Shown: in pieces, positions 1 through 34,670 of the stretch
How the letters are laid out: every line of letters begins with the position of its first letter
How positions within the stretch are numbered: position 1 is the stretch's first letter
Assembly: GCA_046542915.1 (NCBI GenBank)
Contig: JBKHAI010000001.1
Coordinates: 1-34,670 of the forward strand
Length of the DNA stretch: 34,670 nucleotides
Direction of reading: 5' to 3'
Source of the DNA: Minisyncoccota bacterium
Lineage (GTDB): Bacteria > Patescibacteriota > Minisyncoccia > Phycocordibacterales > CSBR16-193
Program-made: the position numbers and the translations under genes
Notes under the pieces: model-generated
What the model saw: the letters and a program-made list of their open reading frames with translations, nothing else
Database searches by the model: none
What the model was told of the DNA's origin: nothing

Positions 1-1179
1 CCTAGCCAGCCACCGTATCAGTAGAGGAGCGATTAAGGTAGAGACGATCGTCAGAGCAACCAAAGCAGTGGCCAGATCCTCTGAAATAATGCCGGCCTCT
101 ACTCCAGTAAAAGCTACTGCTAAGGTTATGGATAGTTGAGACATAGACGAAGCTCCTACCAAAGCGGCTTCTTTGTTGGACATATTGTTGATCTTGGAAC
201 CCAAAAAACCGCTTAGGAATTTTGATATCATTGAAGTCAAAATAACAGCAACCGTTAGCATCAAAACATTCTCCATCTTAGCAAAAACCCCTAGATCAGT
301 CTGAACACCGATTATTATAAAAAAGATCGGAATAAAGATACCATAACCGATAGTTCTGAATCTTTCTTTTATTTTTTTACTGGTTATCGTATCGGAAAGG
401 ATCAATCCGGCAAAAAACCCACCGGCGATAGGGTGGATCCCTAAAAGCCCAAAGACCACTACGGTTCCCAGAAGAGCCACTAAGACCACTCTAAGGTCGT
501 TAGATGATCCGGATCCGTATTCATTCTCTTTCGGCTCATCTATCTCCGAAGGGGTCTGCTCTTTTAAAGAGACCAGCCACTTTATTTTCGGAATGATAAA
601 TCTTAAGACCACCAAAGATAAAAAGAAAAGCGGTAAAAAAGCCCAAAGAGGCAGATCACTGAAACCTGCTTCCGGAATAACGATATGGAGAAAGACCGCC
701 AATAAAAATAAAGAAAAGATATCTTCAAAAACCACCACCGAAGTTATTACTCTACCGGGCCGAGTGGACAAAAGTCCGTTGGACTGTAAACTCGGCAGGA
801 CCACGCCAACCGAGGAAGAGATGAATATAATACCCAAAAGAATGGCGGCCGAGATCCCCATTTCAAAGAAAAGCGCTAAGATAAAACCGGCCAAAAAAGG
901 TATGACGGTATTAAAAGTAGCTATTGTAAAAAGACTACCGGAAGAGGAGCGAAGGTCCGAGATCTTGGTCTCAAGTCCCGCCATGAACATTAAAAAGACT
1001 ATTCCGATCTGACCGAGAAAATAGATGGTCTCGTCGATCTCCAGTAGATCAAACCCGAAAGGACCGATTATTATGCCACCCAGTATAAGAGCGACCACCC
1101 AAGGTATATGCAAACTTTGAAAGACAGCTGAAAAGAAAGTCGCTACTAACAGTATTAAGAAAAAAGGCAAAAATTCCAT
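1..1179 (-). CDS. Cation:proton antiporter (CPA2 / Kef-NapA type Na+/H+ exchanger family); C-terminus runs off the left edge
   Basis: Absent from the ORF track because there is no in-window stop. My own minus-strand translation from the ATG at 1179..1177 gives MEFLPFFLILLVATFFSAVFQSLHIPWVVALILGGIIIGPFGFDLLEIDETIYFLGQIGIVFLMFMAGLETK... It stays open for 393 codons to position 1 and is strongly hydrophobic with many helices. The N-terminal GxxxGPxxxG ... FLMFxAGLE pattern is typical of Na+/H+ exchanger family proteins. Confidence 0.8.
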   Translation of the reverse strand, partial: MEFLPFFLILLVATFFSAVFQSLHIPWVVALILGGIIIGPFGFDLLEIDETIYFLGQIGIVFLMFMAGLETKISDLRSSSGSLFTIATFNTVIPFLAGFILALFFEMGISAAILLGIIFISSSVGVVLPSLQSNGLLSTRPGRVITSVVVFEDIFSLFLLAVFLHIVIPEAGFSDLPLWAFLPLFFLSLVVLRFIIPKIKWLVSLKEQTPSEIDEPKENEYGSGSSNDLRVVLVALLGTVVVFGLLGIHPIAGGFFAGLILSDTITSKKIKERFRTIGYGIFIPIFFIIIGVQTDLGVFAKMENVLMLTVAVILTSMISKFLSGFLGSKINNMSNKEAALVGASSMSQLSITLAVAFTGVEAGIISEDLATALVALTIVSTLIAPLLIRWLAR

Positions 1180-1248
1180 GATCAAAAATGAGCTAATAAT
1201 AGTTTAACAAGACTCCCTCTTTAAAACAAAGGATGTTATCATTTTGTT

Positions 1249-3045
1249 ATGCTTAACTGGAATATCTTAGCAAACACCAACACCGATCAACTGCTCATAT
1301 TCACGGTCGTCGCCTTAACAATGATCCTTTTAATGAGCCGAACCTTGAGATATGATCTGGTCGCTGTATTTTCTCTTTTATTGATCATATTATCCGGAGT
1401 TCTGTCTCCGGAAGAAGCTTTTGCGGGTTTGATCCATCCGGTGGTTCTACTGGTCGCCTCAATGTTCATCTTAACCCAAGGACTAACCAACTCCGGCTTA
1501 ATAGACCTGATCACCCGAAAAGTAAGGGTCCTGGACAAATACCCGGTATTACAAATAGGGACCTTGACCGCCTTAGTGGCCATCGCCTCGGCTTTTATAA
1601 ACAACATCGGAGCCTTGGCACCGATGATACCCATAGCTATCCATTTAGCCCGAAAGAACGATCTCTCGCCTTCGCTTTTTTTACTACCCTTGGCCTTTGG
1701 TTCACAATTGGGAGGTTATCTAACCCTTATAGGAACACCCCGGAACATAATTGTTTCCTCCTTTAGAGAGAAGGCGGGATTGGAGGCCTTTTCCATGTTT
1801 GATTTCGCTTTAGTGGGAAGCGGTCTGACAATAGCCGGAGTGCTCTTTCTGTCTTTTCTGGGATGGAGGCTCCTTCCCAAAAGAAAAAGCTCGTTCTCTG
1901 CTGGCAAATTTTCGGTAGAAAAATATATAACCGAAGTAAGTGTTCCCGAAAATTCCAAACTTAGCGGTGAATACCTCAGTTCTATAAGAAAACTCAGCAA
2001 CAAAGAAGTCTCCCTAGCGTCACTGATAAGGGATGACGTCGTCATAAATCATACTTCCGGGTACGAGGTCATAAAACCCGGTGATCGCCTCTTATTAAAG
2101 GCGGATCCAGACTCATTAAAGGACTTTACAGAAGAATATCGCCTTGACCTCGTGGGAGAAAAAGCCATTGAATCGCAGACACCGGAAGAAGAAAGGATGA
2201 CCACAGAGGCGGTGGTTACCCCTTCGTCCTCTATCGTTGACAAAAACTGGGAAGAAACTCCCCTTTCTCAAAGATACGGAGTAAACCTACTTGCGATATC
2301 AAGGACCAATTCCAAAATACAAACCTCCCTTGCCAATACTCATCTACGACCGGGAGACGTTATCCTTCTCCACGGTAAAAAAGACAGCATTAGAAAAACG
2401 ATCTCGGAACTAGAATGTTACCCTTTAGCCGAACGTGAACTGACCTTCGGACAAAAAACAGCCATTCCTCTGGCTTTGATAATATTTGTCTTAGCGATAT
2501 TGACCGCCACCTTAACAACGGCACCGGTAGAGATAGTTTTTTTGACCGCCGCTTTTATAATGATAGTCACCAATCTGGTTCCGTTAAAGCAAGCATACGG
2601 CAGTATTGAGTGGCCGATACTTCTATTGATCGGTTCTATGATAACCGTTGGAGTCGCTTTACAAGAAAGCGGCGGAGCCGATATAATAGCCGACTTTATA
2701 CTCTCACTCAGTGGTCTGCTTAACCCTGCCACTATGGTCATTATGACCCTTCTGATCACCATAATAATAGCTAATATAGTCAACGCCACCGTCTCAGCGG
2801 TCATAATGGCCCCTATCGCGCTTTTCTTAGCATCAGGATTAGGTGTTTCCGTCGATCCTTTCCTGATGGCGGTCGCTATCGGTTCAACCTCGGTCTTTCT
2901 GACCGCTTACGGGCACGAATCAAATTCTCTGGTCATGGAAGCCGGCGGATATACATTTAAAGATTACTTACGGGTCGGTCTGCCGCTGGAGATATTGATA
3001 ATAATTCTTTCGGCTCCTTTGATATTATATTTCTGGCCTCTTTAA
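1249..3045 (+). CDS. SLC13/DASS-type anion permease with two internal TrkA-C (RCK_C) domains
   Basis: 598-aa ORF. Two polytopic membrane blocks (about aa 1-215 and 405-598) flank a ~190-aa soluble insert. The insert holds two RCK_C-like repeats (…VSVPENSKLSGEYL…VIKPGDRLLLKADPDSL… and …VVTPSSSIVDKNW…LRPGDVILLHGKKDSI…). Confidence 0.75.
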   Translation: MLNWNILANTNTDQLLIFTVVALTMILLMSRTLRYDLVAVFSLLLIILSGVLSPEEAFAGLIHPVVLLVASMFILTQGLTNSGLIDLITRKVRVLDKYPVLQIGTLTALVAIASAFINNIGALAPMIPIAIHLARKNDLSPSLFLLPLAFGSQLGGYLTLIGTPRNIIVSSFREKAGLEAFSMFDFALVGSGLTIAGVLFLSFLGWRLLPKRKSSFSAGKFSVEKYITEVSVPENSKLSGEYLSSIRKLSNKEVSLASLIRDDVVINHTSGYEVIKPGDRLLLKADPDSLKDFTEEYRLDLVGEKAIESQTPEEERMTTEAVVTPSSSIVDKNWEETPLSQRYGVNLLAISRTNSKIQTSLANTHLRPGDVILLHGKKDSIRKTISELECYPLAERELTFGQKTAIPLALIIFVLAILTATLTTAPVEIVFLTAAFIMIVTNLVPLKQAYGSIEWPILLLIGSMITVGVALQESGGADIIADFILSLSGLLNPATMVIMTLLITIIIANIVNATVSAVIMAPIALFLASGLGVSVDPFLMAVAIGSTSVFLTAYGHESNSLVMEAGGYTFKDYLRVGLPLEILIIILSAPLILYFWPL

Positions 3046-3170
3046 AAGTTTTGGGGTTATATAGTTTGGCTCCAACAGGGAACAAAACACTGAAAAAACA
3101 CCCTCTGCAATTAACAAAAAGTTGATCAAAAAGGTTCTTATGAGAAAAACATAAAAGATATGAAGGGGTT

Positions 3171-3491
3171 CTAGTTATTATCTAACCCTCTCTTTATCTC
3201 CTCAATGTGTTCTTTCATCTCTTTTTTGAAATCGGAGACCACTTCCTCCAAGATCTCGTCATAATTGGGAAGTTTTTCCCTTAAAAAGTTCTCTGTTCTC
3301 TCGGCGTCCTCTTGTTCCCTCACCTTTTCAAACTCATCACGCTCTTCTTCGGAGAGCTCTTCCAAGACACGAAGAGTTATCTTCTTTAACAGAGTCTCGG
3401 TCATCGCCTGAAGAATTCGTGACTGTGCTTCTTCCGGCAGGTTTTTAAGATCAAACTCTTCTAAGAGATCGTTTTTTTGTTGTTCTTCCAT
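3171..3491 (-). CDS. Small acidic helical protein, copy A (partner of the giant membrane protein)
   Basis: 106-aa ORF, rich in E/D/K, with no Trp or Cys and no hydrophobic segment. It lies 33 bp downstream of the 805-aa gene. The first 97 codons are identical to the ORF at 7502..7822 apart from one synonymous SNP. It may belong to a Patescibacteria DUF family, which I cannot verify. Confidence 0.7.
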   Translation of the reverse strand: MEEQQKNDLLEEFDLKNLPEEAQSRILQAMTETLLKKITLRVLEELSEEERDEFEKVREQEDAERTENFLREKLPNYDEILEEVVSDFKKEMKEHIEEIKRGLDNN

Positions 3492-3504
3492 AGTAAATAA
3501 ATTA
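3199..3504. repeat. Direct repeat R1, copy A (306 bp, 1 mismatch versus 7530..7835)
   Basis: Base-by-base comparison at offset 4331. The only difference is g at 3471 versus a at 7802. Identity breaks at 3505/7836 and at about 3198/7529. The block covers 5' codons 1-97 of the small gene plus 13 bp upstream. Confidence 0.9.
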
Positions 3505-3524
3505 ATTAATTATAGATCAAAATT

Positions 3525-5942
3525 TTATTTGGCAAGTTCGTTGAGTTTTTCTTCTTCAAAAATATTTCCGTGATCTTCTTTCAATAAAGCGATTTTTTCC
3601 TGCAATCTGTTCTTTACCCAATCGTATTCTTTACTACCCAGCTTATCTTTGTCTTCCATTTCCCTCAATACTTGCTCGTGAACCTTTATGTCCCCCAGAG
3701 AGCTTTGAATTTCACCCTCTTTTTCCAGATAACGAGCAGGATCTTCATTGACAGCTTCCAGATCAATAAATTTATTCGGATCAAAGTGCTTTAAGTTGCC
3801 TTTATAATGCATATCGCTCACGTTGCCTTCGGTATCATATTCAAAACCGAATTCTTCAAACTCAAAACCGCTTCCTTCTTTTCGGACAAACTCTTCATCA
3901 ACGGGGTCTTTCTCAACACCGCTTTGCTCTGATGGGTCCGGTTCAGAAGTTTCCCCCGACTCAGGAATATCTTGGTGTTTTAAAGGATCGGTTTCTTCTT
4001 CAGCTTCTTCTATTGGAGAGAACTTAGTTTCCGCAGAACTTTCTTTTACCATCTGTTCCTCGGCAATTCCTTTTTCATATAAAATGTTATCAACTTTTTC
4101 CGATGTTAGTCTTTCTCCGGGGTTCTCTTTGACCCACTCCTCTATTATTTCATTGTTTCTAACGATACTCTCCATAGCTTCTTGACTGAGATCGTTGGAA
4201 GATTCAAGCATACTTCCGATCAGTCCGTCTTTTGCCAAAGGTGAAAAATCTATTTTCTGTCCGGCTTGTACCATATCAATGCTATCAACTCCTTCCATTC
4301 CGAAATTAGACGGGTCTTCTGCGATCTTGTCCTTTATTTGATCTATTAAATGGGTCTTTTGAGCTTCGTTAAGATCCTCAAACTTATCCCCGAGATTATC
4401 TTTCAGGAAAGATTCGGTGGTACTCCAAACCGACTCGCCGGGTTTGATCTCAACACCAAATTCGATCCCGGAACTGCCGGCCGTCGCCATCTCCGGGTTC
4501 TTTATCCATTCCGGTTGCTCATCAAACTCTTGGACATCAAAACGATGTTCTTCAAACTGAGACTCATTAACGACTCCCTCACCAGAAACTCCGGCTTGAG
4601 AAGTATCTTGTGGCCGGGGAATATCCTGGTGATTTATAGGTTCATCTTCTTCAGTCTCTTCTATTGGAGAAAACTCCGTAGATTCCGGTTCGGATCCCGC
4701 TGTGGCCAAAACATTGCCTTCATAAGCGTCTGAAGAACCAGGGATGGAGTCATTTTTGTTCTCAGGATGAGACTCCGTAGGAACTTCACCGGGGTCAAAC
4801 AGACTGGATATTCCATCTATCGCTTTACTGACGGCCCCGGACCCCACCAAAACTCCGGCGGTACCGGCCAAGATATAACGCCTATATCTTTCACCTTTCT
4901 TTCGGCCTTCCAGTTCAAAGAGTTTGTTATCAAGTTCGGCGTTTCCGGAATTAAGTTTTTCTTCAAGACCTTTAGCAAAAAGTTCTGACACTTCTTTTTC
5001 CGTCTTTTTTTCCTGACTTTTCTTTATCAATCCTTCCAGACCGACCGCGGTAGCGGCACCACTTAACACTCTCTGAGCTCGGGACCCGGCTATGGCACCG
5101 GTTGCCAAAGCGGCACCGGCAGCACCGCCTAAGGCGCCGGCTCCGGCCCCCAGTCCTAAAAGACCGGCGGAAATACCCAGTTTATACCTTAACGGCAGAC
5201 CCCGATACCAGTTGGCTACTTTTTTACCGGTCTCTTTAGCTTTTTCTTTTAAAGAATCCGGTTTTTCGTTTAAAGCAGCTTCCAGTTTGGCTTCGTGGAG
5301 GTTGTTGGCTTCCAGGGTCAGGGTTTCTGTCATTATCCTTTCTATTTCCTTATCTCTATCCTCCTTTGAAAGTGACGGGTCTAGAGACTCTATTCGCTCT
5401 TTTCTTCTGTTTTTCAGAGCTTCAATATATTCTTGCTTTTTTTGAACATATTCTTGACTAGGACTTTCTTTGTTAACCTGATCAAGGTCCATTTTTGCGA
5501 ATTCTTTTCTTTTTTCTTTAAGTATCTCTTCCGAACTTCTCTCCTCTTCCTGAGATTCGCCCGGGGTTTCCTGAACTACCTCTTCTGACCCTTTTTCTTT
5601 TTCAGTCTTCTCATCACTCTCTTTGCCTTCAGTCTTCTTTTTTTTCTTCCTCATTTCTTTGTAATTATAAACGGCGTCTTCAAGTTCATTCAGTCTTTTC
5701 TGTTTTTCTTCAGGCAAAAATTTTCCTTTTCCTTGGGCAAACCATTCTTTTTTCAAGTTATCGAGCTCTTCTTGGTCCTTCTTATTCTTTTCTCTTTTTT
5801 CCACATCCTCTTCCATTTCCTTTCTAACCTCTTCCATATACTCTTGTGTGTCATCGTCTCTACCACGATAAGCGGTTTCGGCGTGGATCTGAGGGTCTTG
5901 TTTTTCCTCGTTGGGATTATTTACGGGTGGTTTTTCACTCAT
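3525..5942 (-). CDS. Giant acidic membrane-anchored protein, paralog A (charged N-terminus, glycine-zipper TM core, LysM-like module, C-terminal F-rich module)
   Basis: 805-aa ORF. The N-terminal ~200 aa are K/E-rich. The core WYRGLPLRYKLGISAGLLGLGAGAGALGGAAGAALATGAIAG…YILAGTAGVLVGSGAVS is hydrophobic and Gly/Ala-rich. A very acidic C-terminal half follows. 167 aa are identical to the 1040-aa paralog. Confidence 0.75.
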   Translation of the reverse strand: MSEKPPVNNPNEEKQDPQIHAETAYRGRDDDTQEYMEEVRKEMEEDVEKREKNKKDQEELDNLKKEWFAQGKGKFLPEEKQKRLNELEDAVYNYKEMRKKKKKTEGKESDEKTEKEKGSEEVVQETPGESQEEERSSEEILKEKRKEFAKMDLDQVNKESPSQEYVQKKQEYIEALKNRRKERIESLDPSLSKEDRDKEIERIMTETLTLEANNLHEAKLEAALNEKPDSLKEKAKETGKKVANWYRGLPLRYKLGISAGLLGLGAGAGALGGAAGAALATGAIAGSRAQRVLSGAATAVGLEGLIKKSQEKKTEKEVSELFAKGLEEKLNSGNAELDNKLFELEGRKKGERYRRYILAGTAGVLVGSGAVSKAIDGISSLFDPGEVPTESHPENKNDSIPGSSDAYEGNVLATAGSEPESTEFSPIEETEEDEPINHQDIPRPQDTSQAGVSGEGVVNESQFEEHRFDVQEFDEQPEWIKNPEMATAGSSGIEFGVEIKPGESVWSTTESFLKDNLGDKFEDLNEAQKTHLIDQIKDKIAEDPSNFGMEGVDSIDMVQAGQKIDFSPLAKDGLIGSMLESSNDLSQEAMESIVRNNEIIEEWVKENPGERLTSEKVDNILYEKGIAEEQMVKESSAETKFSPIEEAEEETDPLKHQDIPESGETSEPDPSEQSGVEKDPVDEEFVRKEGSGFEFEEFGFEYDTEGNVSDMHYKGNLKHFDPNKFIDLEAVNEDPARYLEKEGEIQSSLGDIKVHEQVLREMEDKDKLGSKEYDWVKNRLQEKIALLKEDHGNIFEEEKLNELAK
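4826..5328. repeat. Direct repeat R2, copy A (503 bp, apparently 100% identical to 10021..10523)
   Basis: Aligned by eye at offset 5195 with no mismatch seen. Flanks diverge immediately (4825 t versus 10020 c; 5329 g versus 10524 t). The block encodes the identical 167-aa TM core. Confidence 0.9.
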
Positions 5943-6016
5943 ATTAAAAGCAGTTTAATACATTGGTAATTTAAATACACTATATCAAAAAAAATAAAAA
6001 AAATACTAGAGATCGA

Positions 6017-6583
6017 TCACTTTTGGTAAATTTGTTTGAGTTCTTTTTTGCTATCTTCATAACGAGGTATTGCTTCAGCGACCAGAGACCAAAAATCTTT
6101 TGAATGGTTCAGATGCTTTAAGTGGCAAAGCTCGTGAACTATAAGATAATCCTGAAGTTCTTCTTTCAAAAAAACTATCTTGTAATTGAAATTCAAGTTC
6201 TTTTTGGAAGAGCAACTCCCCCAACGACTCTTTTGGTTGCGTATTGATATTCTGTTGAAGTTGAAACCATAAAACTCATTCCAGTAGGAGACCTTCTTCT
6301 CTACCAGTTTTCTGGCTTTTTCTTTATGTTCAAGATAATGCTCCGGATTCCGAACTTCTATGTCGGGATCTGTATTCTTGGTCCTTTGCGAGAGTTTCTT
6401 TCTAACCCAATCCATCTTTTCATTTAAAAAAGAGATCGCTCTCTCTTCCGTCACATACATTGGCCGAGTTACTAGAACATCTCCGTTGGGCGATATGGTT
6501 ATCCGAAGGTATTTAGAGCGCCGATGCCGACGAAAGAAAACCTTTATATCACCCTTTTCATCTCTTAAAAACAGCTCCTTCAT
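6017..6583 (-). CDS. YgjP-like / DUF45 (M48-WLM type) metal-dependent hydrolase
   Basis: 188-aa ORF with the C-terminal signature LIVHELCHLKHLNHSKDFW (HExxH…H…FW) characteristic of the DUF45/YgjP family. It starts 4 bp after the upstream nuclease gene. Confidence 0.7.
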   Translation of the reverse strand: MKELFLRDEKGDIKVFFRRHRRSKYLRITISPNGDVLVTRPMYVTEERAISFLNEKMDWVRKKLSQRTKNTDPDIEVRNPEHYLEHKEKARKLVEKKVSYWNEFYGFNFNRISIRNQKSRWGSCSSKKNLNFNYKIVFLKEELQDYLIVHELCHLKHLNHSKDFWSLVAEAIPRYEDSKKELKQIYQK

Positions 6584-6587
6584 TGTC

Positions 6588-7439
6588 TTAATGGATCATA
6601 TAAAGGTCTTGTTTGTACTCTCCGACTCCAACATATTCGGCCTCTCCGTTCAGGATCTTTTCATAGGGTTTACAGGCAAAACATCCTCCGCGGGGACATT
6701 TAAATTCATTTTCTTCTCTGGCCTTTTTAACCTCTCGCGCCACTTTCAATACGTCCTCTTTACTCTTTTGCGGATCGGGGAGTTCAATCTCTCTGGGGGC
6801 ATCCTCTGAATCTACATACCAATAATATGCACCGCTTATCGGTCTTTTTTGAAGCGCTTTAAGTAGCAGAAAATAAATAGGGAGTTGTAAGGAACCCTCT
6901 TTTTCTTCGTTCTTGCCGGTCTTAAAATCAAGAACCCGGATGCTGTCATCCTCTTCCCTGTACTCCAACCAGTCTATCTTACCGCAAAGAATTATGTTCT
7001 CCTCTTCTGAGAGATAGAAGTTGGGCAACATTCCGCCGTCTTTTAATTTTACGGTTTTGTTGGAAAGCGGTCCGGGGTTTTTCATTACCCTTTCTATCAT
7101 CTCTTTCCCTCTTTCTTTCATTTCTTCTTCCTCCTTCTTGTCCGTAAACCCTCCTTTCTTGCCGGAGACCTTACCCCAGGCATCCTCATAATGCTCTAAG
7201 AGTGGTTGCTCCATTCGCTCCTCCGCTTTAAATCTTATCAGTCCTTCCAAAACTTCATGAACGGCTTGCCCTAGTGAAAGCGCCGGATTGACGATGTTCA
7301 TTTTTCGGCCGGTTTTGGGGTCTTTATAAACATTATGAAGATAATAAAGCCGAGGGCACTTCAAGAAATCCCCCATAGAAGAATGCGAGACCCAAACAGC
7401 CGAGTATTTGTCTTTGTTTTTTTCCATAAAGATCCACAA
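6588..7439 (-). CDS. PD-(D/E)XK nuclease, RecB/AddB/Cas4-like with putative Fe-S cysteines
   Basis: Motifs seen: GQAVHEVLE, GKIDWLEY, VLDFKTGK (D…D/ExK) and LQLPIYFLL (QxxxY). There is one N-terminal Cys (FLKCPRLYY) and a C-terminal CPRGGCFAC cluster. The track start is a TTG; the ATG at 7427..7425 (MEKNKDK…) is the more likely start. Confidence 0.7.
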   Translation of the reverse strand: MWIFMEKNKDKYSAVWVSHSSMGDFLKCPRLYYLHNVYKDPKTGRKMNIVNPALSLGQAVHEVLEGLIRFKAEERMEQPLLEHYEDAWGKVSGKKGGFTDKKEEEEMKERGKEMIERVMKNPGPLSNKTVKLKDGGMLPNFYLSEEENIILCGKIDWLEYREEDDSIRVLDFKTGKNEEKEGSLQLPIYFLLLKALQKRPISGAYYWYVDSEDAPREIELPDPQKSKEDVLKVAREVKKAREENEFKCPRGGCFACKPYEKILNGEAEYVGVGEYKQDLYMIH

Positions 7440-7501
7440 TTTTAAGCAAGGTCAAAAGAAATTCTGACTTAAGCTACTTTGATCTCATTTAACAACTTTG
7501 A

Positions 7502-7822
7502 TCAGTTTTCTTCAAGCCCTTTCTTGATATCCTCAATGTGTTCTTTCATCTCTTTTTTGAAATCGGAGACCACTTCCTCCAAGATCTCGTCATAATTGGG
7601 AAGTTTTTCCCTTAAAAAGTTCTCTGTTCTCTCGGCGTCCTCTTGTTCCCTCACCTTTTCAAACTCATCACGCTCTTCTTCGGAGAGCTCTTCCAAGACA
7701 CGAAGAGTTATCTTCTTTAACAGAGTCTCGGTCATCGCCTGAAGAATTCGTGACTGTGCTTCTTCCGGCAGGTTTTTAAGATCAAACTCTTCTAAGAGAT
7801 CATTTTTTTGTTGTTCTTCCAT
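7502..7822 (-). CDS. Small acidic helical protein, copy B
   Basis: 106-aa ORF. It is identical to copy A except for the last ~9 residues (…HIEDIKKGLEEN versus …HIEEIKRGLDNN). It lies 21 bp downstream of the 1040-aa gene. Confidence 0.7.
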   Translation of the reverse strand: MEEQQKNDLLEEFDLKNLPEEAQSRILQAMTETLLKKITLRVLEELSEEERDEFEKVREQEDAERTENFLREKLPNYDEILEEVVSDFKKEMKEHIEDIKKGLEEN

Positions 7823-7835
7823 AGTAAATAAATTA
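7530..7835. repeat. Direct repeat R1, copy B
   Basis: See 3199..3504. Confidence 0.9.
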
Positions 7836-7843
7836 GGTTATGA

Positions 7844-10800
7844 TTAATTTTTTATAAATGATGCCAAGGTTTTTTTAACCTCTTGTAGTGAATCTTTGTC
7901 CAACCTTTTCTCCTCCACATTTAGCTCCTCTGAGCCTGAGCCGGCATTTATTTTGCCGTCCAAAGAAAGATCGATCCTAAACTCTTTAGTTTCACCTTCG
8001 GATACTCCCTTTTCTATGGTTATTGAAACCCCACCTTCATCTTTTCTTTCTATTTCCAAATTATCTTTGCTCACCTTACTGTCATTTAAGGAGTCCTCTC
8101 CCAAAAAATCCTTGAGTGTTCTTTCCGGTTTATCCCCGGGCATAGCGTCATCATTCCAGTTCTCAAAATAAAGATCGGCTAGAGCTTTCTTTGTTCCACC
8201 CTCAAGCTCCGTGGAATCAATAACACCGAGTAGATGCTCCACCGTTTCCTCGTTGCCTTCAGAAATACCGTATCTTTCCATTATTTCCTTAGTTTTTGTG
8301 CCTTCTAAAACACCTTCTTCCGTCGTTGCCTCCCCCGAAATTATTTCTTCCACTTTATCAGATGTTAAAAGCTCGGAAGGGTTTTCTCTGACCCACTCGG
8401 CTATCTTTTGATTATTTTCAATGATCCTGTCAATGTCTCCGTTACTAAGATTACTTGCCGACTCAAACATTCTGGTGATCGCTTCTTCTTCCTTCATTAT
8501 TGTAGAGAGGTCAATTCTCTGCCCCGATTGGACAATGTCTATATTATCTACTCCTTCCATTCCGAAACGATCGGGGTCTTCGGCGATCTTGTCTTTTATA
8601 GCATCCAGCAAGTAAGTCTTTTGAGCCTCATTAAAATTATCGAACCCTTCAAAGTGACTTCCGATCTTTTCCTCGACAGCTTTCCAGACCGAACCACTTT
8701 CTTTAACTTCCGCTACATAGGTCTCGGTTGGATCTTCAAATTGAATTTTGGTATCTGTTTCTTTTTCCGGTTCTAATTTTTCAAAAGTCTCCGTATCCGC
8801 CTCTTGGGGCACCATCTCCGGTGCCGGTTCGGACTTTACTTTTTCTTGCTCTTTTAAGATATCTTCCGGTGGCTTTGGAACCGGTGGAGCTTCCGGTTCC
8901 TTTGGTTCAGGTTCGGAAATTGACGGCTCCGGTTCAGTTTCAGTGAAGACCTGTGGCTCCGGCGCTTTCTCGGAAGTTTCAACTTCTTCTCTGACAAGCT
9001 CCATCACGTCACGCGACGAAGATAACATCCTTTCCATAACTTCTCCGTTCGCCAAAACCGTTGAAAGATCAAGTTTTTGCCCCGGTTGGACAATATCTAT
9101 GTCGTCCACCCCCTCCATTCCGAACTGTTCCGGATCTTCAGCTATCCTTTCAAGCACCTGAGCCGTTAAGTACTCCTTTTGAATTTTAGTTAGACCGTCA
9201 AAATACCCCAACTCGTTTAGTTTGGCTTCTGTAACATCCCAGACTGAATCCCCGGCTTCTATCTGAGTTACAAATTCCTCGTTATAAGATGGAGTCTCTT
9301 CCACGGTCGTATCATCAGGAGCGGGTGGCTCATCAGGATCAAGGTCTTGTTTTGGGTCTTCGTTTTGAAGATCGTCCGAAGGATCAGGAACTTCTTCCGG
9401 TTGAGTTTCTTCTTTTTCTGCGGATAATTCCTCTTCACTTGCAGCTTGTGGTATTTCCCGAGGTTCCGGTTCGGCAATTTCCACCTCCGACTTTTCTTCA
9501 ACCGTCAGGTCATTCTTCAGTTCATCTATTTTTAAGATGTTTTCATACTTTTCAATCAAAGAATTCTTACCCTCCTCCAAACGGTCTTCCAACCATTGAT
9601 ATTCCGCCCCCTCACTCAACCCCTTCTCCTGCACCCTCTCAAGCGCCTGTTGATATATCTTTAATTCCTTAATAGAATCTTCCAGTTTCACTTTCTCGCT
9701 CAAACCAAAATCATCCGCCTCCTCGGCAACAGAAAAATCAATGAACTTGGCGGCGTCAAAATTCATAAAATTGCCGGCAAAATCCAGATCCGTGACGTTA
9801 CCCTCATCGTCTTTGACAAAATTGAGTCTTGTAAAATCAAAGGAGCTCTCTTTCTCCGCTTCTAAAGATCCGGTTTCTTCAAGCTCCTCCGCCGAGCCGC
9901 TTGGAGAGTCTCCTTCGGGAACACCGGCATAAGCTTCGGATGAACCAAAGGCATCTTTCATTTTACCAAGGATCTCTTCCTGGTTTCCGCCGAAAAGATC
10001 CGCCATACTTGAAAAGACCCTACTGACGGCCCCGGACCCCACCAAAACTCCGGCGGTACCGGCCAAGATATAACGCCTATATCTTTCACCTTTCTTTCGG
10101 CCTTCCAGTTCAAAGAGTTTGTTATCAAGTTCGGCGTTTCCGGAATTAAGTTTTTCTTCAAGACCTTTAGCAAAAAGTTCTGACACTTCTTTTTCCGTCT
10201 TTTTTTCCTGACTTTTCTTTATCAATCCTTCCAGACCGACCGCGGTAGCGGCACCACTTAACACTCTCTGAGCTCGGGACCCGGCTATGGCACCGGTTGC
10301 CAAAGCGGCACCGGCAGCACCGCCTAAGGCGCCGGCTCCGGCCCCCAGTCCTAAAAGACCGGCGGAAATACCCAGTTTATACCTTAACGGCAGACCCCGA
10401 TACCAGTTGGCTACTTTTTTACCGGTCTCTTTAGCTTTTTCTTTTAAAGAATCCGGTTTTTCGTTTAAAGCAGCTTCCAGTTTGGCTTCGTGGAGGTTGT
10501 TGGCTTCCAGGGTCAGGGTTTCTTGAAAGATCTCTTTTTTACGGGCTTCTTTTTGTTCATCGGAGATATCTTGTTCGTCCAGTTCTTTTAATTTAGTATT
10601 TCGATATTCCTTCAGAGCTTCCAGGTACTCTTCTTTCTTTCTGAGATACTCCGGGTTTTCATTCTTTTTATAGTCTTCTTTGGTTGCGTTGATCTGATCA
10701 CCTTGACCTTTCCAAAAATTAACTTTGTTTCTTTTTTTGACCCATAATTCCGCCTCTCTATCAACTTCCGCGAATTTCTGGCGTTTTTGATATAAAAGAA

Positions 10801-10966
10801 CGTCCGGAGTAATTTCCTTACCTTCATTATCTTCTTTTATTTGTTCCGGGTCTTTTTCGTACCCTTGCACTTCGGAGAGATCTTCGCTATGTCCTTTCAA
10901 ATCGGGTGGAGTTTCTTTTTTTATCCCATCGATTGGTTCTACGTGGTTTTTTTCATTGAGGTCCAT
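7844..10966 (-). CDS. Giant acidic membrane-anchored protein, paralog B (same TM core, F-rich module, two LysM-like modules, extra C-terminal domain)
   Basis: 1040-aa ORF that starts 7 bp after the ATPase stop codon. Its 167-aa core is identical to paralog A, while the remaining modules are rearranged and diverged. It contains Pro/Glu-rich linkers (EPEPSISEPEPKEPEAPPVPKPPE). Confidence 0.75.
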   Translation of the reverse strand: MDLNEKNHVEPIDGIKKETPPDLKGHSEDLSEVQGYEKDPEQIKEDNEGKEITPDVLLYQKRQKFAEVDREAELWVKKRNKVNFWKGQGDQINATKEDYKKNENPEYLRKKEEYLEALKEYRNTKLKELDEQDISDEQKEARKKEIFQETLTLEANNLHEAKLEAALNEKPDSLKEKAKETGKKVANWYRGLPLRYKLGISAGLLGLGAGAGALGGAAGAALATGAIAGSRAQRVLSGAATAVGLEGLIKKSQEKKTEKEVSELFAKGLEEKLNSGNAELDNKLFELEGRKKGERYRRYILAGTAGVLVGSGAVSRVFSSMADLFGGNQEEILGKMKDAFGSSEAYAGVPEGDSPSGSAEELEETGSLEAEKESSFDFTRLNFVKDDEGNVTDLDFAGNFMNFDAAKFIDFSVAEEADDFGLSEKVKLEDSIKELKIYQQALERVQEKGLSEGAEYQWLEDRLEEGKNSLIEKYENILKIDELKNDLTVEEKSEVEIAEPEPREIPQAASEEELSAEKEETQPEEVPDPSDDLQNEDPKQDLDPDEPPAPDDTTVEETPSYNEEFVTQIEAGDSVWDVTEAKLNELGYFDGLTKIQKEYLTAQVLERIAEDPEQFGMEGVDDIDIVQPGQKLDLSTVLANGEVMERMLSSSRDVMELVREEVETSEKAPEPQVFTETEPEPSISEPEPKEPEAPPVPKPPEDILKEQEKVKSEPAPEMVPQEADTETFEKLEPEKETDTKIQFEDPTETYVAEVKESGSVWKAVEEKIGSHFEGFDNFNEAQKTYLLDAIKDKIAEDPDRFGMEGVDNIDIVQSGQRIDLSTIMKEEEAITRMFESASNLSNGDIDRIIENNQKIAEWVRENPSELLTSDKVEEIISGEATTEEGVLEGTKTKEIMERYGISEGNEETVEHLLGVIDSTELEGGTKKALADLYFENWNDDAMPGDKPERTLKDFLGEDSLNDSKVSKDNLEIERKDEGGVSITIEKGVSEGETKEFRIDLSLDGKINAGSGSEELNVEEKRLDKDSLQEVKKTLASFIKN
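10021..10523. repeat. Direct repeat R2, copy B
   Basis: See 4826..5328. Confidence 0.9.
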
Positions 10967-10973
10967 AATATAC

Positions 10974-13724
10974 TTATATTACTTCTTTATATTTCATTTG
11001 AATGTCTTCTTCAACGTCTTCCCGAGGGCGTCCGTATCTTATATAAGACAGTTGTTTAAGGTCCTCCACTTGACTTTGATCTCCCTCTTGAGGAGGAAGA
11101 GGGTTGAAATTAAAGGGTCTACTAGGATAACCGTTAACCAAGATCTTTCCGACGGCATGGTAGTTCTTTAAGTTCATAATATTATTTGTGGAGAACTCGG
11201 GCTCAAACTGAGAAGAAAGAAACTCGGCGTCTTCATATCCCACTCTAAACGAAACCATTGATCCAACGTTACCGAATATGGAGTCACGGATCCCGTCATC
11301 GAGCTGAGAAATGAACTGATGGAACACGCTCAAACAAAGCTTGTACTTTCTGGCCTCCGATAAAATAGTGTTAATGGAATCGGTAGTAACGTTCTGAAAC
11401 TCATCAATATATAAATAAAATGGTGGCAAATCTTTAGAAACCTCACGAGAAAGAGCTGCCATCAATATTTTACCAACCAAGATAAGACCCAACAAGTGAG
11501 AATTAATATCTCCTAGTTTTCCTTTAGAGAGGTTAACCAGTAAGATCTTTCGATTATCCATAACATCCTTAAAATCAAAAGATGATCTTTCCTGAGCTAT
11601 TATCGGTCTCATAATGTCATTGGCAGTAAAAACATCAAATTTACTGGTTATATAGGGAACAATATTCTCAAGCTGTGACTCACCTCCAGCCTTTGTGGCT
11701 ATTTCGTTCCAAAATTGGTTCACTACCGGGTTTTTGCATTTAGATAATTTGTGATCTCTGAATTCCTTGTTAGACAAAACCTTGGATATATCCAAAAGGG
11801 TACTGTTCGTATCCGGATCCTCAAGAGTGAGCATTGTCGCGTTCCTGAAGTACTGTTCAAATATTGGCCCCATCGCTTCGGGATTACTTGAATAAAGTTT
11901 CTGAAAGATACTAAAGAGTTCATTAACAACAAAAGTTTTTTGCTCGGGACTTTCTTTATCATACTCAAGCATATTCAAAGCCATTGATCTTTTTGTATAA
12001 CCGGGCTCAAAATATATCACGTCATCAAACCTTTCCTTCGGGATCCTTTGCAGTACATCATCAATATCAGATCCATGAGGGTCTATCATACAAACTCCGT
12101 CACCATTTTGAATATCCTGAATGATCATGTTCTTTAGAAAGTTGGTTTTACCAGTACCGGTCTGCCCTATTGTGTAAAGGTGTCTAACTCTGTCTTCTTT
12201 GGACATATAAACTTCGGTCTTTTGATTCCTGTGCTCATTTATGCCTAAAAGTATGCCGTTTCTATGCATATCAGGCGGAGGAGGCGCCGTTTTATGAGTG
12301 GTCTGTTTGAACTCCGGAGACGAGACAGTGCTTAAAGAAGTGTGCATCATAGAGGTCAGTTCTTTAATGTTCAACGGTAAGGCGTTCTTTCTGTTGAAGC
12401 GCCGGAATATGAAATCTTTGGATAGGCGGTCAAGTTTCTTACCTTTCAATCTCTTAAACTCAAGCTTGTTGCCGGTTGAGTTCTCAAACTGATTGAACGA
12501 GGCCTCTATTTCGTCAAGCATTAGATCACATCTTTCCTTGCTGTCAGCGGAAGAGATCACCCTGATATTAGTGGGAATGATCATGGCGGACATCTTTTTC
12601 TTTACTTCCTCTATCACTACTTGGTCAGGTTGGCGCGGAGACTCGTCAACTTCTTTTTTATTATTACCGGAAATTTCTTTGAATATACCTTTTAAGACAT
12701 TAAGCGTATCCCAGGAAATATTCTCTGCCGCTTCTTTTAAGGAATAACCCTTTTCCAGTTGCGTTAATATCTGTCGGTTGCGATTTGAGTGTTCTCCGGT
12801 CCCGGGATTAAAAACGAACTGAAGAGCAACCCCTTCCCTTTTTTCCGCTATCTTGGAAAAGGCGTTTAAGATCACATTCATAGGATCATGATCAAATTCC
12901 TCGTAACTTTTTAAAGGCAATGAAGGGTCTTTTTTAAACTCAGCAATTGATCCGGCCACAACTCCTTTTTCTACAAAGATGTTGTAGTCATTCTTTCTTT
13001 CTATTATTTGGGCCTCCGGAAAAACAGAAAGGAGCTGCTTTTCAAAGACCACTGTCTTCTCATCCGGAATAGCGGCATACATAACAATGTTACTACTTTC
13101 TTCAGAAGTGGCTATTTCAAAAGTGAAAAAACCCCCTTCCTTGGCACTAACCCCCGCAACGGAATGCATTCCGGCGTAAAACTGCTCCATCGAGGAAACT
13201 ATCTCTTTAAAGGTCTTTTGTTTATCTTCATCAGAATCTTTTTTCGGCAAAGATATCTCAAAAAGGGTCATTTTAAAAGAACGCCAGAGCTCCGTCTTTT
13301 CTTTTAATCCCTTGATAGAATGGCCGGTCTTTAACCACTGAACCAAAACTCGGTGAAGATCATCTTCAAGATGATAATCCTGCATCTTTTCAACCAAAGA
13401 GAGGGTGTTATGAACTCCCTTCTCTTCCATTGTTTCCAAGAGTTTGCTTATTTTAATGTCGTGATCTTCCGGTTCTATATCCAAAAGACGGGAAAGTTTA
13501 TCGGCTTCCGTCATCTCGGCATTTTCTGAGAGAACCTCGGAAGCCGGTTTTTTTTGGTATTCCTTGACCTTTTCTACACTGGCGTCTTCTTTTTCTTTTT
13601 TTTCCGCGGCTTCTCCCAATTCTTCTTCTTTTTTCGCCAACTCTTGACGCAGGAAATCAAGTTCTTCCTGGGGAGTTTCAAAGCTTTTTTTAGTTTCTCG
13701 GTCTCCTAACGACTCTTGATTCAT
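10974..13724 (-). CDS. TraD/TrwB/VirD4-like (FtsK-HerA superfamily) P-loop ATPase with an uncharacterised ~480-aa N-terminal region and no TM segments
   Basis: 916-aa ORF. Walker A is HLYTIGQTGTGKTNF (about nt 12141..12167) followed by CMIDPHGS. Walker B is FYLYIDEFQNV (about nt 11391..11425). The C-terminal GNVGSMVSFRVG…AEFL resembles coupling-protein C-terminal domains. I saw no hydrophobic helix in the N-terminal half. Confidence 0.65.
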   Translation of the reverse strand: MNQESLGDRETKKSFETPQEELDFLRQELAKKEEELGEAAEKKEKEDASVEKVKEYQKKPASEVLSENAEMTEADKLSRLLDIEPEDHDIKISKLLETMEEKGVHNTLSLVEKMQDYHLEDDLHRVLVQWLKTGHSIKGLKEKTELWRSFKMTLFEISLPKKDSDEDKQKTFKEIVSSMEQFYAGMHSVAGVSAKEGGFFTFEIATSEESSNIVMYAAIPDEKTVVFEKQLLSVFPEAQIIERKNDYNIFVEKGVVAGSIAEFKKDPSLPLKSYEEFDHDPMNVILNAFSKIAEKREGVALQFVFNPGTGEHSNRNRQILTQLEKGYSLKEAAENISWDTLNVLKGIFKEISGNNKKEVDESPRQPDQVVIEEVKKKMSAMIIPTNIRVISSADSKERCDLMLDEIEASFNQFENSTGNKLEFKRLKGKKLDRLSKDFIFRRFNRKNALPLNIKELTSMMHTSLSTVSSPEFKQTTHKTAPPPPDMHRNGILLGINEHRNQKTEVYMSKEDRVRHLYTIGQTGTGKTNFLKNMIIQDIQNGDGVCMIDPHGSDIDDVLQRIPKERFDDVIYFEPGYTKRSMALNMLEYDKESPEQKTFVVNELFSIFQKLYSSNPEAMGPIFEQYFRNATMLTLEDPDTNSTLLDISKVLSNKEFRDHKLSKCKNPVVNQFWNEIATKAGGESQLENIVPYITSKFDVFTANDIMRPIIAQERSSFDFKDVMDNRKILLVNLSKGKLGDINSHLLGLILVGKILMAALSREVSKDLPPFYLYIDEFQNVTTDSINTILSEARKYKLCLSVFHQFISQLDDGIRDSIFGNVGSMVSFRVGYEDAEFLSSQFEPEFSTNNIMNLKNYHAVGKILVNGYPSRPFNFNPLPPQEGDQSQVEDLKQLSYIRYGRPREDVEEDIQMKYKEVI

Positions 13725-13732
13725 TAGTTATC

Positions 13733-13760
13733 ATTATACAGCATAAAATTAAGCAGTAAA
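13733..13760 (-). promoter_or_regulatory. Candidate sigma70-type promoter for the ATPase-led locus
   Basis: On the minus strand: TTTACT (13760..13755), a 16-nt spacer, then TATAAT (13738..13733). Only 8 nt separate the -10 element from the ATG at 13724, which would imply a leaderless or nearly leaderless transcript. AT-rich DNA produces such hexamers by chance. Confidence 0.35.
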
Positions 13761-13787
13761 TTAACTACTTGGTCCGGAAATTGCTTC

Positions 13788-14771
13788 TTAGTGAACAAAG
13801 AAAACATATCCCAAAAATCCTCCATAAATAGCCAAAAGCAACAACGCTTCCTGAATTACCAACTTTTGGCTTGTTTTCAGAGAAAAGAAGAACACGATAG
13901 CGGCCACAACCAAAAAGATCCGGCCGGCCATAGCCACATCAACATTATCTACCGGAATAGGGCTCATCAAAGAGACCAATCCCAGAACCAGAGTTGCCGG
14001 TATTACCACGGAACCCATTACACAACCCAAGAGCATCCAATTATCTCCTTTAAAAGAGGCGGTGGAAGCAAAGTATATTTGCGGTAAAGAATTTCCGACA
14101 CCAACTATCAAAACACCTATCATAAGAAGGGACAGACCGAAACCCTCCGCAAAATAGGTTGCCGAGATAACTATCCCTTGGGCGGCGATGACTATCAAGA
14201 CCAGACTAACTAAGATCTTTAAGACATCTCGGAGATTTAAATCGGAATCGCTCGGCATCTCTTCTTTTTTACGTTGACTGCGTTCAAGAATAAATCTTTC
14301 TCTTTTATAAAATAGCCAGATCACGTAAGCAAAAAAGAACGATATCAGAATAACTCCGTCAACTCTGGTTAAGACCCCATTAAAAACCAAGACCGAAGGA
14401 AGCAAGGCGGCGCCCAGTGTAAAAAAAAGCGACCATTGCACGGTCCGGCTGGCCGCGGTTATTTCCTTTTTAACCGAAAAAAATAAGGCCAAAGGAGCCG
14501 CCACGGTAAGAGCGATAAGATTTCCACCGATAACGTCACCAAAGGACAACTCCGGTACGCCTTTTAGAGCAGAAGTAATACCGACAAAAAAATTGGGCAG
14601 TGAGGAAGTAAAGGCCATTACTAAAAAAGCCAGGACGAACTCTCTCCAACCAAATCTATAAGATATCTTACTCACTCCTCCGATTATCCAACTGCCACTG
14701 AAATAAAAAACAGTACAAGATAAAATGAAAATGCCTATATATATAAAAGCCTCCGGAAACATAGATCCCAA
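13788..14771 (-). CDS. Na+/Ca2+ exchanger family (CaCA, YrbG-like) membrane protein
   Basis: Polytopic membrane protein of 327 aa with two alpha-repeat-like motifs (FGDVIGGNLIALTV and VGVGNSLPQIYFAST). The track start is TTG; the ATG at 14762..14760 (MFPEAF…) is the more likely start. Confidence 0.7.
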   Translation of the reverse strand: MGSMFPEAFIYIGIFILSCTVFYFSGSWIIGGVSKISYRFGWREFVLAFLVMAFTSSLPNFFVGITSALKGVPELSFGDVIGGNLIALTVAAPLALFFSVKKEITAASRTVQWSLFFTLGAALLPSVLVFNGVLTRVDGVILISFFFAYVIWLFYKRERFILERSQRKKEEMPSDSDLNLRDVLKILVSLVLIVIAAQGIVISATYFAEGFGLSLLMIGVLIVGVGNSLPQIYFASTASFKGDNWMLLGCVMGSVVIPATLVLGLVSLMSPIPVDNVDVAMAGRIFLVVAAIVFFFSLKTSQKLVIQEALLLLAIYGGFLGYVFFVH

Positions 14772-14838
14772 GCTAAGTATTTTCGTTATTAATTATGATC
14801 ATCTATTCGCTAAGATAAGAGACAACAAACTTTATCAC

Positions 14839-15213
14839 CTACTCGGAAGTTTCTGTATCAGCAACCGCCCGACATCCTTCTATGGTCTTATCTCCCGTTT
14901 TAAGAGTAGCTTCTTCACCTTCTATTTTTAAAACTACGAGACCGTCACCGCTTTCGTAACTAGCACTGGAGGTTGAGACCACACCTTCAAGGAGTAAGGT
15001 TCGGCCACTGGGTAGAGTAAACTCAACCATTGAACCATCGGAATGAAAAAGAGTATCTAGTACAACTCCGTCATCGCATTCATATTTATCGGCCATAACA
15101 AGCTCTTCCTCTTTCTCCTTGGATGGAGCTTCCCTGTCCCACTGCAAAACCAGAATTAGGACCGAAGCCAATAAAAGTACCACTCCTAAAATAATAAGTA
15201 TGTACCTATTCAT
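14839..15213 (-). CDS. Secreted or anchored MliC-like (C-type lysozyme inhibitor fold) protein
   Basis: 124 aa. It has an N-terminal hydrophobic signal or anchor (ILIILGVVLLLASVLILVL). The pattern YECDDG…VEFTLPSGRTLLLEGVVSTSSASYESGDGLVVLKIEGEEATLKTGDKTIEGC then matches the MliC layout (YxCdxG … SaSGarY … KGdEAtl … C). Confidence 0.5.
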   Translation of the reverse strand: MNRYILIILGVVLLLASVLILVLQWDREAPSKEKEEELVMADKYECDDGVVLDTLFHSDGSMVEFTLPSGRTLLLEGVVSTSSASYESGDGLVVLKIEGEEATLKTGDKTIEGCRAVADTETSE

Positions 15214-15286
15214 ATTCTTTTATTAGTACAGCTTAATATTATCACGCTTTCTTTAGCTGACAAAGGAAAAGTGTTGGTATTGGAAC

Positions 15287-16081
15287 TTAAAAAGTACCAA
15301 CGGTGATAAATCTTTTTTTCCAGCCCTTCTTGAATTGCTCCTCGGTTATTCTAAGACCTCCCAGACCTTCCGCCGGATCATTATAGTAAAGAAGGTTCTC
15401 AGCTTCTCCGCTGATGACCACCAAATGAGGTATCTCACTATCGGGGTCAAAACCATGAAAAACAGAAGCGATAACGGGTCCGTCATTTAAAAAAGATAGA
15501 AACTGGTGATAAGCATCATTCATAGCCAAATGAGAAAGATCATGAGTCTCGGCCTTCAGGTCATGTTCTTCCGCCATTAAGGCCAGTCCGTTGTGAGTCC
15601 AGCCAAGTTCCGTTAAGTAATGACCGGAGGAAAGACCTTCTTCTAGCAGTAATTGCGGCGAGGTTTCTCCGGGTTTATACATCTCTATCAACATCGCCAA
15701 ACTGGCAACTCCGCAGGCCCTACCTCTCCATTTAACCCAGTTTATATCACTTGACTGAGAAAAGAACGGTACCTTGGGCACAGTGGCAGGGAGCGTTTCT
15801 TTAAGGTCTTTAGAAGCATTTTTCACTGAAGTATTATTATTTTCTCCAAGTTCGCGCTCATCTCTCTCTTTTACCGACACAGAGGCGGCCAGACTCCGAG
15901 AGTAGTCCGGCTTTAGTGGGATGCCAACGTCTTGATAAAAAAATTCGGTCGTAACCACATCGGGGGTCTTTTTATCCATATGGTTACCACTCAGAAAAGA
16001 AAAACCGGATAAAGCTCCGGCACCACTTACAAAGACCCCGAAAAACAAACCGAAAAGCGAGATCTTTAACATTGACAGCAT
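15287..16081 (-). CDS. Peptidase C39-like (papain-fold, Peptidase_C39_2-type) secreted protein
   Basis: 264 aa with an N-terminal signal or TM segment. The candidate catalytic Cys context is WRGRACGVASLAMLIEMY. A downstream His (IPHLVVISG) and NDP follow, as in C39-like domains. Confidence 0.55.
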   Translation of the reverse strand: MLSMLKISLFGLFFGVFVSGAGALSGFSFLSGNHMDKKTPDVVTTEFFYQDVGIPLKPDYSRSLAASVSVKERDERELGENNNTSVKNASKDLKETLPATVPKVPFFSQSSDINWVKWRGRACGVASLAMLIEMYKPGETSPQLLLEEGLSSGHYLTELGWTHNGLALMAEEHDLKAETHDLSHLAMNDAYHQFLSFLNDGPVIASVFHGFDPDSEIPHLVVISGEAENLLYYNDPAEGLGGLRITEEQFKKGWKKRFITVGTF

Positions 16082-16116
16082 TGAGCTTTTATACCATAAA
16101 CAAAGAGATCCTGCAA

Positions 16117-17148
16117 TTAATCTCTAACTATGATCTCAGTCCCCAGCTCCGCCCAGTGATAAAGCTCCTCGGCCTCCTCCGGGCGCATATTGACACATCC
16201 GTTGGAATAAGGGCTGCCAAAAGATTCATGCCAATAAGCTCCATGAACAACGGCCCCTTGCTCCGTAAAATAAAGATTCCACGGCACTCCCGGCAGGTCC
16301 CAGTATTGAAGACTGATACCGGGAATCGGTCCTTGCATATAACGGCTTGGTGTTTTTTTAAAAACAACAAACTCCCCTCTCGGAGTCGGAGTTAAATTCA
16401 ATCCCGTAGAAATATCATACTCCATAACTAACTCATCATTTTCGTAAGCATAGAGTTTTTGTCCACCCCGTTCAACAACTATCAGCTTCATATTACTCTT
16501 CTCTTTTGGATCTAGAGAAGAGATGATCTTGCTTCCTTCTTCAAAAAAGACCTCTACGTGATCAGCTACCACATACCAGTCCCCGGACGACCTATCCGGG
16601 TAACGAAGCCATTCATTGAATTCTATCTTATACCAAAGATGTTCTTGTCTTTCTATGCTTTTTTCAACTTTCAAGATCTGCCCGTTGCGAAGCTTTCCAA
16701 CTATCGGATGATCGGTGCCCGGTCCGGCTCGGACATTGAGACACTCGCCGTTAAAATATGGTCCACAACTACCTGTTACTTTTATGTATTGAAATAGATC
16801 TTTATCAGTAGAAGTAGCCCCAAGGTCTTCTTCGTCTTCCTTGTCCTCCTCGTCAGTTACTACGACATCTTTTTCAGGAACGTCCTCCAGGTCTTGATAC
16901 CATTTTTGATTAAGATCATTATCTTCTGCCAAATCCGTCAATTTTTTATTACCATCCGTCTCATTCTTTTCTTCATCTTGCTTGACCAAATGGCTTTCTT
17001 CCTCGATATTCACTCCCGCCTCAGCTCCTTCTGACACGGATGAGGTATTGAAAATAGAACCCCAATAGAAAAAGAACCAAAAGAAAGTAGCGAGAACCAC
17101 CAAAGATAAAAGTGATATTATAAAAAGGTTTTCGCGGTTTCTGATCAT
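16117..17148 (-). CDS. L,D-transpeptidase (YkuD domain) with SH3b-like domain and N-terminal membrane anchor
   Basis: The YkuD active-site signature VVHGAYWHESFGSPYSNGCVNMRPEEAEELY is present. An SH3-like stretch (LNVRAGPGTDHPIVGKLRNGQILKV) and an N-terminal TM segment (FIISLLSLVVLATFFWFFFYW) are followed by an acidic linker. Confidence 0.85.
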   Translation of the reverse strand: MIRNRENLFIISLLSLVVLATFFWFFFYWGSIFNTSSVSEGAEAGVNIEEESHLVKQDEEKNETDGNKKLTDLAEDNDLNQKWYQDLEDVPEKDVVVTDEEDKEDEEDLGATSTDKDLFQYIKVTGSCGPYFNGECLNVRAGPGTDHPIVGKLRNGQILKVEKSIERQEHLWYKIEFNEWLRYPDRSSGDWYVVADHVEVFFEEGSKIISSLDPKEKSNMKLIVVERGGQKLYAYENDELVMEYDISTGLNLTPTPRGEFVVFKKTPSRYMQGPIPGISLQYWDLPGVPWNLYFTEQGAVVHGAYWHESFGSPYSNGCVNMRPEEAEELYHWAELGTEIIVRD

Positions 17149-17351
17149 TACTGTTGGATTTAAACTTATTTGAATAAACCGAACATTAAAACATAAAAAT
17201 GATGAGATGCTTCAAAGTAAAAGTATTTTAATGCTACAAAGATGGCTGCTTAAGTTCTTCATATTCTATCACTTTATTCTTAAATGGATAAATTTTTTGT
17301 CAGCTTTATGCCAAAGCATATTTAGGTTAGTATTAGTGCATAAGAAAACAT

Positions 17352-17918
17352 ATGATAGGTTATCTAAAAGGAAAGGTGTTAAATATTGGCGGCTCGTGGA
17401 TAATTCTGGATGTCGAAGGAGTTGGTTACAAAATTCATTTAGAGCAAGACCTGCGGCAAAGACTAAAAGAAGGTGTCGGTCTTTCTTTGTGGACTCACCT
17501 AGCCGTCAGAGAAAACGCTCTGGATCTCTACGGCTTTGAAAGCCGAGAAAGTCTTGTTGTTTTTGAGACCCTCCTGTCGGTTTCGGGCATAGGACCGAAG
17601 TCAGCTCTGGCTATTTTGGACACCGCCTCCCCTTCCTTTTTAAGGAAAGCCGTGATCTCCGGAGAGTCCGCTGCACTTACCAAAATAGCGGGGATCGGCA
17701 AAAAAAACGCTGAAAAGATAATACTGGAGCTTCGAGGTAAGTTTGAACTTAAGGACCAAGAGGAGGCCTTTGAAGGATCCGACACAGAGGTTTACGAAGC
17801 GTTGGTAAGTTTGGGATACTCCGCCAAAGAAGTCCGTGAAGCCCTTTCACAACTTCCGAATGACGGCAGTGATATGGAGATCCGCATAAAACAAGCATTA
17901 AAAATATTAAGTTCTTGA
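17352..17918 (+). CDS. ruvA: Holliday junction branch migration complex subunit RuvA
   Basis: MIGYLKGKV… N-terminus, HhH motifs (LLSVSGIGPKSALAIL and LTKIAGIGKKNAEKIILEL) and a C-terminal domain III. The gene overlaps the next gene by 4 bp. Confidence 0.9.
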   Translation: MIGYLKGKVLNIGGSWIILDVEGVGYKIHLEQDLRQRLKEGVGLSLWTHLAVRENALDLYGFESRESLVVFETLLSVSGIGPKSALAILDTASPSFLRKAVISGESAALTKIAGIGKKNAEKIILELRGKFELKDQEEAFEGSDTEVYEALVSLGYSAKEVREALSQLPNDGSDMEIRIKQALKILSS

Positions 17919-19204
17919 TCATGCTACGTTTCTTAAGATCTTTAATACCCTCTAAGTTGTTGAACTTGATCCGTTCTCCCTATCATTTTTTATTAGCCTG
18001 CGCCGGAGCTTTCTTTTACAAACATCCTTCAAAAGACCTGACCGTTATAGGAGTGACCGGCACTAAAGGAAAATCCACCACTGTGGAACTATTAACGGCT
18101 ATCTTGAACTCGGCCGGATATAAAACAGCTTCCACCAGCACGATCAGGTTCTCAATAGGAAATAAAATACAAGAGAACAAATACAAGATGACGATGCCGG
18201 GAAGGTTCTTTTTACAGAAGTTCTTGTCGGAAGCGGTGGAACAGAACTGCGCTTACGCGGTGCTGGAGATGACCTCCGAGGGAGCAAAACAGCATCGGCA
18301 CGCCTTTGTTCATATGAACGCCTTGGTTTTTTTAAATTTAAGCCCGGAACATATAGACTCTCACGGCTCTTATGAAAAATACAAAAAAGCCAAACTTTCT
18401 TTGGCCAAAGCCCTGGAAGGGTCACCAAAGGGCGGTCGGGCTATTATTGTAAATTCCGACGACAAGGAGGCGCCGGATTTTCTTTCCGTAGATGTAGAAC
18501 ACAAGCTCACCTTCTCTTTAAACCACGCCGAAAAAATAAAAGACACCGAGGAAGGTCTTTCTTTTGTTTACAACGGCGAACACATCGTTTCTTCCTTAAG
18601 AGGCCATTTCAATGTCTATAATATCTGTGCCGCTTTGACGGTGACAGAGTACTTCGGAATACCAACTCAAACGGCAAAAAGAGCGATCGCTTTAACCGAT
18701 AGAATTGAAGGCCGAGTGGAAGAAGTGAAGATCAGTCAAAACCAACCTTTCAAAGTATATGTTGATTATGCCCATACCCCTGATTCACTAAAAGCCCTAT
18801 ATGAGACCTTTAAAGATCAAAGGTTAGTCTGTGTCTTAGGTAGTGCCGGTGGAGGCCGTGACCGGTGGAAAAGACCAGAAATGGGAAAGCTGGCCGAAAA
18901 ATATTGCAAATACATAATTCTGACCAACGAAGATCCTTATGATGAAGACCCCCGGGAAATAGTTGAGGACATAAAAAAAGGAATGGAAAAACAGAAACCG
19001 AAAATAATAATGGAAAGAAGAGAAGCCATAAAAAAAGCCCTTAAAAAAGCCCTGTCGCTTTCTCAAGATAAAAAAGATGGCCGCCAAACGATCGTTCTTA
19101 TAACCGGAAAAGGAACCGACCCTTTCATTATGGGGCCTCACGGTTCCCGAGAACCTTGGAGTGATACCGGCGTAACCATTGAAGAGTTGAAGAAGGTCTT
19201 ATAG
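17915..19204 (+). CDS. murE: Mur ligase, MurE-like (UDP-MurNAc-L-Ala-D-Glu:amino acid ligase), short form
   Basis: P-loop VIGVTGTKGKSTT and the MurE-type motif DYAHTPDSLKAL. Where MurE carries DNPR, this protein reads ILTNEDPYDEDPREIV. At 429 aa it lacks most of the usual N-terminal domain. Confidence 0.7.
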   Translation: MIMLRFLRSLIPSKLLNLIRSPYHFLLACAGAFFYKHPSKDLTVIGVTGTKGKSTTVELLTAILNSAGYKTASTSTIRFSIGNKIQENKYKMTMPGRFFLQKFLSEAVEQNCAYAVLEMTSEGAKQHRHAFVHMNALVFLNLSPEHIDSHGSYEKYKKAKLSLAKALEGSPKGGRAIIVNSDDKEAPDFLSVDVEHKLTFSLNHAEKIKDTEEGLSFVYNGEHIVSSLRGHFNVYNICAALTVTEYFGIPTQTAKRAIALTDRIEGRVEEVKISQNQPFKVYVDYAHTPDSLKALYETFKDQRLVCVLGSAGGGRDRWKRPEMGKLAEKYCKYIILTNEDPYDEDPREIVEDIKKGMEKQKPKIIMERREAIKKALKKALSLSQDKKDGRQTIVLITGKGTDPFIMGPHGSREPWSDTGVTIEELKKVL

Positions 19205-19219
19205 ATAAATATAAATAAA

Positions 19220-20152
19220 ATGCCGGAATTACCAGAGGTCCAAACCACGGTCACCGAACTGAACGATCAACTGGTCGGTTTATCCATCCACGGCGTTTGG
19301 AGTAGTTATGATTCAAAATACTACCAGGGTAAAAGAAACATTAAAGACAGAGATCATTTTAAAAGATTTAAAAAGGAGACCCTCAACAGGACCATAGTGA
19401 CGATCAACCGGATCGGGAAATATATACTCATAAGACTTTCGGGTGATCTGACCATTTTGATCCATATGAAAATGACAGGACATCTTCTCTACGGCAGGTA
19501 TCGAAAAGCCTACCGCAAGGAAAAAGAAGAGAAATTTGCCGACTGGATAGCCCTGGAAGAAGGTCCCCTGAAAGAAGATCCTTTCAACCGCTTCATCAGG
19601 CTTGTTTTCACACTCTCAAACGGAAAACATCTGGTCTTGTCCGACGCCAGAAAATTCGCAACCGTCTGTTTTTTTGACACTGATGACCCTCCCAAGGCGG
19701 TAAAAAGACTGGGTCCCGACCCCTTATTAAAAGATTTTACTTTTAAGGTCTTTTTGGAGATCCTGCCTTATCATTCACAAAAACCCATAAAAAGTGTTCT
19801 GTTAGACCAAGAGGTCATCGCCGGGATCGGTAACATATATTCTGATGAAATACTATGGAATTCGGGTATCCATCCGATGAGTACTACAGGAGCGATCCCG
19901 CAAAAAGCCCTTTTTGAGCTATATCGCTCTATGAAAGTCATATTAAGACAAGGAGTTAGGTTAGGTGGCGACTCTGTTTCCGATTACAGGAATCCCAGTG
20001 GAGCAAAAGGGAATTACCATTATCATCATAAAGCCTACCAAAACACCGGATCGTCTTGTAGCCGCCGAGGATGCAAAGGAGTAATAAGGCGTTGTGTTAT
20101 AGGAGGAAGAAGTACTCATTTCTGCGACCAGCACCAGATACTTTATAAGTAA
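19220..20152 (+). CDS. mutM: Formamidopyrimidine-DNA glycosylase (Fpg/MutM)
   Basis: MPELPEV N-terminus with the catalytic Pro2/Glu3 context, the H2TH region (LLDQEVIAGIGNIYSDEILW) and a C-terminal zinc-finger region (GRSTHFC…). Confidence 0.9.
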   Translation: MPELPEVQTTVTELNDQLVGLSIHGVWSSYDSKYYQGKRNIKDRDHFKRFKKETLNRTIVTINRIGKYILIRLSGDLTILIHMKMTGHLLYGRYRKAYRKEKEEKFADWIALEEGPLKEDPFNRFIRLVFTLSNGKHLVLSDARKFATVCFFDTDDPPKAVKRLGPDPLLKDFTFKVFLEILPYHSQKPIKSVLLDQEVIAGIGNIYSDEILWNSGIHPMSTTGAIPQKALFELYRSMKVILRQGVRLGGDSVSDYRNPSGAKGNYHYHHKAYQNTGSSCSRRGCKGVIRRCVIGGRSTHFCDQHQILYK

Positions 20153-20153
20153 C

Positions 20154-20645
20154 TTACTCATGAAGTAATTGAAAGATCGCGATCCCGCAAGCTACCGCCA
20201 CGTTCAATGATTCTTTCTTGCCTTTCATAGGGATCTCTATAACTTTATCGGTCTTAGCAATGATACTCCCTGAAATACCTCTTACCTCATTGCCTACGAT
20301 CAAGGCAAAAGAAGAAGGATCAACACTGCGGTGATCAACGGAAGAAGAATGCTGTTCAAGCGCCAGTATTTCCACGTTCTTTTTTTGTAAGGCAGTGATC
20401 AGAAAACTGATATCCTTAAAATACTGCCAAGGAACGTTTTCCTCTGCCCCTAAAGATGTCTTTTCCAGGTCCTTTCTCTTTTTACCGAATCTATCTATCG
20501 GTGAAGGTGTATAACCGGTCAAATAGACCTTATCCACCCCTGCGGCGTCAGCGGTTCGCAACATAGATCCGACGTTATAAACGCTTCTGATATTATGCAG
20601 GATCAAATAACCGGTTTTTTGTTTTTCATTCCTTTGACTAAACAT
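20154..20645 (-). CDS. SpoU/TrmH-family RNA 2'-O-methyltransferase
   Basis: SPOUT motifs NVGSMLRTADAAG, LIVGNEVRGISG and IPMKGKKESLNVAVACGIAIF. Confidence 0.8.
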   Translation of the reverse strand: MFSQRNEKQKTGYLILHNIRSVYNVGSMLRTADAAGVDKVYLTGYTPSPIDRFGKKRKDLEKTSLGAEENVPWQYFKDISFLITALQKKNVEILALEQHSSSVDHRSVDPSSFALIVGNEVRGISGSIIAKTDKVIEIPMKGKKESLNVAVACGIAIFQLLHE

Positions 20646-20699
20646 AGATGTTTTAGTATATTATTGGGGCAAGGATCTTGTTTTGATCTTATTGAATTT

Positions 20700-20772
20700 C
20701 CGCCCATAGCTCAGCTGGTAGAGCAACGGCCTTTTAAGCCGGGGGTCCTAGGTTCGATTCCTAGTGGGCGGA
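20700..20772 (+). tRNA. tRNA-Lys (anticodon UUU)
   Basis: Hand-folded cloverleaf: acceptor CCGCCCA/TGGGCGG; D arm GCTC-AGCTGGTA-GAGC; anticodon arm (A)CGGC-CTTTTAA-GCCG(G); 5-nt variable loop GGGTC; T arm CTAGG-TTCGATT-CCTAG; discriminator A. No CCA is encoded. Confidence 0.9.
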
Positions 20773-20812
20773 CAAAGACACGATAATAATTCTTAAGAAC
20801 ATTCCATTTTCT

Positions 20813-21526
20813 CTAGAGTTTCAAGAGTAATTTCTCCAAAGAAATATGAAGAGGGGTCTTCCCTTTCCTGCTCCGCAGGGAGGCGCTTAAAAGTTCTAAG
20901 GAGATCTCTTCCAGTTCTCTGTTTTGAAAATTTTCGGCATAGCGTTTAGCTTTTTTATAAGGATAATCTTTCATTCCGGCCTCTTGGGCGGACAGAGAAC
21001 AAGAAGCGGCTTGCATACTTTTTATTATCCAAGTAATGACAGCCAATAACTCTTCGGGGTCTTTCCCGAGCATCAGAGCGGTCTGAAAAAGCTTCCATGC
21101 TTTTGGGGCGTTTTTCTCTCCCACCGCGTCGGCAATGTCGAAATTATTAAAAACTTCTTTTTTCTCTTCTTTTTCTTCGGTTTTTTCTGTGATGTAGGCC
21201 TTGTCTTTTATCTTTTTGAAATAAGCCGGCGAGATGTCCAACTCTGAAAAAATAAAGACGTGACCGGAATCCGCCATTAGATCAAGATGTTTAAGAATGA
21301 AAGCGGAATATTCTTTGTTCTTTAAGACAGCTCTTAAAAGCACGATGTGCTTTTCATCAAAGAGTCCGCTACTAAACAGAAGCTCCTCCAGATCAGAAAC
21401 ACCGAAACTTTCCTCGTCCAAAGAAAAAACTTGGGTATTGGGGCGCTTCTTTTTAAGGGAGTCGGTTATCTCTTTTATTCTTTTTTTTCTTTTTGTAAAA
21501 GAATTTCCGTATAAAAGTATTAGCAT
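20813..21526 (-). CDS. holA: DNA polymerase III delta subunit (HolA)-like, short form
   Basis: 237 aa. The N-terminus (LILLYGNSF…) and GLFDEKHIVLLRAV fit the HolA domain I pattern. Its position directly downstream of polA supports the call. Similarity is judged by eye only. Confidence 0.45.
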   Translation of the reverse strand: MLILLYGNSFTKRKKRIKEITDSLKKKRPNTQVFSLDEESFGVSDLEELLFSSGLFDEKHIVLLRAVLKNKEYSAFILKHLDLMADSGHVFIFSELDISPAYFKKIKDKAYITEKTEEKEEKKEVFNNFDIADAVGEKNAPKAWKLFQTALMLGKDPEELLAVITWIIKSMQAASCSLSAQEAGMKDYPYKKAKRYAENFQNRELEEISLELLSASLRSRKGKTPLHISLEKLLLKL

Positions 21527-21529
21527 ATA

Positions 21530-23902
21530 TTATTTTAAAAACCTATCCATTTTGCCCCATGATTTACCTTTTTCTACGTTGACTTCAAGGGGTACCTCTT
21601 TATAACCTTCCTTTACCAAAACCGATTCCATTATTGCTTTGGCGTTATGGATAAAATCCTGGTAGAGGTCATCAAGAACTTCAAAGACCAGCTCATCATG
21701 AACCTGTAAAAGAAGAAAGGCTTCATCCTCTTTCTTTTCTTCTTGTAAAAAGGACCGGACCAAAACCGCGGCTCTTTTTATGATATCCGCCGCTGTTCCT
21801 TGAATGGGTGCGTTCACCGCCGCCCTTTCAGCTCCGGCTCTGATATAAGGAACAGATGAGTTCAAGCCGGCCACATAGCGACGGCGCCCGAAAAGAGTTT
21901 TGGTATAACCAAGATCGTGAGCAGACCTTTTCACTTCCTCGATATATTTCGCCAGACCGGAAAAACGTTCAAAATATTTATTTAAAAACTCACGTGCTTC
22001 GGCCTGAGAAGTCTCAAGATTGGCTTTCAGGGCGTTAACCCCCATACCGTACATAATACCGAAGTTTATGACCTTGGCCTTACGTCGCATCTCTTTGTCA
22101 ACTTCTTGTTCCGGAACTTCAAAGACCTCCGAGGCCACAGCTGAGTGAATGTCCCCTCCTTCTTTAAAAACAGCAACCAACTTTTCATCTTCGGAAAGTA
22201 TCGCCGCCACTCTTAGCTCTATTTGAGAGTAATCACAAGCAACCAAAGTATATCCTTCTCGGGCCACGAAGACATTTCTTATCTTCCGGCCCCTTTCGGT
22301 ACTTACCGGTATATTTTGCAGATTGGGATTACTTGAAGATATTCTACCGGTGGTAGTACCGGTCTGTAAAAACTCAGCATGGATAACTTCATTTTCGTCA
22401 ACCATAGAAAGCAACGGTTCTATATAAGTAGTTAAAAGTTTATTTATTTCTCTATAATTTAAGATCTCTTCAATAATAGGATGTTTGTCTTTCAATTTTA
22501 CGAGTTCCGATTCCCTGGTAGAAAGAGAGCCGGTGGAGGTTTTTTTCAAGTTCTTGGTATGAAGACCCAATTTATTGAACAAAACTTCTCCTAGCTGTTG
22601 CGGGGAATTGATATTAAAATCCGATCCGGCCTGTTTTTTTATTCTTTTCTCTTCTTTCTTTAGGTCTTGCTCGTACTCTTTTTTTATTTCTTTCAACTCT
22701 TTGGTATCGATCTTTATTCCCCGCTTACTCATCTTCTCCACTATCTCAATAAAGGGCCTCTCTATTCTTTCAAAGACATCGTTCAGCTCGTTTTCTTGTA
22801 AAGCTTTCATTGCTTTGGAATAAGCGGATGTGAGATCGGAAGTTGCAAAAAGTGACAGGATGTCATCTTTTTCCGGTTGGGTTAACTCGGAGTTTAAAAG
22901 CCACGAAGCCACCTTCAGTTCTTTGTACTGCTTTTCGGTAATATCGGAACTTTCGTTTTTTTCACTTTGATCTTTTTTTGGCAAACCGACGGTTTCCTTA
23001 AATCTCCCTATCAGGCTTCTAAAGTCCAACTCGGAAAAAAGCTTGTTAACCTTTTCCGAATCCACAGAATCTTTCCAGTCATTTTGAGGCAAAGAAAAAT
23101 CCAAAGGGGCGTCTTTTCTGATGGTGGCCAGCATCTTGGAAAATCGTGCTTCTTCTTTGTTTTGAAGCAATAAATTGATGATCCTTTCTGTAACTCCGGC
23201 TTTTTTGATCTTTTCCGGTTCCTCCTCGGCAGTTTTAAGTATTTCTTCCAGTTCCCCGAATGACGCTATTAAACTTTTGGCTGTTTTCTCACCTATGCCT
23301 TTAATGCCGGGAATATTATCCGACGGGTCACCACAGAGGCCTTTGAAGTCGGGTAACAACTGGGGTGAAAATCCAAAGCGATCCAAAACGGCTTTTTCAT
23401 CATAAATAACAGTATCTTTAATACCTTTTTTTAAAGTAAAGACCCTGACCTTATCTTTATCCACCAATTGCAATGTATCCATATCCCCCGAGGCGATGAT
23501 AACGGATAGGTCTTTTTCTTTTTTTAAGATCTCAGTAATGGTACCGATAATATCATCCGCCTCAAATCCGACCGATTCATAAATAGGAATACCGAAAGCC
23601 GAAAAAACATCTTTGGCCCGCTGAAGTTGAGCCTTGAGATCGTCTTCGGCTTTAACCCTGCCGGCTTTATAAGCATCATAAGCTTTATGGCGATATGTCG
23701 GCTCCGGAACATCAAAACACGCTATTAAAAGATCGGGTTCCAGATCATTTATGGCCTTTAATAACATGGTCACCAGACCATAGAGAGCACCGGTCGGTTC
23801 TCCTTTAGAAGAAGAAAAAGGCGGTAAGGCATGATAAGCCCGATGAATAACGGCATGGGCGTCGATCAGAACAATTGTTTTTTCCTTTCTCTTTTTAGTC
23901 AT
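21530..23902 (-). CDS. polA: DNA polymerase I (5'-nuclease plus polymerase domains; 3'-5' exonuclease region nearly absent)
   Basis: 5'-nuclease and H3TH motifs (VLIDAHAVIHRAYHAL and GDPSDNIPGIKGIGEKTA). Polymerase motif A is ACDYSQIELRV, motif B is RRKAKVINFGIMYGM and motif C is LQVHDELVFE. Confidence 0.9.
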   Translation of the reverse strand: MTKKRKEKTIVLIDAHAVIHRAYHALPPFSSSKGEPTGALYGLVTMLLKAINDLEPDLLIACFDVPEPTYRHKAYDAYKAGRVKAEDDLKAQLQRAKDVFSAFGIPIYESVGFEADDIIGTITEILKKEKDLSVIIASGDMDTLQLVDKDKVRVFTLKKGIKDTVIYDEKAVLDRFGFSPQLLPDFKGLCGDPSDNIPGIKGIGEKTAKSLIASFGELEEILKTAEEEPEKIKKAGVTERIINLLLQNKEEARFSKMLATIRKDAPLDFSLPQNDWKDSVDSEKVNKLFSELDFRSLIGRFKETVGLPKKDQSEKNESSDITEKQYKELKVASWLLNSELTQPEKDDILSLFATSDLTSAYSKAMKALQENELNDVFERIERPFIEIVEKMSKRGIKIDTKELKEIKKEYEQDLKKEEKRIKKQAGSDFNINSPQQLGEVLFNKLGLHTKNLKKTSTGSLSTRESELVKLKDKHPIIEEILNYREINKLLTTYIEPLLSMVDENEVIHAEFLQTGTTTGRISSSNPNLQNIPVSTERGRKIRNVFVAREGYTLVACDYSQIELRVAAILSEDEKLVAVFKEGGDIHSAVASEVFEVPEQEVDKEMRRKAKVINFGIMYGMGVNALKANLETSQAEAREFLNKYFERFSGLAKYIEEVKRSAHDLGYTKTLFGRRRYVAGLNSSVPYIRAGAERAAVNAPIQGTAADIIKRAAVLVRSFLQEEKKEDEAFLLLQVHDELVFEVLDDLYQDFIHNAKAIMESVLVKEGYKEVPLEVNVEKGKSWGKMDRFLK

Positions 23903-24338
23903 AAAATATTTTTAGAAGCCGCTTTTTTTCCGATACTACCTCAAAATTGATCTTTAGAGAATCCGGTGGTATGACCGAACAGACATTTTCCGGCCATTCC
24001 AAACATATTAAATTGTCGGGGTCTTTTAGTTTTTGTGGCCAATCGATAGTATTCATATCGTCTGACGAATTCAGTCGGTAAGCATCTATGTGAATAAAAC
24101 AAGGGAAACCGGGACTACTGGTCTCGTACCGCCTTTCTATAACAAAGGTAGGGCTAATGACCCTCTCCGAAATTCCCAAGGCCTCAGCCAAACCTTTGGC
24201 AAAAACCGTCTTTCCGCTACCCAACTCTCCCGATAAAGCCACAACCGAAGCGGCTTTATCTTTTTTTCTGATCATCTCTTTTAAGACCGATCTCGCCTGC
24301 CTTTTTGTTTCTTCTTCGTTTTTCACGATAACCTCCAT
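23895..24338 (-). CDS. tsaE: tRNA t6A37 biosynthesis ATPase TsaE (YjeE)
   Basis: LSGELGSGKTVFAKGLAEALGI…VISPTFVI…HIDAYRL signature. The gene overlaps the polA start by 8 bp. Confidence 0.85.
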   Translation of the reverse strand: MEVIVKNEEETKRQARSVLKEMIRKKDKAASVVALSGELGSGKTVFAKGLAEALGISERVISPTFVIERRYETSSPGFPCFIHIDAYRLNSSDDMNTIDWPQKLKDPDNLICLEWPENVCSVIPPDSLKINFEVVSEKKRLLKIFYD

Positions 24339-24432
24339 TTTTCTATTCTAACAAAAAAAACAGACCGATACCTTAGATGATACTAACGGCCGAACGGGAC
24401 ACCGATTTAAAAAAGGTCTTAAAACTGCTACA

Positions 24433-26127
24433 ATGTGTTTTATGGTTGAGTTTAATGAAGACAAACAACTAGCCAGAGTGAGTGATTTCAAAAAGCAAGA
24501 GCAGGAACACCTAGCTCAACGTCTGGCAAAAAAACATGACTTACCGTACGCCGATCTTTCTTTGACCACCATAAAAACGAGTGCCGTCAGTATTCTATCA
24601 GAAGAAGAAGCCCGGGAAGGTCATATGGTCATTTTTGAAAAAATAAATCAGAACCTAAAGGTCGGAGTGCAGTCTCCGGATTATGAAAAGACGAAAGAAA
24701 TAATAGAGAAATTAAAAGGTCAAGGTTTTAACCTGGAACTATATGTCGTTTCTAATGAAAGTTTGAGGTTAAGCTGGAAACTTTATGAAGACATCAAGTT
24801 AACCAGGAAGAAAGAAGCCGGATCTTTTCAGATATCCCAAGATGCTCTGAAAAAATTAGAAAAGGAGCTAGAAAGTATAGAAGACGTTAATCGTCACATA
24901 AAAAAAATAACCCAAAAAAGCGCCTCTGCCGACACCTCGGAGGTTCTGGAGGTTGTCTTGGCCGGCTCTCTTTCTTTAGAGGCTTCCGATCTTCATTTTG
25001 AACCAACAGAACAAGACCTGAGATTAAGATATCGAATAGACGGTTCCTTGGTAGATATCGCGACCATTCCAAAAAAGATATACTCTCATATCCTATCAAG
25101 GGTCAAATTACTCTCGGGAGTAAAACTTAATATAGGAAATCAAGCTCAAGACGGACGGTTTAGTATTAATGTAGGAAAAGAGCAGAATATAGAGATCAGA
25201 ACCTCTATTATTCCCGGAGGCAATGGTGAATCGATCGTTTTGCGAATACTGGATCCTGATAACATCTCCATTCCCTTGGAAAAAATGGGGATGAGAGAGC
25301 AAATGTTTAACATTTTCATAGAAGAGATCCATAAACCCAACGGTATGATCTTAACAACAGGCCCAACCGGTTCCGGAAAAACAACCACTCTTTATGCTTC
25401 CATGAAAAAGATCTATACCCCGGAAAAAAAGATCCTTACCATAGAAAACCCTATTGAGTATCACCTGGAAGGTATCGTCCAGACTCAGACGGACCACGCT
25501 CGGGGTTATACCTTTTCTGAAGGACTACGATCAGCTCTAAGACAAGACCCCGATGTTATAATGGTGGGAGAGATCAGAGATGAGGAAACGGCGGAAATAG
25601 CCGTAAATGCGGCTCTTACCGGACACCTGGTCTTCTCCACTTTACACACCAACAACGCGGCGGGGACATTTCCGCGCCTTATTGATCTGGGAATAAATGA
25701 CAAAACGTTAGGTTCCGCCATAAACCTTTCTATGGCTCAACGATTGGTCAGAAAAGTATGCCGGAACTGCGCAAAAAAAAGAAGATTAAAAGATCATGAA
25801 AAAGCCACAATTGAACCGATCTTAACTTCCATAGAAAAGGTCTTCACACTTGAAGGTGTTCAGAAAGAATGGACACTGGAGCCGGTCGGATGTGACGAGT
25901 GTCATAACACCGGATATAAGGGAAGGATCGGTGTTTACGAAGGAATAAAAATGGATCAAACCATAGAAGATCTGGTGATCAACAACCCCAGCGAAAGAGA
26001 GATCCAAAAAGCCGCTCTCTCCCAAGGAATATTGAATATGCAACAGGACGGAGTTTTGAAAGTCCTTGAAGGAATTACTTCCTATGAAGAAATTGACGGC
26101 ATCGTCTCTTTAAGAGGATTCCAATAG
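24433..26127 (+). CDS. pilB: Type IV pilus / type II secretion family ATPase (PilB/GspE)
   Basis: Walker A GPTGSGKTTT, Walker B/Asp box DPDVIMVGEIRD, His box GHLVFSTLHTN and a tetracysteine motif (CRNC…CDEC). No other pilus genes occur in the window. Confidence 0.85.
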   Translation: MCFMVEFNEDKQLARVSDFKKQEQEHLAQRLAKKHDLPYADLSLTTIKTSAVSILSEEEAREGHMVIFEKINQNLKVGVQSPDYEKTKEIIEKLKGQGFNLELYVVSNESLRLSWKLYEDIKLTRKKEAGSFQISQDALKKLEKELESIEDVNRHIKKITQKSASADTSEVLEVVLAGSLSLEASDLHFEPTEQDLRLRYRIDGSLVDIATIPKKIYSHILSRVKLLSGVKLNIGNQAQDGRFSINVGKEQNIEIRTSIIPGGNGESIVLRILDPDNISIPLEKMGMREQMFNIFIEEIHKPNGMILTTGPTGSGKTTTLYASMKKIYTPEKKILTIENPIEYHLEGIVQTQTDHARGYTFSEGLRSALRQDPDVIMVGEIRDEETAEIAVNAALTGHLVFSTLHTNNAAGTFPRLIDLGINDKTLGSAINLSMAQRLVRKVCRNCAKKRRLKDHEKATIEPILTSIEKVFTLEGVQKEWTLEPVGCDECHNTGYKGRIGVYEGIKMDQTIEDLVINNPSEREIQKAALSQGILNMQQDGVLKVLEGITSYEEIDGIVSLRGFQ

Positions 26128-26223
26128 ACCAAAAGTGGTGGCTGCTTGCACGAGATGCCAAGTTAAGCAATAATAAGGTCAGTTTGAAAGAAAATAAACC
26201 TTCAAACTAATATGATCTCCTTA

Positions 26224-26359
26224 CCTTACACCTCCAAACAACGGGTTTAGCTTTTGGTTACTCACTGAGGATAACCCCAGAGGTGATCCAGAGTGTCCTT
26301 GTTCGTAACTTGCTATGAAAATGTTGTTTGGAGATGCAAAATAAGGATGTGCTTATTTT
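26224..26359 (+). ncRNA. Candidate structured RNA element (identity and strand unknown)
   Basis: Hand-found nested helices: CTCCAAACAAC (26232..26242) pairs with GTTGTTTGGAG (26323..26333); inner helix AGC…GTTAC (26249..26261) pairs with GTAAC…GCT (26305..26314); outer helix CCTTA (26224..26228) pairs with TAAGG (26342..26346). The outer helix competes with the hairpin AAAATAAG-gatgtg-CTTATTTT (26338..26359). Confidence 0.3.
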
Positions 26360-26427
26360 CGACGATAACTTTAAAGGAACAAATAAAATAAATATTGTCA
26401 ATGCAAAAGTAGCATATTAATTTTTAT

Positions 26428-27423
26428 ATGTCAAGCGAATATAAAGAAGAAGATAACTTAAGGTCCCTGGATAAGGCATTAAGACCGAAAAACTGGGAAG
26501 ACTATGTCGGTCAAGAATCAATTAAAGAGAACCTGGAGATACTAATAAAAGCCGCCAAAGAAAGAGAACAGTCGCCGGAGCATATCTTGTTCTACGGACC
26601 ACCGGGATTAGGAAAAACCACCCTCACCCACTTAATAGCCAAAGAGACCGGAAGCCAAATGAAGATAACCTCGGGCCCGGCGATAGAAAAGGTAGGCGAT
26701 CTGGCGTCAGTGATAACAAACCTCTCACCTAATGACGTACTTTTTATAGACGAAGTTCACCGATTGAACAAAAGCGTTGAAGAAGTTTTATATCCGGCTA
26801 TGGAATCAGGTTCACTGGATATTATCCTCGGTAAGGGACCTTCTGCCAGAACCATACAACTGGAACTTCCCCCTTTTACGCTCATCGCCGCCACTACCAA
26901 GATATCCTTGATCTCTTCTCCTTTAAGGAGCCGGTTCTCGGGCGGAGTATTTCGATTAGAATTCTATAAAGAAGAAGAGATAGGAGAAATACTAAAAAGA
27001 TCGGCAAATATGTTGGGTGTTGAAATTAACGAGAACACGGTTCTAGATATAGCCAGAAGAAGCCGGTTCACACCCCGGTCCGCAAATTATCTTTTAAAAA
27101 GATGCCGGGATTACGCCCAAGTGCATAAAAAAAACAGCATAGACAAAAGCGTCGCGGAGAATGTTTTTTCCCTTTTGGGTATTGACGGTGTCGGCTTAAC
27201 TCAAGCCGACAGGTTAATGTTAGAAGTGGTGATCACTAATTTTAACGGCGGACCGGTCGGTTTGAACACCATCGCTGCCTCTCTCTGCGAAGAAAAAGGA
27301 ACGCTGGAAGAATACAATGAACCGTATCTGATCCAAATAGGCTTCCTTGAAAGAACACCCAGAGGCAGGGTTGTTACCCAAAAGGCCTATCAGCACCTAG
27401 GTAAAGATACGGGTGAAAAATAA
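26428..27423 (+). CDS. ruvB: Holliday junction DNA helicase RuvB
   Basis: LRPKNWEDYVGQ…, Walker A GPPGLGKTTL, Walker B LFIDEVHRL and sensor residues. The 331-aa length is typical. Confidence 0.95.
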   Translation: MSSEYKEEDNLRSLDKALRPKNWEDYVGQESIKENLEILIKAAKEREQSPEHILFYGPPGLGKTTLTHLIAKETGSQMKITSGPAIEKVGDLASVITNLSPNDVLFIDEVHRLNKSVEEVLYPAMESGSLDIILGKGPSARTIQLELPPFTLIAATTKISLISSPLRSRFSGGVFRLEFYKEEEIGEILKRSANMLGVEINENTVLDIARRSRFTPRSANYLLKRCRDYAQVHKKNSIDKSVAENVFSLLGIDGVGLTQADRLMLEVVITNFNGGPVGLNTIAASLCEEKGTLEEYNEPYLIQIGFLERTPRGRVVTQKAYQHLGKDTGEK

Positions 27424-27445
27424 TTACCCTTAAAATAAATAAAAT

Positions 27446-27976
27446 ATGTCAGGACATAATAAATGGTCAAAAGTTAAACACAAAAAAGCGGCCACAGACG
27501 CTCAAAAAAGCAAACAGTTCTCAAAACTGTCAAAGTTAATAACTATGGAGGTAAAAAAAGCCGGAGGAGACACCGAAAACTCCGGAGTAAGAAAAGCAAT
27601 AGAACAAGCCAAAGCGGTGAATATGCCTAATGACAACATTGAAAAAGCTATAAAAAGGGCCAAGAACTCCGATGAAAAAGATATGGAGAAAGTGACCTAT
27701 GAGGCCTATGGACCGGAAGGAGTTGCTATGATCATAGAAGGATTAACAGACAACAGAAATAGAACCGCCGCGGAGGTTAAAAGTATTCTTTCAAAACACG
27801 GAATTGAGCTTGCGGTCCCGGGTTCCGCCACTTGGGCGTTTAATAAAAATGAAGGAAGTTACGAAACAAAAACCCCGGTTAAGATCACGGGATCCTCTAA
27901 AGAGAAGTTATCTTCTATAATAGAAAGTCTGGAAGAAAGTGAGGATATCCAAGAAATATATACAAATGCCGAATAA
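27446..27976 (+). CDS. yebC: YebC/PmpR-family protein, compact 176-aa form
   Basis: MSGHNKWSKVKHKKAATDAQKSKQFSKL… and YEAYGPEGVAMIIEGLTDNRNRTAAEV match YebC. The C-terminus (…IESLEESEDIQEIYTNAE) also matches. About 60 aa of the usual middle subdomain are missing. Confidence 0.85.
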   Translation: MSGHNKWSKVKHKKAATDAQKSKQFSKLSKLITMEVKKAGGDTENSGVRKAIEQAKAVNMPNDNIEKAIKRAKNSDEKDMEKVTYEAYGPEGVAMIIEGLTDNRNRTAAEVKSILSKHGIELAVPGSATWAFNKNEGSYETKTPVKITGSSKEKLSSIIESLEESEDIQEIYTNAE

Positions 27977-28463
27977 TTTAAAAGTTCTGGGAATAGATCC
28001 CGGTTATGAACGCCTAGGAATGGCGGTTATAGAAAAAAAGGAGACCGGCAAAGAGTTTTTGGTCTTTTCTGATTGTATTAAAACATCCAATAAAGAGGAA
28101 CACTGGAATAGATTATATAAAATAAATCTGGCTCTGGAAGAATGTATCAAAAGAGACCAACCGGAAGTGTTGGCCATTGAAACACTTTTTTTTAATACCA
28201 ACCAAAAAACGGCCATAAAAGTAGCCGAGGTTAGAGGAGTGATCATGTCCACTGCGGCTAAATACGGAATGAAGGTTAAAGAATTCAATCCCCTTCAAGT
28301 AAAACAAGCTATCACCGGTTACGGTAGAAGTGAAAAAAGACAGGTCATCGCAACTTTACCTTATATAATAAAAATAGATAAAAAAATAAAATATGATGAT
28401 GAATTTGATGCGATCGCCGTGGCTTTAGCGTGTTCGGCAACACTAAGTAGCCTTAGAATTTGA
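27966..28463 (+). CDS. ruvC: Crossover junction endodeoxyribonuclease RuvC
   Basis: KVLGIDPGYERLGMAVIE, LAIETLFFNTN and DEFDAIAVAL provide the catalytic acidic residues. I prefer the ATG at 27966 (MPNNLKVLG…) over the track start at 27939, which overlaps yebC. Confidence 0.9.
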   Translation: MPNNLKVLGIDPGYERLGMAVIEKKETGKEFLVFSDCIKTSNKEEHWNRLYKINLALEECIKRDQPEVLAIETLFFNTNQKTAIKVAEVRGVIMSTAAKYGMKVKEFNPLQVKQAITGYGRSEKRQVIATLPYIIKIDKKIKYDDEFDAIAVALACSATLSSLRI

Positions 28464-28499
28464 AAAGTTGCATTTTTTAAAAAATTTGATAAAAATATA

Positions 28500-28706
28500 T
28501 TGTTAATAGAATTAAAAAGTTCTTTAAAAAATATGAGGGATAATTTGGAAAATTTTTATTCAAACTTTGAAGACATTGATGATGATATTCCAGAAGACGA
28601 AGAAGATGAGATGGAGAGTATTGTAGAAAGTTCTTTTTTGGAAGCAAATAACCAAACGTTTGATGAAGACGATATTCCGGAAATACCGGATCTTGAAGAA
28701 GAATAG
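28500..28706 (+). CDS. Hyper-acidic micro-protein (57-68 aa), hypothetical
   Basis: The track start is TTG; an in-frame ATG lies at 28533. The sequence is …NFEDIDDDIPEDEEDEMESIVESS…FDEDDIPEIPDLEEE. A clean terminator hairpin follows, which favours it being a real transcription unit. Confidence 0.4.
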   Translation: MLIELKSSLKNMRDNLENFYSNFEDIDDDIPEDEEDEMESIVESSFLEANNQTFDEDDIPEIPDLEEE

Positions 28707-28727
28707 ATCAGTACTTATCGTTTTAAG

Positions 28728-28752
28728 ACCTCCAAGAAAATTGGAGGTTTTA
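28728..28752 (+). terminator. Rho-independent terminator-like hairpin
   Basis: ACCTCCAA (28728..28735), loop gaaaa, TTGGAGGT (28741..28748), followed by TTTAAT. Confidence 0.55.
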
Positions 28753-28842
28753 ATATAATAAGCATCGCCTATTGACCAAATAACTGAATGATCTTATTAT
28801 TAACGTCTCAAGCAAGCTCTTCTATTAATTTTCATAATAAAA

Positions 28843-31080
28843 ATGTTTAGACTGTCTGTCCTTAAATATATTTTAATATTTTTTACCGCTCTGGCGATAT
28901 TTTCCTTGGGATTTTTTATATTTTGGATAGCAACTTTAAAAATACCGCACCTGGATTCATTTGATGACAGAAAAGTGGAAGAAACCACAAAGATATACGC
29001 TAGAGACGGTGAAACTCTTCTTTTTGACGTTTTTGAGCATGCCCGAAGAACACCGGTTTCTTTTGAGGAAATAAGTAATAATATAAAATATGCCACTTTA
29101 GCTATTGAAGATAGCGGTTTTTATGAGCACATCGGTATTGAGCCCAAAGCAATTATAAGAGCTACACTAGTAAATTTAAAGACCGGCGATTTTACTCAAG
29201 GAGGTTCCACTTTAACTCAACAGGTCGTAAAAAACTCGGTTTTAACTACAGATAAGGTATTATCCCGAAAGTTAAAAGAGTGGATATTTTCCATTAGGTT
29301 GGAGCAATCAATGGATAAAGATACTATTTTTGAGTTTTATTTGAACGAAACACCTTACGGAGGAAATATTTATGGAGTTGAACAAGCCAGCCGATCTTTT
29401 TTTGGGAAATCTGCTTCAGAAGTAAATGTTGCTGAAGCGGCCTATCTAGCGGCTCTTCCCGTGGCTCCCACTAAACTTTCACCTTACGGATCCAATCGTG
29501 ATCTACTGGATCAAAGACAAGAATTTATTTTAAAAGAAATGTATCTTAATGAATTTATAAACAAAGAAGAGTACGAGAGTGCTTTAGATGAAGAAGTGGA
29601 GTTCAAAAGTAAAGAAGAAAATAACATTAAAGCCCCTCATTTTGTAATGTATGTCCAAGAATATCTGGAAACTAAATACGGAGTAGATATTTTTGAGCGT
29701 GGCGGTCTTCGAGTTACCACCAGTTTGGATCATGATCTACAGAAGGAAGCTGAAGACCTGGCTTTAGAACACGCCTTAAGGAACGAGAATAATTTTGGTG
29801 CAGAAAATATATCAATGACGGCTATAGAACCTCAAACCGGTGAGATCTTGGTAATGGTGGGTTCTCGTGATTATTCTGATCCGGAAATAGAAGGAAACTA
29901 TAATATCACAACCTCGCTTAGACAACCCGGTTCAGCTTTTAAACCGTTTGCTTACGCTCAGGCCTTTAAAAGAGGATATACTCCGGAAACCGTGCTTTTT
30001 GATCTTAAAACACAGTTTTCAACAGCTTGTAAGCCTTATGAATTAAAACATGAATATCCTTGTTATTCCCCTCAAAACTATGATGGAATTTTTAGAGGCC
30101 CGATGAGTATGAGAGATGCTTTAGCTCAATCAGTTAACATACCGGCGGTCAAAACACTACATTTAGCCGGGTTGGAAGAAACAGGTGAACTGGCCAAAGA
30201 TATGGGCTTAAAAAATTTAAATAAAATTGACTCTTATGGTTTAACTATGGTCTTAGGAGGCGGAGAAGTTTCTTTACTTAACTTAACCAGTGCTTATGGA
30301 GTTTTTGCCAATGAAGGTGTACGCGTAGAACATATACCCGTCCTAAAAATAGAAAACAACAACGGAGAGGTTTTGGAAGAACACCAACCGGTCAGAAAAA
30401 GAGTGCTGGATAAAGATATCGCTTTGCAAATATCTGATATTTTATCCGACAATAACGCCCGAACCCCGGCTTTTGGGCAAAACTCACTTCTTAATTTCTC
30501 CGATCATGATGTCGCTGTAAAAACAGGAACAACTAATGATTATAAAGACGCTTGGATAGTCGGATATACTCCCGACATAGCTGTGGGAGCATGGGCCGGA
30601 AATAACGACGGAAGTTCAATGCATAAAAGAGTAGCCAGTTTTATAATATCCCCTTTTTGGAGAGACTTTATGGAACCTGTGATACAACAAGGTGAAGTTT
30701 CTTCCTTTCCCGAGCCACCAAAAGAAGACCAAGATGAACTAAAACCTGTTCTAAGAGGACAGTGGCAAGTAAAAGAAACTACTCAAAAAAATAATGAGGA
30801 AGATGATGATGAAGATGATGATGAAGATGAAGTTGAAGAAACCACAAAAGTTCACTCTATACTACATTGGGTAAATAAAGAAGATCCACGAGGTGATCAT
30901 CCATCTGATCCGGCAAGTGATTCCCTATATTTTTATTGGGAACACCCTATACAAGAATGGGCTACTGAACAAGGAATAGGTGTAGAAATAGAAGAAAAAA
31001 TAGAGGATAAGGATATTGAAACGGAAGAAGAGGATAAAAACATTCCGGAAGAAGCAGTCAATGAGGAAACCGGTATTTGA
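28843..31080 (+). CDS. mrcA: Bifunctional class A penicillin-binding protein (PBP1A: GT51 glycosyltransferase plus transpeptidase) with an acidic C-terminal tail
   Basis: N-terminal TM segment. GT51 motifs EDSGFYEH, GGSTLTQQ and RKLKE. Transpeptidase motifs SAFKP (SxxK), SVN (SxN) and KTGTT. The ~120-aa D/E-rich tail includes EEDDDEDDDEDEVEE. Confidence 0.9.
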   Translation: MFRLSVLKYILIFFTALAIFSLGFFIFWIATLKIPHLDSFDDRKVEETTKIYARDGETLLFDVFEHARRTPVSFEEISNNIKYATLAIEDSGFYEHIGIEPKAIIRATLVNLKTGDFTQGGSTLTQQVVKNSVLTTDKVLSRKLKEWIFSIRLEQSMDKDTIFEFYLNETPYGGNIYGVEQASRSFFGKSASEVNVAEAAYLAALPVAPTKLSPYGSNRDLLDQRQEFILKEMYLNEFINKEEYESALDEEVEFKSKEENNIKAPHFVMYVQEYLETKYGVDIFERGGLRVTTSLDHDLQKEAEDLALEHALRNENNFGAENISMTAIEPQTGEILVMVGSRDYSDPEIEGNYNITTSLRQPGSAFKPFAYAQAFKRGYTPETVLFDLKTQFSTACKPYELKHEYPCYSPQNYDGIFRGPMSMRDALAQSVNIPAVKTLHLAGLEETGELAKDMGLKNLNKIDSYGLTMVLGGGEVSLLNLTSAYGVFANEGVRVEHIPVLKIENNNGEVLEEHQPVRKRVLDKDIALQISDILSDNNARTPAFGQNSLLNFSDHDVAVKTGTTNDYKDAWIVGYTPDIAVGAWAGNNDGSSMHKRVASFIISPFWRDFMEPVIQQGEVSSFPEPPKEDQDELKPVLRGQWQVKETTQKNNEEDDDEDDDEDEVEETTKVHSILHWVNKEDPRGDHPSDPASDSLYFYWEHPIQEWATEQGIGVEIEEKIEDKDIETEEEDKNIPEEAVNEETGI

Positions 31081-31081
31081 T

Positions 31082-31339
31082 CTATAAAATATTTACAATA
31101 TCAGCTGAACCACCTTTTTCTTTAAATATTTTTAAAATATTTTCTTTTCTAATAAGAATTTCGTTTTTTATAACTGAGTTACAGTTAATAAAAATGGTGT
31201 CGTTTTTGATCGAAAAATTTTCCGGAGGGATCACGATGTTTAACTCTTCTTTTACGGTCTCACTTAAAAGATCTTGAGTGGCTTTTCGTGAATTAAGAGC
31301 ATTTTTAAAACGACCAAGTATTTCCGATACTTTTTCCAT
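31082..31339 (-). CDS. DUF721 / DciA-like small protein downstream of dnaN
   Basis: 85 aa. Its position directly after dnaN and its overall pattern (…IVIPPENFSIKNDTIFINCNSVIKNEILIRKENILKIF…) resemble DUF721 proteins. The assignment is made by eye only. Confidence 0.45.
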   Translation of the reverse strand: MEKVSEILGRFKNALNSRKATQDLLSETVKEELNIVIPPENFSIKNDTIFINCNSVIKNEILIRKENILKIFKEKGGSADIVNIL

Positions 31340-31341
31340 TT

Positions 31342-32448
31342 TTATTTATTCATCGGCATTATTAATTGAGTCAGAGAATCATCGTTAACACCTTTTATGG
31401 TTAAGGGTTTATTTAATCCCTCAAATCCTAAAATTACGCTCTCTGAATTAAAATAAGGAAGGCAGTCCGATATATATTTATGATTAAAAGTTATCTCTAT
31501 ATCCTCCCCTTCTATCTTGGCATCAATATTGGTCGTATTGGTCCCGATATGAGAATTACTGGTTTCAATCGTAAGGTCTTTACCAGAACTTGAGATAATA
31601 AACTTAACTTGATTAAACTCTCCGGAAAAGATGGAATTTATTTTAAGAGCGGAAACCAGATCTTCTTTTAAGAGAGTAGCTTTTGTTTTAAATTCCTTTG
31701 GTATTATTTGTTGATAGTCAGGGAAGTTACCATTGATCGTTCTTGATGTGACCAAAGAATCCTTGGTTGTAAAAGATATTTGATTTTCATCAATAGATAT
31801 ACTGACATCACTATACTCATTTATGATCTTAATGATGTTTTGAGTGTTTTTGTAAGGTAAAAGAACGGAGATACCTTCAATATCGGAATTTATATCTATC
31901 TTTTTTTCGGATAATCTGAAAAAATCCGTAGCTACAAAATATAATTTATTCTCTTTTTCATAGACATAAATACTGGAAAGTTCCGGTTTAATATTCGATG
32001 TAGAAGCACTAAACCAAACGGATCTTACACCCTCTTCTAAAGATGAGGTTGGAATATTGAAAACACCCTTTTCACCATCCGCTTGCGGTATATTGGGAAA
32101 ATCATCAGCAGGATAAGTATTTAATTTTGTAGAAGTTTTTTGAGTTCTTATCGTAACAAAATTATCTTCGTCACCCTTTTCCAGAACAACTTTACCTTTT
32201 TCATCAATATTGGAAAAAAGATGGGTTACCACATCCCCGGGAACCGCAAAACTTCCTTTATTATGAACCTTTCCGGCTACTTCAGTCTCAACTCCGATAT
32301 CAAGGTTAGTGGCCTTTAAAGTTATGTTCTTTTCAGAAACATCAAATAGAATACATTTAAGAACCGGTAGGGTCGGATTCTTAACCGTCACCTTTTCCAG
32401 TTTTTGGAGGGCTTTATGCAGTTTATCTTTAGTACATTCTATTTTCAT
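31342..32448 (-). CDS. dnaN: DNA polymerase III beta sliding clamp
   Basis: 368 aa. It has a typical N-terminus (MKIECTKDKLHKALQKLEKV…NPTLPVLKCILF) and sits directly downstream of dnaA. Confidence 0.9.
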   Translation of the reverse strand: MKIECTKDKLHKALQKLEKVTVKNPTLPVLKCILFDVSEKNITLKATNLDIGVETEVAGKVHNKGSFAVPGDVVTHLFSNIDEKGKVVLEKGDEDNFVTIRTQKTSTKLNTYPADDFPNIPQADGEKGVFNIPTSSLEEGVRSVWFSASTSNIKPELSSIYVYEKENKLYFVATDFFRLSEKKIDINSDIEGISVLLPYKNTQNIIKIINEYSDVSISIDENQISFTTKDSLVTSRTINGNFPDYQQIIPKEFKTKATLLKEDLVSALKINSIFSGEFNQVKFIISSSGKDLTIETSNSHIGTNTTNIDAKIEGEDIEITFNHKYISDCLPYFNSESVILGFEGLNKPLTIKGVNDDSLTQLIMPMNK

Positions 32449-32696
32449 AAATATTTTTTAAATTATCTTCTTTCTCCTTATTATTTATCAAGTTAATATG
32501 TGGATTTCTGATTTTATGGCTAGTAATAATGTTTTTTTATTAAAATTAGTTTTTGTTAACTGTTGATAATTTTGTGGATATAGATGATCTTATTTTTCTA
32601 TTATTTTAAACTCAGAGTTTTTAAACAATAAAATGTGACCTTATATACAACTTAATTCATCTTTTATACAACACTTTTCCCTTTATTATCCACATC
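32449..32696. promoter_or_regulatory. oriC candidate in the dnaA-dnaN intergenic region, with DnaA boxes and an AT-rich tract
   Basis: Perfect TTATCCACA at 32686..32694. TGTGGATAT at 32573..32581 has 1 mismatch as a reverse complement. TGTGGATTT at 32499..32507 has 2 mismatches. A very AT-rich stretch at 32521..32572 is a possible DNA-unwinding element. Confidence 0.65.
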
Positions 32697-34055
32697 TTAA
32701 CCGATCATTGTCCTGATCTGTTCCAACTCTTGGCAAAGATTTTCATTTACTTTCAATTCACTTTTTATTTTTTCGCAGGAATGGATCACGGTAGTATGAT
32801 CTCTACCTCCCAGTTTTTCCCCGATCGAAGGATAAGATATTTTATAGTCTTCCCTTAATAAGTACATTGTTACCTGACGGGGTCTGATAACCTCTTTTTT
32901 TCTTGTTTTTTTATGTATATACTCTTCTTCTATATTATAAAAGACAGCCACAGCTCTTATGACTTCCGAAGGCGAAACATTTTTCTGTGGTTTTTTGGTA
33001 TTACGAGCTAGATTTTTTACCTCAGAGAGTGATATAGCATCATTTTTTATCTTCATCTGGCAAGCTAAGGAGTTAAGGATCCCTTCCAGGTCGCGGATGT
33101 TTCCTTCAATAGAGTATGCCAGATAATTTATTATCTCATCAGAAAGAGAGATACTATTCATTTGTGCTTTTTTCTTTAAAATAGCAGCTCTTGATTCTTG
33201 GTCCGGAGCGGGAATATCCACTATCATTCCGGCTCCAAATCTTGATTTTAACCTGTCTTCCAGTCCCGGGATATAGTTAGGGTGCTTGTCGGAGGAGAAG
33301 ACGATCTGCTTATTATTATCATAAAGAGTGTTAAAAAGATGAAAAAGTTCTTCCTGGGTCTTTTCTTTATTAGACAGGAATTGAATATCATCCATTATTA
33401 AAACATCATACTTTCTGTATTTTTCTTTAAATTCAGTAACTTTGTTTAACTGAATAGAGGTCACATAATCAATAACAAACCTCTCGGAAGTTACATAAAA
33501 AACCTTTAGATCCTTATTCTTTTCGGATATTTTATTTCCTATGGCTTGAATTATATGGGTTTTTCCATGTCCGGTGCCACCGTAGACAAAAAATGGATTA
33601 TAAACGGAACCTACATCTTTTATAACAGCTTGCGAGGCCGCGTAAGCGAGCTCGTTAAAAGGACCGACAACAAAAGAATCAAAACTGTATCTTGGATTTA
33701 GATTACTTTCTTTATTAATGTAAGTATTAGCTAAAGGCAATTCCGAAGCGTTATTTTCCTGATATTTAACCTCTTTATTTTCTTTTTTACTGCGATTTTT
33801 CTCAACTATATACTCTAAGGAGTAAATATCGGGAGAAAGACCACGTAAATACTTCAATATCATTGAATGGTATTTTGTTGAAAGCCAATCTTTAACAAAA
33901 GTGTTGGGGACACTTAACTGAACAACTCCGTTTTCTTTTTTAATTACATAGGTATCTTTAAACCAAGTATTAAAGTTAGCTTTTGATATTGATAGTTCTA
34001 TTTCTATAAGAGCGTTTTTCCAGAGCTTCTCATTATCCATAATTTCTGTTTTCAT
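32697..34055 (-). CDS. dnaA: Chromosomal replication initiator DnaA
   Basis: Walker A GGTGHGKTH, Walker B VLIMDDIQFL and the C-terminal DNA-binding helix region (LGGRDHTTVIHSCEKI). Confidence 0.95.
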   Translation of the reverse strand: MKTEIMDNEKLWKNALIEIELSISKANFNTWFKDTYVIKKENGVVQLSVPNTFVKDWLSTKYHSMILKYLRGLSPDIYSLEYIVEKNRSKKENKEVKYQENNASELPLANTYINKESNLNPRYSFDSFVVGPFNELAYAASQAVIKDVGSVYNPFFVYGGTGHGKTHIIQAIGNKISEKNKDLKVFYVTSERFVIDYVTSIQLNKVTEFKEKYRKYDVLIMDDIQFLSNKEKTQEELFHLFNTLYDNNKQIVFSSDKHPNYIPGLEDRLKSRFGAGMIVDIPAPDQESRAAILKKKAQMNSISLSDEIINYLAYSIEGNIRDLEGILNSLACQMKIKNDAISLSEVKNLARNTKKPQKNVSPSEVIRAVAVFYNIEEEYIHKKTRKKEVIRPRQVTMYLLREDYKISYPSIGEKLGGRDHTTVIHSCEKIKSELKVNENLCQELEQIRTMIG

Positions 34056-34258
34056 TGAGAATGATTTACATTATTATATCCAGAGAATAGCATTATATTG
34101 GGATATTATTCCAGTAATAATAATGTTCACCTTTTGTTTATAATTTGTGGATAACCACCTCGGCTTCTTATTTTATAGGTTTTTTGTTTCAGTGGCAAAT
34201 ATTGATAAAAAGACAAAAATTTGATTTTTTCTTTATAAATGGTATTATTTTACCCGTT
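34056..34258. promoter_or_regulatory. Divergent dnaA / rpmH control region with DnaA boxes; second half of a possible bipartite origin
   Basis: Perfect TGTGGATAA at 34146..34154. ATATCCAGA at 34076..34084 has 2 mismatches. A possible rpmH promoter reads TTGATT (34221..34226), a 16-nt spacer, then TATTAT (34243..34248), ending 10 nt before the ATG. Confidence 0.5.
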
Positions 34259-34399
34259 ATGTCGTTTACTTATAAACCCAAGAAAATAAGGAGGAAAAGA
34301 AGGCATGGTTTTCTGGTAAGGCAAAGAACGTCTTCCGGCAAGAATGTTATAAAAAGAAGGAGAAGAAAAGGAAGAGCTGAACTATCAGTTTCCGGTTAA
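34259..34399 (+). CDS. rpmH: 50S ribosomal protein L34
   Basis: [46 protein letters not shown] (46 aa). The track ORF from 34145 is an upstream in-frame extension that begins at a non-ATG codon. Confidence 0.9.
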
Positions 34400-34404
34400 T
34401 TACT

Positions 34405-34670
34405 ATGCTTCCTAAAAAGAACAGACTTTCCGCCGGTGAAGTACGGGAGGTCTTTGCTTTTAATGAAAAAAGTAGCTCTTCAACTTTTTTTAAGATACTC
34501 AAAAAATTAAAAGTTAATTCATTGAAATTTGCGGTAATAGTTCCCGGTTCCGTAAGCAAAAGTGCGGTAAAAAGAAACTATCTACGGCGGAAATTCTTCT
34601 CAGCTCTCAAGGATCTCTATAAAGACCCAGAAAAGGGCTGGTACGTTATAATTCTTAGAAAAGAAGCCGA
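34405..34670 (+). CDS. rnpA: Ribonuclease P protein component; 3' end runs off the right edge
   Basis: My own translation gives MLPKKNRLSAGEVREVFAFNEKSSSSTFFKILKKLKVNSLKFAVIVPGSVSKSAVKRNYLRRKFFSALKDL… It contains the RNR-type basic motif (SKSAVKRNYLRRK) and has the classic position after rpmH. Confidence 0.85.
   Translation, partial: MLPKKNRLSAGEVREVFAFNEKSSSSTFFKILKKLKVNSLKFAVIVPGSVSKSAVKRNYLRRKFFSALKDLYKDPEKGWYVIILRKEA

Follow-up and report, generated by a model that had tools for sequence, protein, structure and literature searches.

An orphan coupling-type ATPase, giant acidic membrane proteins and DUF5663 partners at a conserved locus of Patescibacteria

Results

Seven open reading frames lie head-to-tail on the minus strand of the window, which here means the whole analysed stretch of 34,670 nucleotides from a Minisyncoccota bacterium. 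From position 3171 upward to 13724 they are separated by gaps of 33, 74, 4, 62, 21 and 7 bp (Table 1), and an open reading frame check returned the coordinates and all six gaps that a first-pass annotation of this DNA had given for its seven-gene array. No minus-strand terminator-like site was found by a sequence scan in any of the six intergenic gaps. A promoter-like site, read from 13760 down to 13733, sits in the 63-bp gap between a Na/Ca-exchanger gene and the ATPase gene; the first-pass annotation had proposed it as the promoter, and it is the top-scoring match in the consensus scan of this region, which found 24 sites where 16 +/- 4 were expected, although it is a consensus match only. 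Because the exchanger gene is likewise kept directly upstream of the ATPase gene in the closest relative (locus L001), transcription may begin further upstream. A domain search of the window's open reading frames of at least 100 aa detected no relaxase, VirB4, VirB6 or integrase domain, as had been claimed before.

Table 1. Features of the locus, in positions of the window
Feature	Coordinates	Strand	Evidence
106-aa DUF5663 protein, cassette 2	3171..3491	(-)	Pfam PF18908, 7.5e-12
805-aa giant membrane protein (giant 2), cassette 2	3525..5942	(-)	
C-module, giant 2	4059..4460	(-)	
Membrane core, giant 2	4826..5328	(-)	DNA 100% identical to 10021-10523
YgjP-like metal-dependent hydrolase, 188 aa	6017..6583	(-)	PF01863, 2.5e-43
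PD-(D/E)XK (Cas4-like) nuclease, 283 aa, TTG start	6588..7439	(-)	PDDEXK_1, 1.4e-22
106-aa DUF5663 protein, cassette 1	7502..7822	(-)	Pfam PF18908, 1.2e-11
1040-aa giant membrane protein (giant 1), cassette 1	7844..10966	(-)	
C-module copy 2, giant 1 (GSVW...GQRIDLS plus NNQKIAEWVRENP...LTSDKV)	8318..8719	(-)	LysM similarity weak
C-module copy 1, giant 1, shorter	8933..9274	(-)	
Membrane core, giant 1	10021..10523	(-)	DNA 100% identical to 4826-5328
916-aa soluble VirD4/TraD-type ATPase, DUF8128 family	10974..13724	(-)	TraG-D_C and TrwB_AAD_bind (Pfam)
Walker B region, LYIDEFQN	11391..11414	(-)	translation; D774, E775, F776, Q777 and N778 invariant in alignment A1
Walker A, GQTGTGKT	12144..12167	(-)	translation; invariant in alignment A1
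ATPase N-terminal helical module, residues 1-150	13275..13724	(-)	BLASTP, hhalign, HMM
Promoter-like site, TTTACT-16-TATAAT	13733..13760	(-)	10/12 consensus positions; consensus match only

The nuclease and YgjP-like genes between the two cassettes had been counted as part of the locus, but they are retained only in the closest relative and are probably passengers outside the conserved module. The nuclease is not a Cas4 either by its score (38.3 bits for TIGR00372 cas4, against an equivalog cut-off of 65) or by its context, as no cas genes are present in the window, and it is treated here as a generic PD-(D/E)XK nuclease.

The giant proteins belong to a family that has no match in Pfam, NCBIfam, PHROG or PADLOC; 56 of its members gave zero Pfam matches at 1e-3, while a profile of the core found 483 clusters among 1.84 billion representatives. 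In giant 1 the N-terminus is charged and helical, a Gly-zipper membrane core follows, and the acidic C-terminus holds two C-modules. In both giants two hydrophobic Gly/Ala-rich regions flank a K/R-rich loop (K+R 0.25), and the net charge of the C-terminal region is -71 in one and -118 in the other. Conservation is highest in the membrane core, with 36 invariant columns of 184 in the core alignment, mainly Gly, Ala and charged flanks, and both terminal regions vary. A topology with the N-terminus in the cytoplasm and the C-terminus outside agrees with the hydrophobic segments and the distribution of charge, and is the one that the first-pass annotation had put up for checking. The membrane core, K/R-rich loop and very acidic C-terminus of its description stand as well, but its label of LysM-like for the C-terminal modules finds weak support. 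A Pfam scan returned no LysM match at E<0.1 for the window giants, one of ten excised C-modules matches LysM (at 1.1e-4), and a profile search of the PDB gave hints at E~1 only, to SafA and LytE. As the profile match fails in the window giants and in the family, and Foldseek finds nothing, I do not assign the C-module to LysM. In the AF2 model of giant 2 the C-module (pLDDT 63-85) is predicted to form a beta-alpha-alpha-beta unit with a helical extension after it, and the membrane core is modelled with very low confidence (pLDDT 25-45). No PDB match to the giant model was found with Foldseek, an alignment to the TonB C-terminus being not significant (E 4.3). HubP/FimV-type landmark proteins and TonB-like wall-spanning proteins share with the giants the combination of a membrane anchor, an extended region that is very acidic or rich in Pro/Glu, and possibly a wall-binding module; no homology to either group was detected.

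Both 106-aa proteins are members of DUF5663 (45.4 and 46.1 bits against a cut-off of 23.7), with matches spanning positions 1-83 of the 84 in the profile. At E<0.1, Pfam returned only DUF5663 and sub-threshold DUF matches, PHROGs returned no match and PADLOC only JukA at 0.0022. No profile match places DUF5663 in a WXG100/T7SS-type or a T3SS/T4SS chaperone family.

The two cassettes are far more alike in this genome than the same paralogues are in L001. The shared 167-aa core is encoded by 503 bp with 100% identity between the two copies, and the two DUF5663 genes with 13 bp upstream are 98.7% identical in DNA; between cassettes, the core is 93-100% and the DUF5663 protein 96% identical here, against 52% and 58%, respectively, in L001. 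At the level of sequence, the cassettes are thus an old duplication in which the membrane core and DUF5663 were recently homogenised together by gene conversion. An assembly artefact could conceivably produce an identical repeat of 503 bp; both giant proteins are found as exact sequences on two contigs each, which counts against this.

The 916-aa protein is a VirD4/TraD-type ATPase, and its P-loop is that of the VirD4 branch. It matches TraG-D_C at 26.5 bits (cut-off 22) and TrwB_AAD_bind at 23.2 bits (cut-off 20.5) in Pfam, and partially SXT_TraD (1e-16) and a CD1115-family VirD4-like model (5e-11) in NCBIfam; TrwB is its sole sequence match in the PDB, and the TraD/TrwB/VirD4-style Walker motifs described in the first-pass annotation were both located in the translation. 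The N-terminal domain DUF8128 (PF26449) is precomputed for a 99%-identical protein (P0001) and for all 120 homologues among the matches listed, and is annotated on the ATPases of L001 and L113 also, whereas the local Pfam scan of the window ATPase did not report it. In the AF2 model six helices (residues 593-701) lie between Walker A and Walker B, a candidate for the all-alpha domain that coupling proteins carry within the ATPase domain. With this model, Foldseek found VirB4/TrwK (E 3e-10), DotL, HerA, TrwB and Cagbeta. The TM-score on target is 0.55-0.60 for TrwB, with about 410-460 ATPase columns aligned to the 427-aa TrwBdeltaN70, a figure for the whole alignment and not per domain. VirB4/TrwK are the best whole-length matches (about 900 aligned columns, TM-score only 0.28), which suggests a common two-domain layout of an N-terminal alpha/beta domain and an ATPase; sequence profiles, however, favour TraD/VirD4 over VirB4. 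I rejected VirB4 as an identity also because CagE_TrbE_VirB is not matched in Pfam and VirB3, VirB6 or VirB8 neighbours are lacking. The protein is free of hydrophobic segments up to residue 740, its sole hydrophobic stretch being a buried helix (740-758), and the earlier statement that N-terminal TM helices are missing agrees with this. If it acts at the membrane, it would therefore need a membrane partner.

Discussion

The closest relatives of this ATPase outside the Patescibacteria, which are tiny bacteria with reduced genomes, are coupling ATPases (T4CPs) of Gram-positive conjugation, such as a 913-aa 'DUF87 domain-containing protein' on the B. subtilis plasmid NRS6107_2 and an Embleya plasmid T4CP. 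These are homologous to it over about 70-80% of the length (23-27% identity); the match takes in the entire Walker A/B ATPase domain and some of the N-terminal domain, and at 800-900 aa they are of similar size. Unlike the window ATPase, they lie beside genes for relaxase, VirB4-like ATPase, PrgI/TcpE and wall hydrolases, whereas the window protein lacks a TM anchor and has a fused helical N-module. Relaxase or VirB4-type T4SS genes were not found in the gene tables of L001, L003 and L111-L113 either; had the ATPase family always been embedded in conjugative modules, the first-pass annotation would have lost its case for a separate locus, but the window and the surveyed loci lack such genes. 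A published survey counted 5,713 T4CP homologues in 2,918 Patescibacteria genomes, of which 148 are near virB4, raised the possibility that orphan T4CP genes were exapted for another function, and reported that the homologue of Southlakia epibionticum is not essential in Tn-seq (PMC12102498). These orphan VirD4-like homologues are probably the same gene population as the window ATPase. That study names no partners, and a literature search found no mention of the giants, DUF5663 or a 150-aa protein as partners of orphan T4CPs; here the partners are the giants, DUF5663 and a 150-aa protein that is fused or free.

The ATPase itself is widespread. Over 1,162 homologues were found, it is present in at least 594 species genomes, and 20 diverse sequences show a mean column identity of 66%. 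The arrangement secY-adk-map-ATPase-ndk is the most frequent one around the soluble form's 80 closest species-level orthologues, the gene usually ending a ribosomal-protein/secY-adk-map cluster, and a giant or DUF5663 gene lies within 10 kb in only 3 of the 80. With about 95% of the loci unlinked, the motor can evidently work without a neighbouring giant gene. Such conservation and such a context, together with relatives that pump DNA, would suit a housekeeping DNA translocase of the Paceibacteria, FtsK-like or serving DNA uptake, with the giants as pole or septum landmark scaffolds of the HubP/FimV kind, each combining a wall-binding module, a membrane anchor and a long acidic region, that would tether the motor in some lineages. 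The faintly LysM-like halves of the C-module would agree with a landmark scaffold. However, LysM membership fails, and FtsK_SpoIIIE matches at 15.8 bits, far under its cut-off of 24 and over the P-loop only, and I do not assign the protein to FtsK/SpoIIIE; I consider this explanation unlikely.

Where linkage to giants exists, it recurs in distant lineages. In L001 (ATPase 74% identical) the entire gene order is kept, and in three further loci (L080, L037, L015) a giant, with or without DUF5663, adjoins the fused ATPase. Moranbacteria and other Parcubacteria, reached from DUF5663, have an operon of giant, DUF5663, an acidic protein of about 150 aa and a TM-anchored ATPase; at least 12 distinct loci of the 26 DUF5663-centred metagenome loci have these four genes on one strand, as does L113. 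DUF5663 always adjoins a giant in the DUF5663-centred loci, and the ATPase is within one or two genes in most. The linked ATPases fall in at least six deep branches, 41-60% identical to one another, and the gene orders vary by branch, with the ATPase first, last or convergent; proximity has therefore been kept through rearrangements. The first-pass annotation had asked for such a neighbourhood survey, with absence of linkage counting against it, and linkage of giant, DUF5663 and ATPase across deep lineages is what was found.

The split form also explains the N-terminus of the window ATPase. The ATPases of the split form have one or two N-terminal TM helices. The standalone protein of about 150 aa matches the ATPase N-terminus in BLASTP (E 2e-4) and hhalign (92.8%, E 3.9e-7), and an HMM of the standalone family matches residues ~10-135 in 57 fused ATPases. 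Judging from these alignments, the same helical protein is free where the ATPase is TM-anchored and fused to the N-terminus where it is anchorless; the soluble ATPase thus arose by gene fusion, the added module taking the place of the TM anchor. At least for this part of the operon, the fusion establishes a tie to the motor. The N-module fusion, the TM-anchored split form, the unlinked housekeeping contexts and the gene conversion between cassettes all go beyond the first-pass annotation.

One might still suppose that the proteins have no functional relation, the synteny being inherited in small stable genomes and the cassettes being a duplicated pair of surface-protein genes. The many unlinked orthologues of the fused form are in line with this, and standalone giant-DUF5663 pairs do exist without an ATPase within 8-10 kb (L099/L101, L111, L112). 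However, inherited synteny hardly accounts for linkage in six or more branches with ATPase identities of 60% or less, for the differing gene orders, or for the fusion to the ATPase of the ~150-aa protein whose gene, in the TM-anchored form, is invariably found between those of DUF5663 and the ATPase, and I regard it as improbable. The ATPase, the giant, DUF5663 and the ~150-aa protein probably form one functional module.

How the giants relate to the motor is less certain. The first-pass annotation took them as clients of the ATPase, which would power their export, insertion or extraction with DUF5663 as a chaperone or adaptor, by analogy to T4SS effector-chaperone pairs and to T7SS substrates with small helical partners. 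The linkage evidence applies equally to such an arrangement. Every giant has its own adjacent DUF5663, a small, helical and acidic protein (net charge -17); the ectodomains differ between paralogues, as expected of displayed surface proteins; and a second pair, of a 415-aa acidic and a 96-aa protein, adjoins the fused ATPase in 8 of the 80 species loci. However, the hydrophobic anchors of the giants are internal and K/R-flanked, as is typical of stable membrane proteins open to insertion by Sec/YidC, conservation centres on the membrane core and not on a terminal signal, the module encodes no export channel, and most ATPase orthologues have no giant nearby. A client role is thus rather doubtful, if slightly less so than the scaffold of a housekeeping translocase.

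I favour, at a probability of about 0.4, a reading in which the giants, rather than being cargo, serve the motor as its membrane platform or conduit. Legionella DotL and H. pylori Cagbeta offer an analogy, as the VirD4-type motor there is paired with a membrane partner and with small adaptor or regulator proteins, acidic or helical, from nearby genes (DotL with DotM, DotN, IcmS, IcmW and LvgA in the Dot/Icm coupling complex; Cagbeta with CagZ). Those complexes feed a full T4SS channel, and no sequence or fold similarity of DUF5663, the 150-aa protein or the giants to IcmS/W, CagZ or DotM was detected.

The locus may accordingly be seen as a conserved, Patescibacteria-specific envelope module around an orphan T4CP-like ATPase. 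This motor shares ancestry with the coupling ATPases that serve Gram-positive conjugation but has been separated from any relaxase or VirB4 channel. The homologies, the conserved linkage, the fusion and the gene conversion are findings; how the platform lies in the membrane, which parts touch, in which direction it acts and on what substrate, I infer as follows. The soluble ATPase, as a hexamer, would dock on the cytoplasmic helices and the K/R-rich loop of the giant's conserved core, with DUF5663 and the fused N-terminal module as adaptors; ATP hydrolysis would move a substrate at the membrane, and the variable acidic ectodomains, probably external, may touch the cell wall or a host surface. 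The combination of an orphan coupling ATPase, giant acidic membrane proteins and a partner of about 100 residues points to an undescribed envelope machine.

Origin and relatives of the ATPase

The 916-aa ATPase of the locus derives from the coupling proteins of conjugation and is divorced from the genes of a type IV secretion system (T4SS). Its Pfam matches, TraG-D_C and TrwB_AAD_bind, each barely pass the cut-off, NCBIfam gives partial TraD/VirD4 matches (SXT_TraD, 1e-16), and TrwB is the sole match among PDB sequences. The AF2 model (mean pLDDT 70) matches VirB4/TrwK over its whole length (E 3e-10), though with a TM-score of only 0.28, and also DotL, HerA, Cagbeta and TrwB (TM-score on target 0.55-0.60). 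No transmembrane segment was found in the protein. A word-sharing search returned more than 1,162 homologues, all with PF26449 (DUF8128) at the N-terminus, and the family is present in at least 594 GTDB species genomes; mean column identity among 20 diverse members is 66%. The nearest relatives outside the Patescibacteria, 23-27% identical over 70-80% of the length, are coupling ATPases of Gram-positive conjugative regions: the homologue on a B. subtilis plasmid neighbours replication-relaxation, TcpE and VirB4-like genes, and that on an Embleya plasmid PrgI, VirB4-like, relaxase and NlpC/P60 genes. In 2,918 genomes of Patescibacteria, Quinonero-Coronel et al. 2025 (PMC12102498) found 5,713 VirD4-like homologues, of which no more than 148 lay near virB4, so that the ATPase itself is an orphan of a known kind; they remark that the copy in Southlakia epibionticum is not essential and do not exclude exaptation. 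The coupling protein is not a topic of Wang et al. 2023.

Some large Bacillus phages also encode relatives of the ATPase. Residues 150-909 match nearly the whole profile of phrog_5156, a PHROG of unknown function, at 6e-75, and the protein is 22-24% identical to gp156 of Bacillus phage G and to SPbeta-like phage proteins. Together with a match to the PADLOC model mad8 (1.4e-14), this indicates that two-domain relatives occur in large phages and in candidate defence systems. The company of a Cas4-like nuclease and a YgjP protein had prompted the idea of a defence system, which was rejected: PADLOC yields the mad8 match only in part, beside generic Cas4-like matches, and the nuclease and YgjP genes are kept with the module only in L001, the closest relative with a long contig. 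Both the PD-(D/E)XK nuclease and YgjP genes appear to be passengers.

Layout and surroundings of the locus

The seven minus-strand open reading frames lie where the first-pass annotation had put them, with intergenic gaps of 33, 74, 4, 62, 21 and 7 bp, and translation confirms both Walker motifs of the ATPase. The single promoter proposed for them is indeed the top consensus match of the region, but it carries little weight, as the scan gave 24 promoter-like sites where 16 +/- 4 are expected. A site scan found no minus-strand terminator-like site in the intergenic gaps of the locus, and none of its intergenic leaders contains a Shine-Dalgarno-like purine run. An identical TAATTTATTTACT precedes both DUF5663 genes, and the ATPase leader holds a similar TAATTTACT that overlaps the promoter-like site. 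The intergenic stretch ahead of the second giant gene is very rich in T (TTTTTTTTATTTTTTTT), is followed by a TATAGT/TATTTAAAT-like sequence, and may contain an internal promoter for cassette 2.

The window is chromosomal, with a CitMHS transporter gene at one end and dnaN and dnaA at the other; ruvABC, polA, murein genes and a PilB-type ATPase gene lie between, and there is one gene for tRNA-Lys. With this position near dnaA/dnaN, and with integrase and phage genes absent from the locus, a phage or mobile element was rejected as its source; no DUF5663 was found in IMG/VR. NCBI has the exact proteins from a 'Candidatus Paceibacterota' MAG, where they lie on a 64-kb contig; the ATPase is named 'TraM recognition domain-containing protein' there, and the giants are called 'hypothetical protein'. 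On the strand of the locus, directly upstream of it, is an envelope-gene cluster. Further away, a YebC/TACO1-family frame of only 176 aa, its third-domain match partial, overlaps the GTG-started ruvC frame by 38 bp; yebC could have suffered a truncation or frameshift here, or the start of ruvC could be mis-set. G+C content falls over the PBP1, dnaN and dnaA end.

Features of the locus, its surroundings and related loci; positions without a locus name are those of the window
Feature	Position	Strand	Remark
Seven-gene locus	3171-13760	-	
Repeat before DUF5663 gene	3492-3504		
Giant, cassette 2	3525-5942	-	805 aa
T-rich gap	5943-6016		74 bp
Repeat before DUF5663 gene	7823-7835		
Giant, cassette 1	7844-10966	-	1040 aa
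ATPase	10974-13724	-	916 aa
Walker B	11391-11414	-	LYIDEFQN
Walker A	12144-12167	-	GQTGTGKT
ATPase leader	13725-13787	-	
Promoter-like site	13760->13733	-	
Envelope-gene cluster	14839-17148	-	MliC-like lysozyme-inhibitor protein; C39-type peptidase-domain protein; SH3 + YkuD L,D-transpeptidase
Minimum of cumulative GC skew	~24-26 kb		
YebC/TACO1-family frame	27446-28463 (with the ruvC frame)		
Low G+C	28001-34000		drop from ~0.42 to 0.31-0.34
Second pair (~415 aa, ~96 aa)	L069:6679-8239		also L018, L035, L040, L043, L046, L064, L083
96-aa-type small protein	L044:9274-9564		
PMT_2-type gene pair	L086:3189-6601		equivalent positions in L092, L093, L096, L103
740-820-aa protein	L093:13951-16419	-	
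740-820-aa protein	L085:4167-6422	-	
740-820-aa protein	L103:13341-15572	-	

Giant membrane proteins and their small partners

Both 106-aa proteins belong to DUF5663 (~1e-11 over the full Pfam profile); no paper on DUF5663 or DUF8128 was found in the literature searched. The giants gave no match to Pfam, NCBIfam, PHROGs or PADLOC. They have in common conserved helices of cytoplasmic type, a Gly/Ala-rich membrane core (WYRxLPLRYKLxISAGL..G..AGA.GGATGAALATG...GRWFQR..GGAATAVGLE), a loop rich in K and E with RRYxLAGTAGVLVGSG after it, and a C-module of ~130 aa (GDSVWK...GQKIDFS...NNQ.I.EWVK.HPGE.LTSEKV.). Of 1.84 billion representative clusters, 483 match a profile of the core (200 at 1e-10); members range from 400 to 1,475 aa and carry the core centrally, and none of 56 diverse members has a Pfam match at 1e-3. 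The flanks of the core and the loop are rich in K and R, and the C-terminal regions carry net charges of -71 and -118, a distribution of charge that fits an N-in/C-out topology. The AF2 model of a giant (mean pLDDT 51) is confident only in the N-terminal helices and the C-module, and a fold search against the PDB gave nothing significant (best E 0.6). The C-terminal region had been described as containing LysM-like modules, which is not supported as family membership: one of ten excised modules matches LysM (1.1e-4), and the halves of the C-module give hints to SafA and LytE at E~1, so that the resemblance may serve as a lead.

The two cassettes have evolved in concert. Between the cassettes of L001, whose ATPase is 74% identical to that of the window, DUF5663 is 58% and the core 52% identical; in the window these values are 96% and 93%, a stretch of 503 bases that codes for 167 residues is fully identical, and in a sister strain core identity is intermediate (74%). 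The N-terminal regions of the giants in the window are still ~31% identical to each other. These identities indicate that the cassette duplication is older than the split from L001 and that gene conversion acted on exactly the core and DUF5663, which would be compatible with co-evolution of the two as a contact pair. An assembly artefact is an unlikely source of the 503-bp repeat, because each giant sequence is present on two contigs.

Linkage of the components

L001 keeps the gene order intact: Na/Ca exchanger, ATPase, giant, DUF5663, PD-(D/E)XK, YgjP, giant, DUF5663, CitMHS. Among 80 species-level loci centred on ATPases 49-56% identical, a giant and/or DUF5663 adjoins the ATPase only in L015, L037 and L080, and the most frequent context is secY-adk-map-ATPase-ndk. 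An iterative HMM search for DUF5663 over these 80 loci stalled at L001 and L080, to which phmmer adds L037 (7e-4). The secY-adk-map context and the strong conservation of the ATPase suggest a rival explanation, in which the ATPase is a housekeeping DNA pump, and this is possible.

A different pair adjoins the ATPase in 8 of the 80 loci, namely an acidic soluble protein of ~415 aa and, directly after it, a helical one of ~96 aa; neither has a Pfam family. The ~415-aa protein has the N-terminal motif 'ALN.PGF..FL'. The 96-aa partner was considered as a relative of DUF5663 and found unrelated (hhalign probability 0.5%).

To view the linkage from the side of DUF5663, a metagenome scan with the DUF5663 alignment gave 26 loci, 30-42% identical to the window in this protein, and DUF5663 adjoins a same-strand giant in all of those with enough flank. 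The order in at least 12 distinct loci is acidic soluble protein, giant, DUF5663, acidic protein of 148-175 aa, and ATPase of 825-858 aa; L113, reached via a giant homologue, is arranged likewise and has DUF5663 in two copies. The ATPases of this second lineage, from Moranbacteria and other Parcubacteria by the names on identical sequences, are 41-46% identical to that of the window from residue 168 on, and carry N-terminal transmembrane helices where the latter has its first ~165 residues. Judged by pairwise ATPase identity, the linkage spans six or more branches that share no more than 60% identity. The position of the ATPase varies: it is first in the window, last in the second lineage, L037 and L080, and convergent in L015. 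In L099/L101, L111 and L112, pairs of a giant and DUF5663 stand without a nearby ATPase.

In five second-lineage loci, two genes for polytopic PMT_2-type glycosyltransferases (~520 and ~610 aa) immediately precede the giant/DUF5663/ATPase operon and are transcribed divergently from it; these enzymes might glycosylate the ectodomain of the giant. In one sub-branch of this lineage, a conserved protein of 740-820 aa, hydrophobic in two segments near its middle, is encoded convergently, immediately downstream of the anchored ATPase; it matches neither Pfam nor the profiles of the giant core and C-module.

The 148-175-aa protein is always encoded directly upstream of the membrane-anchored ATPase. 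Its C-terminal end, KI..LV.LA..KGV.HAV.VARHLEDNY.LDEFHDRLL, resembles residues 85-135 of the soluble ATPases, HD.K..ELL..L.EKGI.NTLS.VEKM.DPHLEDDFHRFLV (BLASTP E 2e-4; profile-profile probability 92.8%, E 3.9e-7). An HMM of the standalone family matches residues ~10-135 of 57 fused ATPases and a standalone frame in 19 of 19 second-lineage loci. The family thus exists in two forms, an anchored ATPase with a free helical partner, and a soluble ATPase with the partner fused in place of the anchor. The fusion ties at least this operon member to the motor, and the soluble form, being without an anchor, would reach the membrane, if at all, via another protein. Acidic N-terminal motifs of DUF5663 (LLEEFDLKDLPED), the free 150-aa protein (LEPIEEKDLDLxKKF) and the fused ATPase (FxTPEEELxFLR) look alike by eye, and may represent a shared linear docking motif.

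Possible function

The locus is a coupling-protein-based module without a T4SS, in which a conserved set of partners recurs with the motor. In the reading that I favour, the giants would serve the motor as a platform or conduit in the membrane, and DUF5663 and the helical module would be adaptors. The first-pass annotation had cast the giants as clients of the ATPase and DUF5663 as their chaperone or adaptor, and this is possible. I prefer the platform because what stays invariant in the giants is their membrane core and the cytoplasmic stretches flanking it, because the giants resemble stable membrane proteins that need no special exporter, because the module encodes no other channel and because the soluble ATPase has lost its own anchor. 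A bolder reading gives the Patescibacteria a minimal, T4SS-independent translocation machine: an exapted coupling ATPase of conjugative origin would dock on an oligomeric glycine-zipper pore of giants via DUF5663 and the N-terminal helical adaptor, DNA or protein would be moved across the single membrane towards a host, and variable acidic ectodomains, possibly glycosylated by the neighbouring PMT-type transferases, would set wall or host contact. I give all of this jointly a chance of roughly one in five.

The orphan ATPase and the Pfam entry DUF5663 were known before. The literature searched gave no mention of the giants as a family, of an association of the four components, of a split and a fused form of the ATPase, or of concerted evolution between the cassettes. 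A large share of bacterial diversity falls within the Patescibacteria, which live in attachment to other microbes, and to my knowledge their exchange of material with the host is largely unknown. The 2025 survey left open the role of thousands of patescibacterial coupling-protein homologues unconnected to a T4SS (PMC12102498). The locus gives these orphans testable partners: the giants with their 483 unannotated clusters, DUF5663, and a helical adaptor, which is a separate protein in some lineages and part of the ATPase in others. Should the module be a machine for membrane translocation or surface display, it would represent a new use of the conjugation motor and a candidate determinant of host contact; if it is a housekeeping DNA pump with membrane tethers, it would fill a gap in chromosome handling by minimal cells.

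Follow-up and report, generated by a model that had tools for sequence, protein, structure and literature searches.

Duplicated bacterial genes reportedly undergo concerted evolution by gene conversion, as in the tufA/tufB pair of Salmonella, and in the babA/babB outer-membrane adhesin paralogues of Helicobacter pylori the conserved end segments are said to be homogenised while the central binding region stays different. The locus considered here resembles these systems in that old paralogues lie in one genome and are identical only in conserved segments, synonymous sites included, with sharp limits at the end of homology, a variable surface-domain region left untouched, and an extent of homogenisation that varies by strain. 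It differs in protein family and phylum (Patescibacteria) and, relative to babA/babB, in that one putatively converted segment is a separate downstream gene rather than the other end of the same gene, and in that we found no evidence of phase or antigenic variation.

The window, by which we mean the whole 34,670-nucleotide stretch of Minisyncoccota bacterium DNA that was analysed, carries on its minus strand, in this order, the genes for an ATPase, giant protein B, small protein B, a PD-(D/E)XK nuclease, a YgjP peptidase, giant protein A and small protein A. Each giant membrane-protein gene and the small DUF5663 gene that follows it form one cassette. The features of the locus are as follows.

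3171..3491, minus strand: small gene A, 106 aa; acidic, soluble DUF5663 (PF18908) protein with five predicted helices (E 7.5e-12)
3199..3504, minus strand: copy A of identity block 2; spans codons 1-97 of DUF5663 small gene A and the 13 nt before its ATG; differs from 7530-7835 only at 3471
3525..5942, minus strand: giant gene A, encoding 805 aa; a charged, helical N-terminus precedes the core, after which come a linker, the Y module (494-632) and the X module (691-803)
4826..5328, minus strand: copy A of identity block 1; encodes the 167-aa membrane core, rich in Gly and Ala, at residues 206-372 of giant protein A; 100% identical over 503 bp
6017..6583, minus strand: gene for a YgjP-like metallopeptidase; lies between the cassettes, with synteny kept in every two-cassette genome
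6588..7439, minus strand: gene for a PD-(D/E)XK (Cas4-like) nuclease; also lies between the cassettes and is likewise syntenic in every two-cassette genome
7502..7822, minus strand: small gene B, 106-aa DUF5663 protein; differences from A confined to the final ~9 codons
7530..7835, minus strand: copy B of identity block 2; spans codons 1-97 of DUF5663 small gene B and the 13 nt before its ATG
7844..10966, minus strand: giant gene B, encoding 1040 aa; the N-terminus and core are followed by the X module (374-483), two Y modules (564-662 and 750-887) and a tail
10021..10523, minus strand: copy B of identity block 1; encodes a second copy of the 167-aa core, at residues 149-315 of giant protein B
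10974..13724, minus strand: single ATPase gene, 916 aa; C-terminal half VirD4/TraD/TrwB-like, N-terminal half DUF8128 (PF26449, precomputed for orthologues)

A preliminary description of this DNA had held that identity is kept in just two parts of each cassette, the small gene and the membrane core, and self-BLASTN indeed returns just two high-identity pairs in the window. One of these, 4826-5328 against 10021-10523, is 100% identical over 503 bp, and the other, 3173-3504 against 7504-7835, has nine mismatches in 332 bp. Base-by-base comparison agrees with the earlier delimitation of a 306-bp block within the second pair (3199-3504 against 7530-7835), covering codons 1-97 of the 106-aa ORFs and 13 bp upstream: its sole mismatch, at 3471/7802, falls in codon 7 on the coding (minus) strand and is synonymous (AAC versus AAT, both Asn), and the remaining eight lie at 3177-3198, in the last ~9 codons of the small gene, where identity had been said to be lost. 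The spacers between the blocks have the lengths given before, 1321 bp (3505-4825) and 2185 bp (7836-10020), and are as strongly diverged as was claimed, since only ~265 bp can be aligned, at 69% identity (4120-4383 against 8379-8645), corresponding to an ectodomain module common to both cassettes. For the 503-bp block, identity over such a length amid otherwise unalignable DNA is far beyond chance. We compared the window with a sister strain ~96% identical to it (background divergence ~3.8%), in which the core segment is an 83%-identical stretch with matching limits (L004 7303-7806 against 12627-13130) between unalignable flanks, and in which the limits of the small-gene block (contigs L001 and L005) are those seen in the window. 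The block limits appear to lie where paralogue homology stops.

The duplication is old, because the same two-cassette order recurs in five other Paceibacterota/Campbellbacteria genomes (L002/L003, L004, L005+L001, L006/L009 and L013). In a neighbour-joining tree the small proteins of other genera group by position into A and B copies, and the cores behave alike, with 83% identity between L002_A and L013_A and 86% between L002_B and L013_B, against 53-56% between A and B. The direct repetition of the cassettes in the same order and orientation would fit a segmental duplication of a single cassette in the recent past, followed by divergence or replacement of everything outside the two blocks. 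This account has almost no chance of being correct: the two cassettes, together with the intervening nuclease and peptidase genes, keep their synteny in other genera; outside the core, giant A and giant B match their positional orthologues; and the DNA that separates and surrounds the blocks cannot be aligned, rather than being merely diverged. Conserved synteny by itself already refutes it.

We consider instead that the two identity blocks are probably recent intragenomic gene-conversion tracts between old, directly repeated paralogous cassettes. Non-reciprocal homologous recombination between the cassettes, which we infer to be of the RecA/RuvAB type (RuvA and RuvB are both encoded in the window), would have been restricted to the segment that encodes the core and to the first 97 codons of the small gene, because only there are the paralogues still alignable at the DNA level, and the tracts would stop at the end of homology. 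Homogenisation would have gone on after the split from the closest sequenced strain. As in concerted evolution generally, the paralogues predate the lineage, identity within the genome exceeds that between orthologues at synonymous sites as well, derived substitutions are shared by the two copies, and the limits of the tracts coincide with the ends of homology. Paralogue nucleotide identity in the window is 99.7% for the small gene and 100% for the core, as against ~98% and 83% in the sister strain. The window core is only 87.6-89% identical to either sister-strain copy, and between strains core dS is 0.19-0.29 (flank baseline 0.09-0.13), compared with zero differences in 503 bp within the window. 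Sixteen derived substitutions in the core are present in both window copies and in neither sister copy, and one in the small gene (CDS nt 117, window 3375/7706) is distributed in the same way.

Copy B may have been overwritten by copy A, because both segments look A-type in this lineage. Small B of the window has the A allele at CDS nt 192, 194 and 283, where the sister-strain B copies differ, and in comparison with other genera both window copies lie closer to A-type sequences than to B-type ones (for the core, 63-65% versus 59-60% identity); these are small differences, and the A-to-B direction is suggested at that level. The window core is also a fine-scale mosaic of the sister A and B cores, with 44 A-like and 36 B-like sites, a pattern that repeated conversion would give and that assembler collapse of similar paralogues would give as well. 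Since the window core mostly has the outgroup-supported amino acid state (25 of 33 informative sites), part of the contrast between the strains may reflect fast divergence or allele import in the sister strain rather than conversion in the window. We count against conversion that the 100% core identity is known from one metagenome-derived contig.

That last point bears on whether the identity could have arisen in assembly, if variant bubbles between similar cores were collapsed to one consensus path crossed twice, which would inflate the identity to 100% and produce the mosaic. The mosaic of sister alleles is in keeping with such a collapse, the exact identity of the cores stands without independent confirmation, and contigs of the sister metagenome-assembled genomes (MAGs) do break in these repeats: core A is where L005 ends and L001 starts, and L004 stops inside small gene A. 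We nevertheless regard an artefact as unlikely. The longest run shared by the sister strain's two cores, at 83% identity, is 45 bp, too little for bubble collapse at usual k, and therefore the true copies would already have been at least ~95% alike, a level that would itself call for conversion. The small genes are again nearly identical, at ~98% and with the same limits, in separate sister-strain MAG contigs, and the 16 window-specific core sites (3.2%), together with five that match neither sister copy, amount to 4.2%, which fits the ~3.8% background as expected for real sequence.

The preliminary description had proposed a functional cause, that the small protein and the core owe their co-homogenisation to binding, either of each other or of the single ATPase, so that identity would be adaptive and maintained. 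The strong linkage of the small gene, core gene and ATPase across the phylum favours this proposal, as do the position within the core of one cluster, out of two, in which family columns are invariant, the homogenisation of both segments in the window, and the unusual conservation of the small gene between strains (2 differences in 304 bp versus ~12 expected). The wider comparison does not bear it out, and we judge it very unlikely. None of the five other two-cassette genomes has identical copies (small gene and core 73.5% and 75% identical in L002, 72% and 68% in L013; small gene 67% in L006), and where the same two cassettes accompany one ATPase the paralogues are only 53-56% (core) and 56-62% (small protein) identical at the amino acid level. 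The sister strain shows the two blocks uncoupled from each other, and its two cores are 77% identical in amino acids. The core is moreover among the faster-evolving parts of the locus, with 83-84% amino acid identity between strains against 98.7% for the ATPase, a dN of ~0.10 against 0.004-0.02 in flanking genes, and an omega of 0.34-0.55. Protein-level selection cannot explain the identity because synonymous sites have been homogenised too. The companion idea that the ectodomains are free to diversify holds only in part: the X module of giant B is 35% identical between strains at the amino acid level, but the Y modules and C-terminal parts are near background (93-96%), and the divergent parts also include the N-terminus of A, both cores and the post-core linkers.

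Correlated presence of the small and core modules in other genomes, which had been proposed as a check, is seen: 18 of 18 complete core genes surveyed across the phylum have a DUF5663 gene adjacent on the same strand. The ATPase is present at 11 of 18 loci that have at least 6 kb of flank, and the trio of giant core protein, DUF5663 protein and ATPase recurs in a Saccharibacteria locus (L012). Across the phylum, the giant gene with the core and the small DUF5663 gene, frequently together with the ATPase, make up a conserved linked set. Searches on DUF5663 and DUF8128 in the literature library used found nothing, and as far as we could find the linkage of DUF5663 to a core-bearing membrane protein has no earlier description. 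A promoter and terminator scan gave results at chance level, and an Rfam scan returned a tRNA only.

The small proteins are clear members of the uncharacterised family DUF5663 (46.1 bits against a Pfam cut-off of 23.7, profile positions 1-83 of 84), and they and all relatives found match PF18908 end to end. Small protein A, modelled with a pLDDT of 90, has no PDB fold neighbour in a fold search and no transmembrane segment in a Kyte-Doolittle scan. Read-through from the giant into the small gene, which are in frame in both cassettes, was considered and rejected because two in-frame stops separate them in both cassettes and because the frame is not kept in cassette A of L002. The only hydrophobic segments of the giant proteins lie within the 167-aa core. 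Neither the giant proteins nor their separate X, Y and tail modules matched a family in Pfam, NCBIfam and PADLOC scans, and assignment of the Y module to the peptidoglycan-binding LysM family was dismissed when no LysM profile matched even at E <= 10. The AF2 model of giant A has a pLDDT of 51 (below 50 in the core), with confident prediction limited to the Y module and the helices of the N-terminus; a fold search with this low-confidence model, Y module included, gave noise and no usable match. Relatives of the giant proteins came from a full-length search and an exhaustive profile search, the latter delineating a family of ~1,080 cluster representatives that has no Pfam model. A word-index search with the 167-aa core alone gave zero matches, not even to the window's own proteins, probably through swamping by low-complexity words. 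In the cluster data the exact sequences of giant A and small B each occur on two contigs, and that of small A on three.

The arrangement invites comparison with polymorphic toxin/immunity cassettes, in which, as here, a large modular protein with a variable C-terminal region is followed by a small gene, and it shares with them the presence of two tandem versions. In contrast to such cassettes, the small gene is here the conserved element rather than the variable one, and in some lineages it lies upstream of the large gene. No toxin, immunity or defence model matched the cassette proteins in Pfam, NCBIfam and PADLOC scans, and we rejected this assignment on the grounds that the small gene is conserved rather than co-varying and that no toxin or defence model was matched.

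The ATPase has its closest likenesses among the type IV coupling proteins (T4CPs; VirD4/TraD/TrwB), with IcmO/DotL also among them. It exceeds the Pfam cut-offs for TraG-D_C (26.5 bits, cut-off 22) and TrwB_AAD_bind (23.2 bits, cut-off 20.5), and its matches to NCBIfam TraD/VirD4 models are weak and far below the cut-offs (e.g. 60 bits versus 366). Unlike T4CPs, it lacks an N-terminal transmembrane anchor, with no hydrophobic segment in residues 1-736 by Kyte-Doolittle scan, and has a large N-terminal DUF8128 region in its place; nor was any relaxase, VirB4 or other type IV secretion component present among the Pfam-scanned ORFs of the window (~3.2-31 kb) or at related loci. According to the available part of one study, Patescibacteria hold thousands of VirD4-like ATPases outside type IV secretion systems, with no known role; 5,713 T4CP homologues were counted, most of them not next to virB4, and exaptation was suggested (PMC12102498). 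The window ATPase is likewise not next to virB4, and its constant neighbours, the giant core protein and DUF5663, are not described in that part of the paper.

The cassettes belong to a widespread, uncharacterised Patescibacteria (CPR) set comprising a core-bearing modular membrane protein, a DUF5663 protein and, often, an anchor-less VirD4-like ATPase. As a working guess, the membrane core may dock the ATPase, with the small protein as a cytoplasmic adaptor. A more speculative reading, which we think rather unlikely, is that the set is a Patescibacteria-specific envelope machine in which the Gly/Ala-rich core of a giant protein with shuffled ectodomain modules docks an exapted coupling ATPase with DUF5663 as cytoplasmic adaptor, and in which the homogenised segments, lying on either side of the DNA that encodes the ectodomain, serve as recombination anchors for swapping ectodomain modules between cassettes or strains; if this were true, it would account for the replacement, between strains, of the X module that adjoins the core in giant B. 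As textbook concerted evolution, the identity blocks contribute little more than a clean example from a bacterium with an ultra-small genome. Of greater use is the gene context, in which a VirD4-like ATPase has constant partners, namely large modular membrane proteins and DUF5663, and these partners make it part of a concrete, testable three-gene unit for the cultivable Saccharibacteria.

Comparison of the window against itself, with both resulting pairs then examined base by base, yields only two high-identity pairs. Positions 4826-5328 and 10021-10523 are 100% identical over 503 bp, and 3173-3504 and 7504-7835 match over 332 bp with 9 mismatches. Between 3199-3504 and 7530-7835 the sole difference is at 3471/7802 (AAC/AAT in codon 7, synonymous); the remaining eight mismatches all fall within the last ~9 codons of the small gene. 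These comparisons bear out the block coordinates and codon limits of the preliminary description, as well as its spacer lengths of 1321 and 2185 bp.

The blocks belong to two cassettes, A and B, each comprising a giant membrane protein gene and a small gene. Every gene of the locus lies on the minus strand, separated from the next by a short gap; the order is:

13724-10974, minus strand, VirD4-like ATPase, 916 aa
10966-7844, minus strand, giant B, 1040 aa
7822-7502, minus strand, small B, 106 aa
7439-6588, minus strand, PD-(D/E)XK nuclease, Cas4-like
6583-6017, minus strand, YgjP-like peptidase, metallopeptidase
5942-3525, minus strand, giant A, 805 aa
3491-3171, minus strand, small A, 106 aa

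The ATPase lies 7 nt upstream of giant B. Its C-terminal half resembles the VirD4/TraD/TrwB coupling proteins, but their N-terminal membrane anchor is absent; in its orthologues DUF8128 is assigned to the N-terminal half, a region of ~460 aa in the window protein. A promoter-like site precedes the gene (13760-13733, 10/12 matches, from a promoter/terminator scan at chance level). Scans of the giants against Pfam, NCBIfam and PADLOC gave no match, and their hydrophobic segments occur only inside the common 167-aa Gly/Ala-rich core, which corresponds to the 503-bp block. Giant A is laid out as N-terminus, core, Y and X (X and Y being C-terminal modules); giant B, with a different module order, as N-terminus, core, X, Y, Y and tail. 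The small proteins match DUF5663 (PF18908; 46 bits, cut-off 23.7) and are acidic (net charge -16), with no hydrophobic segment found; their AF2 model is confident (pLDDT 90) and has five helices, for which no PDB neighbour was found. In both cassettes the small gene shares the giant gene's frame across gaps of 33 nt (3492-3527) and 21 nt (7823-7846), with two in-frame stops; since the frame is not kept in cassette A of the related locus L002, this agreement is probably coincidence.

The remainder of the window is ordinary chromosome (RuvA, RuvB, PolA, Mur ligase, Fpg, TsaE, a PilB-like ATPase, PBP, tRNA-Lys). Directly upstream of the locus, three cell-wall-related genes (14839-17148, minus strand), encoding an MliC-like lysozyme-inhibitor homologue, a C39-like peptidase and an SH3 + YkuD L,D-transpeptidase, are syntenic in sister strains.

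Relatives, annotated as Candidatus Paceibacterota, share the layout of two cassettes with nuclease and peptidase genes between them (L002/L003, L006/L009, L013, and the sister-strain assemblies L004 and L005+L001, the latter one MAG on two contigs). It follows from this recurrence that the cassette duplication is old. A and B copies of other genera group by position: cores are 83% identical between L002_A and L013_A and 86% between L002_B and L013_B, with A versus B only 53-56%, and a small-protein NJ tree groups likewise. The Cas4-like nuclease and YgjP-like metallopeptidase always intervene between cassettes (window 6017-7439, minus strand; L002, L004, L006, L009, L010, L013). At the cassette-B position, L010 encodes a 765-aa protein (1591-3888) without a detectable core and with no DUF5663 gene after it, while its cassette A is intact; some lineages thus seem able to do without cassette B, or to be losing it.

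Nucleotide identity between paralogues, per genome
Window: small gene 99.7%; core 100%
Sister strain (~96% identical overall): small gene ~98% (6/304 differences, same block limits); core 83% (85/504)
L002: small gene 73.5%; core 75%
L013: small gene 72%; core 68%
L006: small gene 67%

Judged by these values, near-identity is a trait of the window's species-level lineage, and core identity of the window genome only. The small gene is also unusually conserved between strains, synonymous sites included: window 3199-3504 and L001 2134-2437 differ at 2/304 positions, with ~12 expected at ~3.8% background. Within giant B, the tandem Y modules are 93-94% identical in L002 (3799-4143 versus 4237-4578) and L013 (11759-12082 versus 12197-12520) and only ~76% identical in the window (8502-8588 versus 9060-9146), so that intragenic homogenisation would also come and go between lineages.

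We consider gene conversion between old paralogues, an ordinary form of concerted evolution, the probable source of the blocks. Substitutions common to both window copies and found in neither sister copy occur at 16 core sites and at nt 117 of the small-gene CDS, and window B has the A allele at three small-gene sites where sister B and A copies differ. Both window copies are slightly nearer A-type than B-type sequences of other genera, which suggests that A overwrote B. The blocks begin and end where homology between the sister strain's paralogues does, as expected if conversion tracts fill the whole recombinable segment and end where flanks turn unalignable. Between window and sister strain, flanking genes have dS 0.09-0.13 and dN 0.004-0.02, and the core dS 0.19-0.29, dN ~0.10 and omega 0.34-0.55; the core is not slowly evolving, and protein-level selection cannot explain 503 identical bases. 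Given zero differences over this length, the last homogenisation would be recent relative to the ~3.8% strain divergence.

Against the sister A and B cores the window core is a mosaic (44 A-like, 36 B-like, 16 unique and 5 other sites). An assembler that collapsed a bubble into a consensus path, crossed twice by the contig, would likewise yield such a mosaic; we nevertheless regard this artefact as unlikely, since the sister cores have common runs of at most 45 bp, the small-gene block is found again on separate contigs of sister-strain MAGs, and window-specific and unassignable core sites together amount to 4.2%, in keeping with background divergence. At the amino-acid level the window core has the outgroup-supported state at 25/33 informative sites, so rapid divergence of the sister lineage, or alleles imported into it, may account for part of the contrast. 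Giant B differs between the two strains by replacement of the whole stretch from core to X module: the DNA is unalignable with L004 for about 500 bp starting just 3' of the core block, and the X module (9484-9845, residues 374-483) has 35% amino-acid identity with L004 6860-9979 against a background of ~96%. X module and linker look like an allelic replacement through recombination with a distant lineage, or the product of very strong diversifying selection.

The preliminary description had proposed that the two parts are co-homogenised because they interact. In a survey of 64 metagenome loci, retrieved with a giant-protein alignment, 18 distinct core genes were complete and had sufficient flanking sequence; next to every one of them, on the upstream or the downstream side, lay a DUF5663 gene of the same strand. 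Of 18 loci whose flank reached 6 kb or more, 11 had the ATPase too. The trio is kept in distant single-cassette genomes, one a Saccharibacterium, and at E <= 1e-3 the giant family comprises about 1,080 cluster representatives. Such strong linkage supports a shared function of core gene, DUF5663 gene and ATPase, not identity maintained for function. The latter we hold to be very improbable: genomes that pair two cassettes with a single ATPase get by with paralogues that have diverged strongly, and in the sister strain the small-gene and core blocks are uncoupled. On a Saccharibacteria contig (L012), a perfect 211-bp tandem duplication (9708-9918 = 9918-10128), which may be real or an assembly artefact, covers the ATPase gene end and the DUF5663 gene start.

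In Patescibacteria, a 2025 survey counts 5,713 VirD4-like homologues, of which only 148 have virB4 nearby, and its authors raise exaptation (PMC12102498). Our literature search found no mention of DUF5663 or DUF8128. The surrounding three-gene unit of ATPase, giant and DUF5663 genes is uncharacterised and merits separate attention.

Follow-up and report, generated by a model that had tools for sequence, protein, structure and literature searches.

The window analysed here, the whole stretch of 34,670 nucleotides, is a MAG contig from a Paceibacterota (CPR) chromosome. It contains two ancient tandem cassettes downstream of the gene for a VirD4/TraD-like ATPase (Table 1). Each cassette consists of a gene for a large acidic membrane-anchored protein, named paralog A or paralog B below, followed by a gene for a DUF5663 protein. 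The two paralogs are both complete reading frames beginning with ATG, and a separate DUF5663 gene accompanies each of them. Paralog A is composed of a charged N-terminal region, a hydrophobic core, a linker, one copy of a domain with a beta-alpha-alpha-beta plus helices arrangement and an FxF module at its C-terminus. Paralog B has a charged N-terminal helical region, the hydrophobic core, an FxF module, two copies of the beta-alpha-alpha-beta plus helices domain and a C-terminal extension. In both proteins the N-terminus would lie inside and the acidic C-terminal region outside. Exact look-ups gave no record for paralog A, nor for the 283-aa ORF of the PD-(D/E)XK nuclease, in the latter case probably because the called gene begins later, giving 279 aa. 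The neighbours of the module in the window are housekeeping genes, for a Na/Ca exchanger, MliC, a peptidase C39, YkuD, RuvA, a Mur ligase, PolA and a CitMHS transporter; RuvA, RuvB and RuvC are all encoded within the window.

Table 1. Genes and homogenised segments of the two-cassette locus (coordinates in the window).
Feature	Coordinates	Strand	Remark
VirD4/TraD-like ATPase, 916 aa	10974..13724	-	first gene, opens the conserved module
Paralog B, 1040 aa	7844..10966	-	NCBI MFP4539310.1, ACLFNN_00040
503-nt perfect block, copy in B (aa 149-315)	10021..10523	-	
Juxtamembrane segment of B (aa 316-505)	9452..10020	-	hypervariable across strains
DUF5663 gene, B partner, 106 aa	7502..7822	-	
Second homogenised block, copy B	7530..7835	-	
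PD-(D/E)XK (Cas4-like) nuclease gene	6588..7439	-	separates the two cassettes
YgjP-like metallopeptidase-fold gene	6017..6583	-	separates the two cassettes
Paralog A, 805 aa	3525..5942	-	NCBI MFP4539306.1, ACLFNN_00020
503-nt perfect block, copy in A (aa 206-372)	4826..5328	-	
DUF5663 gene, A partner, 106 aa	3171..3491	-	
Second homogenised block, copy A	3199..3504	-	

The ATPase scored just above the cut-offs of two Pfam models, TraG-D_C (26.5 bits, cut-off 22) and TrwB_AAD_bind (23.2 bits, cut-off 20.5), and obtained 16-60 bits with the NCBIfam TraD/VirD4 coupling-protein models, whose cut-offs are 250-800; DUF8128 was among its precomputed hits. Its gene adjoins that of the core protein in six loci (L003, L004, L005, L006, L008 and L009), and neither virB4 nor another T4SS channel gene was found near it in the window. 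In Patescibacteria, 5,713 VirD4 homologues have been counted, of which only 148 are near virB4 (PMC12102498). The ATPase is similar to these orphan homologues in its TraG-D_C and TrwB_AAD_bind matches and in having no virB4 nearby, but it remains far below the NCBIfam coupling-protein cut-offs. No description of a link between an orphan VirD4-like ATPase, a core protein of this kind and DUF5663 was found in the literature searched, in which DUF5663 and DUF8128 are mentioned in no paper. Paralogs A and B matched no family in Pfam, NCBIfam or PADLOC. Their repeated ectodomain module resembles LysM only in its beta-alpha-alpha-beta order and in a GDSVW...GQxIDxS motif; it gave no Pfam hit and no PDB sequence hit, and its structural model (pLDDT 82) had no Foldseek neighbour in the PDB at E <= 0.001.

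The two paralogs share a block that is identical base for base over a maximal perfect run of exactly 503 nt. Both copies are read in a common frame and encode the peptide ETLTLEANN...GSGAVS. Beyond the block, the same-offset identity falls to 20-40%, and the flanks are homologous but strongly diverged, with 24-47% amino acid identity. Between A and B, dS is 0 in the block, 3.3 in the N-terminal flank and 2.1 just after the core, and it is saturated in two ectodomain modules. Perfect identity including synonymous sites, its abrupt loss at the edges, the peptide and its frame, and the loose protein similarity of the flanks had all been pointed out in an initial annotation of this DNA and are borne out by these figures. 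Chance is impossible as the source of a 503-nt identity.

All hydrophobic segments of A and B fall within the block, which therefore deserves the label of membrane core. The initial annotation had called it a glycine-zipper membrane core; the sequence does show hydrophobic segments rich in Gly and Ala, but a Pfam profile search (E <= 0.01) matched no glycine-zipper family. The AF2 model of the core is of low confidence (pLDDT 53). A profile of the core matched 285 sequence clusters at E <= 1e-10, and no other part of the family is as well conserved at the protein level. When the 167-aa core alone was used as query, the homology search came back empty, even the query's own proteins being absent, probably because word-based selection of candidates performs poorly with Gly/Ala-rich sequence.

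Contrary to the initial proposal, the identity is not confined to this one module, since the adjoining DUF5663 genes are homogenised as well. The block that they share, which the initial annotation had not mentioned, covers 306 nt and contains a single mismatch. It begins 13 nt ahead of the DUF5663 start codon and ends near codon 98; in copy B, 272 perfect nucleotides are followed by the mismatch at position 7802 and then by 33 perfect nucleotides. The borders of this second block are identical in the window and in its sister, and the 3' ends of the DUF5663 genes retain A-type and B-type signatures across strains. In the whole window, the only repeated 31-mers are those of the core block pair and of the DUF5663 block pair.

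Related loci were collected by a genome scan, which gave six loci, and by a metagenome scan, which gave at least one, single-copy. Most genomes carrying the module have a single cassette. The more distant locus L003 has the same order of ATPase, B, DUF5663, PD-(D/E)XK nuclease, YgjP, A and DUF5663 genes, with an ATPase 74% identical in amino acids; its own cores are 67.9% and its own DUF5663 genes 71.9% identical in nucleotides. The duplication is thus old and predates the homogenised tract, because the two-cassette synteny is also present in L003 with cores only 68% identical. The nearest relatives have a background nucleotide identity of ~96.7% to the window (ATPase dS 0.092). In them the block is 503-504 nt long with the same borders as in the window, and it is 83.1% identical between the paralogs of L010, where both copies (A' and B') lie in one contig, and 86.7% identical between those of L001/L002. 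As to whether the block is as diverged as its flanks in related genomes, the picture is thus intermediate, with 83-87% identity against unalignable flanks in the nearest relatives and 68% in the distant one. The perfect identity is therefore recent in this lineage and lies atop an older homogenisation with the same borders.

The N-termini and the cores have different histories. The N-termini follow orthology, A scoring 132 bits with the A copy of L003 against 52 bits with its B copy, and B scoring 103 bits with the B copy against 62 bits with the A copy. In contrast, the cores of the window clade group by genome: A' and B' are 77% identical in amino acids to each other and 56-57% identical to either L003 copy. 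At the 85 sites of the block at which A' and B' differ, the window carries the A' variant at 44, the B' variant at 36 and neither at 5. These matches fall in runs (25 observed versus 40.6 expected, z = -3.55, permutation p = 3e-4, a statistic somewhat inflated by adjacent multi-nucleotide changes). Over a stretch of 24 nt, A' of L010 carries 13 substitutions that its counterpart in L002 lacks.

Taken together, these data are likely explained by recent, probably multi-tract, intragenomic gene conversion between the paralogs, superimposed on older events of the same kind. The initial annotation had considered uniform divergence after duplication insufficient and recent patchy gene conversion the best explanation, and both the dS contrast and the mosaic agree with it. 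We infer that non-reciprocal homologous recombination between the cassettes overwrote two segments in the lineage of this genome, the 503-nt membrane-anchor core and 306 nt of the DUF5663 gene. The presence of RuvA, RuvB and RuvC in the window speaks in favour of this reading. The tracts end where the nucleotide similarity of the paralogs ends, because a heteroduplex cannot extend into the saturated flanks, and the core, being the most conserved part at the protein level, would retain enough identity to seed recombination repeatedly. The identity was probably reached via several short tracts in both directions, or via one heteroduplex with patchy repair. Its age is less than roughly one fifth of the time since the split from the closest relative with a sequenced genome. 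As a counterpoint, the block of the window is a clean copy of neither sister type, and the mosaic could equally reflect patches gained by the sister copies after an ancestral homogenisation, the clustered substitutions in A' of L010 being an example. Segmental gene conversion between paralogs is a textbook process, here found in a new setting.

The divergence of the block from its sisters exceeds the background, so that a contribution from ancestral polymorphism or from imported foreign alleles is required as well. Import might in principle account for more of the pattern, if homologous recombination with DNA of another strain or species replaced one core and the other copy then received its sequence from that core or from a further import; the identity would then reflect horizontal input and not exchange of resident sequence alone. 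The window core differs by 10-12% from each of the sister cores, where the background is 3.3%; its dS to both copies is 0.19-0.29, i.e. two to three times the genomic background of 0.09, with a dN of ~0.10, and 16 block sites common to both sister copies differ in the window. Neighbouring segments have clearly been replaced by distant alleles, as B aa 316-505 is 36% identical in amino acids to the sister MAG and 42% to the distant L003, whereas the rest of B is 95-100% identical to the sister MAG and the genomes are ~97% identical overall. Such an origin is nevertheless unlikely, since at 80 of the 85 sites that differ between the sister paralogs the window carries one of the two resident variants, as a foreign allele would not, and conversion between the two resident copies would still be required for the identity.

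An assembly artefact was considered as well, in which similar cores were merged by bubble popping and the consensus threaded through both positions, or in which only one copy exists. The window comes from a short-read metagenome, and in the sister MAG GCA_046546015.1 the assembly is interrupted within the core, the two contig ends differing at 4 of 73 overlapping nucleotides. The locus was compared with the Logan contigs, assembled independently with k=31 from run SRR11308339, which give read support for the block borders rather than for the interior. The contigs L013, L014, L015, L017 and L018 match the window at 100%, and each of the five ends exactly k-1 = 30 nt inside a block. Terminations at this distance were seen for L013 and L018 in copy B of the core, for L017 in copy A of the core, for L014, L015 and L018 in copy B of the DUF5663 block and for L017 in its copy A. 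Contig sizes of 1381 and 2245 nt had been predicted ahead of the look-up, and exact protein look-ups of the products of the predicted 503-nt repeat contig and of the DUF5663 block gave no match. The repeat borders are thus real in the reads, because the contigs stop exactly 30 nt inside the blocks, as true shared sequence would make them do. That there are two copies is certain, as L010 holds both, with diverged cores, in one contig, and L014 joins cassette B to the N-terminus of A. Bubble popping merges sparse differences only, so that the copies would still be ~97% or more identical by our estimate and conversion would still be needed. An artefact is accordingly very improbable as the source of the identity.

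The repeats are direct and in frame, and recombination between them would delete 5195 nt and leave one open reading frame for a 748-aa chimera, composed of the N-terminus of B, the core and the C-terminal region of A. The initial annotation had rightly stated the direct orientation, the common frame and the in-frame chimera that such a deletion would give. Its further proposal of surface-protein variation through such deletion found no support, as neither a chimera nor a deletion variant was present among the related loci compared, and close strains vary by replacement of segments adjoining the core, such as B aa 316-505. A selected cassette system, in which the core and DUF5663 blocks would serve as recombination anchors and a surface protein would be varied by exchange of ectodomains from one expression site to the other or by their deletion, could make use of several features of the locus: in each cassette the variable region is bordered by the homogenised blocks, the core-to-core deletion is in frame, the module order differs between paralogs and between genomes, the B ortholog of L004 has lost its core, and the segments adjoining the core are hypervariable between strains. 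We consider it scarcely probable, since both copies are complete, each having a start codon and a partner gene to itself, and neither is a silent, truncated or promoterless donor; most module-bearing genomes have one cassette; and the ectodomains of A and B outside the replaced segments are each 95-100% conserved between strains, so that no swapping is visible. Four further explanations were rejected. The saturated flanks rule out a recent re-duplication of the whole cassette, and a mobile insertion into both genes is at odds with the block being the conserved core throughout the family. Purifying selection by itself cannot keep synonymous sites identical, and a structured RNA in the block was dismissed because Rfam gives only a tRNA in the window.

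Gene conversion at this locus can be compared with several known systems. The old paralogs tufA and tufB are kept near-identical, including synonymous sites, by intrachromosomal recombination, and there the whole gene is homogenised, whereas here homogenisation reaches only ~16-21% of each gene and the remainder is saturated. Neisseria pilE/pilS and Borrelia vlsE combine a single expression site with numerous silent partial cassettes that lack promoters. As in those systems, conserved blocks flank variable coding segments and permit non-reciprocal transfer, but at the present locus both genes are complete and look expressed, and nothing points to ongoing switching. In the outer-membrane adhesin paralogs of Helicobacter pylori, the 3' segment is the membrane-embedding part. 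This segment is similar within a strain through RecA-dependent gene conversion, the remaining parts are related as alleles between strains, and chimeras can arise (PMC3960876). Like babA/babB, homA/homB and sabA/sabB, the paralogs described here have a membrane core that groups by genome and N-termini that group by ortholog. They differ in belonging to a CPR phylum and to an unrelated family, in having Gly/Ala-rich hydrophobic helices instead of a beta-barrel, in their tandem arrangement 5.2 kb apart and in the co-homogenisation of a small partner gene; the chimera of the present locus, moreover, is a predicted one.

The analysis draws attention to three uncharacterised genes, which encode an orphan VirD4-like ATPase, a large membrane protein and a DUF5663 protein. 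There is a slight possibility that the three form an undescribed CPR envelope apparatus, the exposed part of which is under diversifying selection, with the blocks kept as anchors for exchange, deletion or replacement within the genome and from other strains; if so, it would be a surface-variation system for an episymbiont. Strains with ~97% identity differ at this locus by the wholesale replacement of some segments. Should the exposed region take part in host contact or be targeted by phages, the locus would lend itself well to marking interaction specificity at the strain level. Homologous recombination thus appears to be actively reshaping a fast-evolving envelope protein pair in an uncultured CPR bacterium with a reduced genome.

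The two large membrane-protein paralogs, A and B, share a perfect direct repeat (4826-5328 = 10021-10523). Its longest uninterrupted match measures exactly 503 nt, and its flanks show 20-40% identity at the same offset. The base-for-base, same-frame repeat described in the initial annotation was thus borne out, and it covers A aa 206-372 and B aa 149-315. This block, hereafter the core, contains all hydrophobic segments of both proteins. Nei-Gojobori dS between A and B is 0 in the core, 3.3 in the N-terminal flank, 2.1 directly after the core and saturated in two ectodomain modules. Outside the core, A and B consist of common modules with 24-47% amino-acid identity, the order of which differs between the two proteins.

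Across the whole window, repeated 31-mers occur in the pair of core blocks and in one further pair, located in the DUF5663 genes that follow A and B, and in no other place. The latter pair consists of 272 perfectly matching nucleotides (3199-3470 = 7530-7801), a single mismatch (3471/7802) and another 33 perfect nucleotides (3472-3504 = 7803-7835). The complete block (3199-3504/7530-7835) extends from 13 nt ahead of the ATG to near codon 98, past which the copies diverge; the abrupt loss of identity comes about 28 nt short of the stop codon. In the sister lineage, the block is 96% identical between the two DUF5663 copies and has the same borders, and the 3' ends retain A-type and B-type sequences that are common across strains. 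Homogenisation is therefore not confined to the core module, contrary to the initial annotation, in which this second block went unreported.

Coordinates of genes in the window and of matching Logan contigs
Feature	Position	Strand	Remarks
VirD4/TraD-like ATPase, 916 aa	13724..10974	-	TraG-D_C and TrwB_AAD_bind
Paralog B, 1040 aa	10966..7844	-	MFP4539310.1
DUF5663 after B, 106 aa	7822..7502	-	
PD-(D/E)XK nuclease	7439..6588	-	
YgjP-like	6583..6017	-	
Paralog A, 805 aa	5942..3525	-	MFP4539306.1
DUF5663 after A, 106 aa	3491..3171	-	
dnaA	32697-34055	-	
dnaN	31342-32448	-	
Class A PBP	28843-31080		
PilB-like T2SSE ATPase	24433-26127		
tRNA-Lys	20700-20773		
L013	20773..10494		Logan SRR11308339
L018	10050..7806		Logan SRR11308339
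L014	7559..5801		Logan SRR11308339
L017	4855..3475		Logan SRR11308339

The window comes from an NCBI MAG contig of Candidatus Paceibacterota and represents an origin-proximal chromosome region with dnaA, dnaN, polA, ruvA, ruvB and ruvC, not a mobile element. These genes lie within positions 17352-34055, together with those for YebC and TsaE and with the PBP, PilB-like ATPase and tRNA-Lys genes listed above. At 176 aa, the ORF for YebC is short, and its end of the overlap is the GTG start of ruvC. The PBP gene contains a 41-nt imperfect direct repeat (28962-29002/30819-30859, 73% identity), which is probably due to chance or weak internal similarity.

No family in Pfam, NCBIfam or PADLOC was matched by A or B. 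With a profile built from the N-helical region and the core, 285 cluster representatives were retrieved at E <= 1e-10 and, at the stricter E <= 1e-30, 75; these proteins measure about 400-1500 aa and carry the core behind a variable N-terminus. A DUF5663 gene follows the core protein in every related locus, and a homologous ATPase adjoins it, in either gene order, wherever the contig permits. The conserved and hitherto undescribed trio (window 3171-13724; loci L003-L009 and L016) comprises the ATPase (DUF8128), the large core-containing membrane protein and DUF5663; no mention of DUF5663 or DUF8128 was found in the literature searched. The ATPase, a VirD4/TraD-like P-loop protein, scores barely over the Pfam cut-offs, remains far under those of NCBIfam and has no further T4SS gene in its neighbourhood. 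Orphan VirD4 homologues are common in Patescibacteria, with only 148 of the 5,713 found located near virB4 (PMC12102498). Because the charged residues of A and B follow the positive-inside pattern, the N-terminus is predicted to lie inside and the acidic C-terminal region outside. The latter contains a repeated domain of about 130 aa with the motif GDSVW...GQxIDxS, present once in A (aa 490-640, window 4023-4475) and twice in B (aa 560-709 and 745-895). Its confidently predicted fold is beta-alpha-alpha-beta plus three helices (pLDDT 82), for which neither a structural neighbour in the PDB nor a LysM profile match was obtained; the likeness to LysM is confined to this order of elements and the motif.

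The repeat was compared with independent Logan assemblies (k = 31) of run SRR11308339 and of a second run, SRR19844286. Four contigs of the first run match the window at 100%, and of the eight contig ends, six fall within a repeat block at a distance of exactly 30 nt (k-1) from its border, which indicates that the assembly graph branches precisely at the block borders in the raw data. Two of them, L017 and L018 (1381 and 2245 nt, with forecast partial products of 442 and 734 aa), had been forecast before look-up and were then found. Two core copies certainly exist, because L014 joins the B cassette (core-protein gene plus DUF5663 gene) to the start of A and because both copies, their cores diverged, lie on a single contig (L010) of a related MAG. 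The expected contig of the repeat itself was not recovered; as sparse differences can be merged by an assembler, it can safely be said only that the interiors of the A and B cores are identical, or very nearly so. L015, from the second run, begins at base 7559, as L014 does. The other end of L014, at 5801, is not at a repeat and no repeated 31-mer occurs there; it falls within the N-terminus of A, which varies between strains, and may result from population heterogeneity or low coverage.

The two-cassette gene order was found in two other lineages: a sister lineage, represented by GCA_046546015.1 (L001 and L002) and GCA_046538935.1 (L010), and a distant genome, L003. The sister is about 96.7% identical to the window at the nucleotide level (ATPase 98.7% aa identical, dS 0.092), and the L003 ATPase is 74% aa identical to that of the window. 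The N-terminus of A scores 132 bits with its L003 counterpart A'' and 52 with B'', and that of B 103 bits with B'' and 62 with A''. As the N-termini hold orthology across genomes, the duplication predates all three lineages. The cores depart from this pattern. In L010, those of the sister copies A' and B' are 77% identical in amino acids and, across 504 nt bounded as in the window, 83.1% in nucleotides; in L001/L002, where 472 nt are available, the nucleotide figure is 86.7%. Each is only 56-57% aa identical to either L003 copy. This departure is the classical signature of segment-confined concerted evolution. Within L003, nucleotide identity is 67.9% between the cores and 71.9% between the DUF5663 genes, no higher than protein constraint would give. 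Either the ancestor shared by window and sister had already undergone homogenisation or such events recurred, and a newer event then followed in the window lineage. With a 3.3% background, about 17 differences would be expected in 503 nt since the sister split and none was observed, which places the latest event within roughly the last 18% of that time.

At the 85 sites that separate A' from B' in L010, the window core matches A' at 44, B' at 36 and neither at 5; it differs at 16 further sites where both sister copies agree. The A- and B-type matches are clustered (25 runs versus 40.6 expected, z = -3.55, permutation p = 3e-4; longest run 13), with A-type stretches such as the first 28 nt and positions 216-271, and B-type stretches such as 115-131 and 401-476. 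The window block thus does not reproduce either sister type, A or B, as a whole. This mosaic fits several short tracts in both directions, a single heteroduplex with patchy repair, or patches gained by the sister copies after an ancestral homogenisation. Such patch gain does occur: the A' cores of L010 (18526-19029) and L002 (1-471) differ by 13 substitutions within 24 nt, with no frameshift, and L010 and L001 are 99.6% identical over the neighbouring contig. The other sister MAG is broken inside the core, and its overlapping contig ends (L001 15800-15872, L002 1-73) differ at 4 of 73 nt, suggesting heterogeneity within the population; together with the A' patch, this suggests several core alleles in one population. 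The window core differs from both sister cores by dS 0.19-0.29 and dN of about 0.10, above the background (dS 0.09, dN 0.006), so ancestral polymorphism or imported alleles contribute as well.

Elsewhere, A and B are mostly 95-100% identical between window and sister, three segments excepted. B aa 316-505 (window 9452-10020), which directly follows the core, shares 36% aa identity with the sister and more (42%) with the distant L003 ortholog; this juxtamembrane segment looks like a wholesale allele replacement. The other two are A aa 1-100 (5640-5942), which is strongly divergent, and the post-core linker, A aa 375-455 (about 4580-4825), which differs and in which sister A' (965 aa, L010 17777-20674) has gained or kept about 100 additional aa as an insertion. 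In L004 (MAG JBNJEF010000006.1), the B-position protein (765 aa, 5157-7454) retains a B-type N-terminus together with the FxF module and the C-terminal extension, but has lost the membrane core, the repeat domains and its DUF5663 partner, and the A-position protein has 1469 aa and two repeat domains. The A and B genes are thus recombination mosaics in general.

Recent gene conversion, as put forward in the initial annotation, is favoured by the contrast between zero dS in the core and saturation in the ectodomain modules, and probably accounts for the data. Window and sister have their tract borders in common, and these fall where nucleotide similarity ends, which fits a heteroduplex unable to extend into saturated flanks. 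The closest described case is that of babA/babB and homA/homB in H. pylori, where concerted evolution within a strain affects the 3' segment and paralog chimeras arise by RecA-dependent conversion (PMC3960876). A and B represent the same kind of case, but in an unstudied family and phylum. The deletion proposed earlier was calculated correctly: recombination between the core blocks would remove 5195 nt and leave one open 748-aa chimera. None of the related loci showed this variant or its reciprocal. Strains were instead seen to differ by replacement of core-adjacent segments. One may speculate that the homogenised core and DUF5663 are the modules in contact with partners common to A and B; in that case, conversion would preserve their compatibility and the exposed parts would be free to diversify.
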